Origin: Macrostomum hystrix
Taxonomy: Eukaryota > Animalia > Platyhelminthes
Length of the DNA stretch: 64,000 bases
Assembly (NCBI GenBank): GCA_950097015.1
Contig: CATNEN010000039.1
Coordinates: 11,718,001 to 11,782,000, forward strand
Direction: 5' to 3'
In this document: piece after piece, positions 1-64,000 of the stretch
How the letters are laid out: each line of letters begins with the position of its first letter
Position numbering within the stretch: the first letter of the stretch is position 1
Position numbers and translations under genes: made by a program
Notes under the pieces: generated by a model
Database searches by the model: none
The model's input: only the letters and a program-made list of their open reading frames with translations
What the model was told of the DNA's origin: nothing

Positions 1-800
1 TCATCTCTCCCCTGTCTCATTCTCCCCTGTCTCATCTCTCCAGTCTCATATCTCCCGTCTCATCTCTCCCGTCTCATCTCTCCCGTCTCATCTCTCCCCT
101 GTCTCATCTCTCCCATCTCTCCCCTGTCTCATCTCTCCTATCTCTCCCCTGTCTCATCTCTCCCCTGTCTGATCTCCCCTGTCTCATCTCTCCTGTCTCA
201 TCTCTCCCGTCTCATCTCTCCCGTCTCATCTCTCCCCTGTATCATCTCTCCCGTCTCTCCCCTGTCTCATTCTCCCCTGTCTCATCTCTCCAGTCTCATA
301 TCTCCCGTCTCATCTCTCCCGTCTCATCTCTCCCGTCTCATCTCTCCCGTCTCATCTCTCCCGTCTCATCTCTCCCGTCTCATCTCTCCCGTCTCATCTC
401 TCCCGTCTCATCTCTCCCGTCTCATCTCTCCCGTCTCTCCCCTGTCTCATCTCTCCCATCTCTCCCCTGTCTCATCTCTCCTATCTCTCCCCTGTCTCAT
501 CTCTCCCCTGTCTGATCTCTCCTGTCTCATCTTTCCCGCCTCATCTCTCCCGTCTCATCTCTCCCCTGTCTCATCCCCTCCCATGTCTCATCTCTCCGTT
601 GTATGATTTCTCCCGTCTCATCTCTCCCCTGTCTCATCTCACTCCTGTCTCACCTTCCCCTGTCTCATCCCTCCTATGTCTCATCCCTCCCATGTCTCAT
701 CTCTCCGTTGCATGATCTCTTCCGTCTCATTTTTTTCCCTGTCTCATCCCTCCCATGTCGTATCTCTCCCCTGTCTCATCTCTCCTCCATTTCGTTTATC
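1..800. repeat. CT-rich minisatellite (TCTCATCTCTCCC[CT]G, 14-16 bp units), intronic to INPP1
   Basis: Visible tandem array. The same unit recurs at 4940-5087 and 11368-11590. Confidence 0.95.
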
Positions 801-1486
801 TCCTTTCTCATTTCCCCAGTCGAATAAAGAAATGACTATGCAGCAGTCTTCCTCCAGTGCCCCTGCTTAAGGAGACAAGGAATTGGCAGTTTAGTTTTTT
901 CGAATCGCTCGCTAATCTCTCTAGATTCCTCTTTGAGCTTTCTGCTTCAAAGACAGTAAGACAGACAGAGGAGGTAGAGGGGGGGGGGCAGAGAGACACG
1001 AAAGGCCGAGAAGGAGAACGAAAAAGTATGCGGAGATCGTGCAGGCTAGTATTTAGATTACTCCCGCGGGCTTCCGAGAGAGATAGAAGGGGCACAGTGG
1101 CGGAGTGAATTTCCATATTTGATGACAAGCCGGGTTGAGTAGACTCATGTTCTCTTATGCCGCGGTCGGATGGCTATCAGTCCTTGCTGGTCATGTCCAG
1201 ATAATTCCGCTTTACTGCTTAAACGAGCTCTCGGGATTAGCTGTGTGGGAGCTTGTAGCCCAGTATTCAGGACTTTGCACAGTCCACAGACTGGGCAGCT
1301 GTGCACAGCCTATGAAAAGTCCGCGCATTCGCTGCTATAGTAACTCTGGCTCTACATCTGCCCAACTAGGCTAGATGTAGTTTATCTTCGAGCGCATTAT
1401 ATATATTCTACGATTGTTATATGATTGGTTGAAGATGTAGGAGCTGGGATAGGATAGGATAGTTTTAGAAGTGACTTTTTGTGGAA

Positions 1487-1627
1487 TTTGAGGATTCTGG
1501 GATTTGAGGATTCTGGGATTTGAGGATTCTGGGATTTGAGGATTCTGGGATTTGAGGATTCTGGGATTTGAGGATTCTGGGATTTGAGGATTCTGGGATT
1601 TGAGGATTCTGGGATTTGAGGATTCTA
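1487..1627. repeat. 16-bp tandem array (GATTTGAGGATTCTGG)n
   Basis: About 8 perfect copies, period 16. Confidence 0.95.
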
Positions 1628-1853
1628 GAAGTGACTTTTTGTGGAAGTTGGGGATTTTGGGATTTGAGGATCCGATAAGTGACCTTTTCTGGAATGTGAA
1701 AAGTCTGGGAAGAGAGACTTTTGCGGAGTTTGAGACTTTTTTATTTGAGGATAAAAAAATGATACTTCAAGAAATCGGGGCTTTTCACTTGCATCCGCCT
1801 TTATTCACAATCGCATCCACATCTGAACCCAAAAATTTCAGTGAAAATTCTAG

Positions 1854-4594
1854 ATGGCAACGAGCGAGCTGCTGGAGTTCTCGCAACTTTGGCGCACGAC
1901 GATGTCAGCCTGCCGCGGCCAGCCGAGCTCCAAGCCTTTGAGCATCTTCAGCTGGACAAAAAGTCTATTGGCGTGTGGGTTGATCCCATTGGTGAGAGTT
2001 AGCTAACTTCACTCGGATTCAAATTTATTTGAGCTTACCCAGGCTCACTCAAGATTAACTCAAACCTACACATACTCTCACAAACCCATGTTCACTCTCA
2101 CAAACCCATGTTCACTCTCACAAACCCATGTTCACTCTCACAAACCCATGTTCACTCTCACAAACCCAGATTCACTCTCAAAAATCCAGATTCACTCTCA
2201 CAAACCCAGATTCACTCTCACAAACCCATGTTCACTCTCACAAACCCAGATTCACTCTCACAAACCCAGATTCACTCTCACAAACCCAGATTCACTCTCA
2301 CAAACCCAGATTCACTCTCACAAACCCAGATTCACTCTCACAAACCCAGATTCACTCTCACAAACCCAGATTCACTCTCACAAACCCAGATTCACTCTCA
2401 CAAACCCAGATTTAATCTCACAAACCCAGATTCACTCTCACAAACCCAGATTCACTCTCACAAACCCAGATTCACTCTCACAAACCCAGATTTAATCTCA
2501 CAAACCCAGATTCACTCTCACAAACCCAGATTCACTCTCACAAACCCAGATTCACTCTCACAAATCCAGATTCACTCTCACAAACCCAGATTCACTCTCA
2601 CAAACCCAGATTCACTCTCACAAACCCAGATTCACTCTCACAAATCCAGATTTTTTATATCATAAAAAATACTTATATTCACTAAAACATCAGATTTGTG
2701 TAAACTTCAGATTTACAGATCATTCATCATCCCAAGCATCATTCATTAAACCTAGCTACCATTCAGATACATCCAATTGCTACTCCAAAATGCAAAATGT
2801 GCTTCCAGATGGCACAGCCGAGTACATCACAGGCAACCGAGATCCGGAATTCAAACCAGGCGAGAACATTAGTCAGAATGGTCTGCCGAATGTGACTGTG
2901 CTTGTCGGTGTGTTCGACAAGGCCACTGGACAGCCGCTTATTGGCGTTATTAATCAGCCATTCTTTCACACAGCCGACGGCAAATCGTAAGTAACTATTA
3001 GTCAGGCTCTGTCCTGTCGGTCAAGCTTTAGTCGGAGTTATCCTTAAATAAACCGAGTTAAAAACAACAATTGGAGCTTAGCATGCTACATTTGGTGGCA
3101 GCGGTGGGATGCTCATAATTAACAGCATGAAAATCCTTGTTTTTACTGAAGTTTATCCATTTATAATTTAAGCCCCAGCTTAGCCGGCCTATTATCTATT
3201 AATTCTATGTATTTAACGGCCTATGCCGGTTAAACGTATATTCTATGGTCAAACAGTATATTTAACAATAAACAACTTACAAAAGCTTTGGGATTAAACA
3301 CTATAATACCTCCGTGAAATCGTTGTCTATGGCCAAGCGACGGCTTCGGACTGCGCTGCGCTGCAGTCGCTGCTGCCTCATGTCTGTGGCCAAAAGTGTG
3401 GTGAAGGAGCAGCCAATTTAACACTCTAGGCACCAATTTAGAATAAGCGATGGGCGGTACAACCTCGTTGTGGATGCTTTAGAAAGAGGCGAGCTACCGG
3501 CTGATATCGCGCGCTGACTGCAGCTCGACAAAACACCGGCTACTCCATTCAGAAGCGATACGAAACGACAGGACAGCGAAATCGGCGTCTGCGTGGCGGA
3601 ACTCGCGGCGCAAAGCTGGGCGAGGAACAGACAGAGTGGCTGGAGCAACATCTTGACCGGAACCCAATGATGACGCTGGCAGAGATGGCACGATCGGTAC
3701 AAGGTAGATTTGAAGGTCTTCAAGTGAGCACTGCTACAATCAGTCTAGCTTTAGACAAGCAGCTTATCACCTTGAAATGTCTGAGCCGGGATGCCGAAAT
3801 TCCTGCAGCGCGCAATACTCCAGAGAATCGACTTCGAAGGCGCAAATTCGCTCAATGGCTGATCGAATTGCCACCCGATCATCACCATATTGGGAGAAGT
3901 AAAGAAATGGGTCCTTATTGTCCTTATTGTTTAAAACATTGGGCTACAGCTTCCCTGCGTGCACCCGATCATAATACGAGTTAGCTCGCGTTATATAAAT
4001 CTAGCGTGCGTTAATACAATATTGGTACTATCAAGAGCTCGGGAACAGAACCCAAATAAAAAATACCCTTTAACTTCGCCATCCAGGTGGACTGGCCGCA
4101 TGGTGTGGGGAGCCTGCATCGGCGACATCAAGGCCACCTGCATTCCAGCCTGCCGGCGTGAATTGCAGATGGCCGAAGGCGACAAACATGCCGTCTTGAC
4201 TTCAATGTCCGACTGCAAGAAGCTAGGCACCTACCTGTGCGAGAGCTTCGAGATCCTCACAGCTCCGGGCGCCGGCTACAAGCTGTTGTGCGTCATCGAT
4301 CGTCTGTGCTCAGCTTATGTTCTGTCCAAGGACAACACGTATAGGTGGGACACCTGCGCTCCTCATGCCATTCTGAAAGCCCTAGGCGGTGGTGTTGTTC
4401 AGTATAAAGGCCTTCTGGCATCCGATTTGTCGCCAGGGAAGCGAGACCAGAGCATTCGTGAGCAGCAGATCACCTATCACAAGCAGGAGCCCAAGGCCAA
4501 CGGTTCGAACGCCTGGTGTAACGCCCAGGGTGTCATCGCCTACTGCGATCAGGAAGTCCTCATCGCGCTGGCGGATCATCTAACAAGAAAGTGA
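1854..4594 (+). CDS. INPP1: Inositol polyphosphate 1-phosphatase (IMPase/FIG superfamily), last three exons; 5' exons lie upstream of the window
   Basis: Exons 1854-1991, 2809-2986 and 4087-4594 have GT-AG boundaries and consistent phases. Splicing creates the metal-binding motif GVWVDPI|DGT. Also present: VTVLVGVFD..G.P.IGVINQPF, GAGYKLLCVI and WDTCAPHAILKALGG, typical of INPP1. Confidence 0.9.
2072..2652. repeat. 20-bp minisatellite (TTCACTCTCACAAACCCAGA)n in INPP1 intron
   Basis: About 29 copies; explains the repetitive ORFs at 2088-2665. Confidence 0.95.
3425..3890 (+). mobile_element. Decayed IS630/Tc1/mariner-type transposase N-terminal (HTH) fragment in INPP1 intron
   Basis: Reads LVVDALERGELPADIAR*LQL...YSIQKRYETTG...RGG, then TLAEMARSVQGRFEGLQVSTATISLALDKQLITLK...NTPENRLRRRKFAQWL. 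This is the double-HTH pattern of Tc1-like transposases. It has a stop and frameshifts, and no DDE domain. Confidence 0.65.
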
Positions 4595-4832
4595 AAGACT
4601 GCAGTCGCAATGATGTGACTAAATTTAACTTTTCTATGATTTGAACGTATGTTCCAATTTTATCGCATCGTTTCTGCAAAAACTGCCTGGTTTTGGCTGA
4701 GCATCATCACAGGAGCTGTAAAAAATTGCCCAACTAGAAATACTGAGATTGAGCCGAGTCTTGACCGAAATTGATTCATAATACAGGATAAACAACTCCT
4801 TTCTGACAGGTGTGGCTCGTTCTGTTAGACTG

Positions 4833-4897
4833 CAGGCGTCGGCAAATTCCGGCCCGCGGGCCAGATTCGGCCCTCGAAGCTCCCAAATCCGGCCCGC
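4833..4897 (+). mobile_element. hAT (Charlie/MER58-like) terminal fragment
   Basis: CAGGCGTCGGCAAATTCCGGCCCGCGGGCCAGATTCGGCCC...ATCCGGCCCGC resembles the hAT-Charlie end (CAGGGGTCGGCAAAC..GGCCCGCGGGCC with CCGGCCCG subterminal repeats). No partner end found. Confidence 0.6.
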
Positions 4898-4939
4898 TGC
4901 CCCTTCCTACACCTACAAAATCCTGTTTTTTTTCTTTCC

Positions 4940-5087
4940 CCTGTCTCATCACTTCTGGATCTCGCCTACCCGTGTCTCATCTCTCCAGTGTCTCATCTCT
5001 CCAGTGTCTCATCTCTCCAGTGTCTCATCTCTCCCGTGTCTCATCTCTCCAGTGTCTCATCTCTCCAGTGTCTCATCTCTCCAGTGT
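4940..5087. repeat. CT-rich 16-bp minisatellite (TCTCATCTCTCCAGTG)n
   Basis: Same family as 1-800. Confidence 0.9.
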
Positions 5088-6117
5088 ATAGTCATTCATT
5101 GAAGAATAGAAAAGCCAATCTCACATGCAAAATTAAACGACAAAAGGGGGAAAGCGGGCTCTAAGGTCCCAAAGTCACGTTTCTTTTGAACTGATATTTG
5201 AAAATCGCAGTCGATTAACCGAGTCATGCCAAGCGCTTCTGCAATTAATTAACACTGCCTCAAGACAAACCGTTTTTCGTCCTGCTTTTTCTTATCCCAG
5301 CTGCTGCATCGTTAAAAAGAAATTGCACGCGTGGTGTGCATTAAATAGACGATATTGTGCAATGTCAGTTTCTGCTGCCATGCTCCCCAAACATTCTCCA
5401 TCCATGATCCAAGAAAGTTTGTCTATCTCGAATGTTTTTTACTGAAAATCTGATTTTTCTGTCTGCTAAATTTATAATACATTTTTCGAAAACAAATTTT
5501 CACCTAGACTGCGTGACGACTCACTCTGCTAGGAGTGCATCAGTATGCAGGTGTTTGTAAGCTTTGAACTGTGAATTTAATCGAGGCAATCTACTGCAGA
5601 AAGTTAGTTTTGTGTTTTGTCAGCTTAGCCGTTACGGAAAAGAGTGATACAAAAATGTTCACAAAGAATGTTGCTTATCTCGTGTTCACAAAATTTATTC
5701 AATTCACTTATCGGCCGGCTTATCACCGCTTTGTCTAGCTATCTCGAAATTGTAAATCTCGTTCGATTTTTTAAATGCTGAACATACTTCTTTACAATTA
5801 TCTCACCTTTGTTTAAATATTGCCATTCACGCGAAAAAGTATACAGAACAGTTAACGAATGGAAATGATAATCTCGCTTTTATTGTAGACATGGAACTGA
5901 AATACTTCTTGACCAAACCACCTGGTGTTCACAAGTGTTTTAACACGATCTCTAACCTACGTACTGACTAGTAGATTTTGAAGCATCCATTTGAAGTCAT
6001 GCGTTAGAGGACTGAAGACAAATGATTTCCAAATTGGATCATTATGATGTCTTTAAAATAGGCACTCGTTCTGTCAGGATTCTCACGTTGGTGGCCCTGA
6101 CATCTAAACTGTCTAAT

Positions 6118-6480
6118 CTCTAACCCAGAACAAAGGCGCACAATGTCCCGATTTCGTCTATAGGAAACCACAAACTGGACTGTGAGACATTGCGCACTGT
6201 AAGACCGAAAATCGCTCTAGACGATTTGGACATGAAAACAGAACACGTCCAAAATGTAGAGTCGAGGTAGAGAACGAAACTCATATTCTCTTTAGATGCG
6301 ATTGGTCCGTTTATGTTCCAATTAGAAATAAATTCATAGAGAAAGTTGCAGGTACTGTTCGAAATTTCGAAAGCCTAACAGCTGATGACAAAATATTGTA
6401 TTTAATGACACAGGAAAGCACAGAATAAACAGAAAGTTTTGTGGACTTCATAGAAAGCATACTTAAAGCTAGATAAAACG
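6118..6480 (+). mobile_element. Non-LTR retrotransposon (LINE) ORF2 3'-end fragment with CCHC-type zinc knuckle region
   Basis: Translates, with frameshifts, to PEQRRTMSRFR..NHKL.CET...PKCRVEVENETHILFRC...RNKFIEKV...FESLTADDKILYLM, the typical LINE C-terminal SRFR..H.L...C..E.E.H.L..C pattern. Confidence 0.7.
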
Positions 6481-6910
6481 CCACGGCCCTGAGACCCATT
6501 GTTAGAATGCTTGATTATAGTTTGAGTTTGAGTTTTCTTATGTCTGATCGAAACTCGCAAAAACACAATGGCTATTCTCCTTTCGGGAGCAAAGTGATTT
6601 CAGTCACAGTTTTAATTTTCTCTTTAAATATCAATATTTCATTTTTTGTTTTAATACCTTTGCTTGCAAATTTCAAATATTTTATTCACCTAAAATTAAT
6701 CTCATGCATGCTACTGCTTTTCTATCGCCTTTTTTAAATCGAATCGTTCAGCCTTGTTACCAACATCAAATAAACAAAAAAATTCAGCACCCAATCGGCG
6801 TGCGCATTGCAATAATAATAATTATTATTATTAGTATTAAAGTATTTATAATGGTGTATTTGGGATATTTATATTTATAATATTTATTACATATCGTCAT
6901 ACCTCAGTGG

Positions 6911-9900
6911 GATCTCAAACTCTCAAAGATCCCAAACTCTCAAAGATCCCAAACTCTCAAAGATCCCAAACTCTCAAAGATCCCAAACTCTCATGGATCC
7001 CAAACTCTCATGGATCCCAAACTCTCAATGATCCCAAACTCTCAAAGATCCCAAACTCTCAATGATCCCAAACTCTCAAAGATCCCAAACTCTCAAAGAT
7101 CCCAAACTCTCAAAGATCCCAAACTCTCAATGATCCCAAACTCTCAATGATCCCAAACTCTCAAAGATCCCAAACTCTCAAAGATCCCAAACTCTAAATG
7201 ATCCCAAACTCTCAATGATCCCAAACTCTCAATGATCCCAAACTCTCAATGATCCCAAACTCTCAATGATCCCAAACTCTCAAAGATCCCAAACTCTCAA
7301 AGATCCCAAACTCTCAATGATCCCAAACTCTCAATGATCCCAAACTCTCAATGAACCCAAACTCTCATGGATCCCAAACTCTAATGGATCCCAAACTCTC
7401 AATGATCCCAAACTCTCAAAGATCCCAAACTCTCAAAGATCCCAAACTCTCAATGATCCCAAACTCTCAATGATCCCAAACTCTCAATGAACCCAAACTC
7501 TCATGGATCCCAAACTCTCAATGATCCCAAACTCTCATGGATCCCAAACTCTCATGGATCCCAAATTCTCAATGATCCCAAACTCTCAATGATCCCAAAC
7601 TCTCAATGATCCCAAACTCTCATGGATCCCAAACTCTCATGGATCCCAAACTCTCATGGATCCCAAACTCTCAAAGATCCCAAACTCTCAATGATCCCAA
7701 ACTCTCAATGATCCCAAACTCTCAATGATCCCAAACTCTCATGGATCCCAAACTCTCAATGATCCCAAACTCTCAATGATCCCAAACTCTCATGGATCCC
7801 AAACTCTCATGGATCCCAAACTCTCATGGATCCCAAACTCTCATGGATCCCAAACTCTCAATGATCCCAAACTCTCATGGATCCCAAACTCTCAATGATC
7901 CCAAACTCTCAATGATCCCAAACTCTCAATGATCCCAAACTCTCAATGATCCCAAACTCTCAATGATCCCAAACTCTCATGGATCCCAAACTCTCATGGA
8001 TCCCAAACTCTCATGGATCCCAAACTCTCAATGATCCCAAACTCTCAATGATCCCAAACTCTCATGGATCCCAAACTCTAATGGATCCCAAACTCTCAAT
8101 GATCCCAAACTCTCATGGATCCCAAACTCTCATGGATCCCAAACTCTCATGGATCCCAAACTCTCAATGATCCCAAACTCTCATGGATCCCAAACTCTCA
8201 TGGATCCCAAACTCTCAATGATCCCAAACTCTCATGGATCCCAAACTCTCATGGATCCCAAACTCTCAATGATCCCAAACTCTCAAAGATCCCAAACTCT
8301 CATGGATCCCAAACTCTCATGGATCCCAAACTCTCATGGATCCCAAGCTCTCATGGATCCCAAACTCTCAAAGATCCCAAACTCTCAATGATCCCAAACT
8401 CTCAATGATCCCAAACTCTCATGGATCCCAAACTCTCATGGATCCCAAACTCTCATGGATCCCAAACTCTCATGGATCCCAAACTCTCATGGATCCCAAA
8501 CTCTCATGGATCCCAAACTCTCAATGATCCCAAACTCTCATGGATCCCAAGCTCTCATGGATCCCAAACTCTCAAAGATCCCAAACTCTCAATGATCCCA
8601 AACTCTCAATGATCCCAAACTCTCATGGATCACAAACTCTCAATGATCCCAAACTCTCATGGATCCCAAGCTCTCATGGATCCCAAACTCTCATGGATCC
8701 CAAACTCTAATGGATCCCAAACTCTCAATGATCCCAAACTCTCAATGATCCCAAACTCTCAATGATCCCAAACTCTCAAAGATCCCAAACTCTCATGGAT
8801 CCCAAACTCTCATGGATCCCAAACTCTCAATGATCCCAAACTCTCAATGATCCCAAACTCTCAATGATCCCAAACTCTCATGGATCCCAAACTCTCATGG
8901 ATCCCAAACTCTCATGGATCCCAAACTCTCAATGATACCAAACTCTCAATGATACCAAACTCTCAATGATACCAAACTCTCAAAGATCCTAATCTCTTCA
9001 AGATCCCAAACTCTCATCGCTCACAAACTCTCATCGCTCACAAACTCTCATCGCTCACAAACTCTCATCGCTCACAAACTCTCATCGCTCACAAACTCTC
9101 ATCGCTCACAAACTCTCAATGATCCCAAACTCTCAATGATCCCAAACTCTCAATGATCCCAAACTCTCATGGATCCCAAACTCTCAATGATCCCAAACTC
9201 TCAATGATCCCAAACTCTCATGGATCCCAAACTCTCATGGATCCCAAACTCTCATGGATCCCAAACTCTCATGGATCCCAAACTCTCAAAGATCCCAAAC
9301 TCTCATGGATCCCAAACTCTCATGGATCCCAAACTCTCATGGATCCCAAACTCTCAAAGATCCCAAACTCTAATGGATCCCAAACTCTCAAAGATCCCAA
9401 ACTCTCATGGATCCCAAACTCTCATGGATCCCAAACTCTCAATGATCCCAAACTCTCATCTCATGGATCCCAAACTCTCATGGATCCCAAACTCTAATGG
9501 ATCCCAAACTCTCAATGATCCCAAACTCTCAATGATCCCAAACTCTCAATGATCCCAAACTCTCATGGATCCCAAACTCTCATGGATCCCAAACTCTCAT
9601 GGATCCCAAACTCTCATGGATCCCAAACTCTAAATGATCCCAAACTCTCAATGATACCAAACTCTCAAAGATCCCAAACTCTCATGGATCCCAAACTCTC
9701 ATGGATCCCAAACTCTCATGGATCCCAAACTCTCATGGATCCCAAACTCTCAATGATCCCAAACTCTCATGGATCCCAAACTCTCATGGATCCCAAACTC
9801 TCATGGATCCCAAACTCTCATGGATCCCAAACTCTCAAAGATCCCAAACTCTCATGGATCCCAAACTCTAATGGATCCCAAACTCTCAAAGATCCCAAAC

Positions 9901-10160
9901 TCTCAATGATCCTAAACCCTACTGATTCCAATCAAAGTATTGAAAACTCTCTACTCTCATTGTCTTCAGTGTTCAGCAAGATTTACAATGGACTCTCATG
10001 GATCCCAAACTCTCATGGATCCCAAACTCTCAATGATCCCAAACTCTCATGGATCCCAAACTCTCAATGATCCCAAACTCTCATGAATCCCAAACTCTCA
10101 AAGATCCCAAAATCTCATGGATCCCAAACTCTCAAAGATCCCAAACTCTCAATGATCCTA
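6911..10160. repeat. 17-bp satellite (GATCCCAAACTCTCA[AT/TG/AA])n, about 3.2 kb
   Basis: Period-17 array with three interspersed unit variants, a short CGCTCACAAACTCTCAT sub-block near 9017-9115, and an embedded copy of the flank at 9908-9993. Confidence 0.97.
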
Positions 10161-11044
10161 AATCCTCACTGATCCTAAACCCTACTGATTCCAATCAAAG
10201 TATTGAAAACTCTCTACTCTCATTGTCTTCAGTGTTCGGCAAGATTTACAATGGACTTGGCTATCGGACACAACCAAACTATAGCTTAGCGGATTCAATA
10301 CTCCTAGTGTAATTCGATTATTTCAAGTTAATCGCGGTCGACCAAAGCGGAGTCGAGGCCGGCAATGTAATCCGACTTAAATAACTGCCGAGCGCAGACT
10401 AGTATGCAACTATTACTTGCCTACATGTCAGCACACATAGATGACAATTAGCAGTTGTAATTGAATTTCCCCAACTAGACTTTGGGGGACTAGTAAGCAA
10501 CGTGTATCTCTCCTCCTACAGTTTGAATTTGTATAGCTACGAAAACTAGCCTATGGATTTGTATCGTTCCTCTGTATACTGACCCGCCACAGAGCCTACA
10601 GGAACTCGCTGCTACCCCTACACGGACTCCGCTAGCAACTAGCAAACACTAAATAAACTGCGGCGCACAAACGTGCCTGTGGGTTAAATCAAGCAAGCTG
10701 CTAGTCTGAGTTGTAGCCAATCCCTGGTCCTTTGAAGGTCGAAGTCAAATAGGCTGCTCTGGTACATAGCTGTCAAAGTGAAGCATTTTCGACACATTTT
10801 AATTTGCTAATAGCTTCATTGAGCAGGTTAAACTGTCTCTAATTTACCTGCGTCGAGTAGGTGCTGATTTTTTTTGTTTATTTTGCGTTTATAACGAGGA
10901 AATACGAGTACATACGAGTATCTAATTTCAACTAGGCTATAAAAAACAGCAAATCATAAAAGTGTAAGGAATCTAACAAAATACTCAAATGCCTTCATTA
11001 AAAACGTTATATTTGAATCCAATTAAAGCTTTCTTAAATTTAAG

Positions 11045-11308
11045 TATGTGTGCATTCCTGCGGCATTAAAATTATCGCATTTTGTTCTCGGCAGTTGAGA
11101 TTTTGAAATTTTGAGCAGTGCCAGTCACTTTCTCGATGAATTTATTCACTAGATGGAAATATAAACGGACCAATCGAACCTAACAAATAATACGAACTTC
11201 ATCATTCTCTACATGGACTCTACACTTTGGGCATGTTCAATTTTCATTGGCTGTTTGTGGTTTTGAAGACGAAATCGGGACATTGTGCGCCTTTGTTCTG
11301 GGTTAGAG
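11045..11308 (-). mobile_element. Second, inverted and diverged copy of the LINE 3' fragment at 6118-6480
   Basis: Its reverse complement aligns to 6118-6420: 42 identical bp, then shared blocks such as GATTGGTCCGTTTAT and AATAAATTCAT.GAGAAAGT. Confidence 0.75.
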
Positions 11309-11367
11309 GTTATTGTTAGGTACTTTTCTTAGCTGATTTTTTCCACCCACTGATTTCAGTATCTTAT

Positions 11368-11590
11368 TGTCTCATCTTTCACGTGTCTCATCTCTCCCGC
11401 GTCTCATCACTCCTCGGTCTCGCCTCCCCCGTGTCTCATCTCTCCGTGTCTCATCTCTCCGTGTCTCATCTCTCCACTGTCTCATCTCTCCCCTGTCTCA
11501 TCTCTTCCCTGTCTCATCTCTCCCCTGTCTCATCTCTTCCCTGTCTCATCTCTCCCCTGTCTCATCTCTTCCCTGTCTTATCTTTCCGTT
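11368..11590. repeat. CT-rich minisatellite, same family as 1-800
   Basis: GTCTCATCTCTCCC units. Confidence 0.9.
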
Positions 11591-12727
11591 GTCTTTTCTC
11601 GCCCGTGTCAATGGTTCTGACTGTTCTCTTGTTGATTTTTCTTTTTTATTTTAATCACGTAAGATATTATACTCGTAGTGATAGCTCTTCCGTATGGTCA
11701 GTGTTAGATTCCTTCCCTGTACTACGGTTAGGAAAACTGGGCGTAATAATATTAAGAAGTTTTCCTTACTTCGCTCATTAATGGAATTTTCCGTCAGCAA
11801 CGCTCTCTTGCCCAGGGTAAATCAGTGAAGAATTGAAGGAAACTAAGAATAGTGCTTAAAAAGATTTGGATAGCCTGAAAACCAAAAAGATGTGCATTTT
11901 TTTACAATAGATACCAAGCTTGCGCCAGCGAGGTGGCAATTAGGACTCTCGTACTTGTCACTGTCTGCTCATATACGAGTAATTACATTGCCAAAGCAAG
12001 TTTAGTTTAGCTACCGAAGGTTTGAAAACACACAAACAAATTCGGCTAATTTTAGCTGCATTTTAGCTCGTATTCTGCAGTGCATTAACTTGAAAATACA
12101 CACAGATGACAGGCGTTGATGAGTCTCATAGTCATGACAATGACCTAGGTAGAAATTTCCGAGCAAAATTAACGCTAAATCGAGTCTTGCCATCTCGGAT
12201 ATCATACCTTCCCGTCCAGACTCGTTAAGCAAAGGTAAAATTTAATGAAAAACAAACAAAAAAACATTTTATTGGACTTCATCAGTTCCTGCCCATTGCG
12301 AATTTCCATTTGTTTACCGTTCTTTTGTGTGTATTTTACTTCTTTTTGCTTTTGCGCCGCAAAAGATAATAAACAAACTTCGCAAAAGTTATCCGACTAG
12401 AATATCCGACTCGTAGACACGTCTTCTCGCTTTTTTTAGAATTTGGGCAAGCCTGAACACAATGGTTAACAGCGGCTCGTTTCAGCACTATCATCGCCCT
12501 CATTCGCGAGCAAGACAGACTTAAGCTGCCCTAATAAAAACAATTTTTATTGTGCAAAAAGTAAAAGAAAAAAACGAATTGTCTGCTTCATCGTGGCAGT
12601 GACCCTCAGTGACAATGAAACTAATTCAGTTAGTGTCTGGGCAGTGACACGCAGCAGAAAAAAAATTGTTGTCGGCCCAACAAGAGGAGCCACCCCAACG
12701 ACCGGAAAAACGTGAGCATTTCGATGG

Positions 12728-12735
12728 CATAAATA
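12728..12735 (+). promoter_or_regulatory. Candidate TATA box (CATAAATA) of the peptide-precursor gene
   Basis: TATA-like 8-mer about 105 bp upstream of ATG 12839. An ATTAAA poly(A)-signal candidate lies near 13297. Confidence 0.35.
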
Positions 12736-12838
12736 CCGAAGCTTTCGGGCGGTGCTGAGACCTCCAACAACCAGCTCGAGCTCACAGCTTCTCAACCAGT
12801 TTCATCGGAATAAGAATTGGCTTCACACAAGCTCAGAC

Positions 12839-13105
12839 ATGAGGTGGCAACTCACTCTCGGACTTCTGCTCTGCGCAGCTCTGGCAGCTGCCAGACCGAG
12901 CCAGGAGATGTCGGACGAGGACGATGAGTCTCTGCAGGCGCTGGAGGCCCTGGCGGACATGGACGAGCCCGACATGACTGAGCAGAAGGCCATGGAGCTG
13001 GAGAAGAAGTGGCTGCGACTGCGCCGAATCCGCATCAGGTGGAGGCGCGTGTATCGCATCGCCCGCACCGCCTACAGGATCTACCGGCACTTCGGCAAGA
13101 AGTGA
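12839..13105 (+). CDS. Secreted prepropeptide, 88 aa; probable cationic amidated antimicrobial peptide
   Basis: Signal peptide MRWQLTLGLLLCAALAAA, acidic propiece (14 D/E), KK dibasic site, 28-aa peptide WLRLRRIRIRWRRVYRIARTAYRIYRHF (11 Arg), then the GKK amidation signal and stop. Single exon with GC3-rich codons against AT-rich flanks. Confidence 0.85.
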   Translation: MRWQLTLGLLLCAALAAARPSQEMSDEDDESLQALEALADMDEPDMTEQKAMELEKKWLRLRRIRIRWRRVYRIARTAYRIYRHFGKK

Positions 13106-13880
13106 GCGGTAGTGCTGGACCTGCTGGCACATCGAGGCTCCTGACCGACTCCGCCCACGACCTGCCCAGTGCTCAGAACTACTGCACACTGACTCTATTT
13201 AGTGTACACACCTGACCGTACATTGTACAATCTGCTGCCCGCTAGGAAAGCTTTACGGAACTCAAGTTTTAATTCGCAAGAGTGCACCTTTCTCTAATTA
13301 AAAAAATGTGGGATTCAAAATTTTTATAAATATGCCTAGCAAACTCTTCAATCGTGTTTGCATTAACAAATTGTTTTTTCTAAAGACACTTTTTGTTAGT
13401 GTCTCAAGCAATTTAAAAATCAAAAGCTTGCTAAACGGGTTGCTAGGAAAATATTGTCATAGCCGAACATCTTGGCACCGACACCACCGAAAAATGGCAG
13501 TTAATGATGCTGTGGCAGAGTAGCTGGGATTCTCCTGAAAGGCCTTAATTTCGACGACTTCAATGCCGACTCTTCGAGCGAAGCTAGTGCCGCCCGTCGC
13601 AGTGCATCGAGAAGCGACATCGAGACAGGCAAGCTGGACGGATGAGCCTGTACTCGCCGGGCTTGATGAACCGTCAGGCACTGCCAGCCGCCTGTCGGCC
13701 AGGTAATCTATAAGGTCTGTGTGGCTGCCGCTCTGTCTAGACCTCTCATCTCGACGTAACACTGCAGCGCGAAGCACGGGCTTAGCAGGCTCGCGTGCGG
13801 ATTAGCAGGCTGGCTCCCAGCATGGCCCACCAGTCTGGAATGAGACTCGGTGCAGCAGGTGACTTGGCGTGAGCGCTTAA

Positions 13881-14218
13881 TTATTATTGCGGGAGGGCTG
13901 CGGCCAATGGCGCCTCATTTGGTGGCTCCAGACCCACTGCCAGCGAAGAGGCTGCCCATTTCGCTGACTCCAGAGCACACACGCACACAGATAGCGCACA
14001 CAGGCACACCACTCACACAGGTGTGTACATCTGCCCTGACTTTCTCATCGTCAGGCAGTCTACACTCTCACTGTGCCTTGGAGGCTGGTCCTCAAGGGCA
14101 TAAATTGCACGACAAGCCCCCAAGCCTTCTCTCCGCGGCTGCGCCCAAAATAAATGTGGCTTCGCTGCGGAATCGAGCTTAAGTGACCTTGGTGCAAGAG
14201 GCGAACGCGTTAGACCGT
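13881..14218 (-). mobile_element. tRNA-derived SINE, family A
   Basis: The minus strand has a tRNA-like head with a B-box-like GCTCGATTCC, a body shared with other copies, and an (AAT)n tail. CTTAA direct repeats at 13876-13880 and 14219-14223 are a candidate target-site duplication. Confidence 0.85.
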
Positions 14219-14534
14219 CTTAACGAGAGTGCAGGCCTTCGTCAGTGCCTTGGCCTTGTGCATCTGATGGCGAAAGCGCGGCAGGACCAGAGGAGCTATG
14301 ACTCTGGCAAAATCAAGGAACAGCCAGTCGCCGAAGCGACAACCACTGTCAATTGCAGCTCCGCTACTGTTGCAAGGATCGGTGCCTGGGATTTAGACGC
14401 CTGCTCTGACCTTCTGATCTTACCAGACCAGAAGCACGAACAAAACCAAGCAGTCTAAATCTCCTTACCGACTGCGCGAAGGATTAGAATAGCGGATTGA
14501 TTAATTTTACGCTCACTCTAAAAATACGCAGTTT

Positions 14535-15065
14535 TCTAGGTACTAAAACTAACAAACTAAGTAACTAAACGCAGCCCTACCGGCCACGAGTGGCCCAGAG
14601 GTCAGGGGGGGAGCGTCAGATCGCGCGCTTGAGGGCCAGCGACCGTACCCGCATCACCGTGTCCGCCTGGTCGGGGCGTCCATCAGCAGCCGGTCGATGT
14701 AGCGAGCCGTGCGACCCTGCCCACGCCTGCGCGGTCCCTGCAGCGTCAGCAGCAGAACGTCCTGCATCGGCTCCGGGTAGTAGGCTTCTGCCCGAATCAC
14801 GTGCCCGGCCAGCCGCAGCCGCCGCTGACTCAGCAAGACAGTAGGCCGCGTCAGGCGCATTCGCTTGTACAGGGCGCGGGTCGACTCGCAGCCGGGAACC
14901 GAACGCGGCGCGTAGCAGAGCCGCGTGCGCCGCGTCGAGCTGCCTCTCGAGCGTTTTGGTCAGCGTCCAGATCTCAGTGTTATACAGCAAGGCGGTCTCC
15001 AGGACCGACGCAAAGAGCTGTGACCTGGCGCTGTCGCCGAGAGCCTCAGAGAGCAACACCATCCG
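14535..15065 (-). mobile_element. 5'-truncated RTE-like LINE fragment (post-RT C-terminal region)
   Basis: LFASVLETALLYNTEIWTLTKTLERQLDAAHAALLRAAF and, in a shifted frame, SQRRLRLAGHVIR...RRRGQGR..YID. These match the LLYG.E.W / RRLR..GHV.R motifs of RTE-type elements. Short TTAG-like tail. Confidence 0.85.
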
Positions 15066-15518
15066 AACAGACTGAAAACTGGGAACTAAAACTAAAGACT
15101 GAAATCGAATTGCTATTTATTCCATTGGTAATTGCTTCCAGACACACTCGTTGCGTGAGAGGATTACGGATAAATTGAATGACCGAAGGACAAGCGACTT
15201 GAAATGCGAGCGCCCTAATCTTGCTCTAATATTTTTTCAATGTTCTTGCTTTCATACACGGTGCATGGCTAAAAAATTGTATCGTTCTGATGCTTAAACA
15301 ATAGCCGCAACAAAATATTTTTATTTAAAGTGTTTATTCAACATAGTTTACTTAAAAACAAAAGCATTCCAGGGGTGAGTATTAGGCGCTTACTTGACAA
15401 AAAGCTGATAAAAAAAGGCTTTCAGATCCTTGATATTGTAAGCTGCTTACAATATAAATTTTTAACAAAACTGAGTTGGTTCATAAAAACAAAGGCTTTT
15501 CGGTCATTCAGTCCGTCT

Positions 15519-18500
15519 CTACAGCGTGGATAGCAATCGAGCCATCTTCTCAGTCAGCTGCACGTTTCTCAACTTGAATGGCAAGCCGGTGAAGTCCGCA
15601 GCTTCGAGGCGCTGTTTGCGACAGCCGTCTCGCTCAACACCGTCTGGTGGGCGCTGGCCCGTCGTCTGGCGTTCCACAACAGCGCAGAACGCGCAGAACA
15701 GTCGGCTATCTAGCTGCTGCTGCTGCTGCTGCTGTTCTTGGCTGACACCGGCGTCGACAAGACCGCATAAATCGAGCAGCTGGTCGAGCCGATCTCGAGT
15801 GATGCCGCCAACGAGTAGGTCAGAGAGACATCTGTCAAGGTCCTGTGATGTTTGTGTTTGAATTGGCGTTGGGGTTGAATTCAATGAACTAACAATGCTA
15901 TTAAAGTACCAGCATGCAAAGACCGCAAACCCATGATTTCCAGAAAAAAATGAGAATTTGACTTTTACGTTTGACCGTTTATTTTTTAGCAATTAGAGAC
16001 AACTGGAGTCGCACGGGAGGTTCTTATAGTGATTTACTTGAAGAGGCGTTTTATCATAAAATACTCACTGCCTACTATTTATAATAATATAAAATACAAT
16101 TTTCTGCTTGATTTTTTCGTCTATGGCCTCTTGAAATATTTTTCATCGAACAAATTTCTCAGTCAAGACGAATGCCTGGCAAAAAATCGGCCAGTAAGTA
16201 TTTTTCCACAAACCAAGAGTGTTGCGTTGTTTTAATTATTTTTCAAATAATTAGATGAAGCTGATGAGTATTAGCAATTTGAATTTCACTTGGACATCCA
16301 CGACCATAGTCTGATAATTTATCTCGGCTTTAGTACGAGTACATGACAAAACACAACTAACATGGAATACAAAAAAAATACGATGCACTTAACTGACTGT
16401 AAGTTTATTGATGAGAACTCACCATCCTACTCACAGTAGTAATTGTAGGATAATTGTTGTGATATTGATATTAACATTTTGAGTTGTAGGTACACGGTAC
16501 TGACTATACGGTATGCGTGGATCTTTCCTGCTTATTATTTTACATCACCAAGCGCTTGACCAGGATGCTTAGATCAAGGTGCACAAAGTGCAGCAATAAA
16601 TCAGGCATTAATTACCTTGATGCTGACAGTGTTAGTAGAGGGATTGCGATACCTCTGAAACAGCTTCTGGTAGAGAAACAGCCGCCTAGAGGATATGACA
16701 GCGAACTGCCGGATGTAGGCCTTGGGCTCCATGCCTGCGCAATGGAAATGACACGTAGTAAAGTTAGTAAAAACGCATTTAATTGGTGTCGATGCTAATT
16801 TATTACTTTACTTACGTGAGTTAGAATCAAACTAGCCCAAGGGCAAACAATTTGAAACAATGTACCTGTGTAAGACACTTTTAAAATCCCATAGTGCTTT
16901 AATTTAAATAAGGGAATGTCAAGTTAAGACTCTAGACTAGAGCTCGAGGTCAATCCACCTCTCACCCCAGTCCTTCCCATGGTACCCCCCGGTAAACTTC
17001 CCGGTTTCAGACGGTTTAGTTCGAGGATTGACCTCAGGCTCCACTGTATCTGTGTGCGTGTGTGCTCAGGAGTCAGCGAAATGGGCAGAATTGCCTACTC
17101 TCTGGCTGCGGGTCTAGTGCCACCAAATGATGGGCCACTGCTCGCAGCCCTCCTGCAATTATTATTATTTATTATATACGCTCGTATTAAAAATCAGGTT
17201 GTTTGTGATGGTCCCTCCACCCAGACTGAACAGCTACGCACAGCCTTTTGGAACTTGGGCAACCTGAAAGCCATAGCTTACTCAATATTTAGCAATTAAT
17301 TAATTAGTCTAAGCTATTCTGGCTTCTAGGCACCTGGCCAATGATTGACAGGTTTGACGAGTCTGGACGTGGGCCTGGACACTGCCCTAACCGTCCCCCC
17401 ATTTCCGAGCCTAGTTTAGGATTGTGTCCGCCGCGAACTCATATGGTGTGTTTCGTGCGAAGAGACGCAGCTTGTACGTTTAAGAAGCACGTACCTAGAT
17501 AAGTTAAGGTTTTTAATATGCAGCCCAGAAAACGATCCTTACTCTCGAGATCCTGAAGATCAAACGGCAGCTCGAAGCGCGTTGTCAGAGGTCCTGAGTT
17601 CGCCTTGCTGCCGGATGCTTTCTGAAGTGTCGACGAATCGGTGTTTAACTTTTTAGGCATTGCAAAATTAAAGCAATGCTTCAGAGCTGCTCAGCATTAT
17701 CAGCGGCAATAAATTCTGCGCTCCTTATTTGACTAACGTCGGATCGCCAGCCGTGCCAAATTAACTCAGCTGCGCACTTTATTAGAATTTTCAACGTCTA
17801 CTTTGATAGATGCACTAAGGAGGCCTGAATAAACTATATTAAGAGACTCTCAAGGCACTTATTCAATGCACTTCCGCAAATTTGGGCGGCACCCCGGATG
17901 CCCGCTTGTCATCGGCCAAGTGGCCGCAGCACAGATTGAGTTTAAAACTCCTCGTTGCTTCGTTGGAATATGAATTAGATGGCCTGTGGGCCTATGCTAG
18001 GGAATAACTGAGCGGGAACTGTACAGTATCGATATCGACCTATTCATTATGCTTTACAACTCTTGATGCATTCTTATAAACGCTACATTGAAATTTTGCA
18101 CATTTATGAGCACTGACCTTCAAGGTATTTTCGTCCTGATTTGTGCTGAACCAGTCAATTGAAGTGTCTCTCTAAAACAATGAAATAGAAAAATTCTGCA
18201 CAAATTCTGTACAGATTTTTTTGAGGCAGTTTACATTTGCACTCTGCCCCAAAGCTTTGCCCTGAATAAATGCGGCCTTGGAATCGAGCTCAGGGACCAT
18301 GTTGCAAAAAGCGAAGGCGTATACTTTAGGAAATTTGAATACAAAAAACGGCATACTTACGCGCTTTCTGTTGCCTGGCAACGCATGACCACCTGGGTGA
18401 CCAACACGCAGATGTGAGCTGAGTGGCTGCGCTGACTGTGACGTCATAGCCATTGGTAAAATAGTCTGCGACACATTGTCGGAAAATCGGTCACGCTGAG

Positions 18501-19598
18501 CGCCTTCTTTGTGGGCTACCAGCCGCTCAATTCCCGATATTGGGATTGTTGATAGCGAATCGGAGCTTTTGAAAAGGGCAGGTAAATACGAGGGCAGTGA
18601 TTTAACAATCCCAAATAACTTTTATCTAAACAATTACTTTTTTTCAAAGGCGTTTCTCCAAAACTCACTTTTGTTGTAGCACATTTCTACCGCGTTTCTG
18701 TCTACGAATGAGAATTACTGTCGGCTGCTGCTGCTGCTCCTCTTGATGCAGTATCGACACCATTGTCTGTTGCTCAGGTGTGTTCAGTGTTTCAGAGGCT
18801 TCGAAGTTTGCGGTTCCTATTCTTGTCCGATTCATAGCAGTTCTGTTGTCGTTTGAGTTATTTCCTGACTGCTGCTTGGCATGAGTTCCTCTCTGCTGGT
18901 GTGCAATACAACAAACATTTATACTATTGCAATACTGAGTTTGTTGGTCCACAAGCTACAGATCAAGCATTAAATTAATACAAAATAAAACTGAAACATC
19001 GTTTTGACCCGAGTAAAGATTTCATTTCAGTCCTCATTTTAATACGAGCTTAAAATGTTCGAACTAATGTTTTAGCCTAGAGTGCATCGCCTAGCCTAGC
19101 CTAAAATGACAAAAAATGAGAAAGTAGTTCAGATAGCACAATAGAGCAACTTTCCTGTACTATTATTAGGATTTTTTGATAGAATTAGGCATTGAAAAAT
19201 CTGCTGAAATCTGTGAGAAAATATGACAAGTTAAGCTCTTCGTCTCAACGGTTTTTACTCAAAGCCCCGAACTATGAATGCCACTGGGCTTACAGCACCT
19301 ATGAGCTGCAATCGTTAACGCACATTAATATGTTGCATTGTCGAGCATGCGTACCTTTCCGTTTGTAGTTTTTAGCGTCCCCTCAACCGATGCAGCAGGA
19401 CTCTGTTCCTCGGCAAAGCTTTTTGCGATGAGTGTCGCTTGTTCTGAAAGAATTTTCGGAAATTAATTTGACGAATTGTTGGCTACGCGTTACTAGAAGT
19501 GCACATCCAATTGATTGAAAAAAGCGAAACTATAAGTCATAGCGAGGAACAGCGCATGTTCTAGTGTTAGATATAAACGAGAAAATCCGGTTTGGGCC

Positions 19599-19642
<44 letters not shown>

Positions 19643-22600
19643 TGCAGGAGGGCTGCGGGCAATGGCACATCATTTGATGACAGTTGACCCACAGTCAGCG
19701 AGAGGCAATTCTGCCCATTTCGCTGACTCCTGAGCACACACGCACTGTACGCAGGCACACGCTCACACAGGCAGTGTACACTTCACTGTGCCTTGGAGGT
19801 TGGCCCTCAAGGGCGTAAATTTCACGACAAGCCCCCAAAGCCCTCTCTCTGCGTCTGCGCCCCAAATGAAGGTGACCTCACCGTGGTGCGAGAGGCAAAC
19901 GCGTTAACCCCTCTGCCACCGACCCCCCTTCTGTGGCAGACCAGACGGTTTGGGCCATACGTACAGCCAGCTATTGCGCTTCGCATTCAAGGGCATTCTA
20001 GGCCACAGCCTCCCTCCCTCGTTTTTGACTTTAAGTTTTTGTCACTTTTTCGTTCGTATGGTAAAAAACGACCAAGTGACTCCTGTTCTCAGACGCCATG
20101 CGCAATGGTCATGTAATTTGTTCAGACCACCACCCACCATCTTCGGAATCCATGTCAGCCTCATCTTCTTCCATTACTGGCATCTCGACTACCGACGCTT
20201 GTCTCTGTCCGATCGTCACGTCAAGTTTGTTGCTAAATTCAACGTCAAGCGTTGCAGATGACGTTGCAGCGCCGGTCACCATTGAAGCTGCTGGCGATTG
20301 ACGCATCGATCGCCAGGAGTCTGTGATCGCCAGGCTGCTTCGCCGACGACCAGCTGCGGCCGCGGCAGCGGCGGCTGCCACCACGGAGTCGCGCCTAGTG
20401 TCCGCCGGTTTGCCTTGATAGATCGGCTTTGAAGAAGCCACCTGGATGCGCGGCTGACTGCTGATACTGGCCGCTGATGCGGCTCCGGCCGCCATGCCTT
20501 CCTGTAAATCGTAGAAGATTAACTACGATTAGCGTTGCGATCCATACAATGCACATGACCTTTACTCAAGCCTTTCTCACCTGTTCAGCGAGGATCTTGC
20601 TTTCCGCCGCCTCATCTCCGGATGCGTAAAAAAACTCAGCTGTTGTCAAGCTGTTCCTTTGTAGTGAAGTCGCACCGCTTGACTGAGCCATCGACAGTCT
20701 TCGTCGTTGATATGGCTGCTGTGGCTGCTGCTGCTGCGGTGTCCAGCGCTTCACTGTGGACGATCTGCGTCGATTGCGCCACTTCAGCTGCAGTGACTCG
20801 CCTAGAGGAGCCACCGAACCTCGACGAGTGCTATCGCCGCGGTCTCGTGCTGACAGCTCGCCATCTTTGGCCGCCAACGGAAACGATTGAATGATCAGCT
20901 GTGGTCTTTCCTCTTCAATTTCGGCCTCGTTTTCCACATCAAACTCGTCTTCCATCAAAGCATTATTGGATTGCTCAGCAGTATTTTCCCCGGCTGGCTC
21001 AGAGATAGCAAAGCTCAGCTCACCTTGGAGCATCAGCTCTGAGCTGAAGCTCACCTGTGTGATCTCGCGTCGTGATTCATCAGACAGCTGCGGCTGGTCT
21101 TCTGGCCTGCCAAAGTCGCCGATTTCTCTCTGGCTAGTGAGAACCTGCGCGCCATCTTCGAATTCTCCGAATGTTCTCTCTTCGTCTTTGCCAGAAGTGG
21201 ATTCCTCCGAGTCGCCTCTTTCGGATTTCATTTCCCCTGCTCCACTGCCTTCAATGCTTGGGAAATTTTCTAAATGTCCCGCGGTAATCTTTGCCGCTAA
21301 TCTCTGCCCAAGAGGGTTGTAATCGGCCGGTAGCTGCTGCTCCTCAGTAATCATCTCAGGCTTTCGATGTGCGACAGTCGAGGATGGCATCAAAGGAGCA
21401 GTTCTGGCCTGTGATTTCGGATTCGGCGCAACCTGTGCAGCAGGTGCACTTTCAGGTGCAGTTGGAATCGCCCGAGGTGATCTGGTGGAGATCCCATCGT
21501 CAAGCTTGCTGCTCCTGCTAATTTTCGATGTACCTGTACCTTTTTCGCTGAAATTGACTTGGCAGTCTGTGGGACGTGTTTGGGAGTTACTTATTAACTC
21601 TCCTCGTAAACTCAAATTTCCAGTTAGGGCAGTCTCTTACAGAATGAATTTTAGGAAAACCAATTTTCTTACTTCTGCATAAATCACAAAAACTCGAAGC
21701 GTTTTAATCGGGATTGAAAGATCAATTTGCGAGCAAAGCTAACAAATCGGCTTATTACAATAAGCTAGGAGACGGATTAAGCAACCTTGGCATGGCCCCA
21801 TGAACCGTTGCCCCTGACTCCTTGTGGCGTGTCCGCTTTGGTCGATTCTTAAGGGCTATTTCTAATAAATCCTTGACTAAACTACTTAACTGACCCGACT
21901 TGAAGTAATTTCAATTGAATGAGAAAATTAACTCATTACTCTTGACAGTTAATAGTTTTGATGGGCATTTTTTCTTGCAACATCAGCTCTAAATAATTGC
22001 ATCTTAATATTCTTCAGCCTTCTTGAAAAAATCTTGTGTGGCTATCGAACTGTTCGAGTTTGCTAGACCAATCTTATAAAAATTATGTCTTATAAAAATG
22101 CCATGAACTTTGAACAAATGTTTGAAAAAACGACCTAACAAATGTTTTATTATTGGAAACTATGTGATAACAAAGCAATAGCCACAAGGAGTAGAAGGAC
22201 GGGAAAGTTAAAGTTTAGGAGGCTAGTTTTCGCCCAAAAATATACTCCGGTGAAGGGAAATTACTAATTGAGTTGACCAAATTTTCAGGAATGCAGGATT
22301 ATAAAACTAGTTACGTAAGCTAAGTTAACTCGTACAATAAAAGAAGTGCATTCGTATTTCTTCCAAAAAGCGATAACCTTTCACTAGTAGTGGTGATAAA
22401 AAAAATAATAACTAAATTAACGTGCCCCTATAGGGCCAGAAGTGCAGCCGACAGCACTGCCGCAGCTATTGTACGGCGCATTATAATGCTACGTACGGCT
22501 GTTCAGTCCATCGACATGGGGGGACGCCACACCCACCCTCAATTATTCCGGCTAATGCTGGTACCCATTTAACAGCTGGGTTAACTGAAATAAAGCAGAG

Positions 22601-24207
22601 TTAAGTGTCTTGCTAAATGAAAAAAATTGTTCCATTGGAGTCGGGAATCGAACCCGTGACCTTCAAGTCATGGGAGTCCGACACTCTAACAACAAAGCTT
22701 TAACCTCCGCCAACCTACAATCAACAAAATCAATATGCTAGTGTAAGAGGTCCTGGTAACCCCGGTATAATGGCGCGCACCTTTGTCGAAAGCACTGTCT
22801 GCATCGTTGCCAATCTGCAGCTTCACTGGCATAGAAGTTCTTGGTCCAGCAGCCAGGTCGCCCTGTCGCATTTTTTCCCGCCTATCCACCGCTAGCTGCC
22901 GTCGATCACACTCGGACAGCTCCGAGCCGCTAGTGAAAAGAGTCAGCCTTGACGCGTCCATCAAGCTCGTTGCCGAGGTTGTGGCCTCACTAATACCAAC
23001 TGTGGAAACAGGCTTTGTGAGGGACGTCTCCGCAGCAGACCATCGTGATCTACATCGATTTTCAGTCGGCAACGACAGTCGAACTGCTGAATCAGGATGG
23101 ATCGCCAACGAAGTTTTCAAAGACGCTGGCACAGCCAAACTCGTCGAGCGCTGACGGTCGTGCGATTGGCGGAACTGGCTGCTTAAACGAGCGCGCTCGC
23201 TACGTCGACGGCCAGGACAGCAGAAGCAGCAATCCTCACAGCAGGAGTCGCCGTCGATAAAGAAGTCATTTTCGTTGTCAGAATCCCCATCTGGATCGTG
23301 GTGGTGTTGCTGATGATCCACGTTTTGTCTTCTTGCTGTTGATTAGAACAAGAAAGTTTTTTTTATTTTACCCTACAACGGAACCCTAGTCTAAAAGTAC
23401 TAATGCATATATATATACGAGTATATCTTCTATAGCTCGTCGTGAGACTGTCGTGAGACTTTGTCGTGAGACTTTGTCGTGAGACTTTGTCGTGAGTCTT
23501 TGTCGTGAGACTTTGTCGTGAGACTTTGTCGTGAGACTTTGTCGTGAGACTTTGTCGTGAGACTTTGTCGTGAGACTTTGTCGTGAGACTTTGTCGTGAG
23601 ACTTTGTCGTGAGACTTTGTCGTGAGACTTTGTCGTGAGACTTTGTCGTGAGACTTTGTCGTGAGACTTTGTCGTGAGACTTTGTCGTGAGACTTTGTCG
23701 TGAGACTTTGTCGTGAGACTTTGTCGTGAGACTTTGTCGTGAGACTTTGTCGTGAGACTTTGTCGTGAGACTTTGTCGTGAGACTTTGTCGTGAGACTTT
23801 GTCGTGAGACGTCACACCGAGTCGTTGGGCTAACCTGTCAACAGTCCGCTATTTCGAGCCTGCTTTATAACGCGCCCCGGTGTACACGGCGGCAGCTCCG
23901 ACTTCGGCCTGGGCGCCAGCTGCGGCTCGCTCATGCGCGGCTTCTCAAAGCGTCGCCAGAGCCACTCGCTGACCCAGGCGCTTCCGACATCACCCGCGAG
24001 ATTCCGAGCCTCTTTCCGACGCAAAAGATCAGGCCGCCTAGCATAGAGAGGATGCTGGCTGATGCCCAGGTCAATGCTGCGCGGCTGCTGCTCCCGGGCA
24101 ACGTCTGCGCATACTGGCGTCCATATTTTCGACCTCACGTAGGAGACGTCAAAGGCAGGATGCTGCTCGTCAGCTGCAGTTGCGGTAGCCATCTGTACAG
24201 CAGCCAT
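15519..24207 (-). CDS. Uncharacterised ~1138-aa protein: ordered N-terminus, long disordered middle, C-terminal EF-hand-like helical module
   Basis: Ten phase-consistent GT-AG exons: 24207-23835, 23335-22781, 21635-20581, 20501-20138, 19443-19355, 18895-18669, 18565-18361, 17648-17543, 16734-16616, 15842-15519 (3417 nt, open to stop). C-terminus: RFELPFDLQDLESMEPKAYIRQFAVISSRRLFLYQKLFQRYRNPSTNTVSIKDLDRCL...LDSRLFCAFCAVVER...LEAADFTGLPFKLRNVQLTEKMARLLSTL. The start codon and middle exons are less certain. Confidence 0.7.
17041..17172 (+). mobile_element. SINE family A, 3' fragment
   Basis: GTGTGTGCTCAGGAGTCAGCGAAATGGGCAG...CGCAGCCCTCCTGCAATTATTATT is shared with the other copies. Confidence 0.8.
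18262..18322 (-). mobile_element. SINE family A, degenerate head fragment
   Basis: ATCGAGCTCAGGGACC matches the head of the 25215-25550 copy. Confidence 0.5.
19599..19918 (-). mobile_element. SINE family A, internally deleted copy with long (TTA)n tail
   Basis: Homologous to 13881-14218 and 25215-25550; (TAA)n at 19599-19642. Confidence 0.85.
22464..22700 (-). mobile_element. tRNA-derived SINE, family B (CORE-like central domain)
   Basis: Minus strand: AGAGTGTCGGACTCCCATGACTTGAAGGTCACGGGTTCGATTCCCG (B box), then AGCAAGACACTTAACTCTGC...ACCCAGCTGTTAAATGGGTACC, similar to CORE-SINE cores. Second copy at 25592-25840. Confidence 0.75.
23438..23810. repeat. 13-bp minisatellite (GTCGTGAGACTTT)n in intron 1 of the uncharacterised gene
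   Basis: About 28 near-perfect copies. Confidence 0.97.
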
Positions 24208-25214
24208 GATGGCTGCATGCTTTGCGCTTTAATTTATATGCACTTGTTTTTAGCATTGTTGGAAGCAATAAAATTTAAAACGAAATGACAAAATAAGTGG
24301 CTGGGAATGAGAGTGAGGGGCGGAGAACGTATGGCGCGACTGCGGAGAAAATGCTTGGACCCTTTGTCGGCAGAACACCTACAGATGTTTATCTCTTCGG
24401 CCGAGCACTCGAATTGGACTCTTGGATTGTCTTACTGCTACAGCATTCTTTCGTTGTCGTTTTTGATAACATAAATACAACATATAGAACCATTCAACAA
24501 ATGATAAAGAAACTTTTACTGCCTATTCTTCATTTACTCTCTACTAGACAATGATATGCGATATATGTCGAAAAATATAAATTGCTTTGTCAAGACAAAT
24601 TGGTAAGCAGATGAAAAAATAATAGCATATGGTCAGAAAAAACATCATAAAAATAGAATTAAATGAGAGATTTTCAAGCAGTGGGCTCATTGCAAAGAGA
24701 AAAAGTTTTTTTGCAGGAGACTTTAGCATCGCCGACAAGCTGCAGCGAGGCAACTGACCTGTAATTCACAATGGCCCATCAGATGGCCGGCACTTTGGTT
24801 CGGGTTAGTTACGGCCATTTGCAGTGTTGCCTCTCGTTTCTAAAAATAGATTACAATGATACAGCCGCTCATTGCGTGACTGAGTGGACACATTCTAGGG
24901 TTATCTAGTCCTTAGCCCTTGGAGTTTGAGAAAGAAGTCTATGAGAATATTCGCCGATTCGTTGACATAAAACTCTAATTAACGGCCGTTGTTCTAAACG
25001 CATGCTAGATATAATTGCGACAGGCGTCCAACAAGTTTGTTGGCTGTCGTATGAATTTGAATGCGATTTCATTGCTTTACGAGCAGTTTTAAGCCATAAA
25101 AATAAAATACGAGTAAAAACTGTTAAACTCGGATTCCTAGCCATTTTTCTCATTATATTCAGGAAAAAATATGTCTCACTTTAGCAGGTAACGATATAAA
25201 ATGAAATCCTATCT

Positions 25215-25550
25215 GTAATTCCCGTATAGGAACTGGCACATCATTTGGTGACAGTCGACCCGCGGCCAGCGAAGAGGCGATTCTGCCCATTTCGCTGACT
25301 CCTGAGCACACACGCAAACATACTGCAAGCAGACACGCACTCACACAGGTCTGTTCTGACTTACTCATCCTCAGGCAGTGTACACTTTCACTGGTCCTTG
25401 GAGGTTGGCCCTCAAGAGTCCGAATTGCACGACAAGCCATCAAGCCTTCTATCCGCGGCTGCGCCCTAAATGACTGTGGCCTCGCCGCGGTATCGAGCTC
25501 AGGGACCTTGGTGCGAGAGGCAAACGCGTTAGACTGCTCTGCCACTGACT
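25215..25550 (-). mobile_element. SINE family A, near full length
   Basis: Head GTGGCAGAGCAGTCTAACGCGTTTGCCTCTCGCACCAAGGTCCCTGAGCTCGATACCG with A/B-box-like motifs. Confidence 0.85.
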
Positions 25551-25591
25551 CCCTGAATGCTTGTTACATTTAACAACGAGTAGCAAGTTTT

Positions 25592-25840
25592 GCTATTGCG
25601 CGGCGCATCAGAAGGCTGTCTAGCTGTTCAGTCCATGGACTGGGGGACGCCACACCCACCCTTAATTAACCCAGCTAATGCTGGTACCCATTTAATAGCT
25701 GGGTTAACTGAAACAACGCAGAGTCAAGTGTCTTACTAAAGGACACAAGTTGTTCCAGTGGAGTCGGAAATCGAACCCCCAACCTTCAAGTCGTACCTTC
25801 AAGTCGTAAGTCCGACACTCTGACCAAAAGGCTACAACTT
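25592..25840 (-). mobile_element. SINE family B, second copy
   Basis: Aligns with 22464-22700. Confidence 0.75.
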
Positions 25841-28133
25841 CTGTAACCTTCATATTCCAAGTAGTTCATATTCTAAAAAAGGCAGAAAGATGTACACAGC
25901 GCAATCGAACAGATAAATCACTAGATTTAGTGATTTAGTGGCTTCGAGCCATGTCAGAATTAATTAGGGGGGTCGATAAATTAGTATTCAGCTGCATTGC
26001 GTTCTCTCCATTGATGCGAATTCATTCGGCGAAAAATGTCGCTTTAAATCCAAGCGTTACGCTCGTAAACTCGCGGGCTGTTCAAAACTCATGCTTATGA
26101 CTCGAATCGGTTGCAGGCAACTCTGATTTGATTTAAATCCCCCAAGATTGATCAGACAGAGCTTCCGTTCAGTCCGTCGAATTCAGTCTTAACATTGGCA
26201 CATGCTCAGGAAACAAGCGGGTGTAAAGGAAAATTAGATGAGGAAAAAAGTTCCACCGCTTAATTACTGCCCTGCGAGTTCAGCGCTGTAAATCTCCGAG
26301 CCAGATGCTAATGCTAGTTTGTAAATAATGAGAAGTATAACTTTCAACCGTCTGCCTGCAATAGGTAAATGTAAAGTTGTCATATTTAGTATTGTATGCT
26401 GACAACACTATTTTTAACTTGGATGGCAATAACCAATATATATATTTTCATAAATATTTTTAACCAATTTGACCAATAATTTAACCAGACTGTCTTTTGT
26501 ATGTACGTTACGACAATATTTAACGAATGTTTTTTTAATTTCGTCTATTGTTTAAACACCGTACTATAGGGCACTTGAGCAGTTAATGCCCAAAATTCAG
26601 TCTGATGAACGAAGCAAACGCTATGTTATGCCCTACATGCAACACAAAATACACGTTTTGTCGAATGTTTCATGAGTTTACTGCCTGATGTCTTGCCAGT
26701 CCTAATACACAGTTTTGGCCCTAGAAACTTGTCATGCGTTGAATGACTGTATCTGCAATTGAATGCGTGACTTCATTTAGAGTTAAAGAAAATTTCTTTT
26801 GTATTCTATTCGGTATTTTAAAAAACATTGAGTACTGTAGATTGTGTCTCTAATTGTTTCATGAGCATGTGTATATTCTCAAGAGGTTGTGGGTTTGTGT
26901 GTGTGAGTTTGTGTGCGGGTGTGCGGGTACGGGTACTCACGAGTACTCGGGAGTGTGCGCGTACTTTCAGGAGTGTTTAGGTACTTTAGGGAGTGTGGGT
27001 ACTTTAAGGACTGTCTGGACACTTGCAGGAGAAAGTATGAGTTCATTTCCAGAATTGCTTGGCCAAGTAGCCTTGTGAGACTTTAGCTGAAACTATTAGC
27101 TTGATGAAATTGCTGCATCAACAGGCTGATAAAAACTGCTAGTCCGCTATTGCGACTGTCGGCGCCTTTCGTCGACTACAATCAACAGGAAACCAATTTT
27201 CTGCTACAAAGCAGAGCCGTCGGGGATTTTTTTAGAAAGTCTCAGAAAATTGTCTCCTCCTTAAATTTTACCGTTTATTTTAGATGTTTTCACTGAGGAC
27301 GCTAGGACTCGCTTATTTTCAGATAAAGTCAAAAGACGGAGTTTGTAAGCTTAAAACAGTGTCCCAAAGCTCTCCGCAGATAAAAAAGAAGTCTGAGAGT
27401 TATTATCGAGTGCAGTGACAACAGCACTAACTAAACAGCCGGGGATAGCGAGATAAGCTGAACGTTCTTGGTTGAAAATTTATATTAGGCAAGCCACAGG
27501 GTTAGTTTAGCATTGTAGTCGATGCATCTTCACGACCAAACGTCACGATGAATCGACATGGCATGTGAAATTCTCTAGGCGTCAATTGCACGACAATATG
27601 TAAAGATCAGTAATGAGAGATTCGATGGAACTGAAGTTCACCACATCAAAGAAGAGGGTACCAAGCGGCAATTAACAGCTAGACTAAAGGTGGGTCACAG
27701 AAGTTAAGATGATGGGCTTGGACAAGCCACAAAGCCTAATAGGCTAATCAATTTTCTATTCTCATCAACCAGCCTAATATGACACAAATTTTAATACAAA
27801 GTCGCAAGTTTTTGGTCGGTAAAAGAACGCGAGTAAAAACACAACATAACTGAATCAAAAGTGAAAAAAACACAACTGAAGTTTTGGATTTTATAAAATT
27901 AAAACACCCAGAAGCGTCGGCAACACAGCGTACAGTGCAACACAGTGCGAGCGTACCTTTTAAATTAAAAATCAATGATTGTAGCTCGTATATGGCGCCA
28001 ACAATTTAGATTTTTGATATAATGTGTATAAAGGGGGTATACGGAGTCACATACTAAATCTGTCTTCGAGTCGAAATTCCAGTCAAATTGTCAGTATCGC
28101 AAAAAATAGGTTTCTCCAGACGGAAAACTCGTC

Positions 28134-29438
28134 TCATAAAAAGTGTGTCACCTCGGTCTCTATCGAGGTGTCCAGGCTAATGATTTGACAGTCGCGGCTC
28201 GTATGCGAGTATCTGAAATCATCAGAACGGTCGCCACTGTCACCAGACGAGGCTGTGCCTTGCAGTCGGTGCATTCGCATGCAGTCAGTAGATTGGCGCT
28301 TCTGATGCAAATGCAGATGCTGCACCTGCAGCTTCCGCTGTCTCAACTGCTGCTGGCGCAACCTGTAGCGTCTTGGACAAAAGGCCCGTCCAAAAATGTC
28401 GACCAGATCGCCGCGGAATTTATTCGACGAAGCAGCGTAGACAAAAAAGTTTAGTACCGAGTCGGTTACGAGAAGCACGTTCGTGATGCTGTCCGGGTGG
28501 ATTGCGAGCTTCTCAGGCAGGTCGGGGTTGTGCTGCAGAATCGTGGTCGAGATGAAGGTTGGGATCTCGAAGATGCAGAAAAGAATGGCCAACCCCAGCA
28601 CCATTTGGCTGGCTCGAATCGAAGACACCAGGCTGCTATCACCGCCGTTGCAGCCGTTGCCTCCGCAGCTTCGTCGAACTGTCTCTGCGCGCTCAAGACG
28701 GTTGCGACGAATGTAAATCCACATCACGATGGTTGGAAAGGGGATCAGCACTGTCGGTATGAGGGCCTGGAAGATGTAGATGGCCCAGTGTACCAGATCA
28801 GTCTTCAGATAGGGTCGCATCACAATCACAATATCGCCGGGTTGTTTGGCTGGGGCCAGCACAGCAGCTGCATTCTCGAAAGGCAGCAGCTGCTCGGAGT
28901 TGGTGCAGAGCACGCCAACACCAGCCAGGTTGGCCAGCAAAGCCAGCACCAGGGCGGCGCAAATGACGCAGACGAACGCGATGGTCAGGCGACAGCGGTT
29001 GAAGAACAGGAAGCGCCTGGAGGCCAGCGGTCTGACGATCACCTCGCAGCGGGCGGCGCTGATTAGTAAGACGTTCCAGTTGCGAATCGAAACCAGTGCG
29101 TTGATGGCGATGTGAACGCAGCTGGTGAATGTGTGGCTGAAGACGCTGTGCCAGTGCTCGAAGTTGCTGCGCACAATTCCAGCCTCCGTAATGAGGGCGC
29201 ACTGCAGACAGATCTCGGTGCACGAGATGGACAGCAGCGAGAAGCGCACGGCTCTATTGTCGAATTTCTGTCGCGTGAACACAAAAAGAGACAGAGAATT
29301 GACTAGCAGCGCGACCAGGGAGATAGGCAGGATGACGAGGCAGTTGATTCGCTCAGTCAGGACGTAGCTGTGATCGTGCAGCTCCAGTGTGGTGTTGATC
29401 TCAGCCGGTTGGCAGTCGTCCTTGATGAAATGCAGCAT
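28134..29438 (-). CDS. Rhodopsin-family (class A) orphan GPCR, peptide/FMRFamide-receptor-like, ~434 aa, intronless CDS
   Basis: Seven hydrophobic segments: TM1 LVNSLSLFVF, TM3 end ISAARCEVIVRPL (ARC for DRY), TM6 FCIFEIP, TM7 DSVLNFFVY, helix 8 KFRGDL. N-glycosylation site NTT. The first in-frame ATG is at 29438; the track ORF starts at a TTG just after a splice-acceptor-like site near 29520. Confidence 0.88.
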   Translation of the reverse strand: MLHFIKDDCQPAEINTTLELHDHSYVLTERINCLVILPISLVALLVNSLSLFVFTRQKFDNRAVRFSLLSISCTEICLQCALITEAGIVRSNFEHWHSVFSHTFTSCVHIAINALVSIRNWNVLLISAARCEVIVRPLASRRFLFFNRCRLTIAFVCVICAALVLALLANLAGVGVLCTNSEQLLPFENAAAVLAPAKQPGDIVIVMRPYLKTDLVHWAIYIFQALIPTVLIPFPTIVMWIYIRRNRLERAETVRRSCGGNGCNGGDSSLVSSIRASQMVLGLAILFCIFEIPTFISTTILQHNPDLPEKLAIHPDSITNVLLVTDSVLNFFVYAASSNKFRGDLVDIFGRAFCPRRYRLRQQQLRQRKLQVQHLHLHQKRQSTDCMRMHRLQGTASSGDSGDRSDDFRYSHTSRDCQIISLDTSIETEVTHFL

Positions 29439-31147
29439 CTTCGACGGCACACGAGGCTGTGGAGGGTTGTGCCAATGATGGAAAAGATCATTTTGATGCA
29501 GGCCCACACCTTCCAAGCACCTAAGATCTAAAGAATCTTTTAATCTTTAGATAATCGAAAGAATCTCATAGATTTCTGGCTCTATAGACCTAATTTTTAG
29601 TAATATCGAGAAAGATTTTTTGCTCCATTTAATTTTCCAACTCGGTGTGACCGTATTGCTGCGCATGGGATCAGAGACATCCATACAGGTATTCTGTGGC
29701 TAAAATCCCAAAAATATGATCAGCTTGCGGGAAAATATTCGAGGGGAATTTCTTGTGGCTCATACTGTAATTTTTTAAACCCATCAGGTAACTGATAAGA
29801 AATATGAGCTTCGATCATTTGAGCTGTGGAATTTGATTCGATGATCAGTTTAGCTCTGAAATGTTGGTCTGCATGAACTTTTTCAATTACTTTAACGTCA
29901 CGTGGTTCAATAGGCTCAAATATTACAAACGGTTCAGTCCAGAGAAGAGCTGACCTCATGCTTAATCTATGCTTAGATAGGAAACAAGGGATGGCCTCTC
30001 TTAGTGCTCTGCTGCTAGTTAGCAGAATGACGAATGACGGAACTCAGCGCGGCTGCGGAATGCTAATTTGGGTGCCGAAATCAGTCATCAGTCATCAGTC
30101 GCAGGGAGACAAACAGCAATGTCTGTTCAGGGCACGCAGAACAGAGGATTAAATACTATGATTCAGACAGCTTCATCTTGCAAGCCTTTTCGTTAGAAGC
30201 TATTTGAGGAACACATGATAGAGGCCCGTTCAGCTGGCTGCTTGACAATTCGGGCACGCTTTTTCATTTTCAGCGAACGAATCTCATCAACTGTTGGAAT
30301 ACTAATTTGCAGCAAAGCAAGCTTGAATCATGCCGTGTGCTGGAAAGGTGGACGAAGACTCAGAACTGGCGCCAGTGCATAGCCGTGGTCCCCTCTGCCT
30401 CGCAGAGCCTGCGTACAGCCCCTCTGAAGCTCAATCGGGCGGTATGGCACTTTCAGTATGGCCAAAATCAACGTTCTCTGACGTTTGAAGGCCTAAGAGC
30501 ACCTCGTTGTTTGCCCGGTACCTCAGGGACACCAGGATGGCCGTAATCTATCCCACTGCCAGTGTGGATGACACCGATAGATCCCTGCGAGAAACACAGG
30601 AGGTAGTCTGGTTGTCGCAGTGGCCAGCGGAATTGGTGGTCATTTTCCTCTCCTCTGCATCCACCTGCAGCTACGTCAGGTTAGCTATACCGTGAACTTA
30701 TAAAAAACATGTGATACTTGAACTTTGAGAATGAAATCAGTTGTTAGCTTACCTTTACGTGAATAAATGTAAGTGAAGATGTTCTGAAAACTGACTAGCC
30801 TAATGATTTGTTACAGTTTTTAATTAAAAATAATGGAAAAGTTGTTCCTTTCCTGTGTCGAATCGATCCGCTTGACTGATAGGTTTTAAAGGCTAGAAGA
30901 GAATTCGAGATGAAGAACTCAGTGGGACTGAATTGAGCTCAAAATATAGAATTCGGAGCAGACAGTAAACTAAAGTTCACTAATTGAGCCAATCAGATAT
31001 AAGCCAATCGGGAACTGGGCGAATGCGTCAGGAATGGTAACAAAATGAAGGATGATAACTCGTTGGAGGGTTCAATATTGAATTGACAACACGATACGAG
31101 TCTAAATCATAAAACTAATAGATGATGAAGCGACTTAAGCGACTGAA

Positions 31148-31748
31148 GTGACTCAATTGGGGAGTGACTGAATTGGGGAGTGACTGAATTGGGGAGTGAC
31201 TGAATTGGGGAGTGACTGAATTGGGGAGTGACTGAATTGGGGAGTGACTGAATTGGGGAGTGACTGAATTGGGGAGTGACTGAATTGGGGAGTGACTGAA
31301 TTGGGGAGTGACTGAATTGGGGAGTGACTGAATTGGGGAGTGACTGAATTGGGGAGTGACTGAATTGGGGAGTGACTGAATTGGGGAGTGACTGAATTGG
31401 GGAGTGACTGAATTGGGGAGTGACTGAATTGGGGAGTGACTGAATTGGGGAGTGACTGAATTGGGGAGTGACTGAATAGGATGAACAGGGAGTGACTGAA
31501 TAGGATGAATAGGGGAGTGACTGAATAGGATGAATTGGGGAGTGACTGAATAGGATGAACAGGGAGTGACTGAATAGGATGAATAGCGGAGTGACTGAAT
31601 AGGATGAATAGCGGAGTGACTGAATAGGATGAATAGCGGAGTGACTGAATAGGATGAATAGCGGAGTGACTGAATAGGATGAATAGGGGAGTGACTGAAT
31701 AGGATGAATAGCGGAGTGACTGAATAGGATGAATAGCGGAGTGACTGA
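31148..31748. repeat. Compound array: 16-bp (TGAATTGGGGAGTGAC)n grading into 25-bp (GAGTGACTGAATAGGATGAATAGCG)n
   Basis: Visible, with mixed units at the transition near 31470-31570. Confidence 0.95.
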
Positions 31749-32464
31749 TCATCGGTGAGTGGCAGATTTTAAGTGACAGAATGTGTTACGTGACTGAGTC
31801 TCTGTTTTTTAAATATGTTCGATTTTAGCACAATGTCTGGGTGGACGGATAAAGTCCATGCAAAAAGCACAAGAGATGCAAATGTTTTTACAGCCTCTAA
31901 TCCTCTAATGAGCTGTTGTTTTGAAATCTCCATCTTGCATTCCATCATGAGTCAAACTTAAATGCGAAGGCTTATGAAAAAACCACCTAAGTAGGTCTTG
32001 TTAGATTAGGTTAGAGATAAGCCGAAAAGTGAACTTGCATTGAAAAATGAGCTTCCGCTTCACTAGAAACGTCTAGAGATTAATCTCATGGCTAAACAAC
32101 GTTTTCATAGAAAGTTCAGTTGCACACCATATTAAGCTACGCATTTTTTATTTTGTTTTTTTTCTTTCAGTTGACTTTTTTTACCAAAAAGGCGTATGAT
32201 AGACTATGGATGAATAATAACACATGGATTGCAATGGATTGCACATCTGCCTAAAATTTAGGGGTATGGTTTCGCTTCTAGAGACCCCCGTTCTCACTAA
32301 TCGGCTTGAATCGATTCACTCGCTGTTCTATGGTAAAAACAAGTGCATTCAAAAAACTTTCAAGCCCGTGTACAGGGACTTCTAGATGCTCTCTAGCACT
32401 ATAGCATTTCATATTTTGCTAAAACTTCAGTAGCTAAAACTCCATTGAGGGCGGTATTAGGGAG

Positions 32465-33124
32465 GTCTCACTCTTGGCTCGCAGCTAAAACTGAAGTGGC
32501 GCTGCCTTAAAGTGCGGTCTAACTCTTGGCTCGGAACTGAAACTGAGGTGGCGCTGCCTCAAAGTGCGGTCTAACTCTTGGCTCGCAGCTAAAACTGAAG
32601 TGATGTTGCCTTAAAGTGCGGTCTCACTCTTGGCTCGCAGCTAAAACTGAAGTGATGTTGCCTTAAAGTGCGGTCTCACTCTTGGCTCGCAGCTAAAACT
32701 GAAGTGATGTTGCCTTAAAGTGCGGTCTCACTCTTGGCTCGCAGCTAAAACTGAAGTGATGTTGCCTTAAAGTGCGGTCTCACTCTTGGCTCGCAGCTAA
32801 AACTGAAGTGATGTTGCCTTAAAGTGCGGTCTCACTCTTGGCTCGCAGCTAAAACTGAAGTGGCGCTGCCTTAAAGTGCGGTCTCACTCTTGGCTCGCAG
32901 CTAAAACTGAAGTGGCGCTGCCTTAAAGTGCGGTCTAACTCTTGGCTCGGAACTGAAACTGAGGTGGCGCTGTCTCAAAGTGCGGTCTAACTCTTGGCTC
33001 GCAGCTAAAACTGAAGTGATGTTGCCTTAAAGTGCGGTCTCACTCTTGGCTCGCAGCTAAAACTGAAGTGATGTTGCCTTAAAGTGCGGTCTCACTCTTG
33101 GCTCGGAACTGAAACTGAGGTGGC
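32465..33124. repeat. 52-bp minisatellite, about 12.5 copies
   Basis: CTCACTCTTGGCTCGCAGCTAAAACTGAAGTGATGTTGCCTTAAAGTGCGGT with three variant unit types. Confidence 0.95.
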
Positions 33125-34002
33125 TTATTTTTGGCGTGAATCTTTGCCGTCGACTCTAAGTTATGGCTTCTCGACATAGACCAAGACATGAATTAGAGCC
33201 GTTTTCCCAATCTAATTCATTATCTTTCCGCGCCTCCCTAGGGAAGTTGATCGTAAAATAAGCGCGCAAACCGACCAAAGTGCATTGCTGGTAGCCTGCA
33301 GACTCAGTGTCTGCTGCTCGATGGAAGTCTAACTTGCCTATAGATGAAAAAGAATAACAAATGTCCTAAAGAAAAAACTACTTCAAAATGCATGAAAAAA
33401 AGAAAATGTCTTTGGAAGTTTTCAGGCAGCCAGTTAAGCATCCATTAGAGGGTATTATCATCGCACTTATCATCGCACTAGATCATTTAAACAATCGAGA
33501 TACTTAAAAATAAAGTTTTACATAAATCAATTTATTAATTAACTGAAGCAAAACAGGAGGCAAGATTAATAAGTGCGGCAGACACAATTAAAACATTTTT
33601 ATGTTTCATTATTTATTCTTCATTAGCATAATGTCGGTTTTTTTCTATAAAAATGTATACCGTATGAAGTTTGAAATATGTGAAGAGTGAATAGATTCAT
33701 TTTGAAGTATTTTTTTCTAAACTACCAACGCGTTTAATGACTTCATTGCAGCCCTATCTCAGGACCTCTTGTTTGCGCATGTGCATGCGAAGATAATTAA
33801 TATTGTAGTCAGGCATCAAATAAAAGAAAAAGCAGAACAAAATTAAAATAGAACATAGGTTTGTTAGTTTAAACGCCACAGGTAAGCTGTTTTAAGAATT
33901 ATTACAAATTTTTTCGATGAAAGTTTAGATTTCGTAAAAAAATTCTGTAAAAACATTCATTTACCTAGAATACATGTGTTGTTCCTGAACCTTAAACGAC
34001 TT

Positions 34003-34412
34003 CGCACCCACCTCACTCCGTAACCTCTCACTCCGTAACTACCTCACTCCGCACCCACCTGACTCCGCATCCACCTCACTCCGCACCCACCTCACTCCGC
34101 ACCCAACTCACTCCGTAACTACCTCACTCCGCACCCACTTCACTCCGCACCCACCTCACTCCGCACCCACCTCACTCCGCACCCACTTCACTCCGCACCC
34201 ACTTCACTCCGCACCCACCTCACTCCGGACCCACCTCACTCCGCACCCACCTCACTCCGCACCCACTTCACTCCGCACCCACCTCACTCCGCACCCACCT
34301 CACTCCGCACCCACTTCACTCCGCACCCAACTCACTCCGTAACCACCTCACTCCGCACCCACCTCACTCCGCACCCACCTCACTCCGCACCCAACTCACT
34401 CCGTACCCACCA
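34003..34412. repeat. 16-bp minisatellite (ACCCACCTCACTCCGC)n
   Basis: Visible; a related array is at 44960-45236. Confidence 0.93.
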
Positions 34413-35222
34413 ACCTTTATCAGCACCCACCCTCTTAGCCCCTTAAACTGCGATGACCTTTAAACTGTTCGGCAGCAATCATGCTAGAAAACATGCAAGG
34501 ATATTACTGCGCAAAGTATGTCAAAGCTAAAAATGGATAATTAAATCATATGTTCTGCAGGAGGATTCTACAGGATTCTACAGGAGTCTAATTGCTCACA
34601 CAAATAACCGGTTGAGATAGGAAAACGCTTTGCTAAGCTACTCCGTCTATAAATGTATTTCACGCTGTGAGTACACAGTGGGAAAGAGAGCTGCTCGGTA
34701 AGCCAAAAAAGCTGAAAATAAAAGCGACTGAATCAAATGAGGATAACAGTCTGCTGTAGGTATTTTTTGCGCAAAAGAACACAGATTAATCAGGTGCTCC
34801 AAATCAGACGCTAGATTTAACGCGAAACGGGACATCGTCAGAAATTCATGCATTTTTTCATTTACGACACGACCATTCCAGTAATTTTTACGAAAATGAT
34901 GAAGCAGAAAAAAATGCCATGTAAAATGTAGTATAGAGATAATGACTGTCATCAAAGAGCAGGTTGACAGGCTTGAAGCAAGGCAGTTTTTATGTTAATT
35001 AAGCAGACGGAAAAGCGCCACAGTTAGAATTTTTTCTGACGGAAACATTTTCGTCGAGAACGTCGACGAGAAAACGAGCTACAATCGTATTTTATAATAG
35101 TGGCCCACACATAAATTTTTTCGTCTTTAAATATTGTCGTCTTTAAAAAGCATTTTCCATATCGTCAATGAACATTATACGAGTATAATGTGTTTTAAGT
35201 ACAATTTTTCGATCTTTAATTA

Positions 35223-35500
35223 ATATTCTAGATCGTCAGTACATATTCTAGATCGTCAGTACATATTCTAGATCGTCAGTACATATTCTAGATCGTCAGT
35301 ACATATTCTAGATCGTCAGTACATATTCTAGTTCGTCAGTACATATTCTAGATCGTCAGTACATATTCTAGATCGTCAGTACATATTCTAGATCGTCAGT
35401 ACATATTCTAGATCGTCAGTACATATTCTAGATCGTCAGTACATATTCTAGATCGTCAGTACATATTCTAGATCGTCAGTACATATTCTAGATCGTTAGT
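35223..35500. repeat. 20-bp minisatellite (ATATTCTAGATCGTCAGTAC)n just 3' of the P2X stop
   Basis: About 13.5 near-perfect copies. Confidence 0.95.
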
Positions 35501-35594
35501 AAACATGCTAGATAACCAAAAACAATTTTAGATTATCTTAGGAGGCCTTTCAAAATGACTCGCCCGTTGTCAGACTGTCAGACTGATCTTTGAA

Positions 35595-38500
35595 TCAGCA
35601 GCGAGTGTCACCCATGCCTACAGTGTCGTCATGGCTGCCGGTCTGGCAGCTGCTGTCGCTGTTATCCTCATCTTCGTCCTCAAAGTCGTCGTCGTGCTCT
35701 CCAAAGTGGCCCGAGTTAATAGTGCACGACGAAGCGTTTTCATTCTGAGAAGCCGACATGTAGGGAAAAGAGTTCAGAGAGCCGCGAGGATTGAACGGGC
35801 CATGAGCTGAAATTGTTATTTTAGTAAGCAGTGCACTTTTTGATTGAAATTTTGAAGCTACATGTGACCTACTTGCAATGCATGCAAGGTAGGGGTGTCT
35901 TTGACATTGCGGTTAACGCGTTTACGTCTCGCACCATGGTCCCTAGCTGAGTTTGAATCCGTAGCCAGGCCAAATTAGTTTGGGGCGCAGCAGCGGAGTG
36001 AAGGCTTGGGGTGTCGTTCAATTTTCGCCCCATAAAGGCCAATTCCCAAGGCACAGTGAAAACAGTACAGTGCATGATAAAAGGACGATGAAAAAGTTTA
36101 GGCAGATAATATATATACACACCTACATGAGTTGGTATCTGTCTGTATGCGTGGTCTTCAGGATTAAGTGTAATGGTAGAATCGCCTCTCTCTGGCTCCG
36201 AGGCTACTCAAATCATTCGGAGATTAGGAGTTACGACAAAATACTCGAACCACTTACACTCGATCGCTGAAATGGAGTCAAGCTGTAGATGCTGCTGCTG
36301 CGGATGCTGGTGCAGACCATTGTTCGAATCCAGATACTCAACTTCGTCGCCAATCGTAGAGCAGGTCTTGTCGCGATGCGCATCTTGGAAGCGAGCTTGA
36401 CGCTGGTTCTCCTGGGACATCGCCCGACTGGATCCTCGGGGGCCGCCGCCGGCGCGCTTCTTCTTGTAGACATTCGAGGCGCTCTTAAGGCGACCCGGCT
36501 TCTGCTGCTTCGGTGGCGGTACTCGACCGCTCTCGGTCAGCGTTTTGGCGCGCTCAATTTCGCGACGCTTCACCTGCGTGAATGCGTTAAAATCGTCTGC
36601 TCTGCTTTCTGCTTTTTTTCTAAGCAGACGCCACTTCTATCGTGATTTTTTGTCTCTTGTCTCCGGAAGAAAGTGCACTATGCATCTCTTCGATTGCGAA
36701 GCTCGAAAAACAGATTTCTTTGTTGAACTAATGTCCCTATCGACAGAAATTTTATTATCTAATTAGTAATACGAACTAAACAATACGCTCGTAGCTTCAT
36801 AAAATGGCACTCAAAATAAAGAAACACGAATCTATTTAGAAATTTTAGGCCGATTATCTAAGACACTCTTTTGTAGAAATCTTTCGGCAGAAGAATGCTC
36901 TTTAGAAGCATTATCTTAAAATACTCGTAGAACCTTTACAAGGCACAGTTAAAGTGAACACTGCCTGACAATGACAAAGTGAGCCTGTTCTCAGGACCCA
37001 GCGGAATGGGAAGAATTGCCTCACTTAGTTAAGAGCGAATGTGCATTTTCGACAGCGCTCCTGCAAACTTTTTGGTTACCAAAAAATAGCTTCTTGAACG
37101 AAAATAGTCAAATTCAAAGGTTCCTTCACTTGTCATTTTAAGGGCACGTGGCCCTATGTTCATTTTACTTTTCTCTACTTCTTTTTTTAAAGGCTTCCTT
37201 CAGTCTGAGCCTCCTTGGTCTCAACATGACGAGCCCTGGGAAAGGGAAATCTTACACGACACATGAGAAGCATTGGGTTTGGTTAGCTGCTGATCAAATA
37301 GCCCAAGTTAATTATTCCTGAGTCAGCAGTTCATGCCAGGTTTGAATTTCATCCAACCAATGTCCTATCTAAAATTAGCCAATATGGTGAGCGGGATTCG
37401 AAACTGGACAGACATGGCGGCCGGATTCCTTAGATAACACCAATACTCGATGACCGGTGATATCCCAGGAGCAGCCACTGAGAATCGAGGGATTGGCATT
37501 GAATTATTAATGAACGAAATTCAGACGAAAGCCTTCAAGGATTAGATGGGGCACTGACTGTGCCTTGCATTTTTTGCTTAAATTTTCTGTACTGGTGTTT
37601 TTTCAGTATAGTGAGTACAGAACTCATTTATTAAAAGCTCAATCACTAATCACAGCCAACGTGCTTGTTCTAGTTAAAATCTTACTTAGCTGCTGTAGAT
37701 GGTTCTGTGAAAGTACATAGTGACATAAACCCTTCACTTTAGTCTGTGCTTAGAGTAGGTTTAACTTTCTTGTGTAGACCTTTAAGAAACGACTTATCGA
37801 TCGTAGTTGACTTCATTCGCATTTGTGTTTTAGATAAAAGCATTTTCTAAAGAACTGAATTATAAATATGAAGCAACATTTTTTTCGTTTATTTAGCTGC
37901 AGATCAATGCACCGTGTATTTTTTACCTAATTTTTAAAGATTTCATCCATTTAGTTAATCGTATTCCGTCACATTCCCAGTATATACGAGCTAAAAATAC
38001 ATATTATCAAATTCAACTCGCCTATTCTATATCACCGTTTCTCATCACATCCCAATCCCGACTGATCCTTATTACCCTATCGCTTTTTCCCATTCCATCA
38101 TATCATAATTTCTCCCATCCAATCCAATCCATCCCATCTCATCCCATCTCATCCCATCCCATCCCATCCCATCCCATCCCATCCCATCCCATCCCATCCA
38201 ATCCATCCCATCCCATCCCATCTCATCCCACCCCATCCCATCCCATCCCATCACATCCAATCCCATCCCATCCCATACCATCACATCCAATCCCATCCTA
38301 TCCCATCCTATCCCATACCATCCCATCCAATCCCATCCAATCCCATCTCATCCCATACCATCCCATCCAATTTCATCTCATCCAATCCCATACCATCCCA
38401 TTCCATCCCATCCCATACCATCCCATCCCATCCCATACCATCACATCCAATCCCATCATATCCCATCCTATCCCATACCATCCCATCCAATCCCATTCCA

Positions 38501-41500
38501 TCCGATCCCATCCTATCCCATCCCATCCCATCCAATCCCATCCCATCTCATCCAATCCCATCCCATCCCATACTAACCCATCCTATCCCATGCTATCCCA
38601 TCCTATCCCATATCATCCCATCCCATCCAATCCCATCCCATCCCATCCAATCCCACCCCATCTCATCCAATCCCATCCCATCCCATACTATCCCATCCAA
38701 TCCTATCCCATACCATCCCATCCCATCCCATTCTATCCAATCCCATCCCATCCCATCCCATCCGATCCATCCCATCCCATCCGATCCCATCCCATCCAAT
38801 CCCATCCCATCACATCATTTCAATATCTATCCCATATCAGTCCACCTCGAAAAAACTCACAAAACTTTGATCGCCCAGTCTCACCTTGTCGATCTTGGCC
38901 TGGCGGTACTTTTTCCGCTTGCGCATAATGTTGAGCACGATGATGTCGCAGAGCACGGTGGCCAGTGTGAGCAGTGCCAGGCCGGAGCCCAGGTTCATTG
39001 TGAAGTTCAATATATCGAATTTTCCGCCGCGTCCAGTAACGCTGATGAAAAACTGGATGCCGAAGGCTTTCACCAAGGTGCGCCGATGGATGCCGTTTTC
39101 CTCGTAGTGATAGGCGTGACTGGGCGGAAGTGAAAAATTTAGCACTATTGTTTTGAAGCCTTCTGTCAATACTATCTCATCCTATTTGATCCCATCTCAT
39201 CCTATTTGATCCCATCTCATCCTATTTGATCCCATCTCATCCTATTCGATCCCATCTCATCCCAACTCAATCCCATCTCATCCTATTCGATCCCATCTCA
39301 TCCTATTCGATCCCATCTCATCCTATTCGATCCCATCTCATCCTATTCGATCCTATCGCATCCTATTCGATCCCATCTCATCCTATTCGATCCCATCTCA
39401 TCCTATTCGATCCTATCGCATTCTATTCGATCCCATCTCATCCTATTCGATCCCATCTCATCCTATTCGATCCCATCTCATCCTATTCGATCTTTTATTC
39501 AATCTCAATCGGTCCCATTCTATATTTTTTCCCAAAACTTTTTAGATAGCCTACTTGTAAGTAGCACTGAAGGGTTTTACAATAAAGCTCACCGAAAATT
39601 CCAGCCCTGTCCAACTTTGCCATCTTCAAGGCTGCGGAATTTGTACTCAGGCTTGCAGTAGTCTTCGTCGTAGTCGAAGTTGCACTCCCAGTGGATGTCA
39701 ATGGCCACCATGCCTGAAGTGCGATTCGAACATTGAGATTAGACCAGTGAGATTAGACCAGTGAGATTAGACCAGTGAGATTAGACCAATGAGATTAGAC
39801 CATTGAGATTAGACCAGTGAGATTAGACCAATGAGATTAGACCATTGAGATTAGACCAATGAGATTAGACCAGTGAGATTAGACCGTTGAGATTAGACCA
39901 GTGAGATTAGACCAGTGAGATTAGACCAGTGAGATTAGACCAATGAGATTAGACCATTGAGATTCGACCATTGAGATTAAACCATTGAGATTAGATCGGT
40001 GAGATTAGACCATTGAGATTATACCTTTGAGATTATACAATTGAGATTAGACCAGTAAGATTAGACCCATGAGATTAGACCATTGAGATTAGACCAATGA
40101 GATTAGACCATTGAGATTAGACCAGTGAGATGAGACCAGTGAGATTAGACCAATGAGATTAGACCTTGAGATTAGACTAATGAGATTAGACCATTGAGAT
40201 TAGACCAGTGAGATTAGACCAATGAGATTAGACCAATGAGATTCGACCAGTGAGATTAGACCAGTGAGATTAGACTAATGAGATTAGACCATTGAGATTA
40301 GACCAGTGAGATTAGACCAATGAGATTAGACCAATGAGATTCGACCATTGAGATTAGACCAATGAGATTAGACCATTGAGATTAGACCGTTGAGATTAGA
40401 CCAGTGAGATTAGACCGTTGAGATTCGACCATTGAGATTCGACCATTGAGATTAAACCATTGAGACTAAACCATTGAGATTAGACCAGTGAGATTAGACC
40501 AATGAGATTAGACCAGTGAGATTAGACCGTTAAGATTAGACCTTTGAGATTCGACTATTGAGATTCGACCATTGAGATTCAACCATTGAGATTAGACCAG
40601 TGAGATTAGATCGGTGAGATTATACCTTTGAGATTCGACCTTTGAGATTTGACCAGTGAGATTAGACCAACGAAATTGTACAGTGTGAGACAGGTTAAGA
40701 CTTTTTCCGGAATATCAAGGTCTGGAAGAATCTAGTCTTAACTATAGGCTCTGGAAATGAAAATGCTTTTGATTTCAATATTAAAAAGACTTGCTGATTT
40801 GAAAAGTCCAAATCCAAGGTTTATGGAGTCATTCCCGGGTGAAAAGTTACAAATCTAATCAGAATTTTTATCTAATTGGTGGAAATAATTTTATGAGGCG
40901 ACGTAGCTAGAAACAAGATTGTAAATTTTCGACGACTTAATTTGCTGCGCAATCCATAACTTACTGCAACTTACTGCAATCCATAACTTACTGCAACTTA
41001 CTGCAATCCATCACTTCACAAAAGCTACCGCAAAAAGTCTGCTTGCCTTTGACCTCATTTTGTTACCAAAATCCGTGATTGCATCTTAATTAGTAGCTTC
41101 CTCCGGTGTGGCCTAAATAGTACAGGGATACATTTAAAATGTGTGCTGTGCTGGTCACAGTTGAATCTGTTTCTGCACCTGACGCCCTGAACCTACTCTT
41201 CATTCTGAGTTTAGAAAATCAGTTTGATTGATTTGGTTCAGGAACTAGCTCTCAGTTTGATTGATTTGGTTCAGGAACTAGCTCTCAGTTTGATTGATTT
41301 GGTTCAGGAACCAGCTCTCAGTTTGATTGATTTGGTTCAGGAACTAGCTCTCAGTTTGATTGATTTGGTTCAGGAACTAACTCTCAGTTTGATTGATTTG
41401 GTTCAGGAACCAGCTCTCAGTTTGATTGATTTGGTTCAGGAACTAGCTCTCAGTTTGATTGATTTGGTTCAGGAACTAGCTCTCAGTTTGATTGATTTGG

Positions 41501-44500
41501 TTCAGGAACTAGCTCTCAGTTTGATTGATTTGGTTCAGGAACTAGCTCTCAGTTTAATTGATTTGGTTCAGGAACTAACTCTCAGTTTGATTGATTTGGT
41601 TCAGGAACTAGCTCTCAGTTTGATTGATTTGGTTCAGGAACTAGCTCTCAGTTTGATTGATTTGGTTTAGGAACCAGCTCTCAGTTTGATTGATTTGGTT
41701 TAGGAACTAGCTCTCAGTTTGATTGATTTGGTTCAGGAACTAGCTCTCAGTTTGATTGATTTGGTTCAGGAACCAGCTCTCAGTTTGATTGATTTGGTTC
41801 AGGAACCAGCTCTCAGTTTGATTGATTTGGTTCAGGAACCAGCTCTCAGTTTGATTGATTTGGTTCAGGAACCAGCTCTCAGTTTGATTGATTTGGTTCA
41901 GGAACCAGCTCTCAGTTTGATTGACTTGGTTCAGGAACTAACTCTCAGTTTGATTGATTTGGTTCAGGAACTAGCTCTCAGTTTGATTGATTTGGTTCAG
42001 GAACCAGCTCTCAGTTTGATTGATTTGGTTCAGGAACCAGCTCTCAGTTTGATTGATTTGGTTCAGGAACCAGCTCTCAGTTTGATTGACTTGGTTCAGG
42101 AACTAACTCTCAGTTTGATTGATTTGGTTCAGGAACTAGCTCTCAGTTTTATTGATTTGGTTCAGGAACCAGCTCTCAGTTTGATTGATTTGGTTCAGGA
42201 ACTAGCTCTCAGTTTGATTGATTTGGTTCAGGAACCAGCTCTCAGTTTGATTGATTTGGTTCAGGAACCAGCTCTCAGTTTGATTGATTTGGTTCAGGAA
42301 CCAGCTCTCAGTTTGATTGATTTGGTTCAGGAACCAGCTCTCAGTTTGATTGATTTGGTTCAGGAACTAGCTCTCAGTTTGATTGATTTGGTTCAGGAAC
42401 TAGCTCTCAGTTTGATTGATTTGGTTCAGGAACCAGCTCTCAGTTTGATTGATTTGGTTCAGGAACCAGCTCTCAGTTTGATTGATTTGGTTCAGGAACT
42501 AGCTCTCAGTTTGATTGATTTGGTTCAGGAACCAGCTCTCAGTTTGATTGATTTGGTTCAGGAACTAGCTCTCAGTTTTACTGCAACCATAACTTACTGC
42601 AACTTACTGCAATCCATCACTTCACAAAAGCTACCGCAAAAAGTCTGCTTGCCTTTGACCTCATTTTGTTACCAAAATCCGTGATTGCATCTTAATTAGT
42701 AGCTTCCTCCGGTGTGGCCTAAATAGTACAGGGATACATTTAAAATGTGTGCTGTGCTGGTCACAGTTGAATCTGTTTCTGCACCTGACTCCCTGAACCT
42801 ACTCTTCATTCTGAGTTTAGAAAATCAGTTTGATTGATTTGGTTCAGGAACTAGCTCTCAGTTTGATTGATTTGGTTCAGGAACTAGCTCTCAGTTTGAT
42901 TGATTTGGTTCAGGAACCAGCTCTCAGTTTGATTGATTTGGTTCAGGAACTAGCTCTCAGTTTGATTGATTTGGTTCAGGAACTAGCTCTCAGTTTGATT
43001 GATTTGGTTCAGGAACCAGCTCTCAGTTTGATTGATTTGGTTCAGGAACCAGCTCTCAGTTTGATTGATTTGGTTCAGGAACTAGCTCTCAGTTTGATTG
43101 ATTTGATTCAGGAACTAGCTCTCAGTTTGATTGATTTGGTTCAGGAACCAGCTCTCAGTTTGATTGATTTGGTTCAGGAACCAGCTCTCAGTTTGATTGA
43201 TTTGGTTCAGGAACTAGCTCTCAGTTTGATTGATTTGGTTCAGGAACCAGCTCTCAGTTTGATTGATTTGGTTCAGGAACTAGCTCTCAGTTTGATTGAT
43301 TTGGTTCAGGAACCAGCTCTCAGTTTGATTGATTTAATTCAGGAACTAGCTCTCAGTTTGATTGATTTGGTTCAGGAACTAGCTCTTAGTTTGATTGATT
43401 TGGTTCAGGAACTAGCTCTCAGATTGATTGATTTGGTTCAGGAACCAGCTCTCAGTTTGATTGATTTGGTTCAGGAACTAGCTCTTAGTTTGATTGATTT
43501 GGTTCAGGAACCAGCTCTCAGTTTGATTGATTTGGTTCAGGAACTAGCTCTCAGATTGATTGATTTGGTTCAGGAACCAGCTCTCAGTTTGATTGATTTG
43601 GTTCAGGAACTAGCTCTCAGTTTGATTGATTTGATTCAGGAACCAGCTCTCAGTTTTATTCGTGTTGCTCAGGAACTAACTATTTTTATTCTACTTGTTC
43701 AGCGGTCGACCTGGTTTAGGAACGTGAGCTCAGTTCTCAACTCATATGTGGATTAAATTTTTTATAAAACGTTTGAAGCGTAAGAACCCACGATGCCCGT
43801 GAGGTCACGAACCTCCAGTAATCCAGATCTGCTTGGCTGCGCCCGGACTAATCGACTGGCCGTATTTGATGATGTCACCGAGACGAAAGATCGGGCAGTA
43901 TCGGTCGTCGGGATCGTCCGGGTCGTAGTTGCATCGCTTCAGATATTTATCCGTCATTGTGGAGAGAATATTTCGTCTTTTCACTTTGAATTTCGGAAAT
44001 TCAACGCTGTTTTTAATTAGGACTGTGAAGTTTTTCACTCGGGTCATCAGCACCTGGAGTTGGTACAGTTTTAGCAATGATTTAATGTTCCGGATTATTT
44101 TGAGATTTTGTTGAATAAATCACACTCTAAAGTTACGATACAATCTCGAATTACATTAAAACATGAAAATTGTTCAGTTTTTTAGAGTCTGCCCGTATTT
44201 TTCGTATTGTAAAAAGTGTACATTAAAGTGCCTTACATTAATAAGCTGGCACTTTGCCCAATTATGAAGGACTTAAAAATCAACAGCTAATTTTCATATC
44301 GTCTCACAGTTGCATCAGTTTCTGCACCTGACTCCCTGGACCTACTCTTTATTCTGTGTTTAGAAAAACACACGATAGTCAGCAGCAGCTGGATGATACT
44401 CGTGATAAGAGAGAGAGCTCAAACACTGTTTCCTAGTCAAGCATTATTTTAGGCCCTTAAAAATAGCAGACCTCCAATGCACTGCTCTCAAACACTTACT

Positions 44501-47500
44501 CAGGGGAGATCCTCAGGGGTCAGAGCGCCCTGGTGCTCATAATTGCCCTCAGCTGCAGCTGCACTCCAAATTCGTCCCTCAGTCAAAACCTCACTCAAAA
44601 CTGGGAGCTCAAACGGCCTCGCTATCCTTGCACATATGTTCTGATGGATAGCTAGTCATGCTTGTCCAATGGCTGACTCAGCATCCGGATCGGTTCCCCA
44701 ACCACTAACCTTATCGTTGCCGAGCGGCAGTTTGTCCTGCTCTGTCGGGCACCAGCCGTAAATCTCACACACGGTCAGTTTAGCCTCCCGAGTGCTGTTG
44801 ACGCAGCGGCCAGTCCGGACACCCCAGCCAAGCAGGTGGACGTGACCTTTCTCGCAGTCGGCGTCAGTTTTGCAGCTGAAAAAAAAATTAGGGAAATATC
44901 GTACAATGCAAAATAATTAGCCTCTACAACTCACCCGCAACCAACTCAAACGGCACTGACCTCACTCCACAGCTGCGCCACTCCACAGCCACCCCACTCC
45001 GCAGCCACCTCACTCCCCAGCCACCCCACTCCGCAGCCACCTCACTCCGCAGCCACCCCACTCCGCAGTCACATCACTCCGCAGCCACTCCACTCCGCAG
45101 CCACATCACTCCGCAACCACCCCACTCCGCAGCCACATCACTCCGCAGCCACCCCACTCCACAGCCACCTCACTCCGCAGCCAGCCCACTCCACAGCCGC
45201 GCCACTCCGCAGTCAGCCGACTCCGCAGCCACCTCACAAACTCACAAACTCTGCCCATCAGATTCCAAGACACTTCTGGCACGATCAGCTCACCTAGCAT
45301 GCCACTTATTATCCTTGTCCTCCTCGCAGGTTGTTTGCGTCTGGTTCTTAGTAATGACCACATTAGTTGTGACAAAGAACGCGCTGTTCATCTGTGGCGG
45401 GATGGCCCAGTCGGCCACGTCCCAGATACGGTCGCCAACGGATGGAATGTCAGTGTAGTTTGTATACTCAAGGCCTGAAAGGAATTAAAGAAATAAATGA
45501 ACAGCAGGATTGAGCAAAACTAACGTGCTATCTTTCCATTTCACATCTCTCCCTAACTTATGTCCCATATATTAATATATTTCCCCTGTATCTATTTAAC
45601 TTTCCCCTGTATCTATCCCCCCTATACCAATATTTCTCCTGTATCTATCTTCCGTGTATCAACCTCACCCTATATCAATCTCTCCCTTTAACCCCTAAAT
45701 CAATCCCTTCCATGCATCAATCTCTCCCGTGTATCAATCTCTCCCCTATATCAGTCCCTTCCGTGTATCAATCTCTCCCCTATATCAGTCCCTTCCGTGT
45801 ATCAATCTCTCCCCAATATCAGTCCCTTCCGTGTATCAATCTCTCCCCAATATCAGTCCCTTCCGTGTATCAATCTCTCCCCTATATCAATCCCTTCCGT
45901 GTATCAATCTCTCCCCTATATCAATCCCTTCCGTGTATCAATCTCTCCCCGATATCGATCCCTTCCGTGCATCAATCTCTCCCGTGTATCAGTCTCTCCC
46001 GTGTATAAATTTCTTTCGCGTATCAATCACTCCCCTATATCAATCCCTTCCGTGCATCAATCTCTCCCGTGTATCAATCTCTCCCGTGTATCAATCTCTT
46101 TCGCGTATCAATCACTCCCCTATAACAGTCCCTTTCGTGCATCAATCTCTCTCTATATCAATCCTTCCGTGCATCAATCACTCCCCTGTATCAATCCCTT
46201 CCGTGCATCAATCTCTCCCCTGCATCAATCCCTTCCGTGCATCAATCTCTCTCTATATCAATCTCTCCCTATATCAATCTGGCCGCACATCAAGATCTCC
46301 CATCTCCGCTCCGATAGGAATCCCTGCCATCGAGTGTCAGTTTGTAAATCTGTCCATCTGTTTCATTTGTCCCTCTGTCCGACAACGCCAGCAATGGTGG
46401 TAATAAATATTAGTCCGTGCAAAAGTCATCCATCAGTTGTGCGAAGTCAAATATTTGCAGACGATGGCTGCGGGTTGGATGCAAACCTGACATTTTTTTA
46501 AACTAATTTGCTAAATGAGGCATCGCTAGCAGTGCCCACACCGATCATTGCCATCTGTAGCAGCTAAATAATTAGGCGTACAACTAAAGCATGCATAAAA
46601 ATCTGTTTTCAATTTATTAGGCCATTAGCAATGGCGATGTGCCAATTGCAGATGAAATAAAACTACTCAGAGATGCATTGGATCCTACAATTTATGCTTC
46701 TCAAATATTGACCCAGCAACCAAGTCCTCGTTTCGATGTTTAACCAGAAAAATACAGATGAAGAAACCAAGGCGATAAGCCAGCTGATTGTGCTTTGCGG
46801 GGCTAAACGTGAGGCAGTTTCTCGATAGGAGTTTTTAGTAGGCCATGGAAATATAACATTGAATTCGCTGTAACACCAAATCGTTGAAGATTGAGTTGAT
46901 AAACTCGGTCATGATTTTGGAATGAAAATCCGCATATTTTTCAGCCTGGATTCACCCTGATTCAATGGAAACAATTTTACTGTAAATCATAATGACAGCC
47001 GTGCTTTTTTTGGGATATTTATCCTAACTGGCAGGGAAAACAGTTGCGAAAATTGCTGCATTTTAGACTGCTGAACTTGTGAATCAATGCAGCAGCATTC
47101 CTCACATATTTGCTTCAATATACACCCTCTGACCTCTTCCGTCTATTCTCAGTTCCCTTAGTCAAATACCCCCTATCTCCACCGACTAGCCTTCTACACA
47201 CCTAACTCTCCCCCACCATCAACCGCTGTCCTCAATCTATCAACCACTGTCCACTATCTATTAACCACTGTCCACTATCTATCAACCGCTGTCCTCTATT
47301 CATCAACCACTGTCCTCTATCTATCAACCACTGTCCACTATCTATCAACCACTGTCCACTATCTATCAACCGCTGTCCTCTATCTATCAACCACTGTCCT
47401 CTATCTATCAACCACTGTCCACTATCTATCAACCAATCTACCCTCTCTATCAACCACTGTCCTCTATCTATTAACCACTGTTCACTATATATCGACCACT

Positions 47501-49449
47501 GTCTGTCCTCTATCGATCAACAGATCTACTATCTCTTTAAACCACTATTCCTTCTCTATCTAGCTCGTATATCCCCCACACTCTCAGCTCCTCCTCTAGT
47601 CCCAGCTTTTCTTTTCACTCTATTCTCACTTCGTGTTTAAGTATGGCCCCAATGCATCACACTCAAGCTATTACCCTCTTGACTTATCCAGCCTCACAAA
47701 CTCCGTTTTCATCCAAATACTTCTATCATTCTGTCAGTTATCTGCCAAATTGATAATGCATAGTTACAAAAAAATTGTCTGTCGCTTCATATAATTAATT
47801 CTTCATCGTCCAAATTGTACCTATAAAAATTTCTTTCCCATTTAGCCTTCATTAGAAGCGGTTCCCGCTATCACACAAAACTCATGCGGAGTGCCAGTCA
47901 GTTTGTTGCCAGGCAGATAAAAAATAGCTAGCTGCAGGGAATGGATTATCTACTCTGGCCACTAAGGTAGACCAGGTAGGCACAGTTTATTTATCGTGTC
48001 CCATTGATAATTAAGCAATTTGGCAGTTAGCCTGGTGTGGGAATCGATGAAAAATTATGACTTTATCGTACGGACAAATCTGCTGGCAAGTACTGACTCT
48101 CGGGACCATGGAGTGAAATTTTCATTACTTTATCTTTGATTTAATTATCAACTCCGGATTTTACTGACGCTGTAGTTCTCATTTTCACTTCCCTAACAGC
48201 GTTTCCTAATTCTCATTGTCTATATTGGAGTGGAATCAAATTAAACAGTTAGCGAATTTTTACCACATTTCCGCCTTCTCTCAACGTTGTTATATTACTA
48301 CTTGCCTTTCACAAATTTTCATTCGTTTAATATTTCTCATTTCCTTCTTTAAGAACTCCTTTCACTACCCACGATAGATGAACCGCACAATCTCCCTTTA
48401 TTTGTGTCACCATCTCTAACTCCCTCCCTCCCTCTCTCCCTCCCTCTCTCCCTCTCTCCCTCTCTCCCTCTCTCCCTCTCTCCCTCTCTCCCTCTCTCCC
48501 TCTCTCCCTCTCTCCCTCTCTCCATCTCTCCCTCTCTCCCTCTCTCCCTCTCTCCCTCTCTCACTCTCTCTCCCTCTCTCACTCTCTCACTCTCTCACTC
48601 TATCCCCCTCTCTCCCTCTCTCCCTCTCTCTCTCACTCTCACTCTCACTCACTCTCGCCTATAGCCTAATGGCTAGAGCGCTAGGCTAGACTCTACTGAT
48701 GAGCTCCAATAAGAGCGAAACGCGTCTGGAGTTGCATTGGTTCGAATCCTGATTTCAATTTTTTCGATACATATCGGAATCGATTCCAACATTAGATTTT
48801 TGAAATTCAATGGGCAGTGTCCTCTCTCCTCTCTCCCGCTCTCTTTCTCCCTCTCTCCCTCTCTCTCAGGCCAGCACCGGCGTCTCGTACGACCGAGTCA
48901 GTGCCACGGAGTTGAGTGAGTATGGATTGAGTTGCGGGGCGCTGCCGAATCTATTACGATATGTTGAGATTGAAAGCTGGATTTGAACAAGCGCCTATAG
49001 CCTAATGGCTAGAGCACTAGGCTAGACTCTACTGATGAGCTCCAATAAGAGCGAAACGCGTGTGGAGTTGCCTTGGTTCGAATCCTGATTTCAATTTTTT
49101 CGATACATATCGGAATCGATTGCAACATTAGATTTTTGAAATTCAATGGGCAGTGTCCACTCTCTTCTCTCCCGCTCTCCCTCTCTCACTGTTTCCATGT
49201 TTCCCAATGTCCATTTTTCATCTCGATGCAAGCCGTCTCACCTTTCAGCTTTGTGGTTACGCCGCTGACAACACTGTCGAAGCTCTGGTAGCCTTTCTCA
49301 CGCAGCATGACCCAGCCAACCACGTAGGCCACAATCAGCAGCTGGATGCTGCGATAGATTAGACCGATCTTGTAGGAGGATATTGCGATCACCTTTTGTG
49401 TTTCATATTCGAAAAATGTTGCTACAACGAATTTTTTTACTGAGGCCAT
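35595..49449 (-). CDS. P2X purinoceptor (ATP-gated cation channel), 559 aa, 8 exons
   Basis: Exons 49449-49242, 45474-45294, 44875-44710, 44053-43813, 39713-39593, 39119-38885, 36573-36258, 35806-35595 (1680 nt, phases consistent). Motifs: FEYETQK, TTKLKG, IWDVAD, CEIYGWCP, NFTVLIKNSV, CPIFRLGDI, GWNFR, RTLVKAFGI, TM2 GSGLALLTLATVLCD, YRQAK; 10 ectodomain Cys. Confidence 0.95.
35905..36205 (+). mobile_element. SINE family A, diverged copy in P2X last intron
   Basis: GCGGTTAACGCGTTT...CTCGCACCATGGTCCCT...GGGGCGCAGCAGCGGAG.GAAGGCTTGGGG...CCAAGGCACAGTGA. Confidence 0.75.
38110..38812. repeat. (ATCCC)n degenerate pentamer satellite, P2X intron 6
   Basis: Visible. Confidence 0.95.
39172..39492. 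repeat. 20-bp minisatellite (ATCCCATCTCATCCTATTCG)n, P2X intron 5
   Basis: Visible. Confidence 0.95.
39731..40670. repeat. 14-bp minisatellite (GAGATTAGACCA[G/A/T]T)n, P2X intron 4
   Basis: Starts about 17 bp from the exon 5 acceptor. Confidence 0.95.
41219..43656. repeat. 33-bp minisatellite (TTGATTGATTTGGTTCAGGAAC[T/C]AGCTCTCAGT)n in two blocks (41219-42578, 42825-43656)
   Basis: The blocks are separated by a ~250-bp copy of the left flank (40971-41223 matches 42578-42829). Confidence 0.96.
44960..45236. repeat. 16-bp minisatellite (CACTCCGCAGCCACCT)n, P2X intron 2
   Basis: Visible; related to 34003-34412. Confidence 0.9.
45580..46280. repeat. Compound minisatellite built on TATCAATCTCTCCC / TATCAATCCCTTCCGTG units, P2X intron 1
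   Basis: Visible. Confidence 0.9.
47216..47520. repeat. 21-bp minisatellite (CTATCTATCAACCACTGTCC[A/T])n
   Basis: Visible. Confidence 0.9.
48415..48655. repeat. CT microsatellite (CTCTCTCC)n
   Basis: Visible; abuts the hammerhead element. Confidence 0.9.
48689..48733 (+). ncRNA. Minimal type I hammerhead ribozyme, copy 1 (cleavage predicted after C48726)
   Basis: Stem I ACUCUA/UGGAGU, core CUGAUGA, stem II GCUC-CAAUAA-GAGC, GAAA, palindromic stem III ACGCGU, GUC triplet. Confidence 0.9.
49025..49069 (+). ncRNA. Minimal type I hammerhead ribozyme, copy 2 (GUG at the cleavage triplet, likely inactive site)
   Basis: Identical to copy 1 except C>G at 49062. Confidence 0.8.
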
Positions 49450-49485
49450 GATCTTTGATCTTTTATCGGCTCCTCTTGATGCCTG

Positions 49486-49520
<35 letters not shown>

Positions 49521-49607
49521 ATGCTGCTGCTGCTGATGCTGCTGCTGATGCTGCTGCTGCTGATGCTGCTGCTGCTTCTGTTGCTGCTGCTGCTTGTGCT
49601 GCTGCTG
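49486..49607. repeat. (CTG/CAG)n trinucleotide tract in the presumed P2X 5' leader
   Basis: About 40 imperfect units ending about 37 nt before the P2X ATG. Confidence 0.9.
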
Positions 49608-50274
49608 AAGAGAAAAAGTTTAAATAAACGCAAGTTTTTGAATCTCTTATTTCTAGGCAGTTATTACGAATTTATAGATCAGCTGATTTATAACTTGTCA
49701 TCGCTATGGGAACGCACATTTAAATCCCCAGCTTTTAAATCCCTCGTGGATCAGTTTCAGCAAATCTGAAAAGTGCAACTTAATCCGCCGGACCTCAAGC
49801 TCAAGCCTTGCACCTGTAGTTTTGCAGCCGGTTAAGATTATAATCTGTGGTCTAAAATAAAATCTGCGGTCGGCTTACCTGTCGATGAAGATATTTTCGC
49901 CCTGCAAGTTTTCTGTCGCTCTTTACTTGGACTCGTCAGCCAACTAATTAGCTATTCTACGAGTACAAGGCGCAGTTAATTATTCACAAATAAATTTTAA
50001 CAGCTCACAGTAGAGATTCAGAGATGGGTTTTTAGGGGCCAGCAGAACTGCTGAAACTGCTGCTTTCGTGGAAACAGGAGAGGGAACTAAATAAACAAGC
50101 TCCCCTTCATGCCAGTGGCGGCACAATGGTACGCACGCATTGGCTCTTGCAGAGTGTGTTTTTCTGTCCACTAATACTAAAACTGGATGGCGGGCTCAAT
50201 GTCCACGTACTCCTGCATCAGGAATCAACAACGGCTTCCAAATTTGCTATCCAAGTGCTTCCAGTGTTTGGATT

Positions 50275-50930
50275 AGAGTGGAGTTGGGAGTGGAGTGGAG
50301 TCAGGAGTGGAGTAGAGTGGAGTAAGGAGTGGAGTGGAGCCAGGAGTGGAGTGGAGTCGGGAGTGGAGTGGTGTCAGGAGTAGAGTGTAGTCAAGAGTGG
50401 AGTGGAGTCGGGAGTGGAGTAGAGTCAGGAGTAGAGTGGAGTAAGGAGTGGAGTAGAGTGGAGTAAGGAGTGGAGTACAGTCAGGAGTGGAGTAGAGTGG
50501 AGTAAGGAGTGGAGTGGAGCCAGGAGTGGTGTGGAGTCGGGAATGGAGTGGAGTACAGTCAGGAGTGGAGTAGAGTGGAGTAAGGAATGGAGTGGAGTCA
50601 GGAGTGGAGTGGAGTCGGGAATGGAGTGGAGTCAGGAGTGGAGTGGAGTCGGGAATGGAGTGGAGTCAGGAGTGGAGTGGAGTCGGGAATGGAGTGGAGT
50701 ACAGTCAGGAGTGGAGTGGAGTGGAGTAAGGAGTGGAGTGGAGCCAGGAGTGGTGTGGAGTCGGGAATGGAGTGGAGTACAGTCAGGAGTGGAGTAGAGT
50801 GGAGTCAGGAGTGGAGTGGAGTCAGGAGTGGAGTGGAGTCAGGAGTGGAGTGGAGTCAGGAGTGGAGTGGAGTCAGGAGTGGAGTGGAGTCAGGAGTGGA
50901 GTGGAGTCAGGAGGGGAGTGGAGTCAGTAG
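50275..50930. repeat. (GGAGT)n-derived satellite
   Basis: Visible. Confidence 0.93.
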
Positions 50931-51534
50931 TAGAGCCTAATGTGCTTGAAGTCAGAGTTCGAACAATTGAAAATTATTTTACCATTCTATTGACATCTCG
51001 CTGTATTTTTAGTTACAGAAAATGTTAAGTAGATAAGTGATGTATTGTGTTGTCGCATCCAGCTCAGAATGGGTCACACACACAATTGTTTGGAGGATGA
51101 CGTAGAACGTCAGCGTTAGGTTAATTAATTTCTGTCTCGAAGGTATTGTCTCAAGCGGGGAAAAACTGATCGGTCAAGCAGTGGGAAACTAAACAGTTAG
51201 AGGGAATATTTTTATGGCCAACTTCCCATTGTTCTGTCTGTTGTCAGCGCTGTTATCCAGTATAACAAATCATGAAGTTTTCTTTGTTTACGGCCGCAAT
51301 AGCTCGTAATCTATCAAAGCTGCTCTATTTAAGACAAAGACACATTGGGGGCCCTCTAAAGCTCCACTGTTTAAATAATGAATTTTTTCTTCATTATCTT
51401 TCTAAAAATCACAATAGATTTGCTTCTCTGTCTACTGTCAGTCAGGCGATGAAAATTCTCGTGAAATTTATTAATTATTTAATTAAAAGGACAAATTTGC
51501 TACCATTTAAGCCAGCTCGACATTTCGAAAAGAA

Positions 51535-51797
51535 TGAGTAGACAGAGTAGACAGAGTAGACAGGGTACACAGACAGGGTAGATAGAGTAGACAGAGTAGA
51601 CAGAGTAGACTAAGTAGACAGAGTAGACAGAGTAGACAGGGTACACAGACAGGGTAGATAGAGTAGACAGAGTAGACAGAGTAGACTGAGTAGACAGAGT
51701 AGACAGAGTAGACAGAGTAGACAGAGTAGACAGAGTAGACAGGGTACACAGACAGGGTAGATAGAGTAGACAGAGTAGACAGAGTAGACAGAGTAGG
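51535..51797. repeat. 9-bp minisatellite (AGTAGACAG)n
   Basis: Visible, with three GGGTACACAGACAGGG interruptions. Confidence 0.93.
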
Positions 51798-52844
51798 GCT
51801 AAGAGAATAGAGAGAGTAGATCAGGTAGAGTGAGTGGTGAGAGTAGGATGAATAGACACAGTGGGCCAAGTAGAGTGGCAGTTAGTGTAGACGTCAAGCA
51901 GTATGTAGGGCAGGTTGGGAAGGGTAGGTCAGTTCAGGATGCTCATTTCAGCCTACTGGATGAGAGCCTGTGGGATGCAGTTATAATGAAGGGGGCGCGC
52001 ACGAGTAATTACCTCTAGCTATCATAATTTGAAGGCAGACGAAGCTACTTGCTACCTCCTCCCGAGAGTCCCCTAGAGACACTCCTTGTGCCAGCTGCTG
52101 CTCAGAGCAGAGCCTGCAGAAATCCCGCTGTCTTGAGACATTCCGCTGAAATATAATATCACACTGTCAGAGCAATGACGCCATTTCTGCCGCTCAGAAT
52201 CACCTTCATTTTCCACTTCTTTTCACTGCATCCGCAACTAATTAATGGACGGGCCCACCCCCCCTGCCAGTAGCATTCAATAGGTTTCCCAGGTCCTCAC
52301 CCTATGCACCTGAATCCTCGCGCAGCTCTGAATAAAAAAGATAGAAAAACGTCTCGACTTTTTCTTTTGCTATTTCAAGCACAAAAGGCTCAGCTCAATC
52401 TTAGAGCAGGGATGGCGCGCGTGATGCTGAGCCACTGTTTATTTAAGATTGAGGAAAAAGCTGGCCAATGAATGAGACTTAAGCTGCCTGTTTGCTTGTT
52501 AGCTCTTACCCTGCTTCTTGTAAGGATACTGAAAGAGCGGACAGGGCAAAGTGATACACTGACTATGGGATCTGCGGGACAAAGCCGAACAGATGGGCAA
52601 CGGGAGCAACAGCTAATCTTCTGAGGTTCCTCTGTCCGTGCTAGGATTTTATTTGAAAAATCTTGCTTTCTTCTTTGTTGGCTTATCATCCTCCTATTCC
52701 TACCCATGTAAGGTGCCTTCCGTGCCTGCCGACTATATTTAGATGCAAATGAATATTTTGAAGATTTTGAAGTGCCCCTTGTACATCTTCATTATTTGCT
52801 TAATTATCTATTTTTCTGCTTTTAGGCGAGCTATGGATGGGTCG

Positions 52845-53005
52845 CGGCGTGAGGTGGCGCTTCTGACGGGACAGAAAAGTAAGAGGAGTGGGTGGTTTGC
52901 GGCGTGAGATGGCGCTTCTGACGGGACAGAAAAGTAAGAGGAGTGGGGTGGTTCGCTGCGTGATGTGGTGCCTCTGACGCGATGGAAAAAGAAGAGGAGT
53001 GGGGT
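52845..53005. repeat. ~55-bp tandem repeat x3 upstream of RasGRF
   Basis: GGCGCTTCTGACGGGACAGAAAAGTAAGAGGAGTGGG units. Confidence 0.8.
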
Positions 53006-53366
53006 GAGTTTCATAAAAACCAACTAGAATTGTAAAAAGGCAAATGATGAGCCTATTCATTTCAAACTCCTAATTTTCTATTTACCGTTTTCTCGTTTTA
53101 TTATTCACATGTATTTTTCTAACTTTCCAAAAGACAGTTCGAATGTTTCAGAGTCACTTGCTCACTTTTTTACTAACCTGTCCTGTTCTTCTATCTTAAA
53201 TCTTACCCCCTTACCCGATCCGTTGCCAGCCAGTGGGAATCGAGCTTCATTTGAGTGCCTGAGCTGCTGCTAGCTTAACAAACAAGAAATGCGGAGCATT
53301 ATTTGCCCAGGAGTTCAGACAGACAGCAGCAAACAGACGCAGTTCTAGTTTCGCAACAGAATCATA

Positions 53367-56300
53367 ATGCAGAAGGCGGTGCGCGTTAACGATTCCCAAC
53401 TGTTGCATCTGGCCAGCCGGGCGCGCCGGAACAATGCGTCGGCAGCCACAATGGTCGGCAACCTGCACAAGCGCAGTCTGGACACGGGCCGCTGGCAGTT
53501 GCGCTACTTTATTCTATACCAGAACCTGCTGTTCTACTATGAGACAGAGCGCAGTGAGCGGCCGTCTGGTGTAGCCCTACTGGAGGGCTCCTATTGTGAC
53601 AAGTTCGCCTCGGTGAAGCTGCCGGACCGGGGCGACAGACAGCAGCTGTCGGTAAGCCCTGGCAAGACGGTAGCCTTCGTGGAGGCTGTCGGGCTTCTGG
53701 TGAGGTGGTGTGCATTTAATGAGGAATTTGTTAGACTTTCTTGTGAAATGCAGTGGTTACTGATGGGGCATTGATTTATGATTGGAAATTGTGACTTGTG
53801 ATTAGAAGTTGTGGTTTCTGGTGATTACAATGTGGTTTCTGGTAAGACATTGTGGTTTCTGTTGAGACATTGTGGTTTCTGGTAAGACGTTGTGGTTTAT
53901 GGCTAGACCTGGTTTCCGGTGAGAATTTGCTATTTTGATGCGACATTCGTATTTTAGGTTTCAACAAAGAATTTTCGTTATGCAACTGGAGCTCCAAGAT
54001 GGGGCAGTGTGGTTTTCGCAGAAACTTCTGGGTTTCCGAGGCATACTTTGAGAAGTTATGTTTCCATGGTTGATAGTGGAGTCCGAAGAACATGAATTGG
54101 GTCACGAAATCGCTGTTTTCCAACCCTTTTTTTGCTTAAAAATGCACTCAGTTTATTTACATCTTGCCTGTTTTTAAGCGGTATAATAATTCCGCACATT
54201 ATTAGGAGAGGAATATCAAAGGCCAGATAAGAATCACGATAATATTCGAGAAAGGCAAATGTCAATGCAAAACAAGCAATCTTCAATTAAATGCATTAGC
54301 TAATTAAAAATAGTTTTGCTTTCAAGCTTTCTCAAGATTGTCAACTTCTTGTCTTCAAATTATCGTATAATTTTATCGATTAAAAGCTGCTTCTTTCGGT
54401 GTAGGACATCGCGGTGACAGACAAACCGCCAGCGTCCGTCATCTAGGACACTTGCAGTGTCTAATCTGTTATTCTTTAGCCTCTTTCTACTGAACTGCTA
54501 AATCTGCACCATTTGTCTCGCAAAAAATCCGCATAGCCAGTTATTAAAGGATACCTTAAACTGAAACATAGCCAAGATTATAGCCAAAAGAAGACCCGAT
54601 AGCCACTTATTTGACTGCCTACAACTGTAAGCTCTGCTCAAACAATGGCACTCACCTCGAAAAAATTTCCTGTTCCCCCAAACCGGCCTAATAGCACTGC
54701 TTCAGCATCTTCTACAAGAAGGACGGCCAGAGGCACTACGACCTGCGCGCCGAGTCAGAGGTCGAGTGCGACGCTTGGGTTGAAGCGATCCGGAATGCCA
54801 GGTTCGCTTGCGCTAGACGTTGGATTTGGGAGGCATCGGTCTTACAATTAGAGAAGTAGATTGAAATGAGCAGGTTACCTCGTCTACCATATTAGAGAAA
54901 GCGACTACATTCTCATAATATGTTTTGACGGAGCTGATAACAGGGAGGTTTAAGTGTAATAACAGCGGGCGAGCGGCTTAGTATGCTAGACTAGCTCACT
55001 TGAACCCCTCATTTCAGTGACTGAGGTGGAAATGGGATATTCCATTAATGATAAAGAAGAATCGACTTATAATCGAGGTTTAAGTAATATATGAAATTTA
55101 AATTATGTGTTAGAAGTCATACTGTCGCTAAGATAATTCACAAATTTGACACAAAAACCAACTTTTTGACGAGTTGCAACGTTTTATTAGTGACTGTCAA
55201 CTTGCTGGGATTAGTCTAAATGAGGGATTTAGTAGTACATGCAGATTAAATCGAAGCGTACAGTTCAAAGCTACAGCTGCTGCGCCCTAATGAGCTCAGA
55301 ATATTTTTACCTATCACTTTCGCGTGCCCCAGCATTAGAAATGAGGGCAAAAGCAACCAAATAACTTGCAGCTACAGCAGACTGCAGGAGCTTAAAGAAG
55401 AGCTGGACCAGAAGCACCAGCATCTGATGCACATCTTGGAGAGCGAGCGCCGGTCTAAATGGAACTATGTGCAGCAGACTGAGGAGCTGGGCGGCGACGT
55501 AAGGAAGCTGAGAATGGAAATCCGCGAAGTGAGCAGCGTCAGCTTTTCGGCTTGTTTATTTTGCATGTTTAAATATAAGTTACCTACTGCGTTAATGATC
55601 ACACCATTAATTATCAAAACTATATTTACAGCTCAAAAGTGCGAGGCGGGGCAATGCCCTGCCTGGCCGCAGCAATTCGTCGCAGTCCTCGGTGGAAGAA
55701 AGCGAAGAACTTCGAAGAAGCAAAAAGGTGAGGAGGCGCGTCATGCTAGGTTTACAGCGTTAGACAGAGTTTATATCTGGTACAGTAAACTTTTTCATCC
55801 TAATTGGAGATTTTTTGTTCCAAAAGCCTGGATTCGGTGAATCGATGTCCAACTCCAACGATTTCAATAAAATTGTTTGCTCCTTCGATAGGGGTGAGTG
55901 GCAGAGCGGTTAACGCATTGGTCTCTCGAACCAAGGTCCTTGAACTCTAATCCGCAGCGATGTCATTTTCATTTAAGGCGCAGCCGTGGAGAGAAAGGTT
56001 GGTTGCTTGTTGTGCAACTTGCGCCTACGAGGGTCAACACCCAACGAACAATAAATATATAAACAATAGATATGCACCCCCATGTGCCCGCTTGTTTTCA
56101 GGAGTCAACGGAGGTTGACCCACAGTGCAAGAGGAAGGAATTGCACCGAGACAGTGATCTGTACATACAACCAGTGGCACAATCGTAGCTTTTTAGCCTC
56201 CAAAAACGGTGCGAATAATATATACAAATAAAAATGAAAGTTGCACGATTTATCAACCTGACTGAAGACACCTTCAAACTGCCTATTACATGGCAAAAGT

Positions 56301-58445
56301 CAAGTATTCTACCCCTAACTAAGGGCCACCTGACACACGAGAAGACTATCGTACCGAATGGAGCGATGAAATGTTGCATTTGACTCGCGAGCAGCTGGAA
56401 ATCAAGCGGTGCGTGAGAGACCGGCGGAAGCGGAGATCAAATTATTCAGGTGGGGCTGCTCGCGCTTCGATAGGGTCGCGGCAATGAGACTTGCGCAGAG
56501 GCTGAGATTTCGAAAGGAGATAAAGGCTGATGTAGAGAAATCGGAAGCTGAATCGCGGAGTGCAACGAATCCGGGGACTCGAGCCGAAGGGGAAAGAGTA
56601 TGGATGAGACACTGTGCGACAAGGGCAGAGGCGCAGACCCAGCAGGTGAAGCGAACGGGATGTCACTGCGGAAGTAAGAAAGAACCGAGCAGGAGAGATG
56701 GCACAGGTGATTAGAGTATTTTTAATACGAGCTAGAAAAGGTATAGAAAAATAATTTTGCTAAAATCATTAATACGAGTATGAAACACAAAAAACGAGAA
56801 TGTAGTGATGAGTTTCTGAAAGTCTCTCATTTTAACGCACCGAGGTCATAATTTTCAAGGGAATGTTTTAGGGCCTTGTCGGTCAGATTACACGCAGGCC
56901 GAAGCTACAAGCTGCGTACTATAATGGCAAAAGCGTCCCAATATTACTCCGGGACTTCCTCAGGCCTCCCAGGTGCAATCATTTTTTCGTGGCTGGCTCT
57001 GTCGCCGCCGCTGGAAGCAGATTGTGGAGATGTACATCAAATCCGAGCACGCCGAGCACATGCGCAAGCGGAATGGCATCGTGTTCGGCCTTGTCGAGTG
57101 CGAGCAGGAGTACGTGCAGCAGATCAGTGTGTTGGTGTCATGCTTTCTGCGGCCCTTCAAAATGGCCGCATCCGCCAGAAAGCCGATTATCTCCCACGAG
57201 GACGTCAATTCGATATTTCTAAATGCGTGAGAGGCGATTTTAAAGGCAATACACAAGCATAATATGCACGGTGCATGCAAAATAAATAATATATTTCTAC
57301 ATTTCCAACGTTTTTAGCGAGACCCTGCTGTTTCTGCACCAGATCTTCCTGCAGGGGTTGAACAGCAAGATGGACAACTGGCCCACCCTGCAGCTGGGCG
57401 ACCTGTTCGATATGCTGCTGCCGATGCTGGCCATCTATCAGGAGTACGTACGCAACCACCACTTTAGCCTGCAGGTGCTGGCCGAGTACAAGCAGAAGCC
57501 TGATTTTGCTGTACTGCTAAAGCGCTACGAAGACAGGCCGGTGTGCGAGGGCCGCAGCTTGGAGACCTTTCTCACCTATCCGATGCACCAGATTCCACGG
57601 TACATCATCACCCTGCACGAGCTGCTGGCCCACACGCCGCACGATCACGTCGATCGTCAGCAGCTGGAGTTTGCGAACAGCAAGCTTCAGAACCTGTCTC
57701 ACGTGATGCACGACGAAGTCTCCGAGACGGAGAACATTCGAAAGAACCTGGCCATCGAGCGGATGATTGTCGAAGGCTGCGACATCCTGCTAGACGTCAA
57801 TCAGATCTTCGTCAGACAGGGCACGCTAACCCAGGTTGCCGGACCTGATCGCCAGCGCATTCGACCCCGGCTCGGCTCCTTCAGCTCCACCTTCGGTAAG
57901 GACTCAAAGAAGGAGGCAGTGCGCCAGGTGTTTCTGTTTACTAACCATCTCATTCTGACTACGCGAGCGTCGAACGGCCGACTTCACCTCGTCAAGGTGA
58001 GTAATTAAAATTTGTCTATCTCATCATCAAGTCTTTACTATCGAAGAATCTCAGGAGAAAAATCTCTCAGGAGCTAAAAAACTAAACAGTCTAAAGCTTA
58101 ACAAGTCCTTGTACCCTGGGGAAATCATTCAGGACTTATTGTTCTCAATCACTGATTGATTTGTCTGATTTTTTCAGTCAAAGAAAATCAACAAGGAGGG
58201 TACTGAAGTATAATCTACTGAAAACATGAACCTGAACATGACACCTGTGCTTATGTGTAGCCATCAATTGAACGACTGGAAGTCTCGTTGTTCAATTTGT
58301 TGAAGTCGCTCGTTAGTGCACTCCTTATTATTTTCATATCTGTTACAGAACAATGGCAAGATTCCGCTGGCGGATTGCACCCTGTCTGAAGACACGAGCT
58401 CCGACTTCTTCTACTACGATGAAGATGAAAATCAGCCACAGCAGC

Positions 58446-58490
<45 letters not shown>

Positions 58491-58576
58491 CGCAACAGCA
58501 ACAGCAGCAGTCGCAGCAGCAGAGCTCCGGTTTGCTTACCGTAGGAACACCACCAAAGGGTCAGCAGTTGCAGTCA

Positions 58577-58607
<31 letters not shown>

Positions 58608-61600
58608 CAGACTATGGTGGATTAGATTTTCGTCTGGTCCTAGACGTGAAATCAGGCCCACCAGTTGTGATAACTCTGGTGGCGATGTCCGCACAAGAGA
58701 AGGCCGCATGGTGCTCAGACATCAACCAGGTATTCAATTGATAAATTCACAATCTTCTTCCATATTTCATAATTACTGAGTGAATAATGCCCCTCCACAT
58801 GGCAGTGCATCGAGCAGATTCACTACAGCGACCTGCTGAACAGCTCTTTAGCCGAAATCAGTTCAGTCTGCATGCCGCACACGATTCGGTAAGGAATTTG
58901 AGCGCGTTTTAATTTTTCTATGAATAATAAATGCGCAGAAATAAAACATAAGTCAGATGTGCAGCCACTGTCACAGACGCTGCTATACAGCGCACACAGG
59001 TATCCAGTACATGGACCATATAGGCTGCGACACCTTCCCAAATTTCTAATCTAGCAAATGCTGGCTTACATTTTTTCAGCCAAATGAACTTATTAACTTA
59101 ATATTAACTTAGTTATCAATCTCAGACGGAATAAAACATGGAATAGTTGTTAAGAGCTCATTTTTTCCTGGCACTCAAGGTCCGATCCGAAACTCTTTCG
59201 CGATGATGTCGACATAAAATTCAGTCGAACGCTAAATTCCTGCAAGGTGCCACAGGTAAGTGAAATCGGCAGCAGCAAATATTTTTTGCGTGTTTTTGAG
59301 AAATTTCGCATTAATCACTCGTACTTTTTTATTTCTGGCGCAGATTCGGCATGCCTCCGTCGATCGACTTTTGGACCGGCTGACTGATCTCCGTTTTCTC
59401 AGCATCGACTTTCTAAACACATTCTTGTTGACATATCGCATCTTCACCAAGTCTGAGACTGTCATTCAGGCGCTCAGACAAGTACTAGCGAACCCAGAAT
59501 GCGGCAATCTCGACCCCAGGCCAAGTTTCAGCGGGCAGGGGTAAATAGAGCTCCAATTAACCTGATTATAAATTTTAATTTTTTAATATTACCTGCCGTA
59601 CGTGTATTTCAGGATTTCAGTGCCGTAAAATAAACACTATTCGTCTAGTCGTTACTGGCTCTTTTGCTAGAGCAAAAGTAAACGTAGTTTACTACGTTTG
59701 CTATAATTATAATTATTTATATCAGTATCGCTTCAATAGTAAACGTAGAGAGTCTTAAAAAATAGTCACAGCACACACATTTCGGCGACTTCTCTTGCTC
59801 TTCAAGGTCCAACGACGTCGAGAGCGGCGGCAATTTTCTCACCGTCTATGGAGGAGTCGCAGCAGCAGCGGCGGCCAAGGGTGCCGCCAGCGGCGCTGGA
59901 ATCGGTGGCGGTGCCGCCAGCAGCTACCTTCACGTGAACCCGCTGTCCGACAAGAGTCGAAGAATTAGCACTGGCATGGTACGGATGGAGGTCGGAGGTG
60001 GCGGCAGCGGCGCCTACCGCACAGGCAGCTTGGATGCAAGCATGTCTGCAACGCTAAGACCAACGTCGCCGCCACCTGCGGATAAGCCATCGTTGGCTCT
60101 GAAGTCGGCTCAGCAGTCTATGCTAACGTCAGGCACTGGACAGCTGGGCGAAGGTTTGCAGGAACTATCAGAAGTGGCGGAGCATCGACGTCAAATGATG
60201 CGGCAGGAGCAGTATACGGGACGCAGCTGGTCTGAAGACGAGAAAGAGCTCCAGGTAGAAAGGGATCAGCCCTGTTTGCATCAACAGCAGCAGCAGCCAC
60301 AGCAGCATCTTTACCAGCGGCAATATACCAGACGCCCGAATCGGCCGTCACATTTGGAGGCTGCAGCAGCCGCCGCAGCTACGGCCGCAGCGGCCGCTGT
60401 CGCTGCCTCAGCTGCTGCTACCGCGGCAGCTGCAGTGGCGAGTTCACCACGTAGGGCTACTTCGCCAACAGTCCTCGCGGCCATCTCACCGATTTCGCAC
60501 AGTGCCAGCTCGCCAACCGTTGCGCCGCACATGCTAACTGCCACTGCAGATGCTGGCACTAGAAATGTCAGCTTCCTGAGCCCAGCCGGTGGAGGCAGCA
60601 GCATTTTCTCGCCTCGAGGTTCCATGGCGTCGTCTCGTGAGTCTATACAATGGAATAAGGTGGCCAAGATATAAGCCACAAGAAACGCAATTAAAAGCTC
60701 GATTAAATTTGATTTCAGTTGGCTCCAAGCGTCCATCTAACGTCGATTCTAGTGACCTGCCTGGCCCACCTGCAGTCACCGCCGCAGCAGCCGTTGGGCC
60801 GCCACCGTGCAAAGCCGGCGCAGTTGTCACATCGTCTCGAGCGGTTGGTCGACGCTCCAGCAACACTGCCGCAGCCTTGGCCTTCGCCGTGGCCACTGCT
60901 GGAGCAGCTGTCACTACAACAGTAACAACGATACAATCGACTTCTACGATGACATCAACGCGGCGTGGTGCTGCGACATCGCAGTTGCAGCATCGACCAA
61001 GCGACGCAGCCGTGTCAGCCGCCGCCAGCAATAGCAACAGCATGCTGATGAAGCGACTCAGCATTATTTGCACTGCGGCCACCATGCGAGTGCTCAATGT
61101 ACTGCGCCACTGGGTGTACAAGTTTGGCGAGGATGTTGAGACCGATCTGAATCTTCGACATCAGATGACTCAGCTGCTTGAAGACCTGGTTTGTACCGAA
61201 ACGATATACTCGTATTTAATACTGATTGAAGGTGCTAGCTCGTACTACAGTATAATGGACTATTTTAATAAACAATTTCGATGCACAACTGATATGATCC
61301 TCGCTGCGGTTCGCTACTCACATGACACTCCTACAGGTGTGCAACCAGAGTCTATTCCCGCCGGATCACAAAGCGGCCGTTCAGATGCTGATGCTGCTGC
61401 GCGAAGGTGGCCTAGTCGACAATCCTGTGGACATTGACAGCATACTGACGCCAAGTGGCGGTGCCACTGGTGGCGGTGGCGATGGCAGCAGCTGCTTCGA
61501 CAGACTTTCAGCACTGGACATTGCCGAGCAAATGACCTACATTGATCATCAGCTGTTCCGGGCCATGACTTCTACGTGAGTCTTTCATCTATATTTGCTC

Positions 61601-62858
61601 AGTTCGAAAAAAATGTTCTAAAATAGGAACCTAGCTTTCAGATTTATAACGCTATCGATATCACATGTTCGTAATGAGACAAAAGCTTCACTTTTCTCTG
61701 TGATCCCGCTCAGCGATATCATCATGCAGACTTCAATGCGCAAGAGCGCTAAAGACAAGTCGGCCTCAACGGTGCTTCGCATTAGCCGTCGCTTCAACGA
61801 GGTGAGCTACCTGGTCATCACTGAGATCGTCAGCCGCACGGACATCACGGATCGCATCGCCTGTATCGAAAAGTGGGCCGCCATAGCCGACATCTGTCGC
61901 TGTCTGCGCAACTACAATGGCGTACTCCAGATCTGCGCGGCGTTTGTTAACTCGGCAGTTTTCCGACTCAAGCGCACCTGGGATCGGTTGAGCAAAACAA
62001 CCAGACTCATGATCGATCGTCTACAGCAGCTCGTGTCTTCAGACGGTCGCTTCAGAAACATGCGAGCGGCCCTTCATACGTACGATAAAAGTATTTTTTT
62101 ATTGAAATCCAAGACCGAACGCTTTGCCTTGTTATAAAAACTCGTGTTCTTTGTTCAATTAATGCAGGTGTGACCCACCCTGCATTCCCTACCTGGGCAT
62201 GTATCTAACTGACCTTTCCTTCATCGAGGAGGGCACGTCTAACATCACAGAGGAGGGCCTGGTCAACTTTTGCAAGATGCGAATGGTATTTTCAAATTTG
62301 AGAATATTTATGAGGCAGTTAAGTGTGACTGGAAACATTGTAGTACACATAAAGACTTCAATATTTTCAGATCGCTCACGTCATCCGTGAGATTCAGCAG
62401 TACCAGCAGACACCGTATCGGATCGAGTACAATGCTGTGGTGAGCGAGACGTTGACGACTCTCGACTTTTTAAATTCCTTGGAGACGGTTCTGAAGTGAG
62501 GGTTGCCATGCGATCCTCGTGCCATGCGAAGGTGTTCCCCGTGAGGTGTTCCCCGTGAGGTGTTCCCCGTGAGGTGTTCCCCATGAGGTGTTCCCCGTGA
62601 GGTGTTCCCCGTGAGGTGTTCCCCATGAGGTGCACCGCTTATGATGTTCCCTGTGAGGTTTTTACCCTAGAGGATCTCCGTGATTCATTGCCGTGTTTCT
62701 AAGACCTAAAAAATGCCTCCAAGGCCTGCAACTACCTGCTGGACACAAGTCGCAGTCTGGACGACGAAGGCGCCTACGCCGCCTCGCTCCTGCTGGAGCC
62801 CAGGGCGTCCATTTGTCCGGAGTATACTGGCACCACCGGGAGATCCACAACAAAATGA
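53367..62858 (+). CDS. RASGRF: Ras-specific guanine nucleotide-releasing factor (PH-CC-IQ-DH-PH-REM-CDC25), ~1513 aa, 17 exons
   Basis: Exons 53367-53651, 54695-54801, 55372-55528, 55632-55727, 56973-57226, 57318-57996, 58349-58729, 58806-58888, 59180-59255, 59344-59540, 59807-60636, 60719-61188, 61337-61575, 61714-62079, 62168-62285, 62371-62439, 62724-62858, all phase-consistent. Motifs: [93 protein letters not shown]25 [20 protein letters not shown] near 62925. Confidence 0.95.
55891..56045 (+). mobile_element. SINE family A, 5' fragment in RasGRF intron 4
   Basis: GTGGCAGAGCGGTTAACGCATTGGTCTCTCGAACCAAGGTCC...GGCGCAGCCGTGGAGAGAAAGG. Confidence 0.75.
62531..62660. repeat. 14-bp minisatellite (GGTGTTCCCCGTGA)n in RasGRF last intron
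   Basis: About 7 copies plus a degenerate one. Confidence 0.9.
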
Positions 62859-64000
62859 CGACCTACGACGGTTCGTAGTTGTGGATGAAGCGGCAAGAGA
62901 AATACTGACGCTACGAGTACGAGCAATAAAAACACAAAATTTTTTTTGTTTTTTGTATTTTTTCATTTTCAGTGTCGTCCCGATTACTCAGCCTGAATTT
63001 CTACACGGTGTTTTTTTAAACAGAAGGCGTCCAAATTCTATCGAATGCTGCTACGAGTAAAACGGCCATTTTAATAACCGATCAGTTCATCGACAAAAAC
63101 CTGCAACGACAGTAGAAGTATCGAAGGGGTTTCCCCCAACCCTGAATTGAATTTGGTTGCACGTAGCAACTAGGGCTCATGAAATTCTAGAACACAGCAA
63201 AATTTTGTAGCCCGACTTCTGAAAACATGTTGAAGAGGGACGAGACATTTTTAACGATTCTAACAAACGGTTCACTTCACTAACAAACGGAACGGTGTCA
63301 TTCCGTGCACAACTTTAATCCAGTCAGCATTGTATCTCAGTGCAGCTGTTTCATTGTTTTGTCAACCCTTTTTCACGTAATTATGTAGTTCGATGGTTAA
63401 GCAGTGAGAAGGAAAGTTAGAGAGAAAGCCTGGAGAAAGTTTTAGATGGAAAATTTCTGCGAAAGCTTTGTATCATTTTTTTCTTTTTTTCTAAGAAACT
63501 TTTTGCGTATTTTTTTCATTGTCAATTGTCAAAGCAAATTTAAACAGTTCACGAAACATTTATAGATTTTCCAACACGTTGCGCATTGTAATTTCACTAA
63601 CGTTCTTATTCTGCTACTAGCAGTAATAGTAGGCAAAGACCGTAGTTTTTAGTCTGACCTAACATGCTGTATAAAAATGCATTCTTTGTATCACAAAATA
63701 TAGTCCAGTTTATTTTAGTTTCGCACTAATGTTTCTTAACATTATATTGTTTACTATCTTGTGATTTGAAATGTTGTAGTTTTACCTGAGCTTTTGAGGA
63801 CTTGGTGTGAAAGGCAATTTGTTTTTTTAACTAATATTGTCGAATTTCAAATCAGAGGGATCATTGTTGTGTAGTAGCTGTACCACTACCCACAGTTTTA
63901 TACGGCATTAGCTGATTTCAAAACCAACAGAGTAAATGCCATCTTTGCAAACTACTCTACTTAATTGTGTCCTGCTTAAGTAGTGTTTAAGCAAATTAAC

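Follow-up and report, generated by a model that had tools for sequence, protein, structure and literature searches.

The window analysed here, a 64,000-nt stretch of Macrostomum hystrix DNA, carries on its forward strand an intronless open reading frame (ORF; 12839-13105, in window positions) that translates to 88 amino acids followed by a stop codon. Its product is laid out as a cationic prepropeptide, comprising a putative signal peptide, an acidic propiece, a Lys-Lys pair, a cationic peptide and a Gly-Lys-Lys end, and it is preceded by a conserved upstream block (Table 1). Every element of the layout proposed in a first-pass annotation of this DNA (an 18-aa signal, a propiece with 14 acidic and 2 basic residues, KK, a 28-mer with 11 Arg, and GKK-stop) lies exactly where it had been placed. 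The signal-peptide assignment is based on inspection and on conservation across the family described below; in residues 1-18, a single basic residue accompanies a hydrophobic core of 14 residues, and positions -3 and -1 are both Ala. The predicted mature peptide has a charge of +11 before GKK trimming. Downstream of the stop codon, the first AATAAA or ATTAAA lies at a distance of 100-260 nt in 33/51 family loci, vs. 16/51 on a reverse-strand control, which weakly suggests a polyadenylation signal. By itself, an 88-codon ORF is unremarkable in this region, where 37 ORFs of at least 60 aa overlap positions 8000-20000.

Table 1. Features of the 12839-13105 gene and its flanks, in window coordinates.
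Feature	Position	Strand	Basis or remark
Promoter and 5' UTR block common to paralogues	12697..12838	+	blastn of L001 vs. other loci
Family-specific upstream motif CCGGAAAAACGTG, core GGAAAMACGTG	12702..12714	+	Alignment of 23 upstream regions
TATA-like box CATAAATA, 104 nt before ATG	12728..12735	+	Upstream alignment; putative TATA role
Signal peptide, residues 1-18	12839..12892	+	Translation; conservation; cleavage site predicted from the Ala-x-Ala rule
Acidic propiece, residues 19-55	12893..13003	+	14 acidic, 2 basic, net -12
Lys-Lys, residues 56-57, presumed convertase cleavage site	13004..13009	+	Conservation; cleavage presumed
Predicted mature 28-residue peptide	13010..13093	+	11 Arg, 2 Trp, 4 Tyr; no Cys, Asp or Glu
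Gly-Lys-Lys-stop, presumed amidation donor and basic residues for trimming	13094..13105	+	Translation, family; amidation presumed
ATTAAA, candidate polyadenylation signal, 191 nt after stop	13297..13302	+	Weak

The mature peptide is cationic (11 Arg and no acidic residue) and amphipathic, although as a whole only moderately so (z 1.6 at 100 degrees for the entire 28-mer). The amphipathicity is strongest in peptide residues 14-28, for which the helical hydrophobic moment reaches 0.91 at 100 degrees (z 3.3), a value attained by 0/2000 shuffles. The N-terminal half has a strand moment of 0.88 at 160 degrees, which 4.9% of shuffles reach, and nothing at 170-180 degrees. AlphaFold2 predicts helices at residues 3-18 (the signal) and 47-86, the latter a single helix across the whole peptide, with block-mean pLDDT values of 75-87 over residues 51-80 and 71 over residues 81-88. 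Overall confidence in the model is moderate (mean pLDDT 68, pTM 0.29), and a helix is a frequent outcome for short peptides. The helical second half that had been proposed from the spacing of residues is borne out by the moment analysis, whereas the first half, proposed as beta-amphipathic, is only weakly strand-amphipathic, and AlphaFold2 draws a helix there.

The prepropeptide family, its promoter and its coding constraint

The 12839-13105 gene does not stand alone; it belongs to a group of about 50. A search of the genome (220 Mb, 42 contigs) returned 58 matches in 57 related loci, with 52 matches at E <= 1e-3 that span E 7.8e-53 to 1e-3. Fifty-one of the 57 loci are intact and encode 41 unique precursors with 36 distinct mature cationic peptides; the other six (L024, L041, L042, L049, L052, and L054) are truncated or lack an in-register start and are left out of the counts. 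Each family gene couples one conserved cassette (promoter, signal peptide, acidic propiece, and Lys-Lys) to a different cationic peptide. Among 34 family sequences that include the 12839-13105 product, M1, Q4, L9, C12, and K57 are invariant, and W3, L10, L11, A14, A16, and A18 are conserved in at least 90%. The product itself has the family signal-peptide type MKWQ-x-ALGLLLCAALA and the family arrangement of an acidic propiece that ends in Lys-Lys and is followed by a cationic peptide.

The presumed processing signals recur across the family. KK precedes the peptide in 44/51 intact genes (AK in five, EK in one, and SK in one), and a G[KR]0-2 C-terminal end is found in 41/51 intact genes and in 27 of the 36 distinct peptides. 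The mature peptides are 28% Arg, with Ile, Val, Ala, Tyr, Leu, Phe, and Trp in addition; 35/36 are Cys-free, and their charge spans +1 to +18. Precursors are charge-compensated, in that propiece and mature-peptide charge are inversely correlated across the 41 unique precursors (Spearman -0.76, identical sequences merged) and across 13 clusters (-0.68, p 0.011). The earlier reading of the precursor as a signal peptide, acidic spacer, dibasic site, and cationic peptide with a Gly amidation donor is thus supported, and is strengthened by the family. The first-pass annotation had also predicted paralogues in which the signal and propiece are conserved while the mature region varies, and this pattern is found family-wide (57 loci), including in the dN/dS gradient described below.

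The conserved cassette extends upstream of the coding sequence. Homology of other loci to the 12839-13105 locus (L001) begins at L001 positions 1359-1368 (window 12697-12706) and continues into the coding sequence; it was found in L002-L006, L009, L010, L012, L014-L016, L018, and L022. Alignment of 23 upstream regions of paralogues shows that the GGAAAMACGTG motif is kept even in distant subfamilies, and that the column ATA.A of the TATA-like box is kept in at least 80% of them. Across the 220-Mb genome, the combined pattern GGAAAMACGTG-N8-24-ATAWAW occurs at 35 distinct sites, vs. seven for a reversed-pattern control, and 32 of the 35 sit 91-135 nt upstream of a family ORF. At the three sites away from family ORFs no family-like ORF was found downstream, and their number fits the chance level. 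The promoter pattern is therefore almost private to the family. Within the window it occurs once, at 12702-12735 and 135 nt before the ORF, and in 100 shuffles not at all.

Coding constraint declines along the precursor. Across the 41 sequences, pooled dN/dS is 0.23 for the signal, 0.71 for the propiece, and 0.86 for the mature region; within the 17-gene subfamily that holds the 12839-13105 gene, the corresponding values are 0.20, 0.41, and 0.55. These values were computed from aligned columns only, with identical sequences merged and mature-region indels ignored. They indicate selected coding genes with a gradient typical of antimicrobial peptides (AMPs). Together, the family in the genome, the purifying selection on the signal peptide, and the conserved promoter block place the 12839-13105 ORF beyond chance. 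Within the subfamily, the mature-region dN/dS below 1 and the conservation of the peptide between species (23/27 aligned mature-peptide residues are identical to those of the Macrostomum lignano relative P0001) argue that there is no arms-race signature. Inside the gene's own subfamily, the mature peptide is conserved and not hypervariable.

Relatives and comparable precursor systems

Sequence databases yield few relatives. A profile search of 1.84 billion representatives returned 12 matches, ten of which were looked up and proved to be nine M. lignano proteins and one Logan contig; among these ten, the only detectable relatives are thus hypothetical proteins of M. lignano. A word-index protein search with the family alignment, in which the best 8000 candidates sharing the most words were scored, returned the same three proteins again. 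Exact look-up of the 12839-13105 protein and nine paralogues in a protein collection found none of them. Pfam gave nothing above cut-off for the 12839-13105 protein or for 34 family members (best, HCMV_UL124 at 15.9 bits vs. a cut-off of 27), a PDB sequence search gave one spurious match (E 0.14), and the best ESM Atlas score, 0.77, is beneath any useful level.

The family also appears to be undescribed, judging from literature searches on Macrostomum AMPs, neuropeptides, signal-peptide gene families, and innate immunity, on flatworm amidated AMP propeptides, on the nine M. lignano gene IDs, and on a 10-residue signal-peptide string; none of these found a paper on the family, and the supplements of PMC10414684, PMC10468722, and PMC5977470 may list members or give their expression class. 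The M. lignano relatives are GenBank gene models, the annotation of which was built on an RNA-seq-derived, genome-guided transcriptome; the family is therefore transcribed in a sister species. The 12839-13105 copy is presumably transcribed as well.

The arminins of Hydra are a parallel in overall design. In arminins, a signal peptide and a long anionic N-terminal propiece precede a cationic, Arg-rich C-terminal peptide that ends in Gly and basic residues; they form a taxon-restricted multigene family, their internal RR pairs survive processing, and they shape the microbiome. The Macrostomum family has the same module layout, the Gly plus basic end, the taxon-restricted multigene organization, and the internal RR pairs, but belongs to another phylum. 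None of the ten looked-up profile matches (of 12) is cnidarian, the presence of arminins in that library of 1.84 billion representatives being unconfirmed.

Frog-skin AMP precursors combine a conserved signal, an acidic spacer, a dibasic site, and a variable cationic, often amidated peptide, which is the module order of the Macrostomum family; they differ in having KR rather than KK, and their lineage and gene structure are unrelated. PF03032, which we take to be the frog-skin AMP precursor family (preprodermaseptin/brevinin type), is not listed for any of 34 Macrostomum members at E <= 1.

Mussel myticalins are a lophotrochozoan counterpart: according to passages of PMC5577615, they form a taxonomically restricted multigene family in which the signal is well conserved, the anionic region moderately so, and the Arg-rich linear cationic peptide, next to a dibasic site, is extremely variable, with a Gly that is often taken to serve, via carboxypeptidase E and PAM, as amidation donor. 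The same source describes features peculiar to myticalins, namely an anionic C-terminal extension after the peptide, a Lys-Arg site, three exons, a Pro/Arg-rich composition, and measured activity (PMC5577615). In the Macrostomum family, by contrast, the peptide comes after the anionic piece, Lys-Lys forms the dibasic site, and peptide composition favours Arg, Ile, Val, and aromatics; the 12839-13105 gene has no intron. Membership among the myticalins was rejected on the position of the anionic piece and on the uninterrupted ORF.

For flatworms themselves, passages of Irvine et al. (2023; PMC10414684) state that the AMP repertoire had not previously been described. That study screened proteomes that included those of free-living flatworms and obtained more than 16,000 candidates (PMC10414684). 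Its helminth AMP-like peptides resemble the Macrostomum peptides in being computationally predicted, secreted, and cationic, linear ones included, and some have measured MICs; they differ in that the flatworm candidates are mostly cysteine-rich, and the main text of the paper contains no occurrence of Macrostomum (PMC10414684). One tested flatworm peptide printed in the study, fAMP-LP-17 (PMC10414684), matches no family mature peptide when compared by eye.

Proposed processing, function and alternatives

The proposed maturation route begins with a signal peptide that would direct the precursor to the secretory pathway of the presumed secreting tissue. In transport, the acidic propiece (-12) would offset the Arg-rich part (+11 to +13). 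A proprotein convertase would then cleave after KK, a carboxypeptidase would trim the C-terminal KK, and peptidylglycine amidating monooxygenase would convert the Gly to yield a C-terminal Phe-amide. The freed 28-residue peptide, largely helical and amphipathic, would bind and disrupt anionic microbial membranes and would act as a host-defence or microbiome-shaping effector. Domains of the processing enzymes are present in the genome (nine matches to Cu2_monoox_C and 13 to P_proprotein); PF03712 does not tell an amidating enzyme from enzymes of the dopamine-beta-hydroxylase type.

The peptide contains two RR pairs and several RxR motifs that could be cut by the very convertases assumed for KK, which counts against this route. 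Within the subfamily, the internal RR pairs are dibasic in 9/17 and 12/17 members, vs. 17/17 for KK; being less well kept, they are not conserved cleavage sites. Cell penetration, nucleic-acid binding, and cytotoxicity to eukaryotic cells are further properties that very Arg-rich peptides can have, which weighs against an antimicrobial role.

On balance, we consider that the locus is probably a functional intronless gene, one of a Macrostomum-restricted family of about 50 cationic prepropeptide genes, and that its product more likely than not serves as a host-defence or microbiome-shaping effector. A host-defence role would fit the anatomy of the precursor, and the myticalins, in which a multigene family of similar design has measured activity (passages of PMC5577615), speak for it by analogy. 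The first-pass annotation had drawn the same inference, which is upheld in part: the precursor anatomy and the family agree with it, as does the placing of the peptide in a lineage with few described AMPs (passages of PMC10414684). A wider proposal, that the approximately 50 genes constitute the principal gene-encoded antimicrobial arsenal of Macrostomum flatworms, with one promoter module (GGAAAMACGTG plus TATA) co-activating dozens of different amidated cationic peptides, is put forward tentatively, at slightly less than an even chance.

The likeliest alternative, which we nonetheless judge unlikely, is a reproductive secretory peptide. Made in the gonads or in accessory glands, it would target sperm, eggs, or the mating partner, for example by protecting eggs or sperm, by working as a seminal allohormone, or by taking part in sexual conflict, rather than serve general epithelial defence; such a role can overlap with antimicrobial protection of gametes. 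Lineage-restricted secreted families with fast turnover are typical of reproduction-related Macrostomum genes (PMC10468722), and among the prostate-limited transcripts of M. lignano many encode a signal peptide and are without homologues (PMC5977470). Searches with the M. lignano gene IDs and the signal-peptide string, along with passages of PMC5816591, PMC4490696, and PMC5977470, found no paper that ties the family to gonads. Charge-compensated acidic propieces and amidated amphipathic cationic peptides are a hallmark of membrane-active peptides, not of known seminal proteins, and the family occurs in both the hypodermically inseminating M. hystrix and the reciprocally mating M. lignano.

A cytolytic toxin or deterrent, which would lyse prey (diatoms and other small organisms) or deter predators by aiming the same membrane-active chemistry at eukaryotic cells, is quite improbable. 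We know of no venom apparatus or predatory envenomation in Macrostomum, which speaks against it, and the sequence holds nothing that separates a toxin from an antimicrobial peptide; broad cytolysis would be in keeping with the very high proportion of Arg and aromatic residues. Venom and toxin peptide families, too, combine a conserved leader with hypervariable cationic peptides (passages of PMC5577615).

It is very unlikely that the 12839-13105 gene is a non-functional or untranslated, decaying duplicate in an otherwise working family. Gene death does occur in the family (6/57 loci are visibly broken), and this copy stands far from its relatives, ringed by satellites and dispersed repeats. Its frame, however, is open and full length, it retains the promoter motif, the TATA-like box, KK, Gly-KK, and a downstream ATTAAA in intact form, and in its signal and propiece synonymous differences per site exceed non-synonymous ones relative to the nearest paralogues.

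Least probable of all is a neuropeptide or hormone precursor that yields an RHF-amide, as had been mooted earlier, or shorter fragments via RR cleavage: a dibasic site, a Gly amidation donor, and convertase and amidating-type domains do make up the neuropeptide toolkit, and the broken paralogue L052 ends in ...RYIRFG, like a flatworm FMRFamide-like ending, but 12 different residues precede the Gly across the family, leaving no common C-terminal amidated motif of the FMRFamide-like or NPF kind, the leader is the conserved part, peptide charge varies widely, the RR pairs are not conserved, and a set of about 50 genes that share one private promoter and have no relative outside Macrostomum among the ten looked-up matches (of 12, from 1.84 billion representatives) is unlike conserved neuropeptide families.

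With its charge-compensated precursors, 36 different cationic peptides, and one common 140-bp promoter, the group of about 50 genes offers a specific candidate, open to testing, for the effector arm missing from flatworm immunity. According to passages in Irvine et al. (2023; PMC10414684) and in a 2025 review, flatworms are without the traditional lophotrochozoan AMP groups, and the AMPs of free-living flatworms have barely been explored. The peptides would bring new linear Arg/Trp/Tyr-rich scaffolds to AMP collections. RNAi, transgenesis, and positional RNA-seq are available in the genus Macrostomum, making tests of expression, regulation, and loss of function feasible. Should the family prove to be an arsenal, it would offer a compact, transgenesis-ready model (via M. 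lignano) of how a combinatorial peptide defence is built and co-regulated, and of how it shapes the microbiome; should it prove gonadal, its relevance would instead be to sexual conflict, or to how gametes are protected, in a hermaphroditic model animal.

As to genomic setting, transposon-borne dispersal of the family was considered and rejected: the repeat 770 nt downstream of the gene belongs to a genome-wide element of approximately 340 bp (2628 first-look candidates) that shows no specificity for family loci. The 12839-13105 gene is a singleton, approximately 1.3 Mb from its nearest family relative, amid satellites and dispersed repeats.

Precursor layout and genomic setting of the window gene

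The gene under study is an unbroken frame of 88 residues followed by a stop codon (12839-13105, forward strand), and its translation contains every element of the layout claimed by the first-pass annotation (signal peptide, acidic propiece, Lys-Lys, 28-mer and Gly-Lys-Lys-stop). The length of this frame is unremarkable, given that 37 ORFs of 60 aa or longer fall wholly or partly within positions 8000-20000, and the case therefore rests on family evidence. It is secure that the locus is a real, selected, intronless gene, that its product is a secreted prepropeptide, and that the family is confined to Macrostomum.

Features of the peptide gene and its surroundings (nucleotide positions are those of the window; residues are those of the precursor)
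Feature	Position	Strand	Description
Signal peptide	residues 1-18	+	of typical build: one Arg, 14-residue hydrophobic core, Ala at -3 and -1
Acidic propiece	residues 19-55	+	14 acidic, 2 basic residues, net -12
Lys-Lys	residues 56-57	+	translation
Predicted mature 28-mer	residues 58-85, 13010-13093	+	11 Arg, 2 Trp, 4 Tyr; no Cys, Asp, Glu
Gly-Lys-Lys then stop	directly after residue 85	+	translation
Upstream motif	12702-12714	+	pattern match in window
TATA-like box	12728-12735	+	pattern match in window
ATTAAA	13297-13302	+	first AATAAA/ATTAAA after the stop
Satellite, 17-bp unit x192	6910-10180		many spurious repeat ORFs
Satellite, 16-bp unit	11368-11609
Dispersed repeat, ~340 bp	13878-14221		2628 first-look candidates in genome, copies 86-88% identical
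Rhodopsin-type receptor ORF	28134-29516	-	460 aa uninterrupted; sub-threshold, 22 bits vs cut-off 30.5
RhoGEF exon	57358-58008	+	E 2e-23; part of larger spliced gene

Satellite arrays lie on one side of the gene and an abundant dispersed repeat on the other; the repeat appears SINE- or MITE-like and lies near several family loci because it is ubiquitous. Further satellite arrays occur at 1-785 and 2074-2652; 14-, 20-, and 16-bp arrays have a strong strand composition skew. No functional link to the peptide gene was seen among the neighboring genes of the window; the receptor-like ORF may be a divergent GPCR gene without introns.

Nucleotide comparison places the homology between the window locus and its paralogues from ~140 nt 5' of the ATG to the stop codon. 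Alignment of 23 upstream regions reveals a conserved motif, (C)CGGAAAMACGTG, a conserved TATA-like box (13 nt after the motif in the window gene), and a further conserved segment in which the start site and 5' UTR probably lie; all three are kept even where subfamily proteins are only ~40-50% identical. The pattern GGAAAMACGTG-N8-24-ATAWAW occurs at 35 distinct sites genome-wide (reversed-pattern control, 7), of which 32 precede a family ORF by 91-135 nt (median 127); no family-like ORF was found downstream of the other three. With so nearly private a pattern, the family looks co-regulated by a single promoter module. At the 3' end, the first AATAAA/ATTAAA falls 100-260 nt after the stop in 33/51 intact loci vs 16/51 on the opposite strand.

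The gene family and its relatives

The genome of Macrostomum hystrix, a free-living, hypodermically inseminating flatworm (~220 Mb, 42 contigs; PMC10468722), was searched over 220,453,370 bases in six frames with the 88-aa product, which returned 58 matches; 52 of them have E <= 1e-3, and only four contain stops within the match. These correspond to 57 loci, one insertion-bearing gene accounting for two matches, from which reading frames were then extracted. Intact loci number 51, the remaining six (L024, L041, L042, L049, L052, and L054) being truncated or lacking the start, and they encode 41 unique precursors and 36 distinct mature peptides. Family genes are clustered, including on contigs C1 (16.87 Mb), C26 (1.14-1.21 and 1.44 Mb), C28 (0.21 Mb), C3, C2, and C27, with mirror-image pairs on C1; the window copy is a singleton, its nearest same-contig relatives lying 1.3 Mb off. 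Four C1 loci in mirror order (L004, L002, L003, L005; -,+,-,+; G000:C1:16871846-16879231) encode pairwise identical proteins, reflecting either a ~8 kb palindromic duplication or an assembly artifact. Locus L052 (G000:C5:1140199-1141363) has a SASHLT-type repeat in place of the signal peptide, and its mature part ends in SRYIRFG-stop. RYIRF-amide is an ending of flatworm FMRFamide-like peptides, which the L052 terminus would resemble once amidated; this may be chance, or may hint at members mimicking or deriving from neuropeptides.

A family profile gave 12 matches at E <= 1e-3 against 1.84 billion representative proteins, all of which share the family leader; the 10 that were traced comprise nine Macrostomum lignano hypothetical proteins and one Logan contig (929 nt). 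The best public relative is an M. lignano hypothetical protein with 79% identity (P0001). Another M. lignano protein (P0010, 634 aa) is probably a merged gene model: the C-terminal 70 residues correspond to a family member lacking its signal, and the rest is a large unrelated extracellular/transmembrane protein. The M. lignano GenBank annotation was built on a genome-guided transcriptome from RNA-seq (PMC5730564), and the relatives in this species are therefore transcribed loci. Searches of Pfam, PDB, and Atlas gave no match to any Pfam family, PDB chain, or Atlas cluster, and neither the exact window protein nor nine paralogues looked up in the protein collection were present there.

No such family in Macrostomum was found in the literature searched, and a helminth proteome screen that included free-living flatworms does not mention Macrostomum in its main text (Irvine et al., 2023; PMC10414684). 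The type of system is well known: a multigene family, restricted to one lineage, of precursors for linear cationic amidated peptides. The Macrostomum family itself is, as far as we have seen, new to print. It offers a testable candidate for an undescribed AMP repertoire of flatworms, and, within a model genus open to transgenesis, a compact and apparently co-regulated family of genes.

Family anatomy, selection, and predicted structure

In an alignment of 34 sequences (31 genome proteins and three from M. lignano), M1, Q4, L9, C12, P20, and K57 are invariant, and most signal-peptide positions are at least 90% conserved. The mature peptide is preceded by Lys-Lys in 44/51 intact genes (AK in five, EK in one, SK in one), and a C-terminal Gly with 0-2 basic residues is present in 41/51 genes and 27/36 distinct peptides, with 12 different amino acids occurring at the would-be amidated position before Gly. 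Mature parts are 9-37 residues long and carry net charges of +1 to +18; they are 28% Arg, abundant in Ile, Val, Ala, Tyr, Leu, Phe, and Trp, and free of Cys in 35/36 cases. Their chemistry is of several types: Arg/Trp/Tyr (window gene), amphipathic Ile/Val/Arg/Lys (C26), Arg/Tyr/Phe (C2), and nearly neutral (C10).

The near-cancelation of mature charge by the propiece, initially proposed for the window gene, has a family-wide counterpart in that propiece net charge tracks mature net charge (Spearman -0.76 across 41 unique precursors; -0.68, p 0.011, across 13 clusters at 70% identity), which would be expected if the acidic piece neutralizes a membrane-active cationic peptide in transport. In the 57-locus family recovered by the paralogue search that the first-pass annotation had suggested, the signal is the most constrained part and the mature peptide the least: pooled Nei-Gojobori dN/dS climbs from signal (0.23) through propiece (0.71) to mature peptide (0.86) among 41 sequences, and from 0.20 through 0.41 to 0.55 in the 17-gene subfamily of the window gene, with mature-region divergence understated because aligned columns alone count. 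These values indicate coding selection on the genes, along a gradient typical of AMP and toxin families; the mature value stays at or below 1. Identities between the window protein and P0001 are 15/18 for the signal, 30/39 for the propiece, and 23/27 for the aligned mature part; in this subfamily, then, cross-species conservation of the mature peptide equals or exceeds that of the leader, which speaks for constrained function over rapid evolution.

AlphaFold2, given the 34-sequence alignment, predicts helices at residues 3-18, 27-41, and 47-86 of the window protein (mean pLDDT 68.1, pTM 0.29), with pLDDT averaging 75-87 in the 10-residue blocks of residues 51-80 and 71 in the block 81-88. The proposed helical second half of the 28-mer is supported: peptide residues 14-28 have a hydrophobic moment of 0.91 at 100 degrees (z 3.3), matched by 0/2000 shuffles. 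The beta-amphipathic first half is weak at best, since residues 1-13 reach 0.88 at 160 degrees, a value as high in 4.9% of shuffles, and show nothing at 170-180 degrees.

Proposed function and alternatives

We infer that the precursor would be cut after Lys-Lys, the C-terminal Lys-Lys trimmed off, and Gly used as donor to amidate Phe, releasing a +12, largely helical amphipathic 28-mer that would act on anionic microbial membranes. The genome contains nine matches to Cu2_monoox_C domains (best E 1e-34) and 13 to P_proprotein domains beside long open frames, such that amidating-type monooxygenases and proprotein convertases are plausibly available; this evidence is permissive, not decisive, because PF03712 is common to dopamine-beta-hydroxylase-type enzymes. 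Further processing at the two internal Arg-Arg positions had also been suggested. Cleavage there is possible, but these positions are dibasic in just 9/17 and 12/17 subfamily genes, vs 17/17 for the Lys-Lys site, which argues against conserved processing sites.

The precursor has the architecture of Hydra arminins and frog-skin peptides. The likeness previously drawn to these AMPs holds for layout; by sequence the window protein is not a member of the frog-skin family or of the myticalins and probably not of the arminins, none of the 10 traced profile matches being recognizably cnidarian. The myticalins of mussels have a matching architecture, with the modules in another order (PMC5577615).

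The peptide might instead be a reproductive secretion, an unlikely alternative to an antimicrobial role. A cytolytic toxin, which sequence cannot tell from an AMP, is less probable again. That the window gene is a dead copy is very improbable, as its frame and signals are intact. Least probable is a neuropeptide: the RHF-amide role once entertained for the 28-mer is disfavored by the variable C-termini, the size of the family, and the absence of relatives among other flatworms.
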